A stretch of 63,562 nt of DNA, counting the filler, from Stramenopiles sp. TOSAG23-2 (lineage: Eukaryota), in assembly GCA_900128395.1 (NCBI GenBank). It is 13 parts of 13 records of this genome, joined end to end, with 100 filler letters (N's around TTAATTAATTAA, not from the genome) between each part and the next. Parts side by side here need not be neighbours in the genome. Positions count along the whole stretch, not along the records: positions 35,755 to 41,595 come from LT650577.1; 12 more parts are not named here. One strand, given 5' to 3'. Below the pieces are notes generated by a model. The model ran no database searches, had not been told where the DNA came from, and saw only the letters and a program-made list of their open reading frames with translations. Position numbers and translations under genes: made by a program. Of this stretch, positions 1 through 63,562 are shown piece after piece; position 1 is the first letter of the stretch, and the number at the start of each line of letters is the position of its first letter.

Positions 1-322
1 GGAATGATCGCAAACGTTAGTAAAAGAAAAAGGCAAGGCCAGCCCTGGGCCAGCAAGCTTAATTAAGCTGGCTGGCCAGCTGATGGCATCGCTCTTTATT
101 CTTATATTATAGTTGCGTTTTTTTTTTTTCGATACTACGAGGTATATGCAACCTACACTAATACTACTATAAGTAATGTAATTCTGGTATTATATATATT
201 TATTACTAAAACATCACAACAACAGAGTTATAAGAAACAAATCTAACCACAGGTCAAAAGTCTTCAATGCTTTTTCAACGTGTCGATTGCACATAACCTA
301 AGTTTGTATAAGAAAGGTTAGA

Positions 323-1657
323 ATGAAACAATCGTGTCCAGTAGTCCATTTATCATTGTCAAATAATGATATAGAACGGAATCATTTAAATGGCCTTGTA
401 ACACATCCTTCGCCAGATATAGTATATTTCACATCTAGTAATAGTATTTCTAGCAGTAGTAGTTTATTGCGGAGGCATATAAGAGCTTTAGAGCAAATAA
501 AAACCATGTCTACTCAAATGGATAAATTGGTTACGGAAACAAGAGGAGCCCAAAGTAAAAGTGTAAAAGAAAAGTCTCCACGAGCTGGCTTGACTTGGCT
601 TCACGATTCGAGAAATAAACTATTATCTAAAAACCAACAAGTCATAAATGAGAGAAATAAATTAGAAATTGAAAATAAACAGTAAGTAATTTCTATTTCA
701 CTAAACTTGAAATATCTTCTAACTCATCAATCTTGAACATATTCTACCCTCCTCAGATTGAAAGAAAAATTAAAAACAAAGAAAACTGTAATAAGCGCCT
801 TAAGAGATGAAATTCAAGAGTTTTGCATGAAGCAAGATGAATATAATACGAAAATGAAAAGAATGGAGAAACATGTACAAGATATAACTGCAAAAGAAAT
901 TTCAAATCGAGAAGCAGTGTTGTTATTAAAAGATCATATGAGAAACATTGATGATATGTCAATGTTGGAAAAAGAAAAAATGGAATTAGAAATAGACCAT
1001 TTAAAACAAACAAATAGAATATTAAAGCACGAAATTGATACAATAAATCATCCAGAGCAAACAAATGAAGAAGATAACGAAATAACTAATAATGATGAAA
1101 ATATCGAATTTCAAATTAATATTGATAAATTAAACGAAGATTTAAAAAATGAAAAATGTAAAAACAAAACATTGAAAATCAAAAATTATAAAACGAATGA
1201 AAAATATAAAAATGCAGTTTGTAAACTTCGTATGTATGAAAGACGTTATGAAAAGTTATACATGAAAAATTATATCGATAACAATAACAGTGTAGTAATG
1301 CAAGAAAATGACTCTTTAAACCATGATTTATTTAGTGGTGGTGATGATAATAACAATAATAATTATAATAATACTATTTTGAGAAAGGAGCAGCCAGAAG
1401 AAGATGGTGATGCCTCATACGATACTTCAAAAAAAATACGTATGTTAAGTGACGAGAAAGTTCGATTGGCTGCTGCATTAGGGAAATCAAGGCATAAAGA
1501 GCTGTTGTTGAAAAACAAAAATAGGCGTGCAGGAGGTTTGCTAAAGCACAGTTTTGCAAGCGATAGAAGAAAAATGTACGTCGGTGCAAATTCACATCTT
1601 AATCATAGGAAGTTATACAATAAAAATATTTTAATGCACAATATCCTCAAGCATTAG
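323..1657 (+). CDS. Coiled-coil hypothetical protein, 2 exons (323-681, 757-1657), ~419 aa
   Basis: ORFs 323..685 and 758..1657 join in frame when a 75-nt intron 682-756 (GTAAGT...CCTCAG) is removed (CA|A = Gln, then the 758 frame). The sequence is K/E/L heptad-rich and no family was recognised. Confidence 0.75.
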
Positions 1658-1709
1658 TTTGGCATCTCATCTAATTCATCATCACAATGTTTCATTGCAA
1701 CATATAAAA

Positions 1710-3110
1710 TTAGAAACTACTAACGTCGAAACCTGGCATACGATATTTTTGCGCAAAAGCATTGACATCAGTTCTTAATTCCGCAATCAAAGGACTTGCT
1801 TCCAAAACTGGTAACCAATCTTTTAACTTCTTACTTCCAGCATCTGCTTGTGTTTTTACAGCAATTTGTACAGCTCTATGTAAAAACTCAGCAACTTGCT
1901 CGAAATCTTGTTCTTTAAATCCACGAGAAGTTAATGCAGGTGTGCCTACACGGACCCCACCTGGTGACAATGCACTACGATCGCCATAGATTGCATTTTT
2001 ATTTAATGATATACATGCTTTCTCGCATGTAATTTCCATTTTACTGCCAGTAATACCAGCTGGCCTTAAATCCCACAATTGCAAATGATTATCGGAACCA
2101 CCTGTAGCCATTGAATATCCTTTAGCTTTTAATGCCTCACCTAATGCTTGGCAATTTTTAATAACTTGCTTCGAATACTGTTTGAATGCGTCTGTTTGTG
2201 CTTCCTTTAATTGTACAGCAAGTGCACCAATTTGATGTTCATGCGGGCCGCCTTGTAAACCAGGAAAAACAGCCATATCAATTTTTTGCCCGAAGTTACG
2301 TTCGTCTTTTCTGTAAAATATCATACCCGCTCGCGGACCTCGTAGGGATTTATGGGTTGTTGTTGTAACAATATCACAAAATTCAAATGGACTTCTAGCT
2401 GCTCCAGTTGCAACTAAACCACTGATATGAGCCATATCCATCATTAACAAAGACCCATTTTCATTTGCAACGCTACGAAATTGCTCATATTCCCATTCTC
2501 TTGGATATGCAGAAGCACCCATAATAATCATAGCAGGTTTAAATAAAGCAGCGCTTTGTTTTAAAGCAGGGAAATCAATCAATCCTGTTTCCCCGCTGAC
2601 TTGGTATGGTAAACTTTCAAAGAAAATGGACGTTGCACTAATCTTCTTGCGAGTTTTTGCTTTTTTCAAGTACGTGTAATAACCGTGTGTTAAATGTCCT
2701 CCAGATGGCAAATCTAAGCCCATAATACGATCGTGGGGGTTTAGAAGTGCGGTGTATACAGCAAAGTTAGCAGGGGAACCACTGTAAGGTTGTACATTTA
2801 CACCCCACTTTTCTGGGTCAAGTCCATATAATTTCAACGCACGTTGTTGACATAATATTTCAACTTGATCAACAATTTCACAGCCACCATAATAACGATG
2901 ACCTGGAGTACCTTCAGCATATTTATTCGTCAATGCACTTCCTAGCGCTTCCATAACTGCTTTGCTAGTGAAATTTTCAGAAGCAATCAATTCTAGTGAC
3001 TCCCATTGTCTTCTTTTTTCTTTTTCAATTAAGTCATAAATTTCAACATCGTGGTCTTTTAATGATTCTAAACCAGTTAATTCTTTAGTAGTGTTTACAA
3101 CAGCTGTCAT
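1710..3110 (-). CDS. SHMT: Serine hydroxymethyltransferase (eukaryotic, probably cytosolic), intronless, 466 aa
   Basis: Motifs [49 protein letters not shown] and the PLP-lysine motif [12 protein letters not shown]. No N-terminal targeting extension is evident. Confidence 0.98.
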
Positions 3111-3191
3111 ATTGTTAATATGGATTATGTTAATTGTTTGATTTTTTTTTTAGCTATCTTTTCTATATGATTTTCTATGGAATGATATTTT

Positions 3192-3975
3192 ATATGTTGT
3201 TTGATACGCTATGACACATATACCTCTTTTGCACATACATCAGTAGATGATAATTAAAGAATTGATGCATCACATACACCCATTATTGAAATTATGGATT
3301 ATTACTATGTACAGTAGTTGTTTGCTAGATCTAGCTATACAGTAGTCCTGGTAGTCTACGAGGAACATACACACGCTGAATTTAAATATTGAAGGCCGGC
3401 CAGAAAAGGCGTGTGCCCTTTTGCTGGTTTGCTGCCACCAGCTGGGCCAGCCCGGCCAGCTTTTATGGGCCACAAAACAGCCAGACGACAGCCAGCAGCA
3501 CACAACACATCATCGAATCCTGGCAATCCTGTTTGATTTGAACATGGAAAAACACAAGATTCATGCTAAGGCATGCAATAAAAACTTTTGTTAGGCCTAC
3601 TGTCATACTAATTTACCATCGACACAAATATGTTGTTTGATACGCTATGACACATATACCTCTTTTGCACATACATCAGTAGATGATAATTAAAGAATTG
3701 ATGCATCACATACACCCATATTGGATTATTATTATTACTATTACTTCTTAATGAATATGTCGTTTTTTGCTGAATTTTTTAAATATTGAAGGCCGGGAAG
3801 CCAGGAAGCCAGAAAAAAAAAAGGCGTGTGCCCTGCTTTTAGGGCCACAAACAAGCCCAGACAGCACCACACAACACATTAGCAATCCGGTTTGATTTGA
3901 ACATGGAAAAACACAAGATTCATGCAATAAAAACTTTTGTTAGGCCTACTGTCATACTAATTTACCATCGACACA
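3192..3975. repeat. Imperfect tandem duplication of the SHMT upstream region (3192-3626 and 3628-3975)
   Basis: Both copies start ATATGTTGTTTGATACGCTATGACAC and end TAATTTACCATCGACACA. The ends are near-identical and the middles are diverged with indels. Confidence 0.9.
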
Positions 3976-4123
3976 GCACTAGCACAAATTCCCTTCGCAG
4001 AAAGAGTATCAATTCTAGTTTTATTGATAAAAAATCCCTCTAATAAAGTTTTAAGTGAAATATCAAAAAAATACGTCTTAGACTACAAAATTTATACTAC
4101 AATTCTATAACACCTCAAACACA

Positions 4124-4340
4124 AATATTTTTGCCAATTTTATTTTCATTTTTAAAAGTTCCGCCAAAATGGGTACGAAAATTGAGAAATTTAATGAGAT
4201 ATATAAAATTTGCATTATGTCTTCAAACATCGAATATTTTTGCCAATTTTATTTTCATTTTTAAAAGTTCCGCCAAAATGGGTACGAAAATTGAGAAATT
4301 TCATCAGATATATCAAATTTGCATTATGTCTCCAAACATC
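4124..4340. repeat. Two-copy ~109-bp tandem repeat
   Basis: AATATTTTTGCCAATTTTATTTTCATTTTTAAAAGTTCCGCCAAAATGGGTACG... occurs at 4124 and 4233 with a few substitutions. Confidence 0.9.
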
Positions 4341-5874
4341 ATTTCCAACATTTTGAAGTCATATAAACTACCACATCCTTTCTTTATATATATAACTTGT
4401 ATCTCTAAACTCCAACCAAAATAAATATTACATTTACATGAAACGCTAGACCCAAAGTGAATTTTCATTCAAAAATGCATATTTTTTGACACTTTTATTA
4501 AGGTTTTACAGGCCTATTCCATAGTAAGGGTACTTTGACATGCAATTGAAACGTCGTTAGAAAAGTATGTTCCTGACACTCAGTTGTCATCAACTTACTC
4601 TTAGGTTTGGCTCTATATATGTAGAAATGAGAATCGAATCTACTTTTGTATCAATATTTTCATTGACTTGAGATATATTGTTTCGATTATACCCCATTTT
4701 GCAATGTATTTTCACATGCCTGAAAAAGGCCTAGAAATCCAGATTGATTTTCATTCACAACAATTTTAATGGGAGCTAGAAATCTTTGTTTGGAACACGA
4801 AACATAAAAAATTTTGATAAAATGTCGTAGTTTGTATATCTTAGGTGATATATTTAACTTTTCTCTGGGCGTTTACATGTATAACTATGTTTTTAAAGAA
4901 AAGTGCTGAAAAAAATATTTAAATCGCACGTTAGCATGGAGTTAGTATTAGAGCACTTTTCCTACAAATGGTGAAAATCACGAAAGGTCAAAAACTTTCA
5001 TTGATGTTATTCAAATTAGACCTTGAAACGTTGCATATCCGTCATTTATTACATACACACTGTCTGTAGGTCGTGGTGTGGGGAGTTTAACAGTAGAACC
5101 ATGCTTACTAAAAATATCGTGCATTTTGATCATTTACGTTAGGGTTAGAGATGCTAGCACTACTCAGCATTGTGGGGTCATACCCGTACATGACGGGACC
5201 TCTCACTCTACTTTTCAGCACCAACATACACTCACACGAATGCCATTTACACACTTTCCCATTATATATAAAGCTGGAACCCATACCTAAAAGTCATGTA
5301 CTGATCACCTGAACGTTCTCCGACCGTTCTCCTGTCCATACATAACATATAAGTCGAGCTTCACACCGATATGTGATTTTCAAGATCGGGTTAGTTTAGG
5401 GTTAGAGACCAAAAAATTGACCAAAATATTGAAATTTTTTCAGAAATATCACCAAAATACAATGTGTCGATTTTTTCTATCTAAATCTTCTACAAATTAA
5501 TTCAAAATAAGATACATCTCTCAACACATGTCTAAAGGAAAGAAGTACATGAATATTTTGATCTAATTATGTTTTAAATGAAACTGACAAAGTAACGAAA
5601 TTTTTTCAAAATGGTGATTTTTTTTGAAATTAGTATGGACATAGGCTGGACTAAAAATGGAAAATTTGAAAATTATAAAAGGTAGTTTTTTGGATATACA
5701 GATACATAACTTTATCAAAGTAAGTATCCACAATCAATTTCTATATGCTTGGTAATAATCTTACCAAGTATATCAATGTTGATGTATCTACTTCATATTT
5801 AAATAACCGTTAAAAGTTAAAAAAAACGCGTAACCCTATAGCTGTAACACTACTTGATAGGTGGATTTCACTTG

Positions 5875-5974
5875 NNNNNNNNNNNNNNNNNNNNNNNNNN
5901 NNNNNNNNNNNNNNNNNNTTAATTAATTAANNNNNNNNNNNNNNNNNNNNNNNNNNNNNNNNNNNNNNNNNNNN
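5875..5974. other. Artificial contig linker (44N-TTAATTAATTAA-44N); also at 11838, 17798, 23758, 29712, 35655, 41596, 47536, 53474, 59406, 60792 and 62178 (each 100 nt)
   Basis: Twelve identical 100-nt spacers, each carrying a palindrome with stop codons in all six frames. Flanking contigs are ordered by decreasing length. Confidence 0.99.
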
Positions 5975-6034
5975 CTCATCATCATCATCATCATCATTAT
6001 TATAATTATCACCAATAATTAATATTATTATTAT

Positions 6035-6916
6035 ATGTCTATCGAACCAGCAGCATTTTTAGCTGGTTTATGTAGTGGTGTGGTAGGTGTCATTGTTGGG
6101 CAACCATTTGATACAAATAAAGTACATCGGCAAGTTGGTTTAACCGTTAAATCAACTGGGTTATTGCAATATATTAAAATTCATTATAAAGGAATTGTTC
6201 CACCATTATTAACTGCTGGATTTATACGTGCTTTAAATTTTGGCATCTGGCAAAATAGTTTATATTTTTTAAGCAATAATAATCATGTAAATAATAATAA
6301 CAATGTAAAACAACAACGAATAAACAATGTAAATAATAATAATAATACTAATTCAATGACAAAAAATTATACCGTTCCACATGTATTCATGTCTGGTATC
6401 ATTGCATCATGTTTTACTGCACCAATTACACAAGTAGTAAATATATTAAAAGTCCAAGAACAAGTGAATTTATCAAACAAAACATTTTCATATAAAGAAT
6501 TTATAATACATAATAATATATTTCGACCAGGATTTTTATCACATGTAATATTAGAAACATTTGGTAGTGGTGTGTATTATTCAACATATTATTTAACTAA
6601 AAAACATGGATCTACATTATTAAATGTGGATGATACAAATTTTTTCTTACGTTTAATTGCTGGTAGTAGCGCTGGTTGTATGGGATGGACGGCAATTTAT
6701 CCATTAGATACAATACGTAGTCGTTTATTAAGTTTACCAAGGCCATTAGATGATCCAACAATCAATGCACGTAAATTAGCAATACAAATATATAAAATTG
6801 AAGGTTTACAAGGTTTTTATAAAGGTATTTTACCATGTTTATTACGTGCAGCACCTGTTGCTGCATGTGTTTTACCAACATATGATTTTGTATTGGATTA
6901 TTTCCATGAGAAGTAA
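6035..6916 (+). CDS. Mitochondrial carrier (SLC25) family protein, carnitine/ornithine-carrier-like, 293 aa
   Basis: Px[DE]xx[KR] signatures QPFDTNK and YPLDTIR, YKGIVPPL / GFYKGILPCLLRA motifs and a three-repeat layout. The signature in repeat 2 is degenerate. Confidence 0.9.
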   Translation: MSIEPAAFLAGLCSGVVGVIVGQPFDTNKVHRQVGLTVKSTGLLQYIKIHYKGIVPPLLTAGFIRALNFGIWQNSLYFLSNNNHVNNNNNVKQQRINNVNNNNNTNSMTKNYTVPHVFMSGIIASCFTAPITQVVNILKVQEQVNLSNKTFSYKEFIIHNNIFRPGFLSHVILETFGSGVYYSTYYLTKKHGSTLLNVDDTNFFLRLIAGSSAGCMGWTAIYPLDTIRSRLLSLPRPLDDPTINARKLAIQIYKIEGLQGFYKGILPCLLRAAPVAACVLPTYDFVLDYFHEK

Positions 6917-7557
6917 ATATGATATCGTCGTATAGTGCCAGCAGCAGCAGGGGATGCAAGATGCAAGGTATATGATATCATTAAAAAATATTGGATTTAA
7001 ATATATTACATGTGTGTGTCTGTGTTTCTCATTTCTCTGTTCTCTGAACCTGATTCTATGTGATTCTAAATGATGATACGATATTATATGACGATTTATC
7101 TATAAATATACGACGTTCGTACGAGGAGATACGGTGCTCCCGTTATAGCGTTACACAGTGTGCGTAAAATGATTTAATTTTTTATTTTTTTTTTAAATAT
7201 AATCGGGTATTTTTTCCTTTTTTGGTTTATTTTAAACTACGAACTATCATATCATATTATATATATCATACTCTTTTAACTCTTGTCATAACTCTTACGA
7301 ATTCGTATCATAACTCTCTCTGTTGCATTAACATTATAAAAATATACGAAGCGTTCGTACTTTGCATATACACTGGATTTGTCTCCCAAGAGATATCATA
7401 CAGTGCTCCGTGCTCCACATTTTCACACCCCACACCTTCACATCTAGTGCATTAAAATCATCTCTCTCTAGATCATATATATAACTCTATAGAATAACTA
7501 ATATTTGAAAATCATTGATACGTTTTGATATACGCCGCAAAAATCTTTTTCTTCCTT

Positions 7558-9663
<2,106 letters not shown>

Positions 9664-10339
9664 TCAGATGTCTTGTTATTATTATTAGTAGTAGTAGTTA
9701 AAATGTTCTATTTATTCCCTTTATTATTTATAAAATTAATATCTATATATATATATAATTGGGATAAATGTACACTCGTATATATTTATATACTTCGTAT
9801 ATGTTTTATATTTTAATATATAATATATATCCAGTGTAGGGTGTTAGGAAGAAATATATATATAAAGTTGCTATGATTTGTTTTGGTATGATTATATATA
9901 TATTATATATTTTATGTGTATTTTATGTTTCTATGTTTTATATATTATATTGTTTCTATTTCTAATATATATAGCCTTGTATTTCATTCAAAACAATAAT
10001 AATCTTCTCTTATAACCGGCGGCTACTACTAAATAAAACATTAATATTAACATATATATCAATGTGCAATGTTATGTGCTTTCAACGCAGGTAACAACAA
10101 CAATAATAATATCCAACCACCATGTAAATGTTTCATTATAACATCTTTCACCACATTTTTTGATCTGTTAATAGAACATCATACTCCCGCGATCATCATC
10201 ATCATCTCCTTCTTCTTCCTTTTTTTTATAGGTTGTACATCCACTTATGTATATATTCATTTTCAATTTTCGACCATCAGGTTTATTTTACTATATATAT
10301 AATAGTCGTCTCGTCTATAATTATAGGAATAATACACGT

Positions 10340-11837
10340 TCAACACGTAACAACATGTCCATTCCCACGTAAATTTGCTATGATATCTTTTAAGATTTTG
10401 TTTTCTTGTTGTAATGCATTAATCGTCGTTTGATATGTTAAAATTTCTTCTTTGTTTCCAGTTCTTTCTTCTTCTTCGTGTCGTACATCCATTCGTTTTT
10501 GCTTCTTCTTATTATTATTATTATTGAAAGTACTTGCATTATTACTTGTTGTTGCATCCTCCTCCAACATAGATAATAATAATGAATTGATTTTCATATT
10601 CTTTTTAGAAACATCAGTTTGAATGTATTTCAAAATACGTGTATGATTGGAAAGTGATAACTTCAATTTATCCATATTATTCGAGGAACTTTTATCATTT
10701 TCATTATTAGAATTATCATTTCGAATAACATTTCCATCATCATCATGTTTTCGTTTTTTATTATTATTCATTGAATCAGTCGTCCTACTGCTGGTGGCAG
10801 TAACGGTATGATGATTCTTATTTAAAATAAATCGAATAGATAAAAACATTTGTTGAAGTAATTCCATATTTTCTTCATGTTTCATACAACAATCACAGAA
10901 TGGTATGATAAAAATATCAACGTATTCATTTAATATACGTAGTTTTGACATTTCTAATATACAATATTTCCATACCTCTAATATTTGTTTACGTACAATG
11001 AAATGTTCTTTTTCCTTTATATATCGTCGAATTAATGGTTTAGCTACTAATTGTAACATTTTCTTTTTCGTAGCATTATTCAATGATGATTGTTGATTAC
11101 GACTGATCCTAATAATAGTATTAAATAATCTCTTCCAATTTTGAAACATTGCTATACGTACACCATCGGATGGATGTATAAATGCATCTTTTGATATTGT
11201 TAACAGTTCGTTTAAAATCATTCTTGAATTGTTTATATTTGGTGCAATCAATTGTATAATTTCACCCCATAATTCAATAATATATATTTTCTTATTGATA
11301 TTATTATTATTATTATTGGTATTAGTCGTTGATGTTGCAGTTGTCATCAACAATGAATCATGATAGAATTGTAACATTTGTTCCATTAATTTCTTTTCTT
11401 TTAACTCTTTGCATATTATATCAGCTATTGTTTGTTGTATCGAGTGATTTACACTATTATTACTTGATGTGTCTGTCGTTGTTGCCGATGCTTCCAATAA
11501 TACTACATTTACTTTTCCTAAAAATTCAATCATTTTCCAATGTATATTCTCATTTGGATGTAGTTGTTGCTCTTGTTATAATTATTATTATTATTATTAT
11601 TTATCATCACCTCCTTGTCGTTTTTTATTAATGATTTAGATTGTGTTGAAGAAATCATGACTACTTCATTTTGTATAATTGATATTGGTAATGATGCTTT
11701 TAATATCGTTTCTATAATATCATTTACATTTTTTAAATATAATTTCATACCATTTGGATGTTTCATAATACCCATTTTCAATACCATGCAACCATAACAT
11801 GTTAATATATGGTTATTGTTGTTGTTGTTTTCAATAT
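10340..11837 (-). CDS. Rif1 N-terminal (HEAT-like) domain protein; 5'-truncated at the contig end, with an apparent frameshift or small intron near 11560-11610
   Basis: The segment ELWGEIIQLI...LNELL...VRIAMFQNWKRLF...KKMLQLVAKPL...LEVWKYC resembles the conserved Rif1_N block (recognised by eye). ORFs 11530..11787 and 10340..11533 overlap in different frames next to an AAT microsatellite. Confidence 0.55.
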
Positions 11838-11937
11838 NNNNNNNNNNNNNNNNNNNNNNNNNNNNNNNNNNNNNNNNNNNNTTAATTAATTAANNNNNNN
11901 NNNNNNNNNNNNNNNNNNNNNNNNNNNNNNNNNNNNN

Positions 11938-14900
11938 TTAAAAACAATACAATATTTACATCTAATATGGCTGGTGCCAATGGTGGGTGTATTAGTTCTG
12001 CTAATGAAGTAACGATAATAATTAATAATGCCAGTGCCGTTGCAAATGTTGCTAATGGCTGTGGTGGTGTAATGAGGTTAGGATTTAGTAATACTTTAAG
12101 TATTGTGGGATCAAAACTGAATAATAATTGGGCCGCAATTTCTGGTGGGGTTCTCTATACAGAGAATGCAACAATGGAAAATGTGAACATGGATATGCTG
12201 TATGGTCGCAAGAACTCTTTGATACAATTAGATAGATCTGTATTTGAGAAAAATACGGCTGAGAATTCGGGTGGGGTTTTATTACTTGCATCAAATGTAG
12301 ATTTGATTTCGAACCATTCATTCTTCAACAGAAATCGGGCATACCAAGGTAATGGAGGCGCATTTTTCTCGTGGAAGAACAACTCGCATCATATTTCTAA
12401 GAGCGTTTTTGTTAAAAATACAGCCACGAATGGATCTGGGGGCGCCCTGTTTTGTGTTAAGAATTGCAGCTATTCAATTGGTCAATCTTCTTATCAAGAT
12501 AATGCTGCAAAGTTTGGGGGCAGCATATACGCAAGTTTTACACAATTGAATATTTTTGCTGGAGCTCGATTTAATAAAAGTAGTGCTGTGGAAAATGGGG
12601 GATCAATTATGTGTAGCCATTGCCATGCAGAAATTGAAAAATTTCATTTTTATAATAATACTGCAAACGTAGGAGGGAGCTTATGGTTTAAAAGTTCTTT
12701 TATAAAGTTATACTTCGGGACCTTTGCTTATAATATAGCATTCGATAAAGGAGCAGCAATATATATGGAAGACTGCCATTATGGAACTAGAATTAGTAGA
12801 TGTCATTTTTTGTATAACGTGGCAGAAAGTGGCACTGATATATATTCTATGTCTAATAGCAATAAATCTAAATTTGAAGTTGTCAATAATGGTTATTTCA
12901 ACCAAAATGATGATGATATTACGCTTATCAACACAGTGTATCATCCAATTTCTTCTCTGCACACTTGTAAATCAAATCCAAATATATGCGAAGTTGCATA
13001 TGAGACCAGCGATTACAGAATTTGTAAAAACCGTAACTCATTGCACGGTGTATATTGTTACACTCCATGCCAACCTGGAAAATACGTTGCCGTTGAACTG
13101 TCGGGTACGGTCGCACAAGTGTGTGCTGACTGCCCTTTGGGGAAATATTCCAATAAGACAGACCAAGCAGAATGTATCTCATGTGATCCTGGAAAATACG
13201 CCCCGGGTACTAATTACACAGCTTGCCTTAAAAAGACAGATTGCGGTTTAAATGAGTATGTTTATGGGTTAGAAAACACATATGAAGATAGAAATTGCAC
13301 GAAATGCTCATCTAATTTGTATAGTCAAATCATGAATAGTGTATTTTGTGAGCCATGTGACGCTTTTGATATGAAGTTTATTAATTTGAAAGATAATTGC
13401 GACTTCAACAAATCTGTAACTATTTCCACAACATTTAGCATATCGTCTCCACCAAACAATTCGCCATATGAAATTACAAAGATTTCTCCGAGTAATATGT
13501 ATATTGTAAATACGCAAAGCCGGTTGCTTATAACGAATGTACTGATTACCCGCCATTTTATTTCCAACGAGTCTTCGGCCATACATTTAACTGGATTCAA
13601 TGCCACTGTGATAATAACACATTCTACCTTTAAGTATATAGATAAAGAAGGTATCAGTCATATCAATATGGGAATGGTTATTTTTGGAAGTTCCTGGAGT
13701 TTTGTTGACATATTTAAAACTAGGTTTCAAATGCAAACTTTGGCATATGGGGCACCAATACATATAGCTTTTAATTCGTCCTTATTTTTTGTAAATTCTG
13801 AAATAGAGATGCAAAATTATGGAAACGTACCTGGTAGTATACGCCCGAAAACTTGCGAAACACAATTGCTGTGCGATAAGTACGGTTATGAAAGTGGGTT
13901 TTGCTATGATAAAATTGGCTTTGGTGGAGTTACATGCCAGCCGAGATGTCAATTTACTGAGAATGGTACCCAGTTTGTAGGTGAATCATGCGAAGTTGGC
14001 AATCAATTAATAATAAAGGCAGCGTTGGATCTTTCAGGTGCAATAAATCATTTACCATTTTTAACAAGTGTGTCAGGAAGAAATATTTTAGCTCCATTTA
14101 ATATCGTTTCACGTGGCAATTTAACCCTTTCACATTTGCATATTACCAATGGGTTGTCATCTACTGGGGGAGCAATAGTTGCAAAAGGGTTAAATGCCGT
14201 TGTGGTTGTAAAATCATGTATGTTTTCAAATAATTATGCTGGCATAGGAGGTGGTGGCGTATATGTATCCGCTGGTGCTTATTTAGATGTTATAGATAGC
14301 CATTTTTCCCTTAATAATGCTAAATATTTAGGTGGCGCTATATTTGTGTCAAATAACGGTAAGGTTCGCATAAAAAATACAATTTTTCAAGCCAATCGCG
14401 GATATGGTGGTGGTGCACTTTTTATTGGTAATCAATGTCATATAGAAGTAGTCTCTTCTTTATTCGCATATAATGAAGCACAATATCATGGGGGTGCAAT
14501 ATTTGGCATTGGCAGCGCGATAAAAGTCTATAATTCTTCTTTTGAACAAAATAAAGCTAATCAATACTTTGGGGGTGGGGTTTACCTTGCCAAAGGAGCA
14601 ACAGCAATTATTAATCGTAGCACACTTGATCAAAATCACGCCAAACACAGTGGGGGTGGGATCTATGCTAAAAATTCCCGAGTAAATTTATATGCTAGTA
14701 CCATTGCAACAAACATTGCAAATATGTATGATGGAGGAGGGATTTTTGCCATGTCAAATAGTGATATTTCAGTCAGGAAAATATCATTGCTTCAAAATAT
14801 TGCAAGATATGCTGGAGGGGGGGTATTTTTTAAAACCAGTGTTGCAGTAATAAATGATACTACTATTCGAGGAAATAATGCCATTATTTATGATGGTGGG

Positions 14901-17522
14901 GGTCTATATGCTAATGAAAATGCTGTAATAAAGCTAATATACAGCGAGTTTCTTAATAACGTAGCTGGGCGCCTTGCTATGACTAGGTTTACATCCTCCA
15001 ACACAGCATTAGTGTCGGTGAATGTATTATATAATAACATGTCTCAAAATGATTTTATTGGGCAAAATTTACCATCTTGCTCGATGTCAAGAAATCTTTG
15101 CTCGGAATTTCGATTAATTGGCATCTGTGAAGATGATCATTTTAACGTTGCTAGAGTTGGCATATGGTGTAAGACTCAATGTTATCCTCACTCGTATCAC
15201 ATTGGAAACGACGTAACTGCATTGAAAAATCGTATTTGTCAAAATTGTGTTGCTGAACATTATACTAACGAAACAAATATGTTGAGTTGTATACCTTGGA
15301 CTGTCTGTCCAGCGGGGACTTTTATCTATATCAATGGAACTGCAATATACGACAATACATGCAAAACCTGTTTGCATGGAAAATTTGCAAGAAATCATAG
15401 TCAATTTTATTGCCCTCCGTGGAAGACTTGTTTTCCTGGGCATTATATATCTACGAATGGTACAACGAAATCTGATCGCATTTGCACAAAATGCGCTGCA
15501 GGAATGTTTGCAGCAGATATGGATCAAATCTTGTGTAAATATTGCAAATTAGGAAAATACGCTGATGATACTGGTTTTACCATATGTAAAAATCGTACCG
15601 TATGTCAAATTGGAACATACATTTATAGACCATCAACCATATTTTATGATACAACATGTGAAAATTGTATCCAAGGGAGATATGCTGACAACCAGGACAT
15701 GCCGGTATGTAAGTATTGGTCGGTAATTTGTGGTCCAGGATTTTTTATAGCTATAGAGCCAAACCAAACCGCAGATACAGTCTGTGATTCATGCAAACCT
15801 GGATTTTACACAGATGGGGATAATTTCACAGAGTGCATTCCATATACCATTTGTTACACTGGGTATACGTTCAAAGGTAGTCCAACGGTAGATACAATTT
15901 GTAAAGCTTGCCCTGTATACCAAGTTAGATGGCCGAATGTGCCTACTGGAAAATGTTACTTATGTTCTGTATGGGGAAAATTTGCCTGTAGATGGCTGCA
16001 ATTTGCGGCGTTCCTCTTTCTAGGCATGAGCTTATTTTTAGCTTATAGTAAGGGGAAATATGTTGTTTATAAGTTGCAAATACATCTTGGTTTAAAGGCT
16101 AGGCCTCTGTATGCAGAGAAATTGAACCATACTAAAATTGTCCCGGAAAAATTAAAGCGTTACAAAGGTAGTAGAAATTTACTAAAAAATTTACCTAATA
16201 CATCTGCGGGGGGAATAATTAAAAATGCAGGAAACAATTTAACAAAAGTAGATCCGCAGAATAATCACGGACAAATGAAACGAACGGGTTTGAAAAAAAG
16301 TAAAAGAAGAGGAAAAAGGTCTTCCTCTAGGAATAGAAATCTTCTCCGCGGTATGGGTAATAATAAAATTGTCCCTGAAATAAATTTGGAACAAATGCGA
16401 AAAACGCGTAATGCAAATAATAGAAAAGGTTTAACTGGAAATAAAAACAGACTAGAAAAAAAAATGAATGTTGATCACATTGCCGCAAAAACTAAAATTT
16501 CCCCGATAAAAGAGCGGAAAATCAAACAAGCAAGGGACAAGCGCAAGGCTTTACTACAGTCATTTGCGGCTGTCAGTATCATAAAAAAACAAAAACAGAT
16601 AGAAAATAATACAGGAAAAGCCTCGAAAGTAACCTTGAAAAATGCTGCTGTTGGTTTAGTAATAAATCCTACTACAACACATTTACAAAAAAATCTTCCA
16701 GCATCGAATGATCTTAATGTAGAAAAAACGGCCACGCGTAGCATAAGTAAAAGCAAAGATGTTGCGAAGAAGAAAAAAACTGGCCAAAATGAAGGAAAGA
16801 AAGTAACCTTGAAAAATGCTGCTGTTGGTTTAGTAATAAATCCTACTACAACACATTTACAAAAAAATCTTCCAGCATCGAATGATCTTAATGTAGAAAA
16901 AACGGCCACGCGTAGCATAAGTAAAAGCAAGGATGTTGTGAAGAAGAAAAAAACTGGCCAAAATGAAGGAAATGCCAAAGTAACTACTGTAAAAGATACA
17001 AAAACAACAAACGACACTGCAATTGTTAAATCAAAAGGCGCAATAAAAATAAAAACACCCAAAAGAATGAAACTATTAAAGTTAAGAAATAAAGTAAAGC
17101 AAAAAAAGAAGAAAGATGCAAGCAACAAAAACGTGTTAGAAGAAAATGTTACTCGACTGATTCAACATGAAGCTATACAGCAATTTATGGGTATTGCCAA
17201 AACAAAAAGGGGAAAAATCACAAGTGGACAAAGTGGAGAAGAATTTAAAAAGAGCAAGGTGGGCGGATCTACCAAGAATGTAACATTACATTCCGAGGAT
17301 GTCAAAACTTTACACCAGATATTTAACGACCTGGATAAAAATAACAATGGGACATTAGAAAAAGGAGAATTTAGACGCGCTGCGCTAAGACGTCCTGATT
17401 TAGGAACTTTTGTTCGTCCAAAAGCTTTTTTAAATTCATTCACCGACATGGATACAAGCCATGATGGTAGTATTAGTCTTGATGAATTTGTTTCTTTTTG
17501 TATAAAATCAAAATACAAGTAA
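11938..17522 (+). CDS. Large type-I membrane protein: Pmp-like GGA(I)/FxxN beta-helix repeats, Cys-rich TNFR/GCC-like repeats, TM helix, basic tail, C-terminal EF-hand pair; probably 5'-partial
   Basis: The frame is open from the contig edge. It has many FxxNxA..GGA[IL] repeats, CxxCxxGxY repeats, a hydrophobic segment WLQFAAFLFLGMSLFLAY and EF loops DKNNNGTLEKGE and DTSHDGSISLDE. Confidence 0.85.
16626..16971 (+). repeat. In-frame 174-nt (58 aa) tandem duplication within the cytoplasmic tail
   Basis: KVTLKNAAVGLVINP...KKKKTGQNEG occurs twice. The copies differ by about 2 substitutions. Confidence 0.92.
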
Positions 17523-17897
17523 AATTTAGAAATGTATCCTTTTTAATGAGGATATTGACATACTACCACATGGTAGTGTGATTCTTTTGGAGAGTGTAGG
17601 AAATATTGTCATTGTGAGGTAAATTAAATAAAATAAATTATATATATGGTTGTGTAAATAATATTATATTTATGATCGTAATATATAATGATATAAAAAT
17701 AATTCCCTTAATTTTGATATATATTATACGATGGTTAAAATCTAAGTTATAATAATTTTACACTTCTCGTGTTACGTAATATGCTCAATACTCAATCNNN
17801 NNNNNNNNNNNNNNNNNNNNNNNNNNNNNNNNNNNNNNNNNTTAATTAATTAANNNNNNNNNNNNNNNNNNNNNNNNNNNNNNNNNNNNNNNNNNNN

Positions 17898-19235
17898 AAG
17901 TGCGTAAAATTGAGAATGGCGATGGTTTCATTATACTTGGTGTAAATTTGAAAGTATTATTACCGTTTACATTGTTCTTCGATTTAATATTACTTCTGAA
18001 ACGATTGTTACTATTGTTGTTGTTATTATTAGTAATGCTGTTATTATTATTAGCAAAAGTTAAAGCATACTCTTGAGCAGGTGTTTTAACAACAGAATTA
18101 AATAATGATGATTTCCTTCGTTGATTTAACTTAACACTACTTTTCTGGTGGTTACTATTTGCAACATTATTTTTATTACTATTATTATTATTGTTGTTAT
18201 TATTTTTATTACTATTATTATTATTTTGTTGCATATTTATATTCTGATTTTGTTGAATATTATCATTGTTGTTGTTGTTGTTGCTGCTGCTCTTATTGAT
18301 ATTATCATTTGGTACTAAATGTACAACACCTAATAATACTAATAGATCGGCACTTGTCTCAGCAAATATTGATAAGATCGGACCATAAAGTTCTTCTATC
18401 GACAAATCAGGCCCAGTTAGACGTCCATTTGTTAATGCATATTTATCCTTTTGGTTGGATAACGTATGACTAGATGGACTATTCATTAGGGGATAACTAC
18501 CACGATGTTCCAATGTATTTTTTTTGTTATTATTATGTTTACTTTGACTGCTGCTTGTTGCCCAGTTAGACGTCCATTTGTTAATGCATATTTATCCTTT
18601 TGGTTGGATAACGTATGACTAGATGGACTATTCATTAGGGGATAACTACCACGATGTTCCAATGTATTTTTTTTGTTATTATTATGTTTACTTTGACTGC
18701 TGCTTGTTTTCACAATTTTATTTTTCATATGCGATGGCCATTCTCCATGAATACTACTACTTTGGTTATTATTTTCTTTTCTAGCACGTTTCCGACTGCT
18801 ACCGCTAATATCATCACTAACATTACTAGTAACTTTTGAATTTGAAGAGGATGATTGCAACATCTCCTTCAAACGCTGATTTTCTTCTTGCATAAGGCGA
18901 CAGGAACGTTCTAGGGTTTTTCGCGCTTGCTCAGATCTATTTAGTTGTTGTTCTTTGAAATTTAAATTTGTTTGTGCAGCATTAATTTCCCTCTCTTTTT
19001 CTTTCTCTGCTACTTGTATACGATATGTAGTCTCGGTCTCCAATAAATTAATACTAAAGGCCAAATCTTCCGCTTCCCGTTGTTTATTTTCTAATAACAT
19101 TTTTAAATGTTCTATATTATTAGTCGTGTTATTATCATTTGCATTGGTAGAAGAAGAATGGTTATTATTATTATTTACATCTGACGATGCAACACTATTT
19201 GGTACCACATCATTGCTACTATTAATCACTTCCAT
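17898..19235 (-). CDS. Hypothetical coiled-coil / Asn-rich protein, 3'-truncated and split by a 149-nt duplication
   Basis: ORFs 18486..19235 and 17842..18513 become one frame when one copy of the 18411-18559 / 18560-18708 repeat is removed. Confidence 0.7.
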
Positions 19236-19963
19236 GATATATATATATATATGATAAATTATTCAGGATTTGGATGATCGATTATTTACTAAGTCTTGCA
19301 ATCAGAAGTAGTATGCAAGGCATGTAAATATACCACAAACCTATATGTTATCACACATATAATACGTATACATGTACATTTGGGTTTGTATTTTTATGAA
19401 TCTAATTAATTATTTCAATTATAGCACCTTCTATAATAAGTGGTATTATTAATAGTATAATAATAGTACATCTTCGTATGTGAGCTATAATAATTAATTT
19501 TTAGAATATTTCATACTTGAAACGGGAATTAGAATACCAAAAAAACGACGTGATGTGCCTATTATAATTTTAATGGTTTGAAAATTGAAAAAAAGCAAAA
19601 AAAAAATGATGATGATGATGCGAGGCGAAAGAAAAAATAATAATAAGGAGGTGCTAAGTGCTAAGTGCTAAGTGCCTATTACTATAAGCTGGTCGGGTAA
19701 GAGCACAAAGAAGTGCCAAAACCCATATATAATACATAATTCCACAATAAAATACATACGCACACATACTTACCGGGCTTGGTACTGTAGAAAATATAAA
19801 TATACTATAAATGAAGAACAATAAATAATATTTTCAAAGGCAACGTGCAAAAGCAAGCCCTAAGACAAGGTACACAAGCATATCGCATAAAAAAACAAAT
19901 TCCATTCATATATTTACTGACTTATCTCATGTGCAATAGTTAGGAAAGAATAATACATATATA

Positions 19964-20350
19964 ATGGCAGATAATAATAATGTAAGAAAACGTGTCGCTG
20001 CTAATGGAAAAGTTAATAGTTTTGAATATGAAGTTTTTGGAAAGGTTCAAAAGGTTGGTTTTCGAGTAATGATGAATAAGAAAATGAAAGAATTTAAAAA
20101 TAATGACGTATCAGGTAGTGCGATAAACACAAAGGAAGGGACGGTGAAAGGTATCATGTTTGGTAACGAAGAAAATTTAGAAGAAATGAAAAATTGGTTA
20201 AAAAATGTTGGATCCCCTAGATCTAGAATTGATAAGTGTGAAATAAAAAATATACAAAAACAAGTTGAACGTGGTATTGTTGGGTTTAAACATAATCGAA
20301 AGATCCCATTGTGTTGTTCGCCAGATAATTGTACATGCAGTATTTTGTGA
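19964..20350 (+). CDS. ACYP: Acylphosphatase with a Cys-rich C-terminal extension
   Basis: FEYEVFGKVQKVGFR (phosphate loop plus catalytic Arg), AINTKEGTVKG (catalytic Asn) and GSPRSRIDK match the acylphosphatase pattern. Confidence 0.88.
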   Translation: MADNNNVRKRVAANGKVNSFEYEVFGKVQKVGFRVMMNKKMKEFKNNDVSGSAINTKEGTVKGIMFGNEENLEEMKNWLKNVGSPRSRIDKCEIKNIQKQVERGIVGFKHNRKIPLCCSPDNCTCSIL

Positions 20351-20791
20351 TAAAAATACTTTATATATATATTTTTGACCACGTAGAGCATATAGCATAT
20401 ATATTAGCTTAATTTATTATTAGTCCGCAAGTTAAAATTTTGAAAGTTGAAAGCAAAAGCAAAAAAGGAAGTTAGTATATCTGGGGCGCGATATAAAAAA
20501 TACTCGTACGAAGTAGTTTTTATACAAATTTTTTATTTTTAATATATCATATATTATTAATGCATATTTAAATTTAAAAAAAGTTTTTGCGCATCCTATA
20601 CACTTTAAACTTGAAGCAGACTTTTTCGCTCATATAATATGTGTTTTTAAGGCCAAACATAAAGATCACCTTTTTTTTTCAGCCTCCTTCCATGTATCAT
20701 ATCTCTTAACAAGTATTAGTGTTGTGTTTTTTCTATTTATAAGTCGTTCTATTATAAAAACAAATTTTTTTCCTTTCATTACTAATTTTGG

Positions 20792-22381
20792 TTACAACAT
20801 TTTTAACAATTGATATGGTTGCATTTGATCATTTTTTGCTATTCTCATCAATGAACGTCCAAATTTCATGATGTGTTTTAATGATTCTTTTGCTTGCATC
20901 AAATCAGCATCATCAGCAATTTTTACACGTATCAAAGATCTTAAATCAGTTGCATCACGTACTAATTTTCTTCTTAATGTATAAGTTAATAAACCATCAA
21001 GTTCGCTAGAACCAAACTCATTATTGTTATTTGCAGCTTGATCAGCAACGGAAGTTTTATTATTAAATGGTAATAAATATCGCGATAAAGTACCTTGTAA
21101 CATATTCAATTCTGATGCTGCTTTTTCCAAATCATTTAAAAAATTAAACCCACGAGATGCACGTTCTAATGTGACATGCAAATCATTTTCATTTCTAATA
21201 GGTTTACGTAATAGAAACATGATTTCTCCCCATAGTCGACTTAATCTTTCACGTGTATCTTTTTTTTTCGGCAGAAAAGTTCCTGCAGTTTTTTTTGTAG
21301 TTGCGCCATCATTACTGCTACTACTACCACTACTACTACTTTTTACTACATTGATATTATCAATCATTGTACCTGATGATCCTAATAAATTAGCAATTTC
21401 CGTTTTTTCATTAAATGTGCAACTTAATTTTCCACGTCCACCACGTCTTACACCTAAACGATCCGTAAATGCGGCAACTTGTTTTGGTGGTGCTTTTGGT
21501 TTGTTTTTAATTCTTGCACATACTTCAATATGCCGTTTAGATGCTTCCTTTGCAAATTTACGACTGCAATGTGGACATTGCACGCGTACCAATTGTTCTG
21601 ATGGCATATAAACAGCAGCTTGTTCCTCTTCCCATGTTGGTGCTCTTTCACGAGTCATGCTTGCATTTATAATATCAAAATTTTCATCAACATTTTGTTT
21701 CTGCAGACTATTATCATTATTACAATTGTAATTATTATTATTATCATTTATTCCTTCTAGCAAATTTCCATTGGCAACAACACTGGCACTATTGTTGTTG
21801 TTATGACTGGGTATTCTTTTTGGCGGTGGTGGTGGTGGTGAGGATGGTATTGTTTGCTTTTGATTTGTTATTGTTGTTGGATAACTAATGGTTGATAATG
21901 CACTCCGATTTTGTATTGTATTATTAACTTGTGGTGTTTGTCGTTTTGTAACAATAGATTTATTATCATCATTATTATTAATAATCATATTGTTTTTGTT
22001 ATTCATATCCGTTCTATTATTACCTTTGTTATTTGAGAAAACCTTGCCGTTCTCTTTGTTATTGTTATTATTATTATTCACGACAACATAATTATTTCTT
22101 TTTTGTTTATGATATTGTTGTCTTCGTACTATTTCTTTTTTTTGTGTGAAAATAGCGTTTGACGACATCACAGACATTGGGGAACCGTTTAATGTAATGG
22201 AACTTGAACGTCGTTTTAATAGCTTTGGATGTCTCCTTTTTAACAATTTTAATGCCTGTGCTGCAGATGATGGTCTTTGTTGTTTTGCGTGTTTCAAACG
22301 CATTGTTGAGGAAGAGGCTGAAGATGCCATGGTTTTGGAAGTGGAAGGTCGTTTTAACATGATGTTGGTTTGATTCAACAA
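20792..22381 (-). CDS. C2HC-type zinc-finger protein (ZC2HC1-like finger) with a low-complexity N-terminus
   Basis: CPHCSRKFAKEASKRHIEVC fits the zf-C2HC pattern. It is a 529-aa ORF with an uncertain start (TTG; first ATG 7 codons later). Confidence 0.75.
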   Translation of the reverse strand: MLNQTNIMLKRPSTSKTMASSASSSTMRLKHAKQQRPSSAAQALKLLKRRHPKLLKRRSSSITLNGSPMSVMSSNAIFTQKKEIVRRQQYHKQKRNNYVVVNNNNNNNKENGKVFSNNKGNNRTDMNNKNNMIINNNDDNKSIVTKRQTPQVNNTIQNRSALSTISYPTTITNQKQTIPSSPPPPPPKRIPSHNNNNSASVVANGNLLEGINDNNNNYNCNNDNSLQKQNVDENFDIINASMTRERAPTWEEEQAAVYMPSEQLVRVQCPHCSRKFAKEASKRHIEVCARIKNKPKAPPKQVAAFTDRLGVRRGGRGKLSCTFNEKTEIANLLGSSGTMIDNINVVKSSSSGSSSSNDGATTKKTAGTFLPKKKDTRERLSRLWGEIMFLLRKPIRNENDLHVTLERASRGFNFLNDLEKAASELNMLQGTLSRYLLPFNNKTSVADQAANNNNEFGSSELDGLLTYTLRRKLVRDATDLRSLIRVKIADDADLMQAKESLKHIMKFGRSLMRIAKNDQMQPYQLLKML

Positions 22382-23148
22382 AAAAATTAAAAAACAAAAA
22401 TTAAAAAATTTACAACAAAAACCTTCGATGCGTAGATAAAAAACGGTATTATATTCTAAATAAAATAAATAATAAGAGTCTTTATCAATCTCCTAATAGC
22501 CTGTACGTTATTCACTTGAATCGATCGACTTTCCACTCATGTGTTGATGCAAACACACACAATGTTTCGCACACATCTTTTTCATCTTTTTTTCAATTTT
22601 CAGACGACGACGAAGAAATATAACGACTTTTAATGCTATTACCTGCTAGCTTATACTCTCTACTATTACCGCGTGGTGTTATTAATACATACTGTACTGG
22701 CATACATACAGTGCTACCCAGGACCTAATCTAGATCTACCACACTGGTGGTTTAAGGTACAGTATTTCATGTAATATTATCCGCTATTATTACCAGGCCT
22801 TAGCAGGCCATTAGGAGGCGGCAGGTATTAAATTAAAAAACGGTGCAAACCAGCAAACTGGCAAACCGGCAAACAACTGCCATTTTTGTGTTGAGATAAT
22901 TTTTTGAAAGAGAAGATGATTTTTAATAATTTCAAAAACACGTTAAAAAACATAAAAAATTATTAGGATAAAGTATTATTTCAAAAAATTATAGTATGTA
23001 GTGCTAGTAGAAAATATTTCTTACCAATTGAGTTGCAAAAAAAAATAAATAACCATTTGTTTTGTTCAAAAATTAGTAGAAAAGTTATAATTTGTAAACA
23101 TTCAAGTAATAAGAGAGAAAAAAATAAAAGAGAGAAAGAAACATATCT

Positions 23149-23757
23149 ATGGAAAATACAATATCAACCACATCATCGCCTATTAGCCGTCAACGAAGAC
23201 GTGCAGCGAAATTAGCAAGGATACGTAAGCAACGTGCAGAGTTGTTAAAATTAGAGAAAGAATTAGGTGCTTTAAAAGAAAATAGTAAACGGATTGTGCC
23301 TACGAAGCAGAAAGCATCACCATTAGCCGCATCTACTTCGAGAAGAATCATTGCTTTGTCACCAAAGCGTATCAGTAGCAGCAGCAGTAATAATAGCAGT
23401 AGAAATGGCAGTCCTATTGTTATCGGTGGTAATACTGAACATGGTGGAAAGCCTAGAAATAGTCCATTGCAACCTTCACCAAAACGTTTTAACAACAACA
23501 GCAACAATTTTAATAATATGATCAAAAAGAAATCTTCTAGCCCACGCCACAGCCCACGCCCTAGTCCAAAGCACAATAGGGAAAATACGCCATCCCCGTC
23601 ACCTGCAAAGAAGCTAAATAATAGTAGAGGTAGCACAACACCTATTCGCAGCATAGGTTTAACAAAATCCACAACGCCAAAAAATAACGCAAAAAAGAAT
23701 AGTAGTAGTAATAATAAAAATAATAATGGAAAGAAAAAGACATCATCATCTTCTGTC
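23149..23757 (+). CDS. Hypothetical Ser/Pro/Lys-rich protein, 3'-truncated
   Basis: ATG-initiated ORF open to the contig end, with a short coiled coil followed by SP/TP-rich disorder. It is divergent from the zinc-finger gene. Confidence 0.6.
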
Positions 23758-24468
23758 NNNNNNNNNNNNNNNNNNNNNNNNNNNNNNNNNNNNNNNNNNN
23801 NTTAATTAATTAANNNNNNNNNNNNNNNNNNNNNNNNNNNNNNNNNNNNNNNNNNNNAGTACGATATTTTACTAACTACATTTATAGATGATTGCTTTTC
23901 ATAGTTTAATAACAATGCTTAAAAAATAAAAATAATAATATGGTACTATTTCGTGAGAAAGACTTTTTTTTTCCACATAGACAAAGCGCCACAGACCTGG
24001 GCAATTATAATATTACAGTAGTCACATCAGCGTCACAGCACATACAGCACAAGTACAACAACACAACAACAACAACAACAACAACAGCTTTTTTTATTAC
24101 TACTACATGTACTATATTATCTATTACTATGCCATATGCAATATGCAGTAGTATTAGTATGCACCCATTATTTTATTAATTATACTACTGCTGTAATATT
24201 ATATATATGCAATATGCAATAGTAATAAAAAAAGTATAAAAAAGTTATAATTTACACAAAGACATTGAATGAACTAATGTATACATATATCTAAACATAT
24301 TATATACATATTTATAAACTTGTATTTCCTTTCATTTTAGATTAATTAACAATAGTAATATTGAAGACTTCCTTCTATTTGCCTTTATATTATCAATCAC
24401 ACATTGAATACAACATCATTGAGCTAACTTTTTAAATATATAGTTTTAGAAAAATATTATAATTAAGT

Positions 24469-27400
24469 ATGCAAATATTATTATTAATAAAACGACTATT
24501 AACTTTGATATTATTATTAACGTTAATATCTAAGTACGACGCTGCAAATTGGAATTGTCCAAGTTCACCAGAAACTACAGGTACTTTTGATGTAAATGCT
24601 GATTGTCAACTGACATCGCAAGTGGTAATGACGGGATCCTTATCTTTAATAGGTACAACCACAACCACGTTGAAAACAATAACAGCCGCCTCCGGATGGA
24701 GACACTTTTATTATTTTTGGACAGAACAAAACGATATCGCAAAATCTGATGGTTTGACACTAAAAAATCTTATATTACATGGTGGAAACACTGTAGAAAG
24801 TCTGCAAGTTAATGCAGAAGGCGGAATGTATGTTGTACTATCAATGCTCAATATAAATCTTGGAGGATCCATATTCATGGTTACTGTAAATGGCGAATTA
24901 AAAATTACAAACTGTGTATTTAGTAACAATAAAGCAGGAACTGGGGGCGCTATATTTTATCACACTGTAATGGACACATGCCCATGCAATGACGCTGACA
25001 ACGATGGATTTGATGATGTCCAAACGAGTAATGAGTGTCTCACAGGCCCATGTACTCCAGGTTACAGAGATGGTTCAGTAAAAATTGTAGATTCACATTT
25101 TAAAGGGAATTCGGCGCTCCTTGGATTTGATAAGAATAAGGATGGGACACCAGAGTTATATTTTCACTTCGAGCAAATAGATATGTGGCAAACAATTGAG
25201 TTTGGAACAGGTGGAGCCCTTTTTATTGGCTCAAACTTTGAAACTGGACAGTCCAACAGCAATTCTATTAGTATTACAAATACTTTATTTGAATCAAACG
25301 TTGCTCATGTATCAGGTGGCGCAGCTTATATCGAACAATTAAGCACGTCAAATACGAAGTATACAATCTTCAAAAATGTCATCTTTCATCTTAACGAGCA
25401 AAATCCGCTGACGATGCAAGATTGGGCAACTGGCTTCAATTACGGAGGAGGTGCAGTAAATTTTTTAGCTCCGGATATGCCTGAGGATGGAAGCTTACAA
25501 TTCATTTCGTGTAAATTTGTTGATAATAATGCTGCTTCTAATAGAGGTCATAACATTTTATGGAGTGCTTTTTGGAGTGATCCTCTTAATAGTTGGCAAC
25601 CACCAATGACGACTTCCCATGTAGTAATGACAAATTCCGTTTCAGCAGATTCAAATCCAGACTCCATTTTTTTATCCAATCTTTTGTACACTGTAGGCTG
25701 TGGCCAGAACAAGCTTGGAAGCGAACAACATTCGCCATTTAATTTGGCCTTAGTGAGTATACAGGGCACCGCAATGTCTTTTAATTCATTTCCGACTGGC
25801 ACTGAATCTACTTGCGAGGAATACCCAGCAGTTTTGGCAGGTGCTTTAAATCTTGATAGTGTAAATACCGCCGGTGTTTTTTCAACTTCGTATGCGTCAT
25901 ACACATCTAAATCTACATGTGAAACTGGTGGTGGTACCTGGGCTAGTATTCCTATATGTATGAGTGCATCTTCTGGTGGAACGGCTGTAACAGGCACTCG
26001 TAACACGAGTCAAAGCGAATGTATTGCAGAATACGATTGGAGTGGTAGTGCATGTAGCGATAGTACTTATACTACGCAAGCTGATTGTGAAGCAGCTAGT
26101 GCATGTGACGATAGTAGTTATACTACGCAAGCTGATTGTGAAGCAGCTAGTGAATGTCAAGGAGATCCAAGTATCACAGATCAAACGACTTGTGAAGCAA
26201 GTGGAATCTGTGAAAATAATGATTCCATAAATAATGAAGCAGATTGCGGAAATGCAAATAATTGTGGTGGTGGTAGCGATCCATGTGTTTGGGTACCACA
26301 TACTTGGCAAAATTCGGGTTATTCTTGGAATAGTTTGGGTCATTCTTGGACAACAGTTGATGAATGTTATTATGGAGTTTGTGATACAAATCCTTCTCAA
26401 AGTACCCAATTTGCTTGTGAGGCAGCCGGTTATACTTGGTATACTTCGGCAGACAGTAGTCCTAGTTGTATTTATGGCACGCAAGCTATTTGTGAGTCAA
26501 GCAGTGGCACTTGGCAAACAGGACAGGGTTATGGTACGCTAAAATCTGAATTCACGACACAATCAGACTGCGAGACAGCTAGATTTTGGATCACAGACTC
26601 CGCTACTAGCGGGTATTGTTCTGGATATACGTACCGTTTCGCACTAGGTGATCAAGTATCTGTTGCAAGTTGCAGTGGTAGCAATAACAACAATGGGGAA
26701 TTTGCAATTAGCTCTCATGACTGGAATTCCATTACATTAGGGGATAAAAAAACCAATGCAGCAATTTCAACAGTGACAGATGTTACTGATTGTACAATAG
26801 CCAGAGGAGAATTACTTTTAAGTTCATGCCATTTTAGCAATCATTTATGCTGTGAAAAACGGCCACAAATTACTACGTTGAATGGCCAAACTACCTTCAG
26901 CGGATCAACGTTAGGTGGCACACAAATAGCAATTGGTGGAATAAACTTTGATTCAGCAACCGATATTATAGCCAGTGACACTTTAACTATTAACACGATA
27001 TCTACTGCCGGTGTTTACACATTAAGTGCACTTTCAACATTAGCCATTGATGACGTAGTCACCATTGCAAGCTGTACTCATGAAAAAAGTTTCAAAAACA
27101 ATGGCGCATTTAGAATATCAACTAAAAATACCAATACGAATGCTATTACGTTAGTATTGATGGATACCTACGCTGCGATAGTAACACATACAGATAAAAC
27201 CGGTTGTACTATTGAAAGATCTAATTTTGTCATAACAACGAATGGAAATGTTTGGAATAATATTAATAGGGTAAACGAAACACATATTACAGCCGATTCA
27301 CCAGTTGGCGTTGGAGGTAATCTACCAGTCAAAATAGCAATCAATGGTGTAATTTCAAAATACGATGTTGCCTTTTATTCATATACATTACCAAATATTA

Positions 27401-29711
27401 CCTCGATTCCTATCATGCCGCTACTTGCAGGGGGGAGTTCAAGTCGTTTACATGTAGAAGTGGATGAGGCAGGTGATCATACAACGTTGGATGAGATTAG
27501 TATAATTATTGCAGCAGAGGGTGCAAGTTCATGCGGTGGGACATCGTGCGTTGAGCCAACATTCCATTCTGCCACCACAATTGCCGACAATGCCATAACA
27601 ATTAATAGTGTAACAAGTGCTGGTGTGTATACAGTAAACGACAGTTCCTCGCTAGTAGTAAAAGATATTGTGACGATTTCTGGCTGTATTGATTTTGATA
27701 GTTTGGACAACAACGGCGATTTTAAAATTTCTGCAATTTCATCCAATGACGTAACGTTAGTGAATAAAAATACAGAAACAATTATTGCAACAGGCACGAA
27801 TATTACCGAATGTAAAATATCTAGGGCATTCTCCCGTAAAATTGATTGTTTATATGAAACTGCTGGAGCCAAATCTGCATGTATGGATGTTGTTCTTTCC
27901 GCTGGTAATCAAAAAAGCCCTCCGCGAACATTTTGTTACGGCAGTGAAGATGCTGGCGCAATAATAATTACAGAAAATGTTCCAGATGTCACAGAAGGCA
28001 CATCAACTCCCCCTTATAAATTAAAATTAAATGATGTTGCTAGAACAGAAAGTGTAGTTATAGAGATAACTGTTACAAATACAGTTCCTACTTTACCATG
28101 TACCGTTTCACCAACATCAGTTACTTTTGAAACAACTGATACAAACGATGTATCGATAACAATAACTACAACTGGCAACGATATTGATGAAGGCACAGAT
28201 GAAACTATAAATATATGCACGATAATACACACAATTTCAACCACAGATCCCGTTTACAGTTTAGTTTCACCTGAATCGATTGTTATAAATGTCAAAAATG
28301 ATGATAACGCCGATGTGAACATGTGGTACGATGAACAATATGTAGTAAAATTTTTAGCATTTTATGTTGATGAAGGTGCATATGTAACATATGATATCAA
28401 ATTAGATACAAAACCACGTGCTGATGCTGATGTTACAATTGATATCGGTATTGCTTTGAATCCTTTAGACACAGTGGAAGTTGATACTGATGTTGTTATA
28501 ATTGATAACATAAATGCAGGTGGGATATATACGGCATCTATTGGAACCGGTGCTATTGCAGAATATGCAGTAAATGATATTATCACTATTTCAAGCTGCT
28601 CGCAGACTAACAGTTTGAAAAACAACGGTTTATTTAAAATATCTGCTATTTCAGGAAATCTTATTACGTTAGTTAATAGAATCACAGATCTAGCAATAGA
28701 AACAGGAACTGATAGTACTGGATGCTTGATCTCACGGTCAAAAATGCACCCATCTCCACCACCAGCTTTAGTTGCGACTCCAAGTACAGTGACATTTACT
28801 GCCTCTAATTGGAATCAATCCCAAGAAATCACACTAACTTCTACAGCAGACAAGATTGCACGTTTATCAAATATTGCACGTTTTGAAACGTTACATACTA
28901 TTTCAACAACGGACACAGTCTTTAGAGATAAAGCAACTGTGCGGCCAATACTATGCGTAGTAGATGTTGGGGATGATGATACTACCGGTGTTATAAGGGT
29001 ACTTCCAGATGGAGAATTATCTTTAAAAGCAGGCGAAACTCCGAAAAGGGTGAATATATCCGGTCTAAACTCTCAACCTGTCTCTGATGTTAATATCTCA
29101 GTTATAATTCCACCTGATAAGGCTAACATCCTAAAAGTGGAACCAAAGGAAATCACAATGAGTAAAGACAAATGGGCTGGTGTTGAAAATATCTTCTACT
29201 TTAGTGCATTATCTGGTGCTATGCAAAATGAATATGTCACAGTGGAGTTGAGATGTTCAAGTGAAGATGTGAAGTATAACACGGCTGACATCAGTGTAAC
29301 ATTGAATCCCCAAATTATAACGGCTAATGATGCACCAGATACTAACATAACAGTCAAGCCGCCAACACTTTCAGCCCTGCAAATTGCAAAATTTTCATTT
29401 GCTACCTCAAGAACAAATGTTGAAAGGTTTATTTACCGATTGGGCAGGGATGAGGGTACAATTACATGCCTTGAGAAAACGGGCCAAATATATTGTCAAA
29501 CAGTAAATTTTCAAATTACAAAGTTAGACTTTGGCTCGCATCGAATGGAAGTCCAAGCGGCAACCAAAGATTCGATTGACTCCTCAGCTGCGTCATGGGA
29601 ATGGGAAATTGCACATTGCAATGATCCAAATCGTGAACCATCACAATATGCTAAAGTCGAAAATAACGGTGCCCTTGAATGCATTGACTGTCCCCATTTA
29701 AAAGGAGCTAA
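24469..29711 (+). CDS. Large secreted/surface protein: signal peptide, Pmp-like repeats, Cys-rich repeats, IPT/TIG and Ig/Calx-like domains; 3'-truncated
   Basis: Hydrophobic N-terminus (LLTLILLLTLIS..DA), FxxNxAxxGGA repeats, TQADCEAAS-type Cys repeats, a PQITT..GSTLGGTQIAIGGINF TIG start and a VTFTASNWNQSQEIT motif. Confidence 0.85.
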
Positions 29712-30171
29712 NNNNNNNNNNNNNNNNNNNNNNNNNNNNNNNNNNNNNNNNNNNNTTAATTAATTAANNNNNNNNNNNNNNNNNNNNNNNNNNNNNNNNN
29801 NNNNNNNNNNNAGCATGGACACACGCCTTTCAACATTTTACACTTGAAAATTGTGTTTTTCTGCCACATTTTCAGTTTTTCATTTCCTATCATATTTATA
29901 CTTAATGTAGTCCTTTTCATATACTAAGTAGATTTGTAGTGTTTGATATATTTGATAGGTCAGATTAGGTATTTTTTGTACTTGAGAGTGCTTGATGAAA
30001 TAAAAATTTTTTTGCATTTTTTGATAGGAAGACTTTACCGGTATTTTATTTATATACTGTAATTTAAAGTAATAAGTAAAGGCAATCCAGCAATACCACC
30101 AGCCTTATTAGCAGGTGGTACTGTAGTACCTGTGGTACGCCAAAAAAACTATAAAAAAAATAAAAAAGTGC

Positions 30172-30398
30172 AAAAAAAAAAACACAAAAAAAAAAAAAAA
30201 AAAAAAATAATGATTAAATTAAAATAGCAACGCACCAACACATCGAATTCGAAGGGCTTTTTTATAACAGCTAAAAAAAATAAAAAAAAAAAAAAAAAAG
30301 GAAAAAAAAAAAACACAAAAAAAAAAAAAAAAAAAAAATAATAATGATTAAATTAAAATAGCAACGCACCAACACATCGAATTCGAAGGGCTTTTTTT
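30172..30398. repeat. Duplicated poly-A / TAATGATTAAATTAAAATAGCAACGCACCAACACATCGAATTCGAAGGGC segment upstream of the LYR gene
   Basis: The same ~55-nt unique sequence occurs at ~30208 and ~30341, flanked by similar A-tracts. The copies differ by one AAT unit. Confidence 0.85.
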
Positions 30399-30478
30399 TA
30401 TGTGTTTGGACAAATTGGAGTAGAAAGAATAAAATCGTGATTTTTTATTTTGTTTCCATCCAACAAAAGTGCAGCGAC

Positions 30479-30700
30479 ATGGCAGAGGCACTAAAATTTT
30501 ATCGAAGAGGTTTACGTTTACTGAAACAGTTTCCTCGTGGAGATAAAGAATATTACCATAATTTTATGCGCTCGTCTTTCATTGGTCATTTAGATGAATC
30601 AGATCCTAAGCGAATAAAAGAAATATTGACGAGAGCAAACCAGGATATGCAATGGGTGTGTCAGAAATATAATGTAAAATACAAAGAGTGTGATAGTTGA
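30479..30700 (+). CDS. LYRM9: LYR-motif mitochondrial protein, LYRM9-like, 73 aa
   Basis: LKFYRRGLR (LYR-like), RSSF..H.DESDPKRIKEILTRA..D..W...KY matches the LYRM9 pattern. The ATG is at 30479. Confidence 0.8.
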   Translation: MAEALKFYRRGLRLLKQFPRGDKEYYHNFMRSSFIGHLDESDPKRIKEILTRANQDMQWVCQKYNVKYKECDS

Positions 30701-30824
30701 TATAGAATACATAGTTTTATATATATGTATAAATATACTATAATACTTCTCACACTATATATATATATTATATACATAGTATAATATAAAATTTTTTACA
30801 CATTTGACATGGAATATATTTTTA

Positions 30825-33131
30825 TTATTTCTTATTTGCAACTTTTAAATATTCCACCCAGCCCGATGAAGGTATACTTGGATCTTCAGTGGTTGAAGAT
30901 TTCATCAACATATATAGACCATTTTTATGTTGAACGATATCATTTTTTTGGTAATTGGACACTAACTTTGTGTTAAATCTTCCTTGCCAATTGAATGCAT
31001 CGGTTTTTTTTTTATTTCTATGTATTAATTTGACATTATTAGATACAGTCATTGATGATGGACGTTTTTTCTTTTTCCTTTTATTTTTAGAAAGCTCTTC
31101 ATCAACATTCGGTGGTTTTCCAATAATCCTTCTTTCATCTCCAGCTGTCCAAGGTCTTGGCCTATTACTATTATGATATGATGAAGAAGGTGAATTATAT
31201 TCCTTTCTACTTCGATTGCTACTTGCCGACAAAGTTCTGTTATATGACAAGTCTTTGCTTGTACCCTTACGATCATTATAGGACATTTTATATGTATTTC
31301 GTAGACGGCCTGCTGTTTTTGGTCTAGACGAAATCTCCTTTTGTACAAATCGTTCCATTGCAGATTGTGGTCGTAAGTTGTTTTTCTTAACCCGATTTTT
31401 TTTACTCAATTTGGTACTATTATTGTTATAATTTTTATTATCAAAATTTTGTTTAACTTTCGATGCATATTTTTCTATCATATCTCCTTTTAACGACTGT
31501 TTTTTTAAATCTTCTTGAAATTGGCAACGTGCGTTCATTGTTTTAATTTGATCCGCAAAAGTATCATTCTTCAAATAATTATAATCACTTGGACCAGGCG
31601 TGCCCTCCACATCTATCCCAGCACCCCATTTATTTAATAATTTTGACAATGACTCACGTTTGTCTTTGCCAAATGTACCAGGACGCTTCCTTAAATATTC
31701 ATGCTTAGTTTCCATTTCTTTTTCTATGTCCTTTCTCGTCACGACGCTTTTATTCATCATACCAGATGTTGACATGGATGTTGTCATGCTTTGCAATTTT
31801 ATTTTACTGGTTTTAGCATTGTTATTTTCTTCCCCTCGTGCACCAGTTATAACTTTTGCATAATATCCAGGACCTGGCATCCAATCGTGAAAACTTTGCT
31901 CTGTACCTTTTTCACCATCGAAACGAGTACTCGTACCAAAACCAGGGGAACAAAAACTTGGTTGGGAAACACTTTTATGCAACATGTATTCTCGACTATG
32001 TAATCGTACTTTAAATTTGTCAAATTTTGCCTGCCTTCGTTTTCGTTCACGTAAATTGCTATTTAAATGACTATCCTTATTTTCCTTATCACTCCTTGTA
32101 TTGTTATCTAATAACATTTCATTTATTGGATTGTTTTCTGCCCATAATTTTGCTTCGTATTTCATGGCTTCAATTGTACCAGCAACAGCAGATGTAGATG
32201 ATTTATCATTGCTTTTAGATTGATAAAGAGACTCAATGACTTGTTTTTTCTTCTTTTTTTTTTTACCAGATGAACTACTTCGACGCCGACTGCGATTTCC
32301 ACTGCTACCGCTACGTGATGGAAATTTACGAACAAAGCGTTTTGACGTACCAAATGTACTCCTTCTTTTCACATCAACATAACCTTTAGTATTTTTCTTC
32401 ATCTTATCTAATTCTCCCCTCATTTTCATCAATTCTAAAGTTCTTTCATCATTAATACGTATAGCGGTCTTCACTGCATTTCCAAAAGCACCTGTTGATG
32501 GGTCCGATGGCCCTAAATACGAACCAGGCTCTTTGATGACCGTAGATTTTTCTACAAATCGTTCTGCTTGAGCAGCAGATTGTGGACGTTTTTTAACTTT
32601 ATATTCTTTAAATTTTTCTCCTTTTCTCTTATAATCTTTCAGTAGTTGGTCATCAATATTACCTGCTATTCGACCTCGTTTAAAACGATCTTTTAATTTT
32701 TTAATTGAATATGTCTGGTCTTTAAAATTTTTAACTACTACGCTATGTTGCCTATCGGTAATATAAGTCTTATATGCTTTAAAGTCTTTGTACATGTGAT
32801 CATCAAATGTACCGCTTGGACCAGCTTTTGTCGCTACACTTACTAAACGCGGATTATATTGCATTGGACCAGGAGTCGACAAGCCTTTATGAGTAGCATT
32901 CGTTAAGTAACTCCACGGAGATTTATCATTTCTTGAGGACGCACCAAAAGTTGGCTTACGTGTATTCTTTGGATGTAAAAACGATGATTGCTTCCGTCTT
33001 GTTTCGATCGATTGTTTTTGTTTCAAAAATGTATTTTTACCTTCGTTTCTTTCCTCTGCAAATGCACCAGGGCCAGGCGTTAACATGGCCTTTTCCTCCA
33101 CATTTGAGAATCGTTTTGATGTTTTGTACAT
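30825..33131 (-). CDS. SHIPPO/ODF3-type PG-rich repeat protein (probably ciliary)
   Basis: Repeats TPGPGAF, TPGPMQY, PGPGYY and TPGPSDY, each with preceding TFG.S.R-like motifs. The first ATG is at 33131 and the frame is open to 33188, so an upstream exon is possible. Confidence 0.7.
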   Translation of the reverse strand: MYKTSKRFSNVEEKAMLTPGPGAFAEERNEGKNTFLKQKQSIETRRKQSSFLHPKNTRKPTFGASSRNDKSPWSYLTNATHKGLSTPGPMQYNPRLVSVATKAGPSGTFDDHMYKDFKAYKTYITDRQHSVVVKNFKDQTYSIKKLKDRFKRGRIAGNIDDQLLKDYKRKGEKFKEYKVKKRPQSAAQAERFVEKSTVIKEPGSYLGPSDPSTGAFGNAVKTAIRINDERTLELMKMRGELDKMKKNTKGYVDVKRRSTFGTSKRFVRKFPSRSGSSGNRSRRRSSSSGKKKKKKKQVIESLYQSKSNDKSSTSAVAGTIEAMKYEAKLWAENNPINEMLLDNNTRSDKENKDSHLNSNLRERKRRQAKFDKFKVRLHSREYMLHKSVSQPSFCSPGFGTSTRFDGEKGTEQSFHDWMPGPGYYAKVITGARGEENNNAKTSKIKLQSMTTSMSTSGMMNKSVVTRKDIEKEMETKHEYLRKRPGTFGKDKRESLSKLLNKWGAGIDVEGTPGPSDYNYLKNDTFADQIKTMNARCQFQEDLKKQSLKGDMIEKYASKVKQNFDNKNYNNNSTKLSKKNRVKKNNLRPQSAMERFVQKEISSRPKTAGRLRNTYKMSYNDRKGTSKDLSYNRTLSASSNRSRKEYNSPSSSYHNSNRPRPWTAGDERRIIGKPPNVDEELSKNKRKKKKRPSSMTVSNNVKLIHRNKKKTDAFNWQGRFNTKLVSNYQKNDIVQHKNGLYMLMKSSTTEDPSIPSSGWVEYLKVANKK

Positions 33132-33220
33132 ATATCTATATTGGTTGAGTGTTTCCAATCCACTCAACTGTAGTATTTTCAATTGATTTCAAATTATATT
33201 GATCCTCAATACCCTGAATG

Positions 33221-33381
33221 TAAAACTACTAGTCTTGGTTTCTAATTATTATACTGATAATTCTTTGTTTTTGCATCTGTTATTATTTATTGTATATAAT
33301 TATAAATAAAACTACTAGTTTTGGTTTCTAATTACTATACTGATAATTCTTTGTTTTTGCATCTGTTATTATTTATTGTAT
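33221..33381. repeat. ~75-nt direct repeat (86-nt period)
   Basis: TAAAACTACTAGT[C/T]TTGGTTTCTAATTA[T/C]TATACTGATAATTC... occurs at 33221 and 33307 with two substitutions. Confidence 0.9.
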
Positions 33382-33989
33382 GTGGATAATTACAATTATT
33401 GTTAAAAATACATATATCCATATATATAAGAGTATATACCCAGCATACCAGCATAGATAATGCCTATGTAGCTCCTCTAGCTATAATACGACGACTACAT
33501 GTATACACCACCATACTCTCACTATCGATAGCTAGCTGTTGCATATTTTTATTAACGTTGTGATACTCTCTAAATCTGAAATCAATGAAACATATCAGTG
33601 ATTTCAATAGGATATTATGTACTTACTACTATACATCATCGAGGATTTTTCGCGCATAATCATAGCATAACATCAACACATCAACAGCAACACTGACTTT
33701 CTGAAACACTTTAACTTATAGTAAGTACTGCTACTATACCAACAGGTATTGCTATTTATATTATTTATAATTTATAATATATTATAATACTTATTATTAT
33801 AAATAAATATATTATACATTATTTTTTTTTGTCGATATAACACCAACAATAGTGAATTGTTAAAGCAGCATTTCTCAAATTAATTATGTTTAAATAATGT
33901 CATAGAAGAACTCTGAACAGTGTATATACATACATAAATATATATATATACACACACATACACATATATATAAATAAAAGTAGATTATT

Positions 33990-35438
33990 ATGGTAAAAGA
34001 TAGGTTAGAAGAAAATAAACGATCTATAGCCTTTGCGAAGAAGTTACAGCGTTGGGCGGACGGTGTTGGATTAACTTTCATATCAAATATGTGCGAAGAC
34101 TATTTAGCACAGTTTACAGATGAGAAATATGAAGTATTAGAGGGAACTCCAATATACAAATTGTTCACTGGGAAAGAGCAAGAGGCAGTTTTTCTTGGAA
34201 AAATTATACATGTAAACCATCATAATAAAGGTGAACTAATGACGTTTCGTGGTTATAACGCATTTTGTTACATTGTGGAAGGTAAAATTGCAATGCGCTA
34301 CAATCCAAATTATGAGAACCGTTCACCAAAAGATCATCTATTAGGATACTTTGAAGAGGGTGATCACATAGTCATTAATCCAAAGAGTGGAAATTTTTGC
34401 GAATGTGGTGAAAATGGCACATTGGTTTTATGGGCCCCAATAGATGATATGAAGCGTTTTGCAAAACGTAATAGAAGAAAAAAAGCAGATGGTCGTTTAC
34501 CAGATGCAATGCATTCTTTGAGTCTAGTTGATATAGAAAACTGTTTAATGAAAGTGCCATTTTTTCGGAAAACCATTTTTGAAATAAATATTCCTGGAGT
34601 TGCTGCGATGTGTACGTTGGAGCTATATGCGAAAGATGATATAATTATACGTCAAGGTGATGATATTGATTCGTTTTATTTTTGTGTAAATGGTTTTTCG
34701 AAATTAGCTATTGAGGATGATACTAAAGAAAATAGTTATAAAGATAGAAAGCCATATGATGTCTTAAGTAATTGTGTTGAAGCTCCTCACGAATGCATGC
34801 CTTTGGATGACGAAGACATCCCAGAAGAAGAAGAGGACGATGAGTGGACATTCCGATATCAAAACAACACATTGTTTGGAGCAATGGAACGGGCAAAAGT
34901 AGATCTTCGTGGCGAAAAAAAGTTACCAGCACTTTACTCATATAATACTCGTACAAATCGTATACCATCACGCATTATATCAAATTATTTAGACGGCAAA
35001 AACTTTTCAAAGGGACCAAGGGGAGGAGGGCATAATGGCAGAAAATATGTATTCCCAAAGCATTTGCAAGAATTAATACCTGGAGAAGATGATAGAGTGT
35101 TGGAAAATTTTAAAAAAGGTAATTACGAAGGTAGTTGGTTGAAACAAGGGTATAAAAAGCGAGTTGTTACAAAAGCAACCAAACTTACAAATGCTATGAT
35201 TGGACCAGGATCACATTTTTATTCCATAGAAATGATTGGCACAACTGTTAAAAAAAGCAGGTTTTCATTGATGGCATTAGATTGGCAAGTGTATATACGT
35301 TTAAAAAAGAGCAAAATTGATAAATTTTTGAAATTGCCATTTACTCGAGATGTCAATTATCGATATTTTAAAAATTTGCGTGTAAATGAAAATAGAATGG
35401 AAGAAGCATGGCAAAAACGGCAACGGAAAAATATATAA
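33990..35438 (+). CDS. Cyclic-nucleotide-binding (CNB) domain protein, divergent, 482 aa
   Basis: LMKVPFF...YAKDDIIIRQGDDIDSFYFCVNG is a typical CNB start. A more degenerate first copy (KGELM..G...FCYIVEGKI...EGD) precedes it. Confidence 0.65.
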   Translation: MVKDRLEENKRSIAFAKKLQRWADGVGLTFISNMCEDYLAQFTDEKYEVLEGTPIYKLFTGKEQEAVFLGKIIHVNHHNKGELMTFRGYNAFCYIVEGKIAMRYNPNYENRSPKDHLLGYFEEGDHIVINPKSGNFCECGENGTLVLWAPIDDMKRFAKRNRRKKADGRLPDAMHSLSLVDIENCLMKVPFFRKTIFEINIPGVAAMCTLELYAKDDIIIRQGDDIDSFYFCVNGFSKLAIEDDTKENSYKDRKPYDVLSNCVEAPHECMPLDDEDIPEEEEDDEWTFRYQNNTLFGAMERAKVDLRGEKKLPALYSYNTRTNRIPSRIISNYLDGKNFSKGPRGGGHNGRKYVFPKHLQELIPGEDDRVLENFKKGNYEGSWLKQGYKKRVVTKATKLTNAMIGPGSHFYSIEMIGTTVKKSRFSLMALDWQVYIRLKKSKIDKFLKLPFTRDVNYRYFKNLRVNENRMEEAWQKRQRKNI

Positions 35439-35756
35439 AATAGAGAATTACATTTTTTTTATTTAAATATTTTAAATATTAAAATATATCTCATAATAAT
35501 ATTATTAAATATTTTAAATTAATTAAAATAAAAAAATAAAAAATATTTTAAATAAAATATATAAAATATTGTGATAAATATTACGTATATAATTATATAA
35601 TTTACGCATAATTTATTGTTTTAATTTACTCATGATAATTCCTACTCTTCAAAANNNNNNNNNNNNNNNNNNNNNNNNNNNNNNNNNNNNNNNNNNNNTT
35701 AATTAATTAANNNNNNNNNNNNNNNNNNNNNNNNNNNNNNNNNNNNNNNNNNNNAT

Positions 35757-36233
35757 GGATCAAGTATATTAGATTTATTACGAAGTAGCTCTAGTAGTAG
35801 TAGTAGCAAGAAGGACATTATTGATGGTTCTGATGAAGGTTTTACTAGTAATGATGATGGTTTTACTACTACTACTACTACGACTACATCTTGGCGTCAA
35901 TGGATAGATTTAGAACATGATATATGTTACAATATAACAAATCATTGGAATGCATTGACGGATGGTAAAATGAAATATATATATCGTGCATATTTTGGTG
36001 ATGAACAATTATTTAATTTAACAAATGATCAATATGAAATGAATGATTTATCTAAAGATAATAAATATATTGATGTTTTAGAGATGTGGAGGAAACGATT
36101 AGTGCAGCAATTTGTAAATGAACAACGTGGTGTATCATGGGTCAATGATGAAGGTAAATTAATGAAACGTGTTCAAGGGATGTTGTATAGTCGGTATTAT
36201 CCTGCCGAGGAAAATCCTGCCGATCCTGCCTGA
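35757..36233 (+). CDS. Sulfatase family protein, C-terminal fragment (5'-truncated)
   Basis: The frame is open from the contig edge: WRQWIDLEH..CY...NHWNALTDGKMKYIY...GDEQLFNLTNDQYEMNDL...WRKRL, the arylsulfatase C-terminal pattern (LF[DN]LxxDPxExxDL-like). Confidence 0.75.
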   Translation, partial: GSSILDLLRSSSSSSSSKKDIIDGSDEGFTSNDDGFTTTTTTTTSWRQWIDLEHDICYNITNHWNALTDGKMKYIYRAYFGDEQLFNLTNDQYEMNDLSKDNKYIDVLEMWRKRLVQQFVNEQRGVSWVNDEGKLMKRVQGMLYSRYYPAEENPADPA

Positions 36234-36560
36234 AGTAGGTTGGTGGAACGAAGTAGAGAGGATCTGAGTGTATTTTTTTTTATATATATGCATATAATAC
36301 GAAGCTCGTAAATGATGGTTAAAATCTACGAGTCGTTCGTACGAAAGTTTTATACGAAGTCGTCGTAATAATTTTACACTTCTCGTGCTAAGTAATATGC
36401 TCAATACTCAATATTGCAAGAATAATATTCTATCCTACGTACGTACTACGAACGTACGAATATACGAAATTCGTATTAGTAAAGCTCTTAATGCACCTCT
36501 GCAAACTAATACGCATAAAATTAATAAAATAATATTATATTTTTTATTTTTTTTGAAAGA

Positions 36561-37926
36561 TCACTGTAATCCATAACGAAATCGACTTGCTTTAACACCT
36601 TTTATATTATTATCATCATCATCATTATCAAAATCCAATACAAACAATTTACCAGCATCTGGTTGTTCTTTCATCCATTTGTCCATTCCAACATCTAAAC
36701 GTAAACCACAATTAGCAGTTGTTACATATAATTGTTTCAAATTTTTTCCACCAAATGCACAACTTGTTACACGTTGTGATGGTATATTATATTTTTGTAT
36801 GATATTACCTTTTATTGGATCCAAACGTATCACACACCATCCATCCCACATAGCAATCCATAACATATCTTGATCATCAATAGTCATACCATCTGGATAT
36901 CCCATAAATTTTAATGTTGTTGTTGTTGTTGTAGATGATGATTGTTGTAGTTGTTGTTGATCATTGCCACCATCATCATTGCCATTGTCATCATTATTAC
37001 TAGGAAATGTATATACAATTCTACGATTTGATATTGTACCATTTGTACCATCAAAATCAAATGCATCAACATTCATAGTTGGTGTATCGAATCTTGATCA
37101 TCAATAGTCATACCATCTGGATATCCCATAAATTTTACTGTTGTTGGTGTTGTAGATGATGATTGTTGTTGTTGTTGATCATTGCCATCATCATCATTAT
37201 TACTAGGAAATGTATATACAATTCTACGATTTGATATTGTACCATTTGTACCATCAAAATCAAATGCATCAACATTCATAGTTGGTGTATCGATATAATA
37301 CATTGTTTTACCATCTTTAGTCCATACAATACCATTACTGACAGTTATGTTACTTAGATGTTTTTTACAAATGATATTATTATTGTTGTCATTGTTATCA
37401 TCACCTTCTATAAATTCAAAGGAATAAAGTCCACCAACTGGTCCATTGCAATTGATATCCATGGTGCCAGCCCATAATCTCCCTTGTGGATCACATTTAC
37501 CGTCGTTCCATCTATTATTTATTAAATGTCCTTCTGGATTACCATTTTTAAAACCATGAATGATACGTTTAGTCGCAATATCAACAATACATATACCTTT
37601 TGCAACAGCAGCAACAAGTTGATTTGATGTATATGGTACGACGGTACCAATGGTTTGTCGTAAATCAATATGAATATTTTCATTGGTATGTTGATCATCA
37701 TATATAAAGATTTTACCCCTTGTTATATCAATCCATAATAATTTATTAGTGATTGGACAATATACAGCACCTTCACCAAGGGAACGTGGATCATTCACGG
37801 CTATTATTATATTGGTGTTGTTGGAAAGAAGATATTAGTGATTGGACAATATACAGCACCTTCACCAAGGGAACGTGGATCATTCACAGCTATTATTATA
37901 TTGGTGTTGTTGGAAAGAAGATTCAT
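36561..37926 (-). CDS. RGN: SMP-30/gluconolactonase/regucalcin family protein, broken by two tandem duplications
   Basis: Motifs LGEGAVY, LLWIDI, RWNDGKCDPQGRLWAGTM, SNGIVW, GYPDGMTID, VTSCAFGG and LYVTTA. Removing the 89-nt and 203-nt extra copies gives one frame from ATG 37926. Confidence 0.9.
36867..37293. repeat. Tandem duplication (36867-37090, 224 nt; 37091-37293, 203 nt) differing in microsatellite lengths
   Basis: Identical flanks enclose differing CAA/GAT/ACA repeat counts. Confidence 0.92.
37745..37922. repeat. 89-nt tandem duplication with one substitution
   Basis: ATTAGTGATTGGACAATATACAGCACC...GGAAAGAAGAT occurs at 37745 and 37834. Confidence 0.92.
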
Positions 37927-38234
37927 TGTGTGTGTGTGTGGATGTGGATGTCTGTATATATATATATATATATATATGTATTGTTTGTATATAATATACT
38001 TAATATGTATTTTTTATTTTTGTTTATTTTTACTTATTAATAAAATTAAACATTTACATTATTGGATGGATTGCGATTGCCAGATTGGAAGAATATAATA
38101 ATATTTATTCAAAATTAATATTGTATGAAAGTATTTAATCGAATGTGGAATGTGAGAGGAGAGTACAAAAGTGTGTGCGAATAAAGGATATAATAAATAT
38201 ATAAATAAGAGAATTATTTTTATATGTTTTACTT

Positions 38235-41200
38235 TTACTCGTTACCAGTTGCGCTACCCGTTGCACTTCCAGTTTCAGCGCCATCCACCACACCAGTTGC
38301 ACCTCCCGTCGAAGTACTCAACTTCTCAAGCACACCGATGTCCTTCTTCGCCACCTTCTCCATGGCCTCCATGTCAATGGCACCGCCCGTCGATGAAGAC
38401 CCGATTTCTTTGGTCTTACCAAAGGTAATACTAGTTGCTCCGCTTGCGCCTGTACTTCCACTTGCGCCTGTACTTCCACTAGCGCCAGTACTTCCACTAC
38501 CGCTTGCGCCAGTAATTCCGCTTGCGCCTGTTACTTTAACTCCGCTTGCGCCGCTTGAGCCTGTAACTCCTGTTTTACCATTTGCACCAGTATTGCCAAC
38601 GCTTGTTGTAGGTCCATCTAAAACAGCTGCACCAACACTTCCTGTGCTGGTGCTTCCACGTCCAATACCAGTACTCCCTGTACTTCCTGTACTTCTAGTA
38701 CCTCCCGTACTTCCAGTACCTCCAGTTGTGCCACTTGCCCCAGTGATACCACTAGCCCCAGTACTTCCACTAAGACCAGTGGCGAAATCGCCAAGGTCCC
38801 CTTCCAGCTGCTCCTTTGCAGCAGCAACTTTTTGCACATATGCCGCCGCATCACCATCGTCCTCTTCTGCAACACTTCCCGTTGCCTCCACAACAGCCGT
38901 TGCTGTTTCCTTCCGTTGCGGCTTCTTCATCTTGGCCAGCAACTCATCAAGCACTGCCTGTGCTTTCCCAACCTCCTCCACTGCCACGTCAACCTCCTCC
39001 TGGGAAGCACCTCCAAGCTTCTTGGATGCTTTCTTGGCAAGAACAGCATCCTCAGCTTCTTTAAGGGCCAGCTTAGCATCTCGAAGAGCTTGAGCATCAC
39101 TAACCCCTGTCGGCCCAGTCACCCCCGTTGGGCCTGTCACCGGCCCAGGGCCGGTATAGTCATTTAATGACTCTGCCCCTGTTGGTCCAGTCTTTGCAAC
39201 ACCAGTTGCACCAGACTCCGCCCCCGTTTCTGCGCCCGTCTCCGCCCCCGTCTCCGCCCCAGTACCACTAGTACCGCCTGTACTAGCTGTACCACTTAGT
39301 CCTGTTGGACTTAGCCCAGTTGCGCCACTTGCACCACCACCAGTTGACGCCGCACCAATCATACTTCCTAGATTGATGCCAGTAGCTGCCTTCGCCTTGG
39401 CCAGCCTACTGTCCAAGGAAGGATCACCGGAGCCTTCCTCCGGCTCCTCCTTTGCGGCAGCTACGATCTTCGTGATCATAGCTGGGCCAGTGGAAGCAAT
39501 TCCAGTGCTTCCACTCGCCGATCCAGTACTTCCAGTGGATCCGCTTGCGCCAGTACTTCCTGTACTTCCCGTACTTCCCGTACCGCCTGTGGACAAACCA
39601 AATAGGCCAGCAACTCCTTCCACCTTTGCCGCCTCAGCAGCTTTCCTCTTTGCTGCTTCCTCCACCTTGGCTGCCTTCCTCTCCGCAGCCGCCAATCGTT
39701 CAATTGCTGCTTTTCTAGCCTTTTCCTCTGCCAAACTTTCCAAACGTTGACGTTCTAAGTCACGTGCCATCTCCGCCTCCTTCTTCCTTCGTGCTGCAAT
39801 CTTCTTCATCATTGCTACCAGCCTTTTCCCCCCAAGCCGTTTCAATGCTAACAATTTCTTCTTCATCGCCTTCATTTGCGCCTTTAGCGTCTTTAAGTAC
39901 TCGGCCATATCCATCATATGACTTTTCCTCCGTGCCACTTTCAAGTCCGCCTCTTCCACCTCCTTCTGCGCCTTCCTCTTCGCATCCTCCGCGGCAGACG
40001 TGGCATCGGTACCATTACTCCTATCCCCAACCACCCTAGGATCTGGCATTGGATCCCCATGACCCATCAAATACGCTTGTTCTTTCTTCCTCCTCAGAAC
40101 CTTACGTTTCTCGTCCATGTCCTTCGTAGCTAGAACAACTAACGCATCCGCCTTTGCTTGCTCTTCGTGAGCCATTGCAATATCCGCCTTCCCAACACCA
40201 GGCATTTTACTAATTTTCATCAACCTCGCATTGCAAATCTCCAACCTCTCCGTAGCTGTACTCAAACCTTCCAACGCCACTTTAAAATCATCTTCCGCCA
40301 TTTGCCATTGCAATGTTGCACGAAGACGACGCAATTTATCACCTGCATGTGATTTTAACGCATATTTGCCCATGCCTAAACGTTCACTATGCTCCTTCAC
40401 CGCCTTTTCAATCTTCTCATGCTTCAATGCATGTGCTGCATGTTGCTTCACATTCTCCGAATGAACACTTTGCAATTCTTTCACCTCCTCCACCACTTTT
40501 GCCCTTCTACCTTCTAAATTGCTAATATCAATACCAGCACGATTTGCCTCCGTATTAATATTATCCAGATTCGAAACCAAAACCCGCACTTCTTCATTCG
40601 CTTCCTTCAACGTCGCCTTCGCGGCCTCCACAACAAATTTAGCATCAACCCCAGCATCAGCCCCAGCTTTCGCCATCTCCGCTTCCGCTTTACTAAGTGC
40701 CTTCTGTGCAGCAACTACCTTTCTTTTGGCACTACGTAACTTCGCCATTACAACAACTTTATTCGCTTCGAAACTTTTTAATTTTAAACGTAATTTACCT
40801 AAATCAACATCCAATTCTTTCCCTTCCTTGTCTAATAAATCAAGTTTCTTTTTACTTTCAATTGCATTGGTTTCCGCTTCAATTAATTTACCATGAGACA
40901 TTTTAAATACAGTTACTAACTTGCTAAATTCACCTTCACTACCATCTTTTAAAACGTCGACTCCACCTGTCAAATCATTCATCGTTTTCAAAACTTGTTG
41001 TGTGTATTCTTGTGCTTTCTCCTTCGCTACACGAATCTTACCATTTAATTTCAACCTATTTGCTTTTAATTGTTTCACATCTTTCACCGCTTTATTATAT
41101 TCCACGCGCGCCATTTGCATAGGTGACATGCCTACATCAATACCAAATGTTAATGCTTTACTTGCATCGTTGAAATTAACTTTAGCAATTAATAAAGCTT

Positions 41201-41595
41201 TTTCCGCTTCAATTAATTTTTGACGTAATGTTGCCAATAATTTTTTACCAGCTAACGTTATATTACGTAATTTTGCTTTTGCTTTTTCCACTTCCACATT
41301 ATCATATTCTGAATATGGGATGGATTCGTTATTACGAACATGTGGTTGTTTTGGTACAGGATGTGTTGGTACGACGCCGGCTTTTACCATTTTCTTTTTA
41401 TTATTATTAATATTCGTAACACCACCACCAAGTTCTAACAATAAAAAGGATGCTTTTTTCGTCTCTTCTTCATCTTCTAAACCCATATCTTTACTAAATT
41501 TTTTCACATATGGTTCATATTCATCTAAACGAAAACCTAAACCTTCTTTCGGCATATCATATGAATTTGTTTCTGTAAGCGTGTTGTAATGCTGC
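38235..41595 (-). CDS. Long coiled-coil protein with Gly-X-Y (GST/GAT/GPT) triplet repeats; probably 5'-truncated
   Basis: The frame is open to the contig edge beyond ATG 41555. It has ~550 aa of A/K/E heptads, then several G-x-[TS] triplet runs. GC content is visibly higher than in neighbouring genes. Confidence 0.8.
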
Positions 41596-41695
41596 NNNNN
41601 NNNNNNNNNNNNNNNNNNNNNNNNNNNNNNNNNNNNNNNTTAATTAATTAANNNNNNNNNNNNNNNNNNNNNNNNNNNNNNNNNNNNNNNNNNNN

Positions 41696-41750
41696 TTTTT
41701 ATTTTTATTAGCTGCTTCAATTTCTCCTTTTGACATTTGTGACATTCGTT
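41696..41750 (-). repeat. Inverted copy of formin coding sequence 46809-46863 at the contig start
   Basis: Its reverse complement is AACGAATGTCACAAATGTCAAAAGGAGAAATTGAAGCAGCTAATAAAAATAAAAA, which is found in the formin CDS. Confidence 0.92.
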
Positions 41751-42193
41751 CTTCTTGGAAGTCGTCGACTCGACGTGTTTTGAATGAAAAATAAATTGAA
41801 TTATTGACTGATGACTCTCTATATAATACTAATACAAATGATCAACAAATATATCAAATCGAATAATTTTAAAACAACATATATATATATATATATATAG
41901 ATAGATACAATATTTAATAAACGTACTTATATATATAAATTTGTGGGAAAAAAATCAACAAAAGTAACTTTTTTTTTTCTTTATAATAAACAACAACATC
42001 ATCAAATTTTAAAATTATTCAATAATATTTATTATTTTAGTCAATTATTAATAAAATTAGTAAAAAAAAAGAAAGCAAAAACACAATCATAATATAGATA
42101 GTGTACATATTAAGTGTGTGTATAAATATATATAAACAAACGAACACACACACATACGAACATACGCAACCATCTATATAATAGAAACAAAAT

Positions 42194-45100
42194 ATGAGTA
42201 GACAAAAACGTCTACCACGTGCAAGTATTTTTGATACACTTGTAAATGGTTTTTTTTCATCATCAAGTCAAGTAGATAAGATAGAAGTTGATGATAATAA
42301 TAATAATAATAATAATAAAAATAACAACAATAAAAATAAAAACAACGTATCATCCTCCAAAATGCCAACAATAACATTATCAAGTGGAAATAAAAAATCA
42401 TCCACATCTCGACGTCATACCATTGCATTATCTAATTCAAAACAGCCACCACGTAAATCATTTTCACCTGAACATATAACACATAAATCAGTGAAAAATG
42501 TTAAAACATCAGATGTTGATATGCAAGCAATAACTGATAGGTTATTATGTATGGGAAGACCATGGGAAAATCGTACCTCAAAAGAAAGCCGACGGAACAA
42601 TGTATACGATATAAGTGCCGTTTTAAATAAACGTTATGATGATCTATATTTAGTATTTAATTTATCAAATGGTAGAGTATATCCATTGAAACCATTTAAT
42701 TACCAAGTCTTACAATTTGAACCAGAACGAAGTATGGATATTGATAAAATGGGTTGTCCATCCTTAGAAGAAATTTTTAATGTATGTTATGCAATTAAAT
42801 TTTGGTTAAACTTAAATTATAGTAACATCGCAGTATTGCATTGTGACAATGGAGTAAGGCGTACGAAATTATTTGCTGCATGTTATTTGCTTTTTAGTGG
42901 CGAATGCAAAACAATGGATGAAGCATTATTATTATTTTATCGTAAACGTTTACGAAAACCAAATTATACCATGTTAGATGTATTAAAACATATGTCTTCA
43001 AGTGCAAAGCAAGTTACACAACATTTTGCACGAATTCATGATTTAAAAGGCGGTTTACCAAATAGAAAACCATTAGTATTAAGAAGTATATTGATTCATA
43101 ATTTACCAACAGATTTTGAGGATCAAGTTGCACCATATATTGAATTGTATGAAGGACATCGTAAAATTTTTAGTAGTCAAGATGAAATCGATGCATTAAT
43201 ACATTGGGAGGAAAATGGTTCAAATTGTGTAATACAACCATACACAACAGATGATGATGGGGAACATGAACCATTAGTAGTCCATGGGGAGATATTATTA
43301 GTATGTTATAGCTCTACAGCAACATCGTTGGAACATGAATCGTTTGAACGGCCTATTTTTCAATATAGATTTCATACATCGTTTTTAGAAGTTGGCGTAG
43401 TTGATTTAGATCATCAAGCAATTGATATATTATATAAAAAAAGTGAATATGCTGCTCAACAATTTAAATTGCAATTAATATTACATCAATGTCCACCGGA
43501 AAACATGCCATTGCGATCAAGGCTTGTTGGTGCTAATTTAGGATTGACGGGTGCACATGCGAATTATAATGGACTTGCTTGCATTACGCAAACACATGGT
43601 GTTATTGCTGATCAAACAATTCATGAAAAATTAATGAACATGGGATATATGAACCAAGCAGTTGTATTAGCATGTCAACGATCGGATAATGATTATGAGA
43701 AAGCACATGAAATATTAGAGGATATTCATCGTCAAATAGAAAAAGATCTAAATATTGTAAAAAATAAAACTCCAAAACGTGGTGGTAATATTAATAGTAG
43801 TAGCAGTAGTAGTAGTAGTAGTAATGGTGGTGGTGGTGGTGGTGGTACAAGAGGTAGTGGGCATGCAGCAATATTAGATATGTCACCAACTACAAATTTA
43901 CGACGTGAAATTCATTACGATACAAATTTAATACGTATGACACCAAATAAAACACCTGATCAAAGTAATAATAATAATAATAAACAAAACGACAATAACA
44001 ATAATAATAACAATACTCAAGATACCCTTGATGTACGACGAACCTTGTCATTTGAAGAGAAACAAAAATACAATGATAAATTATTTGAACAATGGACACA
44101 AGTATTTGAAAATTTAAATGGTTTCAATGTGAATAAACCATGGATTGTTGTTTTGTATCGCCATGATATTGACGATCACGCAGTTCTATATAGTTTAACG
44201 CATTGTGATAAAAATCAAACAGTAACAGTGGAACCTGCGCAAACAACATTTACATATCAAGCAGAACATAGTGTAGTATGGGATTTAACTAGCAGTGAGA
44301 TTAACGACGATACTGGTAACCGTGGTGGTAATAGTAACAACAATAACAAGCATCATCCTAGAGGATATGCAAACCATGAATGGTTATGCATGGTCCAATC
44401 AGAAATTAGCTCATTTGTCTTAAGACGACTTTCCATGGATTTAATAGATTACAATGCTAGACATTATAGACGCACGTTATCATTGGATCAATCCAGGCAA
44501 TTACAAAATAACATCATGAATTATAAAAATAAACGATGGAATGTTACACAACGAAAAGGGGCGGGAAATAACACAAATGGTTCATCCAGTAATTTATTAG
44601 AAAATAAACAAATGGTATTTATAAATTTAGAAACAAAACAAGCGTTTTCCCCAACAATACGATCTGGGGAATTTTCAATACCCAACAACAAAAGATTAAT
44701 TTTATTGAGACAAATTATGTATAACTATTTAGATGCAAATATGTTAATTAAAATAATTACAAATGGGCATGAAGAGGCGAATATTACCGATAATATATCT
44801 GGGAATACTATTGCTTCATCATTAGCCCTTGCAATTCAAGCTGCTACTGGTAATACTGGCGGTGCATTGAATGTTGCACAAATTTTGGAAGACGGTGCAG
44901 AAATTGTAATTCGAAAATCTGGCTCCAATGCTAGAACTAATAATAATAATAATAATAACAACAACAACAATAGTATTAATACCTCAGGCGCTACTACTAA
45001 AAAAAAAACACCTGTTATATTTGGTGCAGGAGGTAGAAGTGCTACCCAAGCAACACCAATGGCAATGCCATCGAGGAATAATAATAATTATGACCAGGAA

Positions 45101-47535
45101 ATGAACCAATTAAAAAACCACGGTGAAAAAAGGTATAGCCGGAATAGAAATGCACAAACAGTTGATGAAAATGATTTGCACCATTTAATGTCTGTAATGA
45201 AGACCAAAGTGAAACGAAATGTATCAACAACAAAGAAGACACGGAATCAACGAATACGGGAAGCATTAGATGGTAAAACAAATCCAAGTGGAAGTTCTGG
45301 TGGTAATGGTTTTATCAATACCAGCATTGAAAATAATGGCAAATTGTCGTCTATAGAAGAGTATAACGATGATAATGGTATCACTACAGATAATAATGAT
45401 CGTTTCCCTGTATTTCCAGGTTTTACTAAAAAAGGAAAACTACGCCAACCAGCATCAGGTAATAGTGGGTATAATAATCCAGTTGGTGCAAATATGCCAT
45501 CAGGTAATGGAAATGGTTCTGGCCCAGGATGGGGTGGTGATGGAACAGTTGATCATGGATTAGGACCAGGTTGGGGGCGTGGAAATGGTAATGGAAAAGG
45601 ACCAGGATTTGGTGGTGGAGGAGGAAATGGGAATGGTTCTGGCCCAGGATGGGGTGGTGATGGATCAGTTGATCATGGATTAGGACCAGGTTGGGGGCGT
45701 GGAAATGGAAATGGCAGTGGGCCAGGATATGGTAGAGGAGGAGGACCTGGAAATGGTAGTGGAAGTGGTGGGGGTAATGGTAATTTTTACCAAGGTAATA
45801 ACGATCGTAGTGGTATGGTCCCACCCCCACCTCCCCCCCCAGAACCACCAGCGCCTCCACCACCTCCACCACCAGAGAAAGAGGATCCACAACAAGCATT
45901 GATGAATGCTATAAAGAACAAAGGAAAAGGTACATCACCATCGAGCAATTTATTGTCAAAAGAACAAAATGAAAAATATGCAAAAATGAAAAAAATGGGT
46001 CTTCCAGAAGGTGCAATTAGACATAAGATGATGCAAGATGGAATATCAAATGAGGGAATTGAATCATTTTTCAATCAAGTCAGTGGAGAAACCATTAATG
46101 ATGGAAAAAATGCGAAAAAAATAGAAAATCCAAAACTTACGAAATATATAAAAATGAAAAAGATGGGATTACCAGATGGTGCTATTCGGCATAAAATGAT
46201 GCAAGATGGCATTTCCGATGATTTAATGAATGAATTTTTCAATAGTGGAAATACCATCATGAAATCAAAACCAGTCAAGAAAGAACCAAAGGAGGAGAAA
46301 TTACCACCGTTAGATGAAAAAATTGTTGGTAAATATCGTAAAATGAAGAAAATGGGCTTACCAGATGGTGCAATACAACATAAAATGGTACAAGATGGCA
46401 TTGACCAGGCAATTATTAACCAATTTTTTAACATTAAAACGGCAAAAAATAAGTCCAAGATCGATATAAACAATCCAATATTTGATCCATATAAAAAGAT
46501 GAAGAAAGCCGGGTTGCCACCACCAGTTATTAAACATAAAATGACGATGGATGGCCGCACACAGGAAGAAATCCAAGCGTTCTTTGGTGAAAATGCAACG
46601 ATGACAAAAGAGCGAGCTGCCTTGATTGCTAAGAAGAAACAAGAAAGCAAATTTAAAAAATTACATTGGCAAACGTTGGATGAATCGAAATTAGAAAATA
46701 GTGTTTGGGCGACGAAAATGGATGACGAGGATGACGAAGATGAATTAGATTTAGAAAATTTGAAATCATTATTTGGCAACAGTCCAAAAAACAAGAAGAA
46801 AAAGAAGAAACGAATGTCACAAATGTCAAAAGGAGAAATTGAAGCAGCTAATAAAAATAAAAAGAATGTCCGTTTATTGGATTCAAAACGTGCATACAAC
46901 GTCGAGATCTCTTTAAGTAACGAATGTCACAAATGTCAAAAGGAGAAATTGAAGCAGCTAATAAAAATAAAAAGAATGTCCGTTTATTGGATTCAAAACG
47001 TGCATACAACGTCGAGATCTCTTTAAGTAAATTTCGTAAATTTGAATCCTATGAAGCTATTGGAGATGCTATTGAAAATTCAGATAATCGCTTAGATCTT
47101 GATATGTATATATTATTAAAGAAAATTTATCCAACTTCGACAGAGACGACGGTGTTAAAGCGGTATCGTGGGGAAGTACAATCCCTTGGAAAGGCGGAGC
47201 AATTTCAATTGGCAATGCTACGCGTGCCAAGGTGCTTGGAAAAAATAGATTGTTCCTTATTTTGCGTTGAGTTTCCACAATTAATTGATGAGTTGAATGC
47301 AAAAATGGATTTATTAATCAAGACTAGTGATGCTATAGTAAAATGTGATCCGCTAGTCAATGTATTGAAAAAAGTCTTAAAAGTTGGAAATACGATGAAT
47401 CAAGGCACTCGCAGTGGTGGTGCAAAAGGATTTACATTAGACTCATTATCCAAATTATCTACAACAAAAGGTGCAGATAAAAAGACGACGGTATTAGATG
47501 TTGTTGTTGCTATGATATTTAAAAAAACGCTTAGC
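42194..47535 (+). CDS. Formin with N-terminal PTEN-like phosphatase + C2 domains, Gly-rich repeat, FH1, four KMKKMGLP repeats and FH2; 3'-truncated, frameshifted by a 110-nt duplication
   Basis: PTEN-like ITDRLLCMG, YLVFNLS and VLHCDNGVRRT; C2-like PYIELY..FQYRFHTSF; poly-Pro FH1; FH2 motifs KKLHWQ, LLDSKRAYNVEISL and VLKVGNTMNQGT..GGAKGFTLDSLSKL. Removing 46811-46920 joins the two ORFs in frame. Confidence 0.93.
45503..45735 (+). repeat. In-frame 120-nt Gly-rich repeat (GNGNGSGPGWGGDGxVDHGLGPGWGRG) x2
   Basis: Two copies with several substitutions, immediately upstream of FH1. Confidence 0.85.
46811..47030. repeat. Exact 110-nt tandem duplication inside FH2
   Basis: CGAATGTCACAAATG...CTCTTTAAGTAA occurs at 46811-46920 and 46921-47030. 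Confidence 0.95.
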
Positions 47536-47804
47536 NNNNNNNNNNNNNNNNNNNNNNNNNNNNNNNNNNNNNNNNNNNNTTAATTAATTAANNNNNNNNN
47601 NNNNNNNNNNNNNNNNNNNNNNNNNNNNNNNNNNNCAGCAAAGAAGGAAGACGTAATAATGGTAACCGTCATGTGCAAATACAAGAAATGCAAGAACAGC
47701 AACGACCTTCATCTAGGCATAGTTTTCAAAATTACATTTCGAGTGATCGGTAGAGAGGGTGTTTACGCACATAATTTATTTTTTAATTTACTCATAATAA
47801 AAAT

Positions 47805-50800
47805 TCAGTTATTGATCTCTACATCTTTATCTTTTGCATCTTGTAATTTCTTTTTTGGAATAGAGGTTGCTCCACCAAGTAATGCTTCTAACTCTGCTTG
47901 TAATGATTTTGCCTCAACAATTGCAGCTTCTTCTGCTTCATCATCATCATCATCAAACGCTTGTTCCTGGCGTGCTTGTGCATCTGCAATTTTTGCTTCT
48001 AGTTCATCCACTTTTGCTTGATCAATCGTGGGCTTAGATTTTTCTACTATTGCCTTTTCCAGCTCTTTTATCGCAACTTTTAATGCCTTTGCATTTGCTC
48101 TTGCAATTGTCAATTCGTCGTCACTTCCTCTCATTGCATCTTTTACTTCTTTTTTTGCTACATTTAAATCCTCTTTTAATTTTGCCAGTTGTTCATCATC
48201 GGAGAGTATTGGTTCCACAACCTCGGGGATAAAACTCAAATCAACAGCCTTTAATTCACCACTCTTCAGTCGCTGAAGAGTTTCTTTCTGTGGTTTTGCT
48301 TGATATTGGTACCCCATAATTTCGTATTTTTTCACTATTTTGCTCAAGGCATCTATGTCCCCTTTCCATCGCGCGATTTCAGCCTGTATTATCATTGTAC
48401 TATTTGGTAGCACTTCCACCTCTAGACTGTATGCGAGAGCTTTTTCCAATGATGCAAATGCTTCGTAGAATGGCCTATCTTTCAACAATAATGTAATTCG
48501 TGCCACATATACTTGCAAACCACAACGAAAAACTCCAGGACTGAATTTTGCATATAGTTCAATGCTTTTGCGGATTTCTTTCATCGCGATTCTATGCCGG
48601 TCAGCATTACCATTTACAATAGTGTAATTATACACCATAATTACAGCTTCAATTAAGTTACTGTGGAATGCTTCTAAGTGGGTTAAGACAGGGACCATAA
48701 GACCGGCCATGCCACGAGTGGAAGCAGTGTAAGCCTCTTCACATAAAGTTAACGCCAATTCCCAATCTTTATCAAGGCAAACACCAACTAACACTATTCT
48801 CCGGGCTTGGTAAACCCACCCAGAGTAAGGAAAATCACCTTTTGTATCTGGAAATACCTGTTTCATGTTTATAAACTTATTATAATATTCACGCATCTTT
48901 TTAGTGTCCCCTTTTATGAGGGCGGTATAAAGTAAAGCAAAAGTTTTGTTTTGGTAACCAACCTGTGGAGTGCGGTGTATGAAAGTGTGACATGTCAGAG
49001 ATCTTTATCTACTGCGGGTTAAGGAGAGTAGAAATTTACTTACTGCCTTTTGGTCCTGTAGAGCTTCAGAATCGTATTTTATCATTTGCATACGATTTGC
49101 ATAGTGATTATACAACTTAAAATCTCCAAGTGAGAGATGTGCTAACGCCAATTGCCAGAGATGCTCAAGCTGATAAGATGAGTACTTTAAATTTCCATCA
49201 ATTAAAGAGAAGCTTTCTTGCAGTCTTGGAAGTCCATTTTTAACCATTTCTGGCGCAACTACAACATACCAATTAAATGGTAAATGAATTGCTGCAGCAC
49301 GATGTTGGGGTTTTAATCGCTTGTTTTCAGACAATATAGTTAGGCGGCGGTATACTCTGCGCACTGCACCAGCATCTCTCTGCATCAACCTACTTCGGTT
49401 TAGTTGTGGCCAAGTAGAATGAAGTTCATACCATATGTCAATATTGTTTTGTTTAAAAGCCATAATCATCCCAATGTAAAGATACCATTCACTTATATCC
49501 ATAATTTCGTCCGTCGTGTATCCATATTGTTCTCGGACAAGTTTTCTGAAAGCCATTGCTCCACTGCCAGTCCCATACATATCTGCAAATTCCAAACACA
49601 GAATCAATTTTGCTCGATCTATATCATCAATTTCGCCTTCTACAAAAGTTGGAACGTCATCCATCTCCTCATACTCTCGTTGCAGTTTTTCGACTGAAGC
49701 CATTGAGCGCTTTTGTGGCAGGAATGATTGGTCGTTCAACGCGTGCATTGCTTCCCATGCTAAATTTTGCGCTGCGTTGTTATCACCGAAGGATCTTCTA
49801 GCATATGACAAGAGAGCTACCCAATATGGTATTTTCTTACTCCCACTTCCTTTGCTATATGCAACAGCCTGGCTCAATGAATTTACGCATTCTTTATAAG
49901 CACCAATTTCCAAAGCTTTTAATGCAGCATTTTGTAACATTTCACAACCTCGATCTACTTCACCACTACGCAACCAATGAAATGCCAAGACATCCATCTC
50001 AAATTTTACAGTTGAATTTTCATACTCTACAACAATTGCTTTATGTACTTGTCGTCTCTGTGAATCAAGCATTAAATTATGCGCACATTCAGTAATAATT
50101 TGATGAGTAAACTTCATCATTTTACTAACCGATTCTCCCGTGACAGCTACAACCAAGCCACGTGCAGCTAATATCTCCAACGTATTTTGCAAATGAAATT
50201 CATCTTTTGATGATAAAAATTGAGGTGCAACATTCATCAAATTTTCTTGACGAAATTCAAATCCAAAGCATGAACATACTTTTATTAATACTTTTGCTTC
50301 TTCATCCAAACTATCAATACGCTCATGAACAGTATCCATAATCGAGCTTGGAAATTTAATTTGATTAATATCCCCTGTGAATGATATATTTCCACTATCA
50401 TCTGTTTTTACCATATCGCGTTCTTTTAACCAGTTAGTCATGGAGGACAAATACATTGGAATACCTCCAGCTTTTTGGTCCATTAATTTGACAAAGTCAT
50501 CGCTTACTTTGTTATTACCGACACCGAGCGTCTTTGCAATCAAACTGCGCATAGTGTCATGATCCATCGTACCCAATTCCATCAAAGTGATACTACTATT
50601 TTCTTTCAAAGCGGCTAATATACGAGAAAACTTAACACGGTCATCATCCTCCAACCAATCATCTTCAAGTTTTTCTTCGTCGCTTTTCAATGCTTGATCC
50701 ACACCACCAGCCTTTTGTTGAGATATCATATTTGGTGGGCGCGTTACAACCATCACAATGCTATTTTCTGATAGCTGTGGCAATACCATTTGTAACATAA

Positions 50801-52799
50801 TCCATGATTGTGAATCAATCCAATGTGCATCCTCAAAGACAAAAATTGTGTTTTCTAACGATTGAAATATTTTTAAGCATACTTGAGCAGCACGTGCTTC
50901 TAAACGCCCATGCTCAAGCTGTGCACCATGCTCATCGCGTTTGGCTAATGTTGGCAATATGATACCAAGCGCGTTTACATCATCTTCCTCCAATTGGTGG
51001 TTAAACTTTAACGCCAACACTTCGCCGTACGAAGGCGAAGTTGATAGATTAGCAGCAGCAGTTAAAATTTGACCAAACGCAAAATATGGTGTTTGTTTTT
51101 CAATTGCAGATCCGGTACCCATCAAAAAACGCACGTTATCATCGATTGCTTCTCGTTGTAATTGCCATACAATCGCGCTTTTACCCATTCCAGCTAAACC
51201 TTCCAAAATATACGCACCACCTTTTTTTTCTTCCAACATTAATTTTAAACCAGCACGCAATTGCTTCATTTCCCCTTCGCGACCGACGAATACTCCTTTG
51301 TCAAGTTCGTTTTGATTTTTATGGCGTACCGCTCCTGCTTTTCTGCCAAAAGGACACAGTGCACGAAATGTACCATCTTTACCTTTCACTTCCATCGGAT
51401 TCGACATATCATATCCAATATAATTTTGTGTAGCATTGTAAACGCGTTCGCTCACTAGTATTTTACCTACATCAGCTTTTCCCATTAACCGTGCTGCCAT
51501 ATTTGTTTCAGCGCCCATGACAACAAAATCATTACGTGAAGGATGGCCACATATACCAGTAAAGCATTGTCCCATACTAATTCCAATTTTACAAGGGTCG
51601 CTCAATGATGAACATGCCGAGGATGCTTCCAATGCAAATAACACCGCTCTCAACGCATCAACTTCAGTGATTTGCGTAATACCAAAACATGCTATCATTG
51701 TACAACCTTTGTCCTCAAACAGAAAGTCACGCATTTGACCTTCGAATTTAGCAAGCACTGAACGCAATGCTGAGTACACGTCGTTTAAATGTGCTTCTTG
51801 CACTCCTTCCGATGTTGTGGACTGTTTTGCTAAGTCTGGTAGCGATAAAAACACAACCACAACACGCCGCCTTTCATTCTCAAATTGTGCGTTTCCCCCT
51901 TTGGCTCTTACAATTGGTGGGAGATACGCAGAGGCAATTTCTGGGCATGTGGATAGTTCTGCAGTGTATTGGTCAATCATGCTACCTCGCTTTGACATTC
52001 TCTTATTCATTTTATCCTGATCTTCTTCAAATGAAATGTCCGAGTATTTAGTTTCTCTTGTCAAAGTAACCCCACCATACACCAGTACAACCCCTGCCTT
52101 AGCCTTATCCAGCAAGCTTGCAGCAATCTTTATTGGTCTGCCTGCAATCAAAAACCATCTCTGTTTACTTCGTTCAAATTCAGCTCTTGACATGGTACTT
52201 TCATCATTTTTTTTCATCCTTTGTCTAGCGCTATTAGAACGAGGAGATGAACCACGTAACTCCTTCAAGTGTATCCTTTGTAGTGTCGCGCATGCTGATA
52301 TGCCACCGTGTAGATCAAGGTCAGGATTTGTCTCTTTGATGACTTTCAACATTTCGATTCCACATTCTTTGGCTCTTTCAAAAGCAGCAGATGCGCCTTC
52401 ATCTTCTGTATCACTAGGTATGGCACTAAACGTACATATCAAGCAATCCCCGGCAATTTTTACACACTCGCCCTCATACCTGTGTGTTACATTTACTAAT
52501 GCACTTATGGCAGCTGACATTTGAGCTGCAAATTCTTCAGCACCTTTTGCATCTCCGTGTTCAGCAGTTAACTTTTCCCCAAGGGCTGTAAATCCTGATA
52601 TATCTGCTAATAAAATTGATGCCTCTACTAGCTTCTTCGATGGTGCATCAAGCAATTCACCTTTCTTCATTATTTCTAGTCGAACACTTCTCGGAATTAA
52701 ACCAGCTCGTTTTGGATTTATAAATTTTGATGACACATCATTCGTTTTAATTTCTTTCCCTGGCAAATCAAGTTCCACTTTGTATTTATTTTCTGCCAT
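47805..52799 (-). CDS. ADCY10: Soluble adenylyl cyclase (ADCY10/sAC-like): two class III cyclase domains + STAND NTPase + helical/TPR-like region; 2 exons (52799-49044, 48962-47805), ~1637 aa
   Basis: C1 LADISGFTAL and VKIAGDCL; C2 FEDKG and GAETNMAARLM; FVGREGE; Walker A GLAGMGKS; Walker B FVFEDAHW; GGIPMY; FTHQII. An 81-nt phase-0 intron 48963-49043 (GTAAGT...CACAG) joins the two ORFs in frame. Confidence 0.92.
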
Positions 52800-54153
52800 T
52801 TTAAAGTAATATTTTTAAATTAATGCTATAAATCACAAGTCAATATTTAAAAAAAAAATAATAATAACGTTTTATAGATCAACCACTTGCAATAGTACAA
52901 ATACGTTATTAATTACCGTCTTTTTTTAAATGCGTGTGTCGCTTCACAATAAATGTCTTGATTGTATCAACCTATTTTTTCGTAAACAATATATATATCT
53001 TTTTCGTAATATCTGTGTATACATAAATCTATTCATTTTTATATTTTTTTCGATTCCGTTGGACAGTATTTTATTACTGTATTATTATTTTTATGCACGT
53101 GTTTTTCGTGTGGCATGTGGGCATGGGTTTCGCTGCCATACTGTACAGGTATACGAATAGCATACCACCAGTAGCGGGGTTTCCTGAGTAGGCATGGGTG
53201 AAATTAAAAGAATTATATCCAAAAAAAGGGTTTTAGACTCCTATATTTCCATGTTAAATAAGTCAATACAGTGATGCGTATTTGTACGAACCAATATTTC
53301 CCGATCATATCAAACTAGTCACCAGTCACCAGTCACAGAGATTTTCCTTGTGCCAGTATACTGGCCATCATACTTTAATATATACCATACGCACGCATAC
53401 ACACTTCACAAATTCCACAATTGACATAATTTCTCTAATACTTTTGGATGCAACATTTCCTGTACAGATACTTNNNNNNNNNNNNNNNNNNNNNNNNNNN
53501 NNNNNNNNNNNNNNNNNTTAATTAATTAANNNNNNNNNNNNNNNNNNNNNNNNNNNNNNNNNNNNNNNNNNNNATGAACGACTGATATGGTATCGACTGA
53601 TATGGTATATCTATGTTAAATTTCAGCCCGTAACAATTTAGTTTTTTGACTCCTTAAAGAAGTGGATAGTTGATGTACACATTTACAACAAAAAATATAA
53701 AAAATAAAAATTTATTATACAAATATATATATATAGAATTAATGCCAATAAAATATATAGAGAGCTCCATCTGCCGTCTTCGATGAGATAGATATGAATG
53801 TTTGTTGGCTTGGTCGCACTATTTTATTCATTGAAGAGTAGGAATTGTGTACACGAGTAGAAAATAAAGAAAGTTAAAATACGCGTACATTTTTAGTATA
53901 TAAATTATTTTAGTATATATATATATATATGATATATATATATAAGGAGTTAGGATTTAATATTGCACTTGATTGCCTCCTTCTTGTATCTTGTAGGGAT
54001 TGCAAATAACAGGGGTACGATACAACCAAAAGGAAAGAATTGGGAGAGAGAGGGGGGGGAAGCTATTCAATTTGAACGAAAATAGGTTGTCTTTGTATAT
54101 TTAGTGACGATACGATAACCTATATATTGGAAAAAAACAATCAAATACGAAAA

Positions 54154-55041
54154 ATGCAATCAAAGCAGTTATTAAGCAAACCAGAATTATGTACTATACG
54201 AATTAAAGATTGTCGGGAGGTACACAATAATAATAATAATAATAATAATCATGATAATGATGGCATCAAGTACAATAAAATGAAAACAAAACCAAAACGA
54301 TATGATCAAACTCGACATTATGAATTAATACTTCCATGTGAAGATAGAAAGTTATATTCTGACTTGGTACATATATACAAATCAGAAATTGAAATATTTA
54401 ATAAGTTTTTAATTTCAAAATCTGTTTCCATTTGTATTATTGGTAATGATTATACGACTACTCGAATCATTAACCAGACGTTACAAATTCACCAATCAAC
54501 GATGCATACGTATGGTGAAATAGATCAATTGCTACAAATAGTTGAACCATTCATAGATAATTGGGATTTTAGTGTAAAAAAGACGAAAAACAATTATATT
54601 GATCTTTGGAAACAACAAATTGAAACATTTCCAATCTATCAATATTATATTATATGTGATGATTCGTTTTACAATACTAATGACAACAGTCAAATAGATG
54701 AAAGTGATGCAAATGCACAACAGCAAGATACCATGCTTGCAAATCACCCACCAAAACGATATATTGAACGAATAAATAGATGGTTACAATTTATACATAA
54801 AATCAAAGATAAATTATTTACTAGAGGTGGAAAGAAAAATTTAATATATAGTTGTATTGTTAATAATACACCATGCAAATTCTTTATATTTGGTAATTAT
54901 AGATGGAACACTGCTAGTAAAATAGTTGAGAAAGCTTTACAATACTTTAATGAAAAAGATCTAAATGTCATTGCAATGGTTAGTGAACCAATATATCTAC
55001 ATCATTGTTTGACAAAATTGTTAGCAAATGGTGGAGAGTGA
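54154..55041 (+). CDS. Hypothetical protein, ~295 aa
   Basis: Long ORF with a poly-Asn tract like other genes here and a globular-looking composition. First ATG is at 54154 and no family was recognised. Confidence 0.65.
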   Translation: MQSKQLLSKPELCTIRIKDCREVHNNNNNNNNHDNDGIKYNKMKTKPKRYDQTRHYELILPCEDRKLYSDLVHIYKSEIEIFNKFLISKSVSICIIGNDYTTTRIINQTLQIHQSTMHTYGEIDQLLQIVEPFIDNWDFSVKKTKNNYIDLWKQQIETFPIYQYYIICDDSFYNTNDNSQIDESDANAQQQDTMLANHPPKRYIERINRWLQFIHKIKDKLFTRGGKKNLIYSCIVNNTPCKFFIFGNYRWNTASKIVEKALQYFNEKDLNVIAMVSEPIYLHHCLTKLLANGGE

Positions 55042-55393
55042 AAATATGTGCGGTTTCTGAGGATTATGTTATTAAGAAAGAGGTGGTACTCGAAGTATAG
55101 AGGTGTATATATACAGTATATGTATGATAATTGTTTATAAAAATATTTAATGTGGTATTTTATATTCTATCTAAGTGTCTACGGGTTTTCCCTTACTGTG
55201 TAACATAAAAATAGTAGCTCAGATAATATATTTTTTATTTTTTAACGCACACGCGCGCACACTCTCTTTTAAAAACAACATCTTTCGTGGGTCGTCTCTC
55301 TTGATATCTTGCCAGTCACTGCACACCGCACACCCTATCACCTCGTATCACACACCATTCACCATGTATTATCACCACCGCACATGTGTGTGT

Positions 55394-58300
55394 TTATAAT
55401 ATGTTTGCTGTAGTAAACTCAAGAAATTCTTTCCGTGTTACACGCCCATCTTTATTTGTCTTAAACTTTACAAAGTTACTTTCAAATTGGGTTGGAATTA
55501 AAAATGGTTCCAATCGTGGAAATGCATGAATTTTTTTTATAAGCTTAGGGTTATAGACAAAAGCTCTTAACATTTCCCTTTTTTCTAATACGCCATTTTT
55601 GTCCGTATCGATTAGATTGAAAATTTCTTCGATTGCATGATTTACATTTTCCTTTGCAGTATTATTGTTGGAATTTATGGATAAATTCTCGAATTTTATA
55701 TCAACTTCCATTTTTGTAGATGGGATGTATGACATGCCATTCTTGCTCTCTTTATCTTCCTCCTTTGCTTTTCCACTAGCATTAGCATGATCTCCATTTG
55801 TTGTTTTGTTCTCCGATGTATCAGCACTAGTATTTTTATTGTTAACCATCGACTCAATATCAGCAGTTTGAAGTTTTTCATTTACACGCTTCTCACTTTC
55901 CAATCTCAATGTTCTAGCAAATAATAAAACTTCGTCTATAGTTATTAAACCATCGTTGTTTTTATCTATACTTTCACATAATCCTTGTAAATCTTCTGCA
56001 TATGGCAATGGTTTCAAATATGGATGGCCGTCTAACATTTCTCTTACTTTCATATTGTATTTAATAGCTCGTATAAATGTAGTAGCAGTCACAACATCAT
56101 GATGGCCAGGTTTAAATTGGTTAAATATACTACGAATATATTGCCTTGTATCCATTTCGCTTAAAAATACCATTCGGTCGCCATTTTTGGTTACCAGCAA
56201 CTCTTTCTCAGGAAATAAAGAAGCAAAATAAGCACGGTCGCACATGAAAAAGTACATTTCATTTATGTCAATTGATCCATCATTATCTACATCAATTTCC
56301 ATTAAATCATTAATGTATGTATGTGGATTGCACAACGTAGTTAAGGCAGGTGTATCCAATAAAAACTTTTTTACATTAGGTTTTGTTTGAGCGCGTACTA
56401 AAAAATCAGTTATTTTAATTGATCCTTTATGTTCTGGATCAATTAATAAAAATAAATCATGTATACGCCGCAAAGTTAAATTTGAAGAAAACGTTAATAA
56501 CTCATCAACAGAGATCATATCGTCATTATTTATATCCATATCACGTATGACATTATTTTGTTTACGTATACATAACAAACTTAATAATTCCGGTCGTTTT
56601 CTTATGAAATCTTGTACATCATGTTTCAATCGTATTGCTCGTGTAAATCGTTGTATGGATATAGTCTCGTTATCATATGTAGGATCAATTAAACGAAATA
56701 ATTTCAATGCAGAATCTCGTGACATTGTTTTTCTAGTTTCGATATTTACTGTTTGTAAAATATTTTTATTTGCTAATTTCATTGGTTTACCATCATCGTT
56801 ATCCGCTTCATCTGCTTCTTTGATTGTATTAACATTGTTTGACAATGCTATTTGATTATCAGCAATCATAAATTCATTTCCATCTAGACTTAAAACTTGG
56901 TTTTCTTCTACGCGTACTATAAATGCATCCTGCCATTTATGGAAACGTTCATCTTCATTTTCCTTTGGTTTCAGACGCTTGTTTGCTGATTGAGTTGTTA
57001 CTAAACCGTGTCCATCGTAAAATCGTAACTGAACATTAGTTTGGTGTAATGACTTTGTGTGTTGCCCACCTGACAATACACTATCAAATATTCCACGTTG
57101 TTGTGCATGGAATCGAAACTCGGAATTTGGAACCAGCTTAACCAACGCTGATGTAGGCGCAATGCCATTTTCAGGCACAACGTCTAAGGTAGCTAAATCG
57201 GATTTACGGTCTTGTATCCACACCGTTTTATACGGAGCTTTTCGTACTTCATCTTCATCGTTGTCATATACATAATGTTCCACAATCAAATCTAATTTTT
57301 GCCTCAATGGGTACGTCCATGATAGTATCAAACGGCCATGACCAGGTGGTGGTACTGGACAAAGAAATGCAAAGTGGACACATGGAGTGACATATTCCGT
57401 TAAAACAGGTAAGTCCTCTTGATATGAAAAATAATCTGCCGAGCCTTGCCTTGCTGTAATGCATAACGACATATCAGAATGGATTGGTAGCATTTGAATA
57501 ATCGTTCCAGTCGCCGGGTTTGTATCTCGTTTCATTAACACTTCCCCGGTCAAGCGATGTTTAATTGTTACAGTTGCAACCAATGGCTTTGCAGTTGAAG
57601 CATCATATACGGTAAAATGATAAGGCCATCGTAGAGTTGGCATGCGAACACGATCATGAGTTTCACCGTAAACAACAATGCCACGTTTATGCAATTCCAC
57701 TTCTTCCCTTCTAGCAACATCAAATCCTTTTGCGGTATCTAAAAATCGCATTGCCTCTCTATCTTTCTCGATAGAGAATGGAACATGTGTCCATTCGGGT
57801 AAATATACACTTTCTTCATATCTTCCAATCGGTACAAAAAACTCAGCAAATCCATGCGCATTTGTTTTCCCAAGATGCCTGAAACCAGATCTCATATTTG
57901 TTAATGTGATACTTAAACCTGTTGCTTCAATTGAAGCCCCGTTTTCGAAATCGACCAGCGATACGCGTACATGCTGAATTTTAGGCATTAACGAAATAGT
58001 CAATTCGTGGATGGATTCTTTAAGTGAGGAAAGTAGACCACGTTTTCGTTTCTCCTCATCCCCAAGTGCAACTCCTATTCGTAATGGTGGGTGCCCTTTC
58101 GGATAAAATCCGGGAGCTTGAAAATGACAAACGTATGTTTCAGTTGAATTTAACATAATTTCGCTTTCACCTTTTAAATTTGTTACGATGTTCGTATGAA
58201 CACTTTCGTATTTATTGTGCCGTTTACCTTCCAATGCTGCTAATTCTTTTTTCGCATTTTTATGGTGCAACACTTGATCAAGACTTGCTTGTAAATTTTC

Positions 58301-59405
58301 ACTGGAATCGATTGAATGGATCGAAATACTAACGCCTGGAATGGGCACTTTATAATAGCCATCTAAAACTTTGAATTTTAGACGCGAACGAGCATTATGA
58401 TCATGATTGTATGGCCATTCATGCTGTACGTCTTTCAAATGATCAGATTCCATTGCTTCGGTAACTAATTTGACTGCCAATTCCGGAGTTGGCAACCATC
58501 CTTTTGAGCCAATTGCACTATACACTAAAGCTGGATGAGCACCTCTAAATTTTTGAAAAGAGATTTCAAATGCTCCAATTTTCGACTTAGTTGGTATTCC
58601 CCTGATTAAAATGGATGGATGTGCAACTTGAATAGCTTTAACAACTTCCGTAAATAATTTTCTAAATGCACCAGGCACGTGCCAAGTAGTTGCTTGATGC
58701 TCTTCGCAACAACTACAATATGTAATGTCAATACATGGACGTCTTGCTGTAGTATGTAAACGGAGTAGTGGCCACAAATTAGCGATTTGTTCTACGATAT
58801 GAAATTTTCTTGAAAATGGCATTTTTAAATTTTTCAAAAGCCATTCACCATTATCAATTCTATCAAGTGTGCATAATACTACTCCGGCATTCAAGCCTGC
58901 AACATTCACACTGTAAGAGCCTAATTCTTCCATTCCAGTTGTTATTGCCATAGTATTCGAAATTGGATGACCACGGCGTTTTCCTTCGCGGACTAACATG
59001 TTCACTACACTAGCATCATGCTCATGGCGATGAATTCGTAGAGTACACGTACCCAGTTGTGAACATGCGTCTCGGTAATTGCCATGAAGTACAAATACAA
59101 ATGATTTCACAGCTGTAGAAACTACGTTTAAATCAATATCAAATGTTTGTGCCACGGATGCCCAATTTCCTGGATTAGTCTCCACATCATGTATTGCTTT
59201 TCTCATATCCCGTGGCCTTCCATGCGCGACAACGGCATGGTCTTGTGAGTGTCCATAATATCGATGCACAGAATCTAGTGGGACCCCTGCAGCATCTAAT
59301 GCTATTAAAGCTAAATCCAAATTATTTATACCGGCAATTGCTAATGCATCATTGATGGTTTTTAACCGTGTTCTCCATGAAAATGCCATGGAAAATGATG
59401 TACGT
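55394..59405 (-). CDS. Multidomain protein: Rdx (SelW/SelH-like) CxxC domain, beta-sandwich repeats and multiple EF-hands; probably 5'-truncated
   Basis: IDITYCSCC...IGAFEISF...LVYS....G.LP is Rdx-like. Repeats of the form V.D...G.(P)I..(A).V.I follow. EF loops include DINNDDMISVDE, DVDNDGSIDINE, DKNNDGLITIDE and DTDKNGVLEKRE. Confidence 0.78.
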
Positions 59406-59848
59406 NNNNNNNNNNNNNNNNNNNNNNNNNNNNNNNNNNNNNNNNNNNNTTAATTAATTAANNNNNNNNNNNNNNNNNNNNNNNNNNNNNNNNNNNNNNN
59501 NNNNNCTTTTTTGATAAAAAAATACGAAGCTTCGTAAAAAATAAATCTTGGGTGAAAACATTTTTTTTTTGTCTTTTTTTTTTGAAGAAATATTTTTGTA
59601 AAAATTGTTTTTTTTTATTTTTTAAAAACACACACTCTCACTACCACCACACACGTTTAGAACAAACACACACTAGATACTCTAGATGCATCTATAAATA
59701 ATACGCAATCTCACTCTACAACACACATTTAGAAACGTACAACCTCATAGTTTCCTTTGTTTACTCCCAATAAAGAACTACGTGTTCTAAAAAAAAACAC
59801 ACATATATCTAAAAACACTCACCCCTCTTCCCCCTTCTTGGAGTTCTT

Positions 59849-60694
59849 TTACGTATACACATATATAAACAACATGATGCAAAAAGTAATAGTTAAAAAC
59901 AATATCATACATAAATAACCATTGTTATTTGTTTTTAATAATTTTTGCATTCCAACTTGTAATTGTCCAAATCTACCATTAAATGTATCGACATCTTCAC
60001 TAAATTCATTTAATAAACGATTTTGTTCATCTAATTCTGTACCAATATCTATTGCCATGGAATGTATATTACTAACACCTTGATCTAATGTATCAATCAC
60101 TTCATCTTGTTCAGCAAATATACGTTCTTTATCTTTTTCTTGCATTTGTACAAATTCACGATTACCTTCTTGATATTTATTACTATTAATACCACCTACG
60201 TGTGGATCATTGTTTTTTTTTCGTCCCATTAATATTAAACGTTTATCTTTCTCAATCTTACCTAATGTATCCTGAGAACGCATTTTTTCTTTTAATTGCC
60301 TTACAGTATGTCGTGTTTTTGCTATGTATTTTTTACGTGAATTTAATTCATTATCATCAATATATGCAAATTTTTTACGTTGTTTTTCTACTGTTTTAAT
60401 AGCAATACGTTCTAGTTCATTTAATTCACGTATGATACCATCGACGTCACGAAATAAGGAACGATTTACTTTTTTAAATTCACGATTGGTTGCTGTATTT
60501 GTTGTTTTTAATAAATTATCCCATATATTAAATTTTTGTCTGGTTTGTTTCACACGTGTATCTAATTCACCTTTAAATGCATAAAATGGATCTTGTCCAC
60601 CTATCGAACCTTGTGATGCTATTAATGGTCTTGTATCCATTTTATTGTTATTATTATTGTTGTTGTTATTATTTCGATGATAATTGTTGTTCAT
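59849..60694 (-). CDS. STX6: Syntaxin-6/SYP61/Tlg1-like Qc-SNARE
   Basis: N-terminal DPFY..K, ELNSRKKYI, SNARE motif EQDEVIDTL...IGTELDEQNRLL and a C-terminal TM anchor. Confidence 0.9.
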   Translation of the reverse strand: MNNNYHRNNNNNNNNNNKMDTRPLIASQGSIGGQDPFYAFKGELDTRVKQTRQKFNIWDNLLKTTNTATNREFKKVNRSLFRDVDGIIRELNELERIAIKTVEKQRKKFAYIDDNELNSRKKYIAKTRHTVRQLKEKMRSQDTLGKIEKDKRLILMGRKKNNDPHVGGINSNKYQEGNREFVQMQEKDKERIFAEQDEVIDTLDQGVSNIHSMAIDIGTELDEQNRLLNEFSEDVDTFNGRFGQLQVGMQKLLKTNNNGYLCMILFLTITFCIMLFIYVYT

Positions 60695-61331
60695 CAACTA
60701 TGTATGTGTGTGTGGATGTGTGTGTGGATGTTGTCGTATATATGTATAATAATTTGATTGTATTATTATTATTATTATTATTATATTCACTNNNNNNNNN
60801 NNNNNNNNNNNNNNNNNNNNNNNNNNNNNNNNNNNTTAATTAATTAANNNNNNNNNNNNNNNNNNNNNNNNNNNNNNNNNNNNNNNNNNNNCACATGTTT
60901 TTCAATAAAAAGTAGAAATATATATGTTAAAGTGGTATAAATGTATAGATTAGAATACTAAATATTGTACTTAAATATACCCTATTATATAGTACTTTTT
61001 TTTATTGATCCTCCTGATCTTATCTCACATGGGTCATATATTATAATGTGTGTAAAAATGTGTACGAACTCGGTACTCGTACAAAAATGTATTATTATAG
61101 GAGATTAATTTTAGAGGAACAATAGATCTAGGAGATTAGTTTTTAGAGAGCGTGGAGAGAACAATTTTTATACGAACCCTGTATAAAAAATAATTTTTGT
61201 GAGTGTTTTGAAAAACAAAAATTACGAATTTTACGAACTACGAACGTAATATTATAATACGAAGTACGTATATGTTTTACAACACTCTGACACTCTGATG
61301 TGTCTCTTTCCCACTTTCCTTCTCTCGTTAT

Positions 61332-62177
61332 TTAATGATTTAAATCACCATTACCTGCTCCTACATTTCTACCATTTTCATCATAATAAAATTTGCTTTT
61401 TCCACCTTTTGAACGTAAAAGTGCAATGATCTCTTGTTTAATATTCGGACTAGCATGACGATTATCATATGCCCAGTCCAGGGGAGTGTATCCCCTGTAC
61501 ACCCCCCTGTCCTTCTTATTAATGCTATCAAGAGACATATGAGTTAATAACAATCGAATCAACTTAGTATCCTTTTTGTTATAACCTGCTGCATAATGTA
61601 ATGCATTATTTCCATATTCACTATCTGCAATATTAGGATCAGCTTCACCTTGTTCAATTAAATATTTAACGANNNNNNNNNNNNNNNNNNNNNNNNNNNN
61701 NNNNNNNNNNNNNNNNNNNNNNNNNNNNNNNNNNNNNNNNNNNNNNNNNNNNNNNNNNNNNNNNNNNTATTAGGATCAGCTTCACCTTGTTCAATTAAAT
61801 ATTTAACTACTTGGAAATGTTCGTTCGCTGCAGCTATCATTAAAGGTGTACGTTCATTACCACCACTAGTTCCACCGACTTGATGAACCATATCTTTCAA
61901 TGTCATATCATCTCTGTAGCCATTCACATCACGATTAGTAATATACTTGTGAAAAGGATGAAGATTCACAAATAATTCTACATCATCCATACGCCCGCGT
62001 TGACATGCACATACGATAGGTGTTGGTACTGCATCTTCTCCTCCATATCCTGTACCACGTGGAAACTCCCTTTTATATCTTTCAATTAATAAATAAAGTC
62101 TTTTCGCTGGATGTGTTAGTATTATCTCATTGATACTTCTTCTACCTTCATAACTTAGACTCAATGCTATATCACGA
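61332..62177 (-). CDS. Ankyrin-repeat protein, 5'-truncated, with internal N gap 61673-61767
   Basis: Motifs TPIVCACQRG, TPLMIAAANEHFQVVKYLIEQGEADPN, GNNALHYAA and GYTPLDWA. Confidence 0.85.
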
Positions 62178-62277
62178 NNNNNNNNNNNNNNNNNNNNNNN
62201 NNNNNNNNNNNNNNNNNNNNNTTAATTAATTAANNNNNNNNNNNNNNNNNNNNNNNNNNNNNNNNNNNNNNNNNNNN

Positions 62278-63562
62278 ATTATTACAAATATGATGCTAAT
62301 ACACGGTGCAGGTGGCCATGGGAACGGTTCCCCTACAGCTGGTGGAGCGATCAGAGTACACGCAGGAACTATTTTAATATCAGATAGTGTTATTACTCAT
62401 TGCACGGGGTTTGTGGGGGGTGCTTTTTATATTCCTGGTGGTGATATAACCATATTGAATAGTGTAATTTCAAATAATATAGCAGGAGTCAATGGAGGTG
62501 CATTTTTTGTGGAAGGAACTAATACAAAGTTGAAGATAGATAATAGTAGAATAACTGGGAACGTTGCTTGTTACTATGAACTTGGTCATAAGGGCGGCGC
62601 GTTTTGGGTTAATACTGGTGCTGCTGTTACAATATCCCATAGCACTATATCTGAAAATTATGCCAGTCGCGGCGGAGGTTTGGAAATTACAGGGGGAGAA
62701 GTAAAAATTGTGCGAACTACAATAAAGGATAACGATTCACCGTTTCAGCAAAGTGGGAATGGTTTTCGTGCAAAAGCAAGTACTACAGTCTACTTAGTTG
62801 CTGTGACGATTAGCGATAATATAATATTCGAAGGTTCTAGCCATTCGTTGATTCGAATAAATACAGATAAAACCAGTGATATTACAGGTACTATTACAAA
62901 TGGGCCAACGCCACAAACTTGCGATCAAGTTAGTAACACGATCTGCACGGACTTCGGTTACCCAGGAGAAGATTGTACAGCCGCCAATGACGCTAGTATC
63001 GAAGGGGNTATATGTATTGGTAATATAACTTACCCATTTATAAATTCAATTGTATCGCCTGATTGTGAAAATTCAAATGGAAATCAATATCATTTAGATG
63101 GATGCCCCGCATCTGGTTTCTTACCAATTACCATAAATGGCTTATATTTTACCCAAAATACTGGCTCGATTAGTGAATCTGTTCAAATCGGTAATGTATT
63201 CTGCAGCATAGTAGCATGGACGTCCAATCAAATCAATTGTACTTTGCCTAGTGTTGGTGGGCTAAATTTAGTAGTAAATGTCATGGCAAAAAATGGTAAT
63301 TCAAATACACAAACAGAACCAAAGTATTTGTCATTCAATCCACCTATAGTGAACACAATTTCACCAAATCCGAGTACCTCCTCAGGAGGAACTGTTACGA
63401 CGTTTACTGGCATGAATTTTGGAGCACCGGCATCACTAATTACGCTTTCAATCGGTGAAGCCTTATGCACGGACTTAATATGGAATAATGGCACGTCTAT
63501 AACAGCAACAATCCCAGCAGGGAGTGGAAAGAACACAGTCAATTTACATGTAAATGGACAAC
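62278..63562 (+). CDS. Internal fragment of a Pmp-like repeat + IPT/TIG surface protein (open at both ends; absent from the ORF track)
   Basis: Frame 62278 reads IITNMMLIHGAGG..AGGAIRV, GGAFY, ISNNIAGVNGGAFF, then TIG-like PIVNTISPNPSTSSGGTVTTFTGMNFG. Confidence 0.8.
   Translation, partial: MITNMMLIHGAGGHGNGSPTAGGAIRVHAGTILISDSVITHCTGFVGGAFYIPGGDITILNSVISNNIAGVNGGAFFVEGTNTKLKIDNSRITGNVACYYELGHKGGAFWVNTGAAVTISHSTISENYASRGGGLEITGGEVKIVRTTIKDNDSPFQQSGNGFRAKASTTVYLVAVTISDNIIFEGSSHSLIRINTDKTSDITGTITNGPTPQTCDQVSNTICTDFGYPGEDCTAANDASIEGXICIGNITYPFINSIVSPDCENSNGNQYHLDGCPASGFLPITINGLYFTQNTGSISESVQIGNVFCSIVAWTSNQINCTLPSVGGLNLVVNVMAKNGNSNTQTEPKYLSFNPPIVNTISPNPSTSSGGTVTTFTGMNFGAPASLITLSIGEALCTDLIWNNGTSITATIPAGSGKNTVNLHVNGQ

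Follow-up and report, generated by a model that had tools for sequence, protein, structure and literature searches.

What kind of element is the short palindromic motif TACGAA-N0-3-TTCGTA that accumulates in the spacer at 36234-36560 of the genome of Stramenopiles sp. TOSAG23-2? A first-pass annotation had noticed it in spacers behind genes on unlinked contigs and had read it as a lineage-specific 3'-end signal, either a dimeric DNA-binding or termination site, an RNA hairpin for 3' processing, or a CpG-methylation or nucleosome-positioning element. We addressed this question in a stretch of 63,562 nucleotides, here called the window. As annotated, it consists of separate contigs, 13 in total (ten of ~5.85 kb and three of ~1.29 kb), which are joined by N44-TTAATTAATTAA-N44 spacers. 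The GC content of the window is ~32%, and its long ORFs carry eukaryotic domains, namely SHMT, PTEN-C2/formin, adenylate cyclase, EF-hands, and SMP-30. The contig at 35755-41595, which contains the spacer in question, is present in public marine metagenomes and metatranscriptomes as well as in two coded organisms. For further analysis it was covered with contigs of the RNA runs X2, X5, and X17 (poly(A)) and of the DNA metagenome X3.

Some features of the window stand apart from the motif. The SMP-30-like gene next to the spacer contains a duplication of ~200 nt, with identical 32-mers at 37021 and 37224, which splits it into the ORFs 36561-37097 and 37073-37834, while in a DNA metagenome contig the 224 nt in between are missing and 36866 is followed directly by 37091. 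Six near-exact tandem duplications of about two copies each (period 86-174 nt, identity 92-100%) were found at 4115-4341, 16625-16972, 18411-18708, 30142-30397, 33221-33381, and 37744-37922; like the duplication in the SMP-30-like gene, they may be amplification or assembly artefacts of a single-cell genome. On the minus strand at 38235-41594 lies an ORF of 1119 aa with ~50% GC, compared to 32% for the genome, and with repeats of 9, 18, and 27 nt. It matched no Pfam family, and RNA contigs from X2, X5, and X17 all cover it. The long ORF at 42185-47583 combines a PTEN-type C2 domain, a UBA domain, a proline-rich part, and a formin FH2 domain, which we take to be the PTEN-formin layout found in plants and some protists.

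The palindromes themselves are real and far too frequent for chance. Exact TACGAA-N0-3-TTCGTA occurs at 7296, 7345, 36463, and 59523, and TACGAAGCTCGTA, annotated as a variant one base short, was found at 36298. Over the whole window, 100 dinucleotide shuffles gave a mean of 0.01 against the four palindromes observed, and none of them reached four. To count the single words, stop-to-stop ORFs of at least 120 aa were masked, which left 27 non-coding intervals with a total length of 13.2 kb. These intervals hold 31 TACGAA/TTCGTA, compared to 7.7 +/- 2.7 in 500 dinucleotide shuffles with a largest value of 16. The words are also clustered: the densest 200 bp of non-coding DNA contain 8 of them versus at most 3 in shuffles, and 28 pairs lie no more than 60 bp apart versus 4.2 expected. 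Per kb, the window has 2.29 of them outside coding DNA versus 0.74 within it, and TACGAA is the sole complex, non-microsatellite word of many copies that clusters in this way there.

Most of the focal spacer consists of a single copy of a dispersed repeat, here called R. The copy (copy B, 36312-36512, plus strand) fills most of the convergent spacer, is truncated on its right side, and is interrupted by two TACGA blocks; the two-sided unit TACGAAGCTCGTA (36298-36310) lies immediately upstream of its left end. Block 1 (36327-36367) sits at two TA sites of R and reads TA-CGAGTCGTTCG-TA-CGA..., then TA-CGAAGTCGTCG-TA. It is missing from the R copy of contig 3 and from the RNA contigs, and the uninterrupted form is evident from loose ends at 36328 and 36366. 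Block 2 (36437-36475) is a TA-delimited array of CG, CG, CGAACG, CGAA, and CGAAATTCG that contains the exact palindrome 36463-36475; copies without it are indicated by X3 joints that lead from 36436/36439 to 36489 and by an X5 loose end at 36438. The second copy of R in the window (17730-17797, plus strand) is cut by the end of contig 3 and has no TACGA inserts. It represents the 'before' state for 36312-36412, with 95.7% identity over 47 nt between 36366-36412 and 17750-17796.

To find further copies, metagenome contigs were scanned with the 32-nt core of R, which yielded 64 loci (designated L) comprising 205.7 kb, with many matches at contig ends. Similarity of copy B to the copies in L002 and L055 extends to 36512. 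The left end of R is fixed and the truncation of its right end is variable, the longest copies reaching ~540-570 nt past the core and up to ~600 nt. An ORF terminates on the opposite strand, and its full relatives measure 361-437 aa. The encoded protein (relatives P0001-P0003, 414-437 aa) fell into no Pfam family, not even at E <= 1, and a protein atlas search gave it no named look-alike. R looks like a 5'-truncated retroposed element, perhaps a retroposon tail. A tRNA-derived SINE was considered as well and found no support, as a tRNA search of six long R copies returned 0 genes; the R core had 0 matches in viral contigs. In X3, the summed depth is 2488 in the bin 36340-36534 and 3-30 in the neighbouring bins, and it reaches 13,968 at 36389, all values being sums over contigs and not copy numbers. 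The summed depth of R in this marine DNA metagenome is about thousand-fold that of the flanking genes. Among the RNA contigs listed, none runs from a gene into the spacer.

R lies mainly behind genes. Spacers with a 3' gene end harbour 61 of 66 copies (24 convergent, 34 between a 3' end and a contig end, 3 tandem), usually oriented like the upstream gene, and the neighbours are ordinary host genes. Several of these loci are composite: in L016/L017, L051, and L061, R is nested or lies head-to-head with an inverted partial R in the same spacer. In L056, R is followed by a tandem array with a unit of ~14 nt that contains ACGAAGAGTA, and L025, L054, and L023 share other stretches of 24-32 nt starting with TACGAC or TACGAG, which might form one more small repeat family. 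The stretch 35546-35654, with which contig 6 ends, shows an 83% match to L063 (2720-2825), ~200-300 nt from the R copy of that locus, and may be a second dispersed repeat at which assemblies break.

For a before/after comparison, the 66 R copies, which are paralogous copies and not alleles, were aligned to their consensus. In the well-aligned left part of R, all CG-bearing inserts were found at TA sites, giving TA-X-TA, and by our reading of the alignment all but CGAA in L025 and CGA in copy B (16 of the 18 inserted pieces) are bounded by TA on either side. The inserts comprise TA-CTCG-TA in L013, TA-TTCG-TA in L056, TA-CGAAAACG-TA in L042, TA-CG-TA in L049, TA-CGAAG-TA in both L025 and L064, CGAAG twice together with CGAG in L043, and in copy B CGAGTCGTTCG, CGAAGTCGTCG, CG, CG, CGAACG, CGAA, and CGAAATTCG. 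In addition, L047 has TA-CGAG-TA within the R core. The TA sites that bear inserts in copy B, L013, L025, L042, L043, L056, and L064 are uninterrupted in 17730-17797, in most metagenome copies, and in the RNA and DNA contigs, again as paralogous copies and not as alleles. The inserted letters do not repeat the sequence next to them. Judged from these aligned copies, the comparison demonstrates that TACGA units originate by insertion at TA sites. Furthermore, since isolated inserts lack similar neighbouring sequence, they were not created by slippage, by which arrays may nevertheless be expanded. The idea that all copies of the motif belong to one decayed transposon family is not supported either: the clusters are alike only in the motif and in A/T runs, and the sole real repeat, R (36312-36512, 17730-17797), carries its TACGA units as later inserts.

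The inserted vocabulary is restricted. The piece X has CGA at its start or TCG at its end (CG, CGA, CGAA, CGAG, CGAAG, and the complements TTCG, CTCG, CTTCG), and the two-sided forms (CGAA-S-TTCG, CGAG-CTCG) are the palindromes of the first-pass annotation. We split the spacers at TA, after the redundant loci L017, L027, L061, and L062 had been dropped from piece and word counts. In 32.8 kb of 3' spacers, with the R core set aside, the commonest CpG-bearing pieces between TAs were CG (20), CGAG (14), and CGAA (12), followed by CGAAG (12), CGA (11), and CGAACTTCG (5), whereas CGAG, CGAAG, and CGAACTTCG were absent (0 each) from 27.4 kb of 5' spacers. Likewise, 3' spacers contain TACGAGTA 14 times versus 1.13 expected and TACGAAGTA 12 times versus 0.40 expected, with one occurrence each in 5' spacers. 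Both are the top outliers of all TA-N4-TA and TA-N5-TA words, and their contexts are unrelated. Distinct units of the form TACGA-N1-9-TCGTA number 27 as listed (17 from the loci, 10 from the window). Their modal spacing is N3, half-site spacing overall varies from 0 to 9 nt, and TACGAA-S-TTCGTA was seen five times among the units listed.

Neutral insertion scars are the most likely explanation of these findings, and we give a probability of about one half to the reading that the TACGAA/TTCGTA words are parts of short transposon insertion scars and not a signal. Both the transposon as maker of the scars and their neutrality are what we infer; a donor element was not seen. In this scenario, a TA-targeting cut-and-paste transposon of the Tc1/mariner type would excise and leave a few letters at a TA that becomes duplicated, resulting in TA-X-TA, with X corresponding to the element's first or last few letters. 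Repeated visits to one TA-rich spacer, each scar creating new TAs, would generate arrays. Two-sided forms would have retained both element ends, and CGAA-S-TTCG would fit two 5-letter overhangs joined via one central base.

Excision scars of TA-targeting elements are already a known kind of sequence. The Minos ends begin with CGAG, and a Minos footprint would read TA-CGAG-TA. As described in two articles on Tc1/mariner excision, the cut in the non-transferred strand falls a few nucleotides within the element, and after repair by end joining its first or last 2-4 letters remain flanked by the duplicated TA, e.g., TACAGTA/TACTGTA for Sleeping Beauty (PMC6943129, PMC2874221). A third article gives 6 bp for the Minos footprint (PMC10992017). 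The units described here resemble the footprints of Sleeping Beauty and Minos in the duplicated TA around few letters and in the occurrence of both orientations. The complementary one-sided pairs CGAAG/CTTCG and CGAG/CTCG correspond to CAG/CTG in Sleeping Beauty, and the vocabulary is nested (CG, CGA, CGAA, CGAAG) as in Tc1/mariner footprints. However, three differences are evident. Compared to the canonical 2-4 letters, the pieces reach 5 letters if one-sided and 9-11 if two-sided. In addition, the scars are stacked, with up to 11 half-sites in 180 bp (36298-36475). Finally, neither donor element nor transposase was seen in ~270 kb. What is unusual is the stacking of such scars into an over-represented palindromic gene-end word that is common to relatives, with no donor in sight.

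The search for a donor covered the window and the 64 loci (~270 kb). Inverted repeats with TACGA ends of credible length were not found there, the best candidates being 8-10 nt exact or 16-19 nt with mismatches and mostly spanning coding DNA, and a scan of window and loci detected no common sequence after TACGA. None of 100 ORFs of at least 188 aa from the loci (of 106 listed with at least 180 aa) belongs to a transposase or reverse-transcriptase family, and no DDE transposase was found in 14 large ORFs of the window, both sets being a small sample of the genome. Three further observations argue against scars. The 11 half-sites in 180 bp at 36298-36475 would require that a single place was visited many times; direct-repeat arrays, e.g., the four TACGAA in 48 nt at 61223-61270, go beyond a simple footprint and call for secondary slippage; and CGAAC pieces are not derivable from a perfectly symmetric element end.

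Any explanation has to account for the position of the units behind genes. Relative to the ORFs of the window, the sites indeed lie where they had been annotated, downstream of stop codons and mostly between convergent genes. Per non-coding interval, half-sites (TACGA/TCGTA) number 10 in 6914-7528, 11 in 36231-36563, and 7 in 60892-61672. Dense half-sites had been claimed for four areas, of which 7100-7360, 36298-36475, and 61060-61270 hold, while the one near 20500 consists of one compound unit only, TACTCGTA overlapping TACGAAGTA (20501-20515), ~280 nt past the stop of the minus-strand ORF 20792-22492. The first cluster comprises TACGACGTTCGTA with a subsequent overlapping TACGAG (7109-7124), a lone TACGAA on the plus strand (7238-7243, as TA-CGAAC-TA), TACGAATTCGTA (7296-7307), and TACGAAGCGTTCGTA (7345-7359); an identical 15-mer occurs as reverse complement in L057. 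The last cluster comprises TACGAACTCGGTACTCGTA (61063-61081), a lone TACGAA on the plus strand (61171-61176), and four TACGAA in 48 nt plus TACGTA (61223-61270). This array lies ~65-110 nt past the stop of a minus-strand ankyrin-type gene, as judged from the sequence and its relatives in L036 and L009. Outside the clusters, TACGAAGCTTCGTA (59523-59536) is located ~310 nt past the stop of the minus-strand ORF 59849-60697, and the lone unit TACTTCGTA (TA-CTTCG-TA, 9791-9799, minus strand) in a tandem spacer. Four TACGAA at 52815-53473, scattered across 300 bp upstream of a gene, were not counted as a cluster.

The same bias recurs by intergenic class in the 64 independently assembled metagenome loci, where ORFs of at least 150 aa served as gene proxies. 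The density of TACGAA/TTCGTA there is 1.43 per kb outside coding DNA and 0.57 per kb within it. Convergent (3'/3') spacers show 2.85 per kb (26 spacers, 14.0 kb) and spacers between a 3' end and a contig end 1.64 per kb (37 spacers). The values are 0.46 per kb for tandem (3'/5') spacers (11), 0.52 per kb for divergent (5'/5') spacers (10), and 0.51 per kb for spacers between a 5' end and a contig end (39). Thus, of the proposed lineage-specific 3'-end signal, the recurrence across the lineage and the strong 3'/convergent bias stand, whereas a function as signal is unsupported. Strict units are held by 15 of 28 convergent, 13 of 39 3'/end, 4 of 14 tandem, 2 of 10 divergent, and 3 of 46 5'/end spacers, so that about half of the 3' spacers lack them. 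Furthermore, neither strand is preferred with respect to the upstream gene (17 sense TACGAA, 20 sense TTCGTA), and the words lie anywhere between 18 and 1418 nt behind the stop codon, without any fixed distance. Together with the insertion origin, this speaks against a function in 3'-end formation or termination. TA dinucleotides are equally frequent in 3' and 5' spacers (126-143 per kb), and consequently the supply of targets is not the cause of the gene-end bias. This leaves two possibilities: only the DNA behind genes tolerates insertions, as for R, or the units are retained there. Since TA targets are equal on both sides and R has the same bias, the bias may reflect insertion tolerance. 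In terms of the scar reading, scars would build up behind genes, chiefly between convergent genes, where insertions would be tolerated.

One rival reading is that the units are sites for a sequence-specific DNA-binding protein, e.g., a roadblock terminator or insulator for convergent transcription, and possibly co-opted scars. We regard this as possible, albeit doubtful. It is favoured by a density four- to fivefold higher in 3'/convergent spacers than the chance level found in 5' spacers and coding DNA, a bias which the supply of TA targets leaves unexplained, and by sites that cluster in either orientation, as DNA-level sites would. A further point in its favour comes from the homologous gene flanks of window contig 12 and L036, the one pair compared, with 83-89% identity in the adjoining coding DNA (11-17% divergence). 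TACGA words occur at matching places in both flanks, which could reflect constraint, and the arrays differ: one TACGA...TCGTA unit of L036 matches the place of the array at 61223-61270, while the position aligned to the lone TACGAA at 61171 reads TACGTT. However, 13 of the 28 convergent spacers and 26 of the 39 3'/end spacers have no unit, and units are rare in tandem spacers, where termination is likewise needed. In addition, a half-site spacing of 0-9 nt is ill-suited to a dimer. The sites also arise as templated-looking insertions with TA duplication and not by substitution, the unrelated repeat R has the same location bias, and no binding protein is known. Among the papers listed for the motif, none seemed, judging by titles and the opening lines of abstracts, to deal with a eukaryotic element of this sort.

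Roadblock terminators of the Reb1, Nsi1, and TTF-I type, which act on RNA polymerase II and I, are defined sites bound by a known protein. The TACGA units are similar insofar as they are short DNA words behind genes that occur in either orientation and may cluster. They differ in their absence from about half of the 3' spacers, in their free spacing, and in their origin as insertions. One might speculate that the units, whatever their origin, are nevertheless used by the cell, with clusters in convergent spacers docking a protein that would stop or insulate converging transcription, i.e., a lineage-specific code seeded by transposon scars. We consider this unlikely.

A further alternative requires no mobile element at all. 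The arrays might be cryptically simple sequence, with seed words amplified by replication slippage and palindromes formed by fold-back template switching. Such a process would fit the periods of 4, 8, and 11 reported by Tandem Repeats Finder at 36435-36468, the direct arrays at 61223-61270, the TACGAGTACGAGTA of L005 that adjoins a native GAGTA, and the many AT-only slippage inserts in the same AT-rich part of R. It nevertheless appears improbable as the source of the units: isolated single units (L013, L056, L042, L025, L064, L047) have no adjacent template, the same few words occur at unlinked loci and in independently assembled relatives, and the TA duplication as well as the restricted vocabulary are left unexplained.

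Much less can be said for hairpins in RNA that would direct 3'-end processing or polyadenylation, a reading we consider highly improbable. The units do sit behind stop codons, and palindromic 3'-end hairpin signals exist elsewhere: the mimivirus 'hairpin rule' describes long, gene-specific palindromic hairpins at nearly every gene end. The likeness consists in palindromes between genes in AT-rich DNA. In contrast, the stramenopile genome has one short shared word at part of its gene ends, with weak stems (arms of 5-6 nt, loops of 0-3 nt) and no excess folding energy. The spacer folds no better than its shuffles on either strand (z = -1.02 on the plus and -1.17 on the minus strand), Rfam returned 0 matches at the gathering score and only chance-level ones (E > 1) for 36200-36600, most words are single half-sites, strand bias is absent, and the units are not universal.

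Finally, the units might be CpG-methylation or nucleosome-positioning elements of AT-rich spacers, to which the share of TACGAA among the non-coding NNCGNN contexts counted in the window (31 of 264) would lend some weight, yet this seems very unlikely, as nothing in the sequence points to phasing and CpG is not depleted overall (observed/expected 0.91). The surrounding DNA had been rightly described as AT-rich, whereas CpG-poor was overstated, with 20 CpG per kb in non-coding and 28 in coding DNA of the window. Heat-shock-factor (GAA-nn-TTC) and STAT-type sites, taken with their customary spacings, were rejected because the spacing between GAA and TTC varies from 0 to 3.

Taken together, the restricted vocabulary, the insertion at TA sites, and the resemblance to Tc1/mariner footprints argue for scars. 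For motif discovery this implies a caution, as a word that is enriched, palindromic, specific to gene ends, and shared among relatives need not be a signal. Were the units bound by a protein after all, they would constitute a new terminator or insulator element. If, as we prefer, they are scars, the motif records past visits of an otherwise unseen TA-targeting jumping gene, and the convergent spacers of this compact genome would have been heavily used as a dumping ground for insertions.
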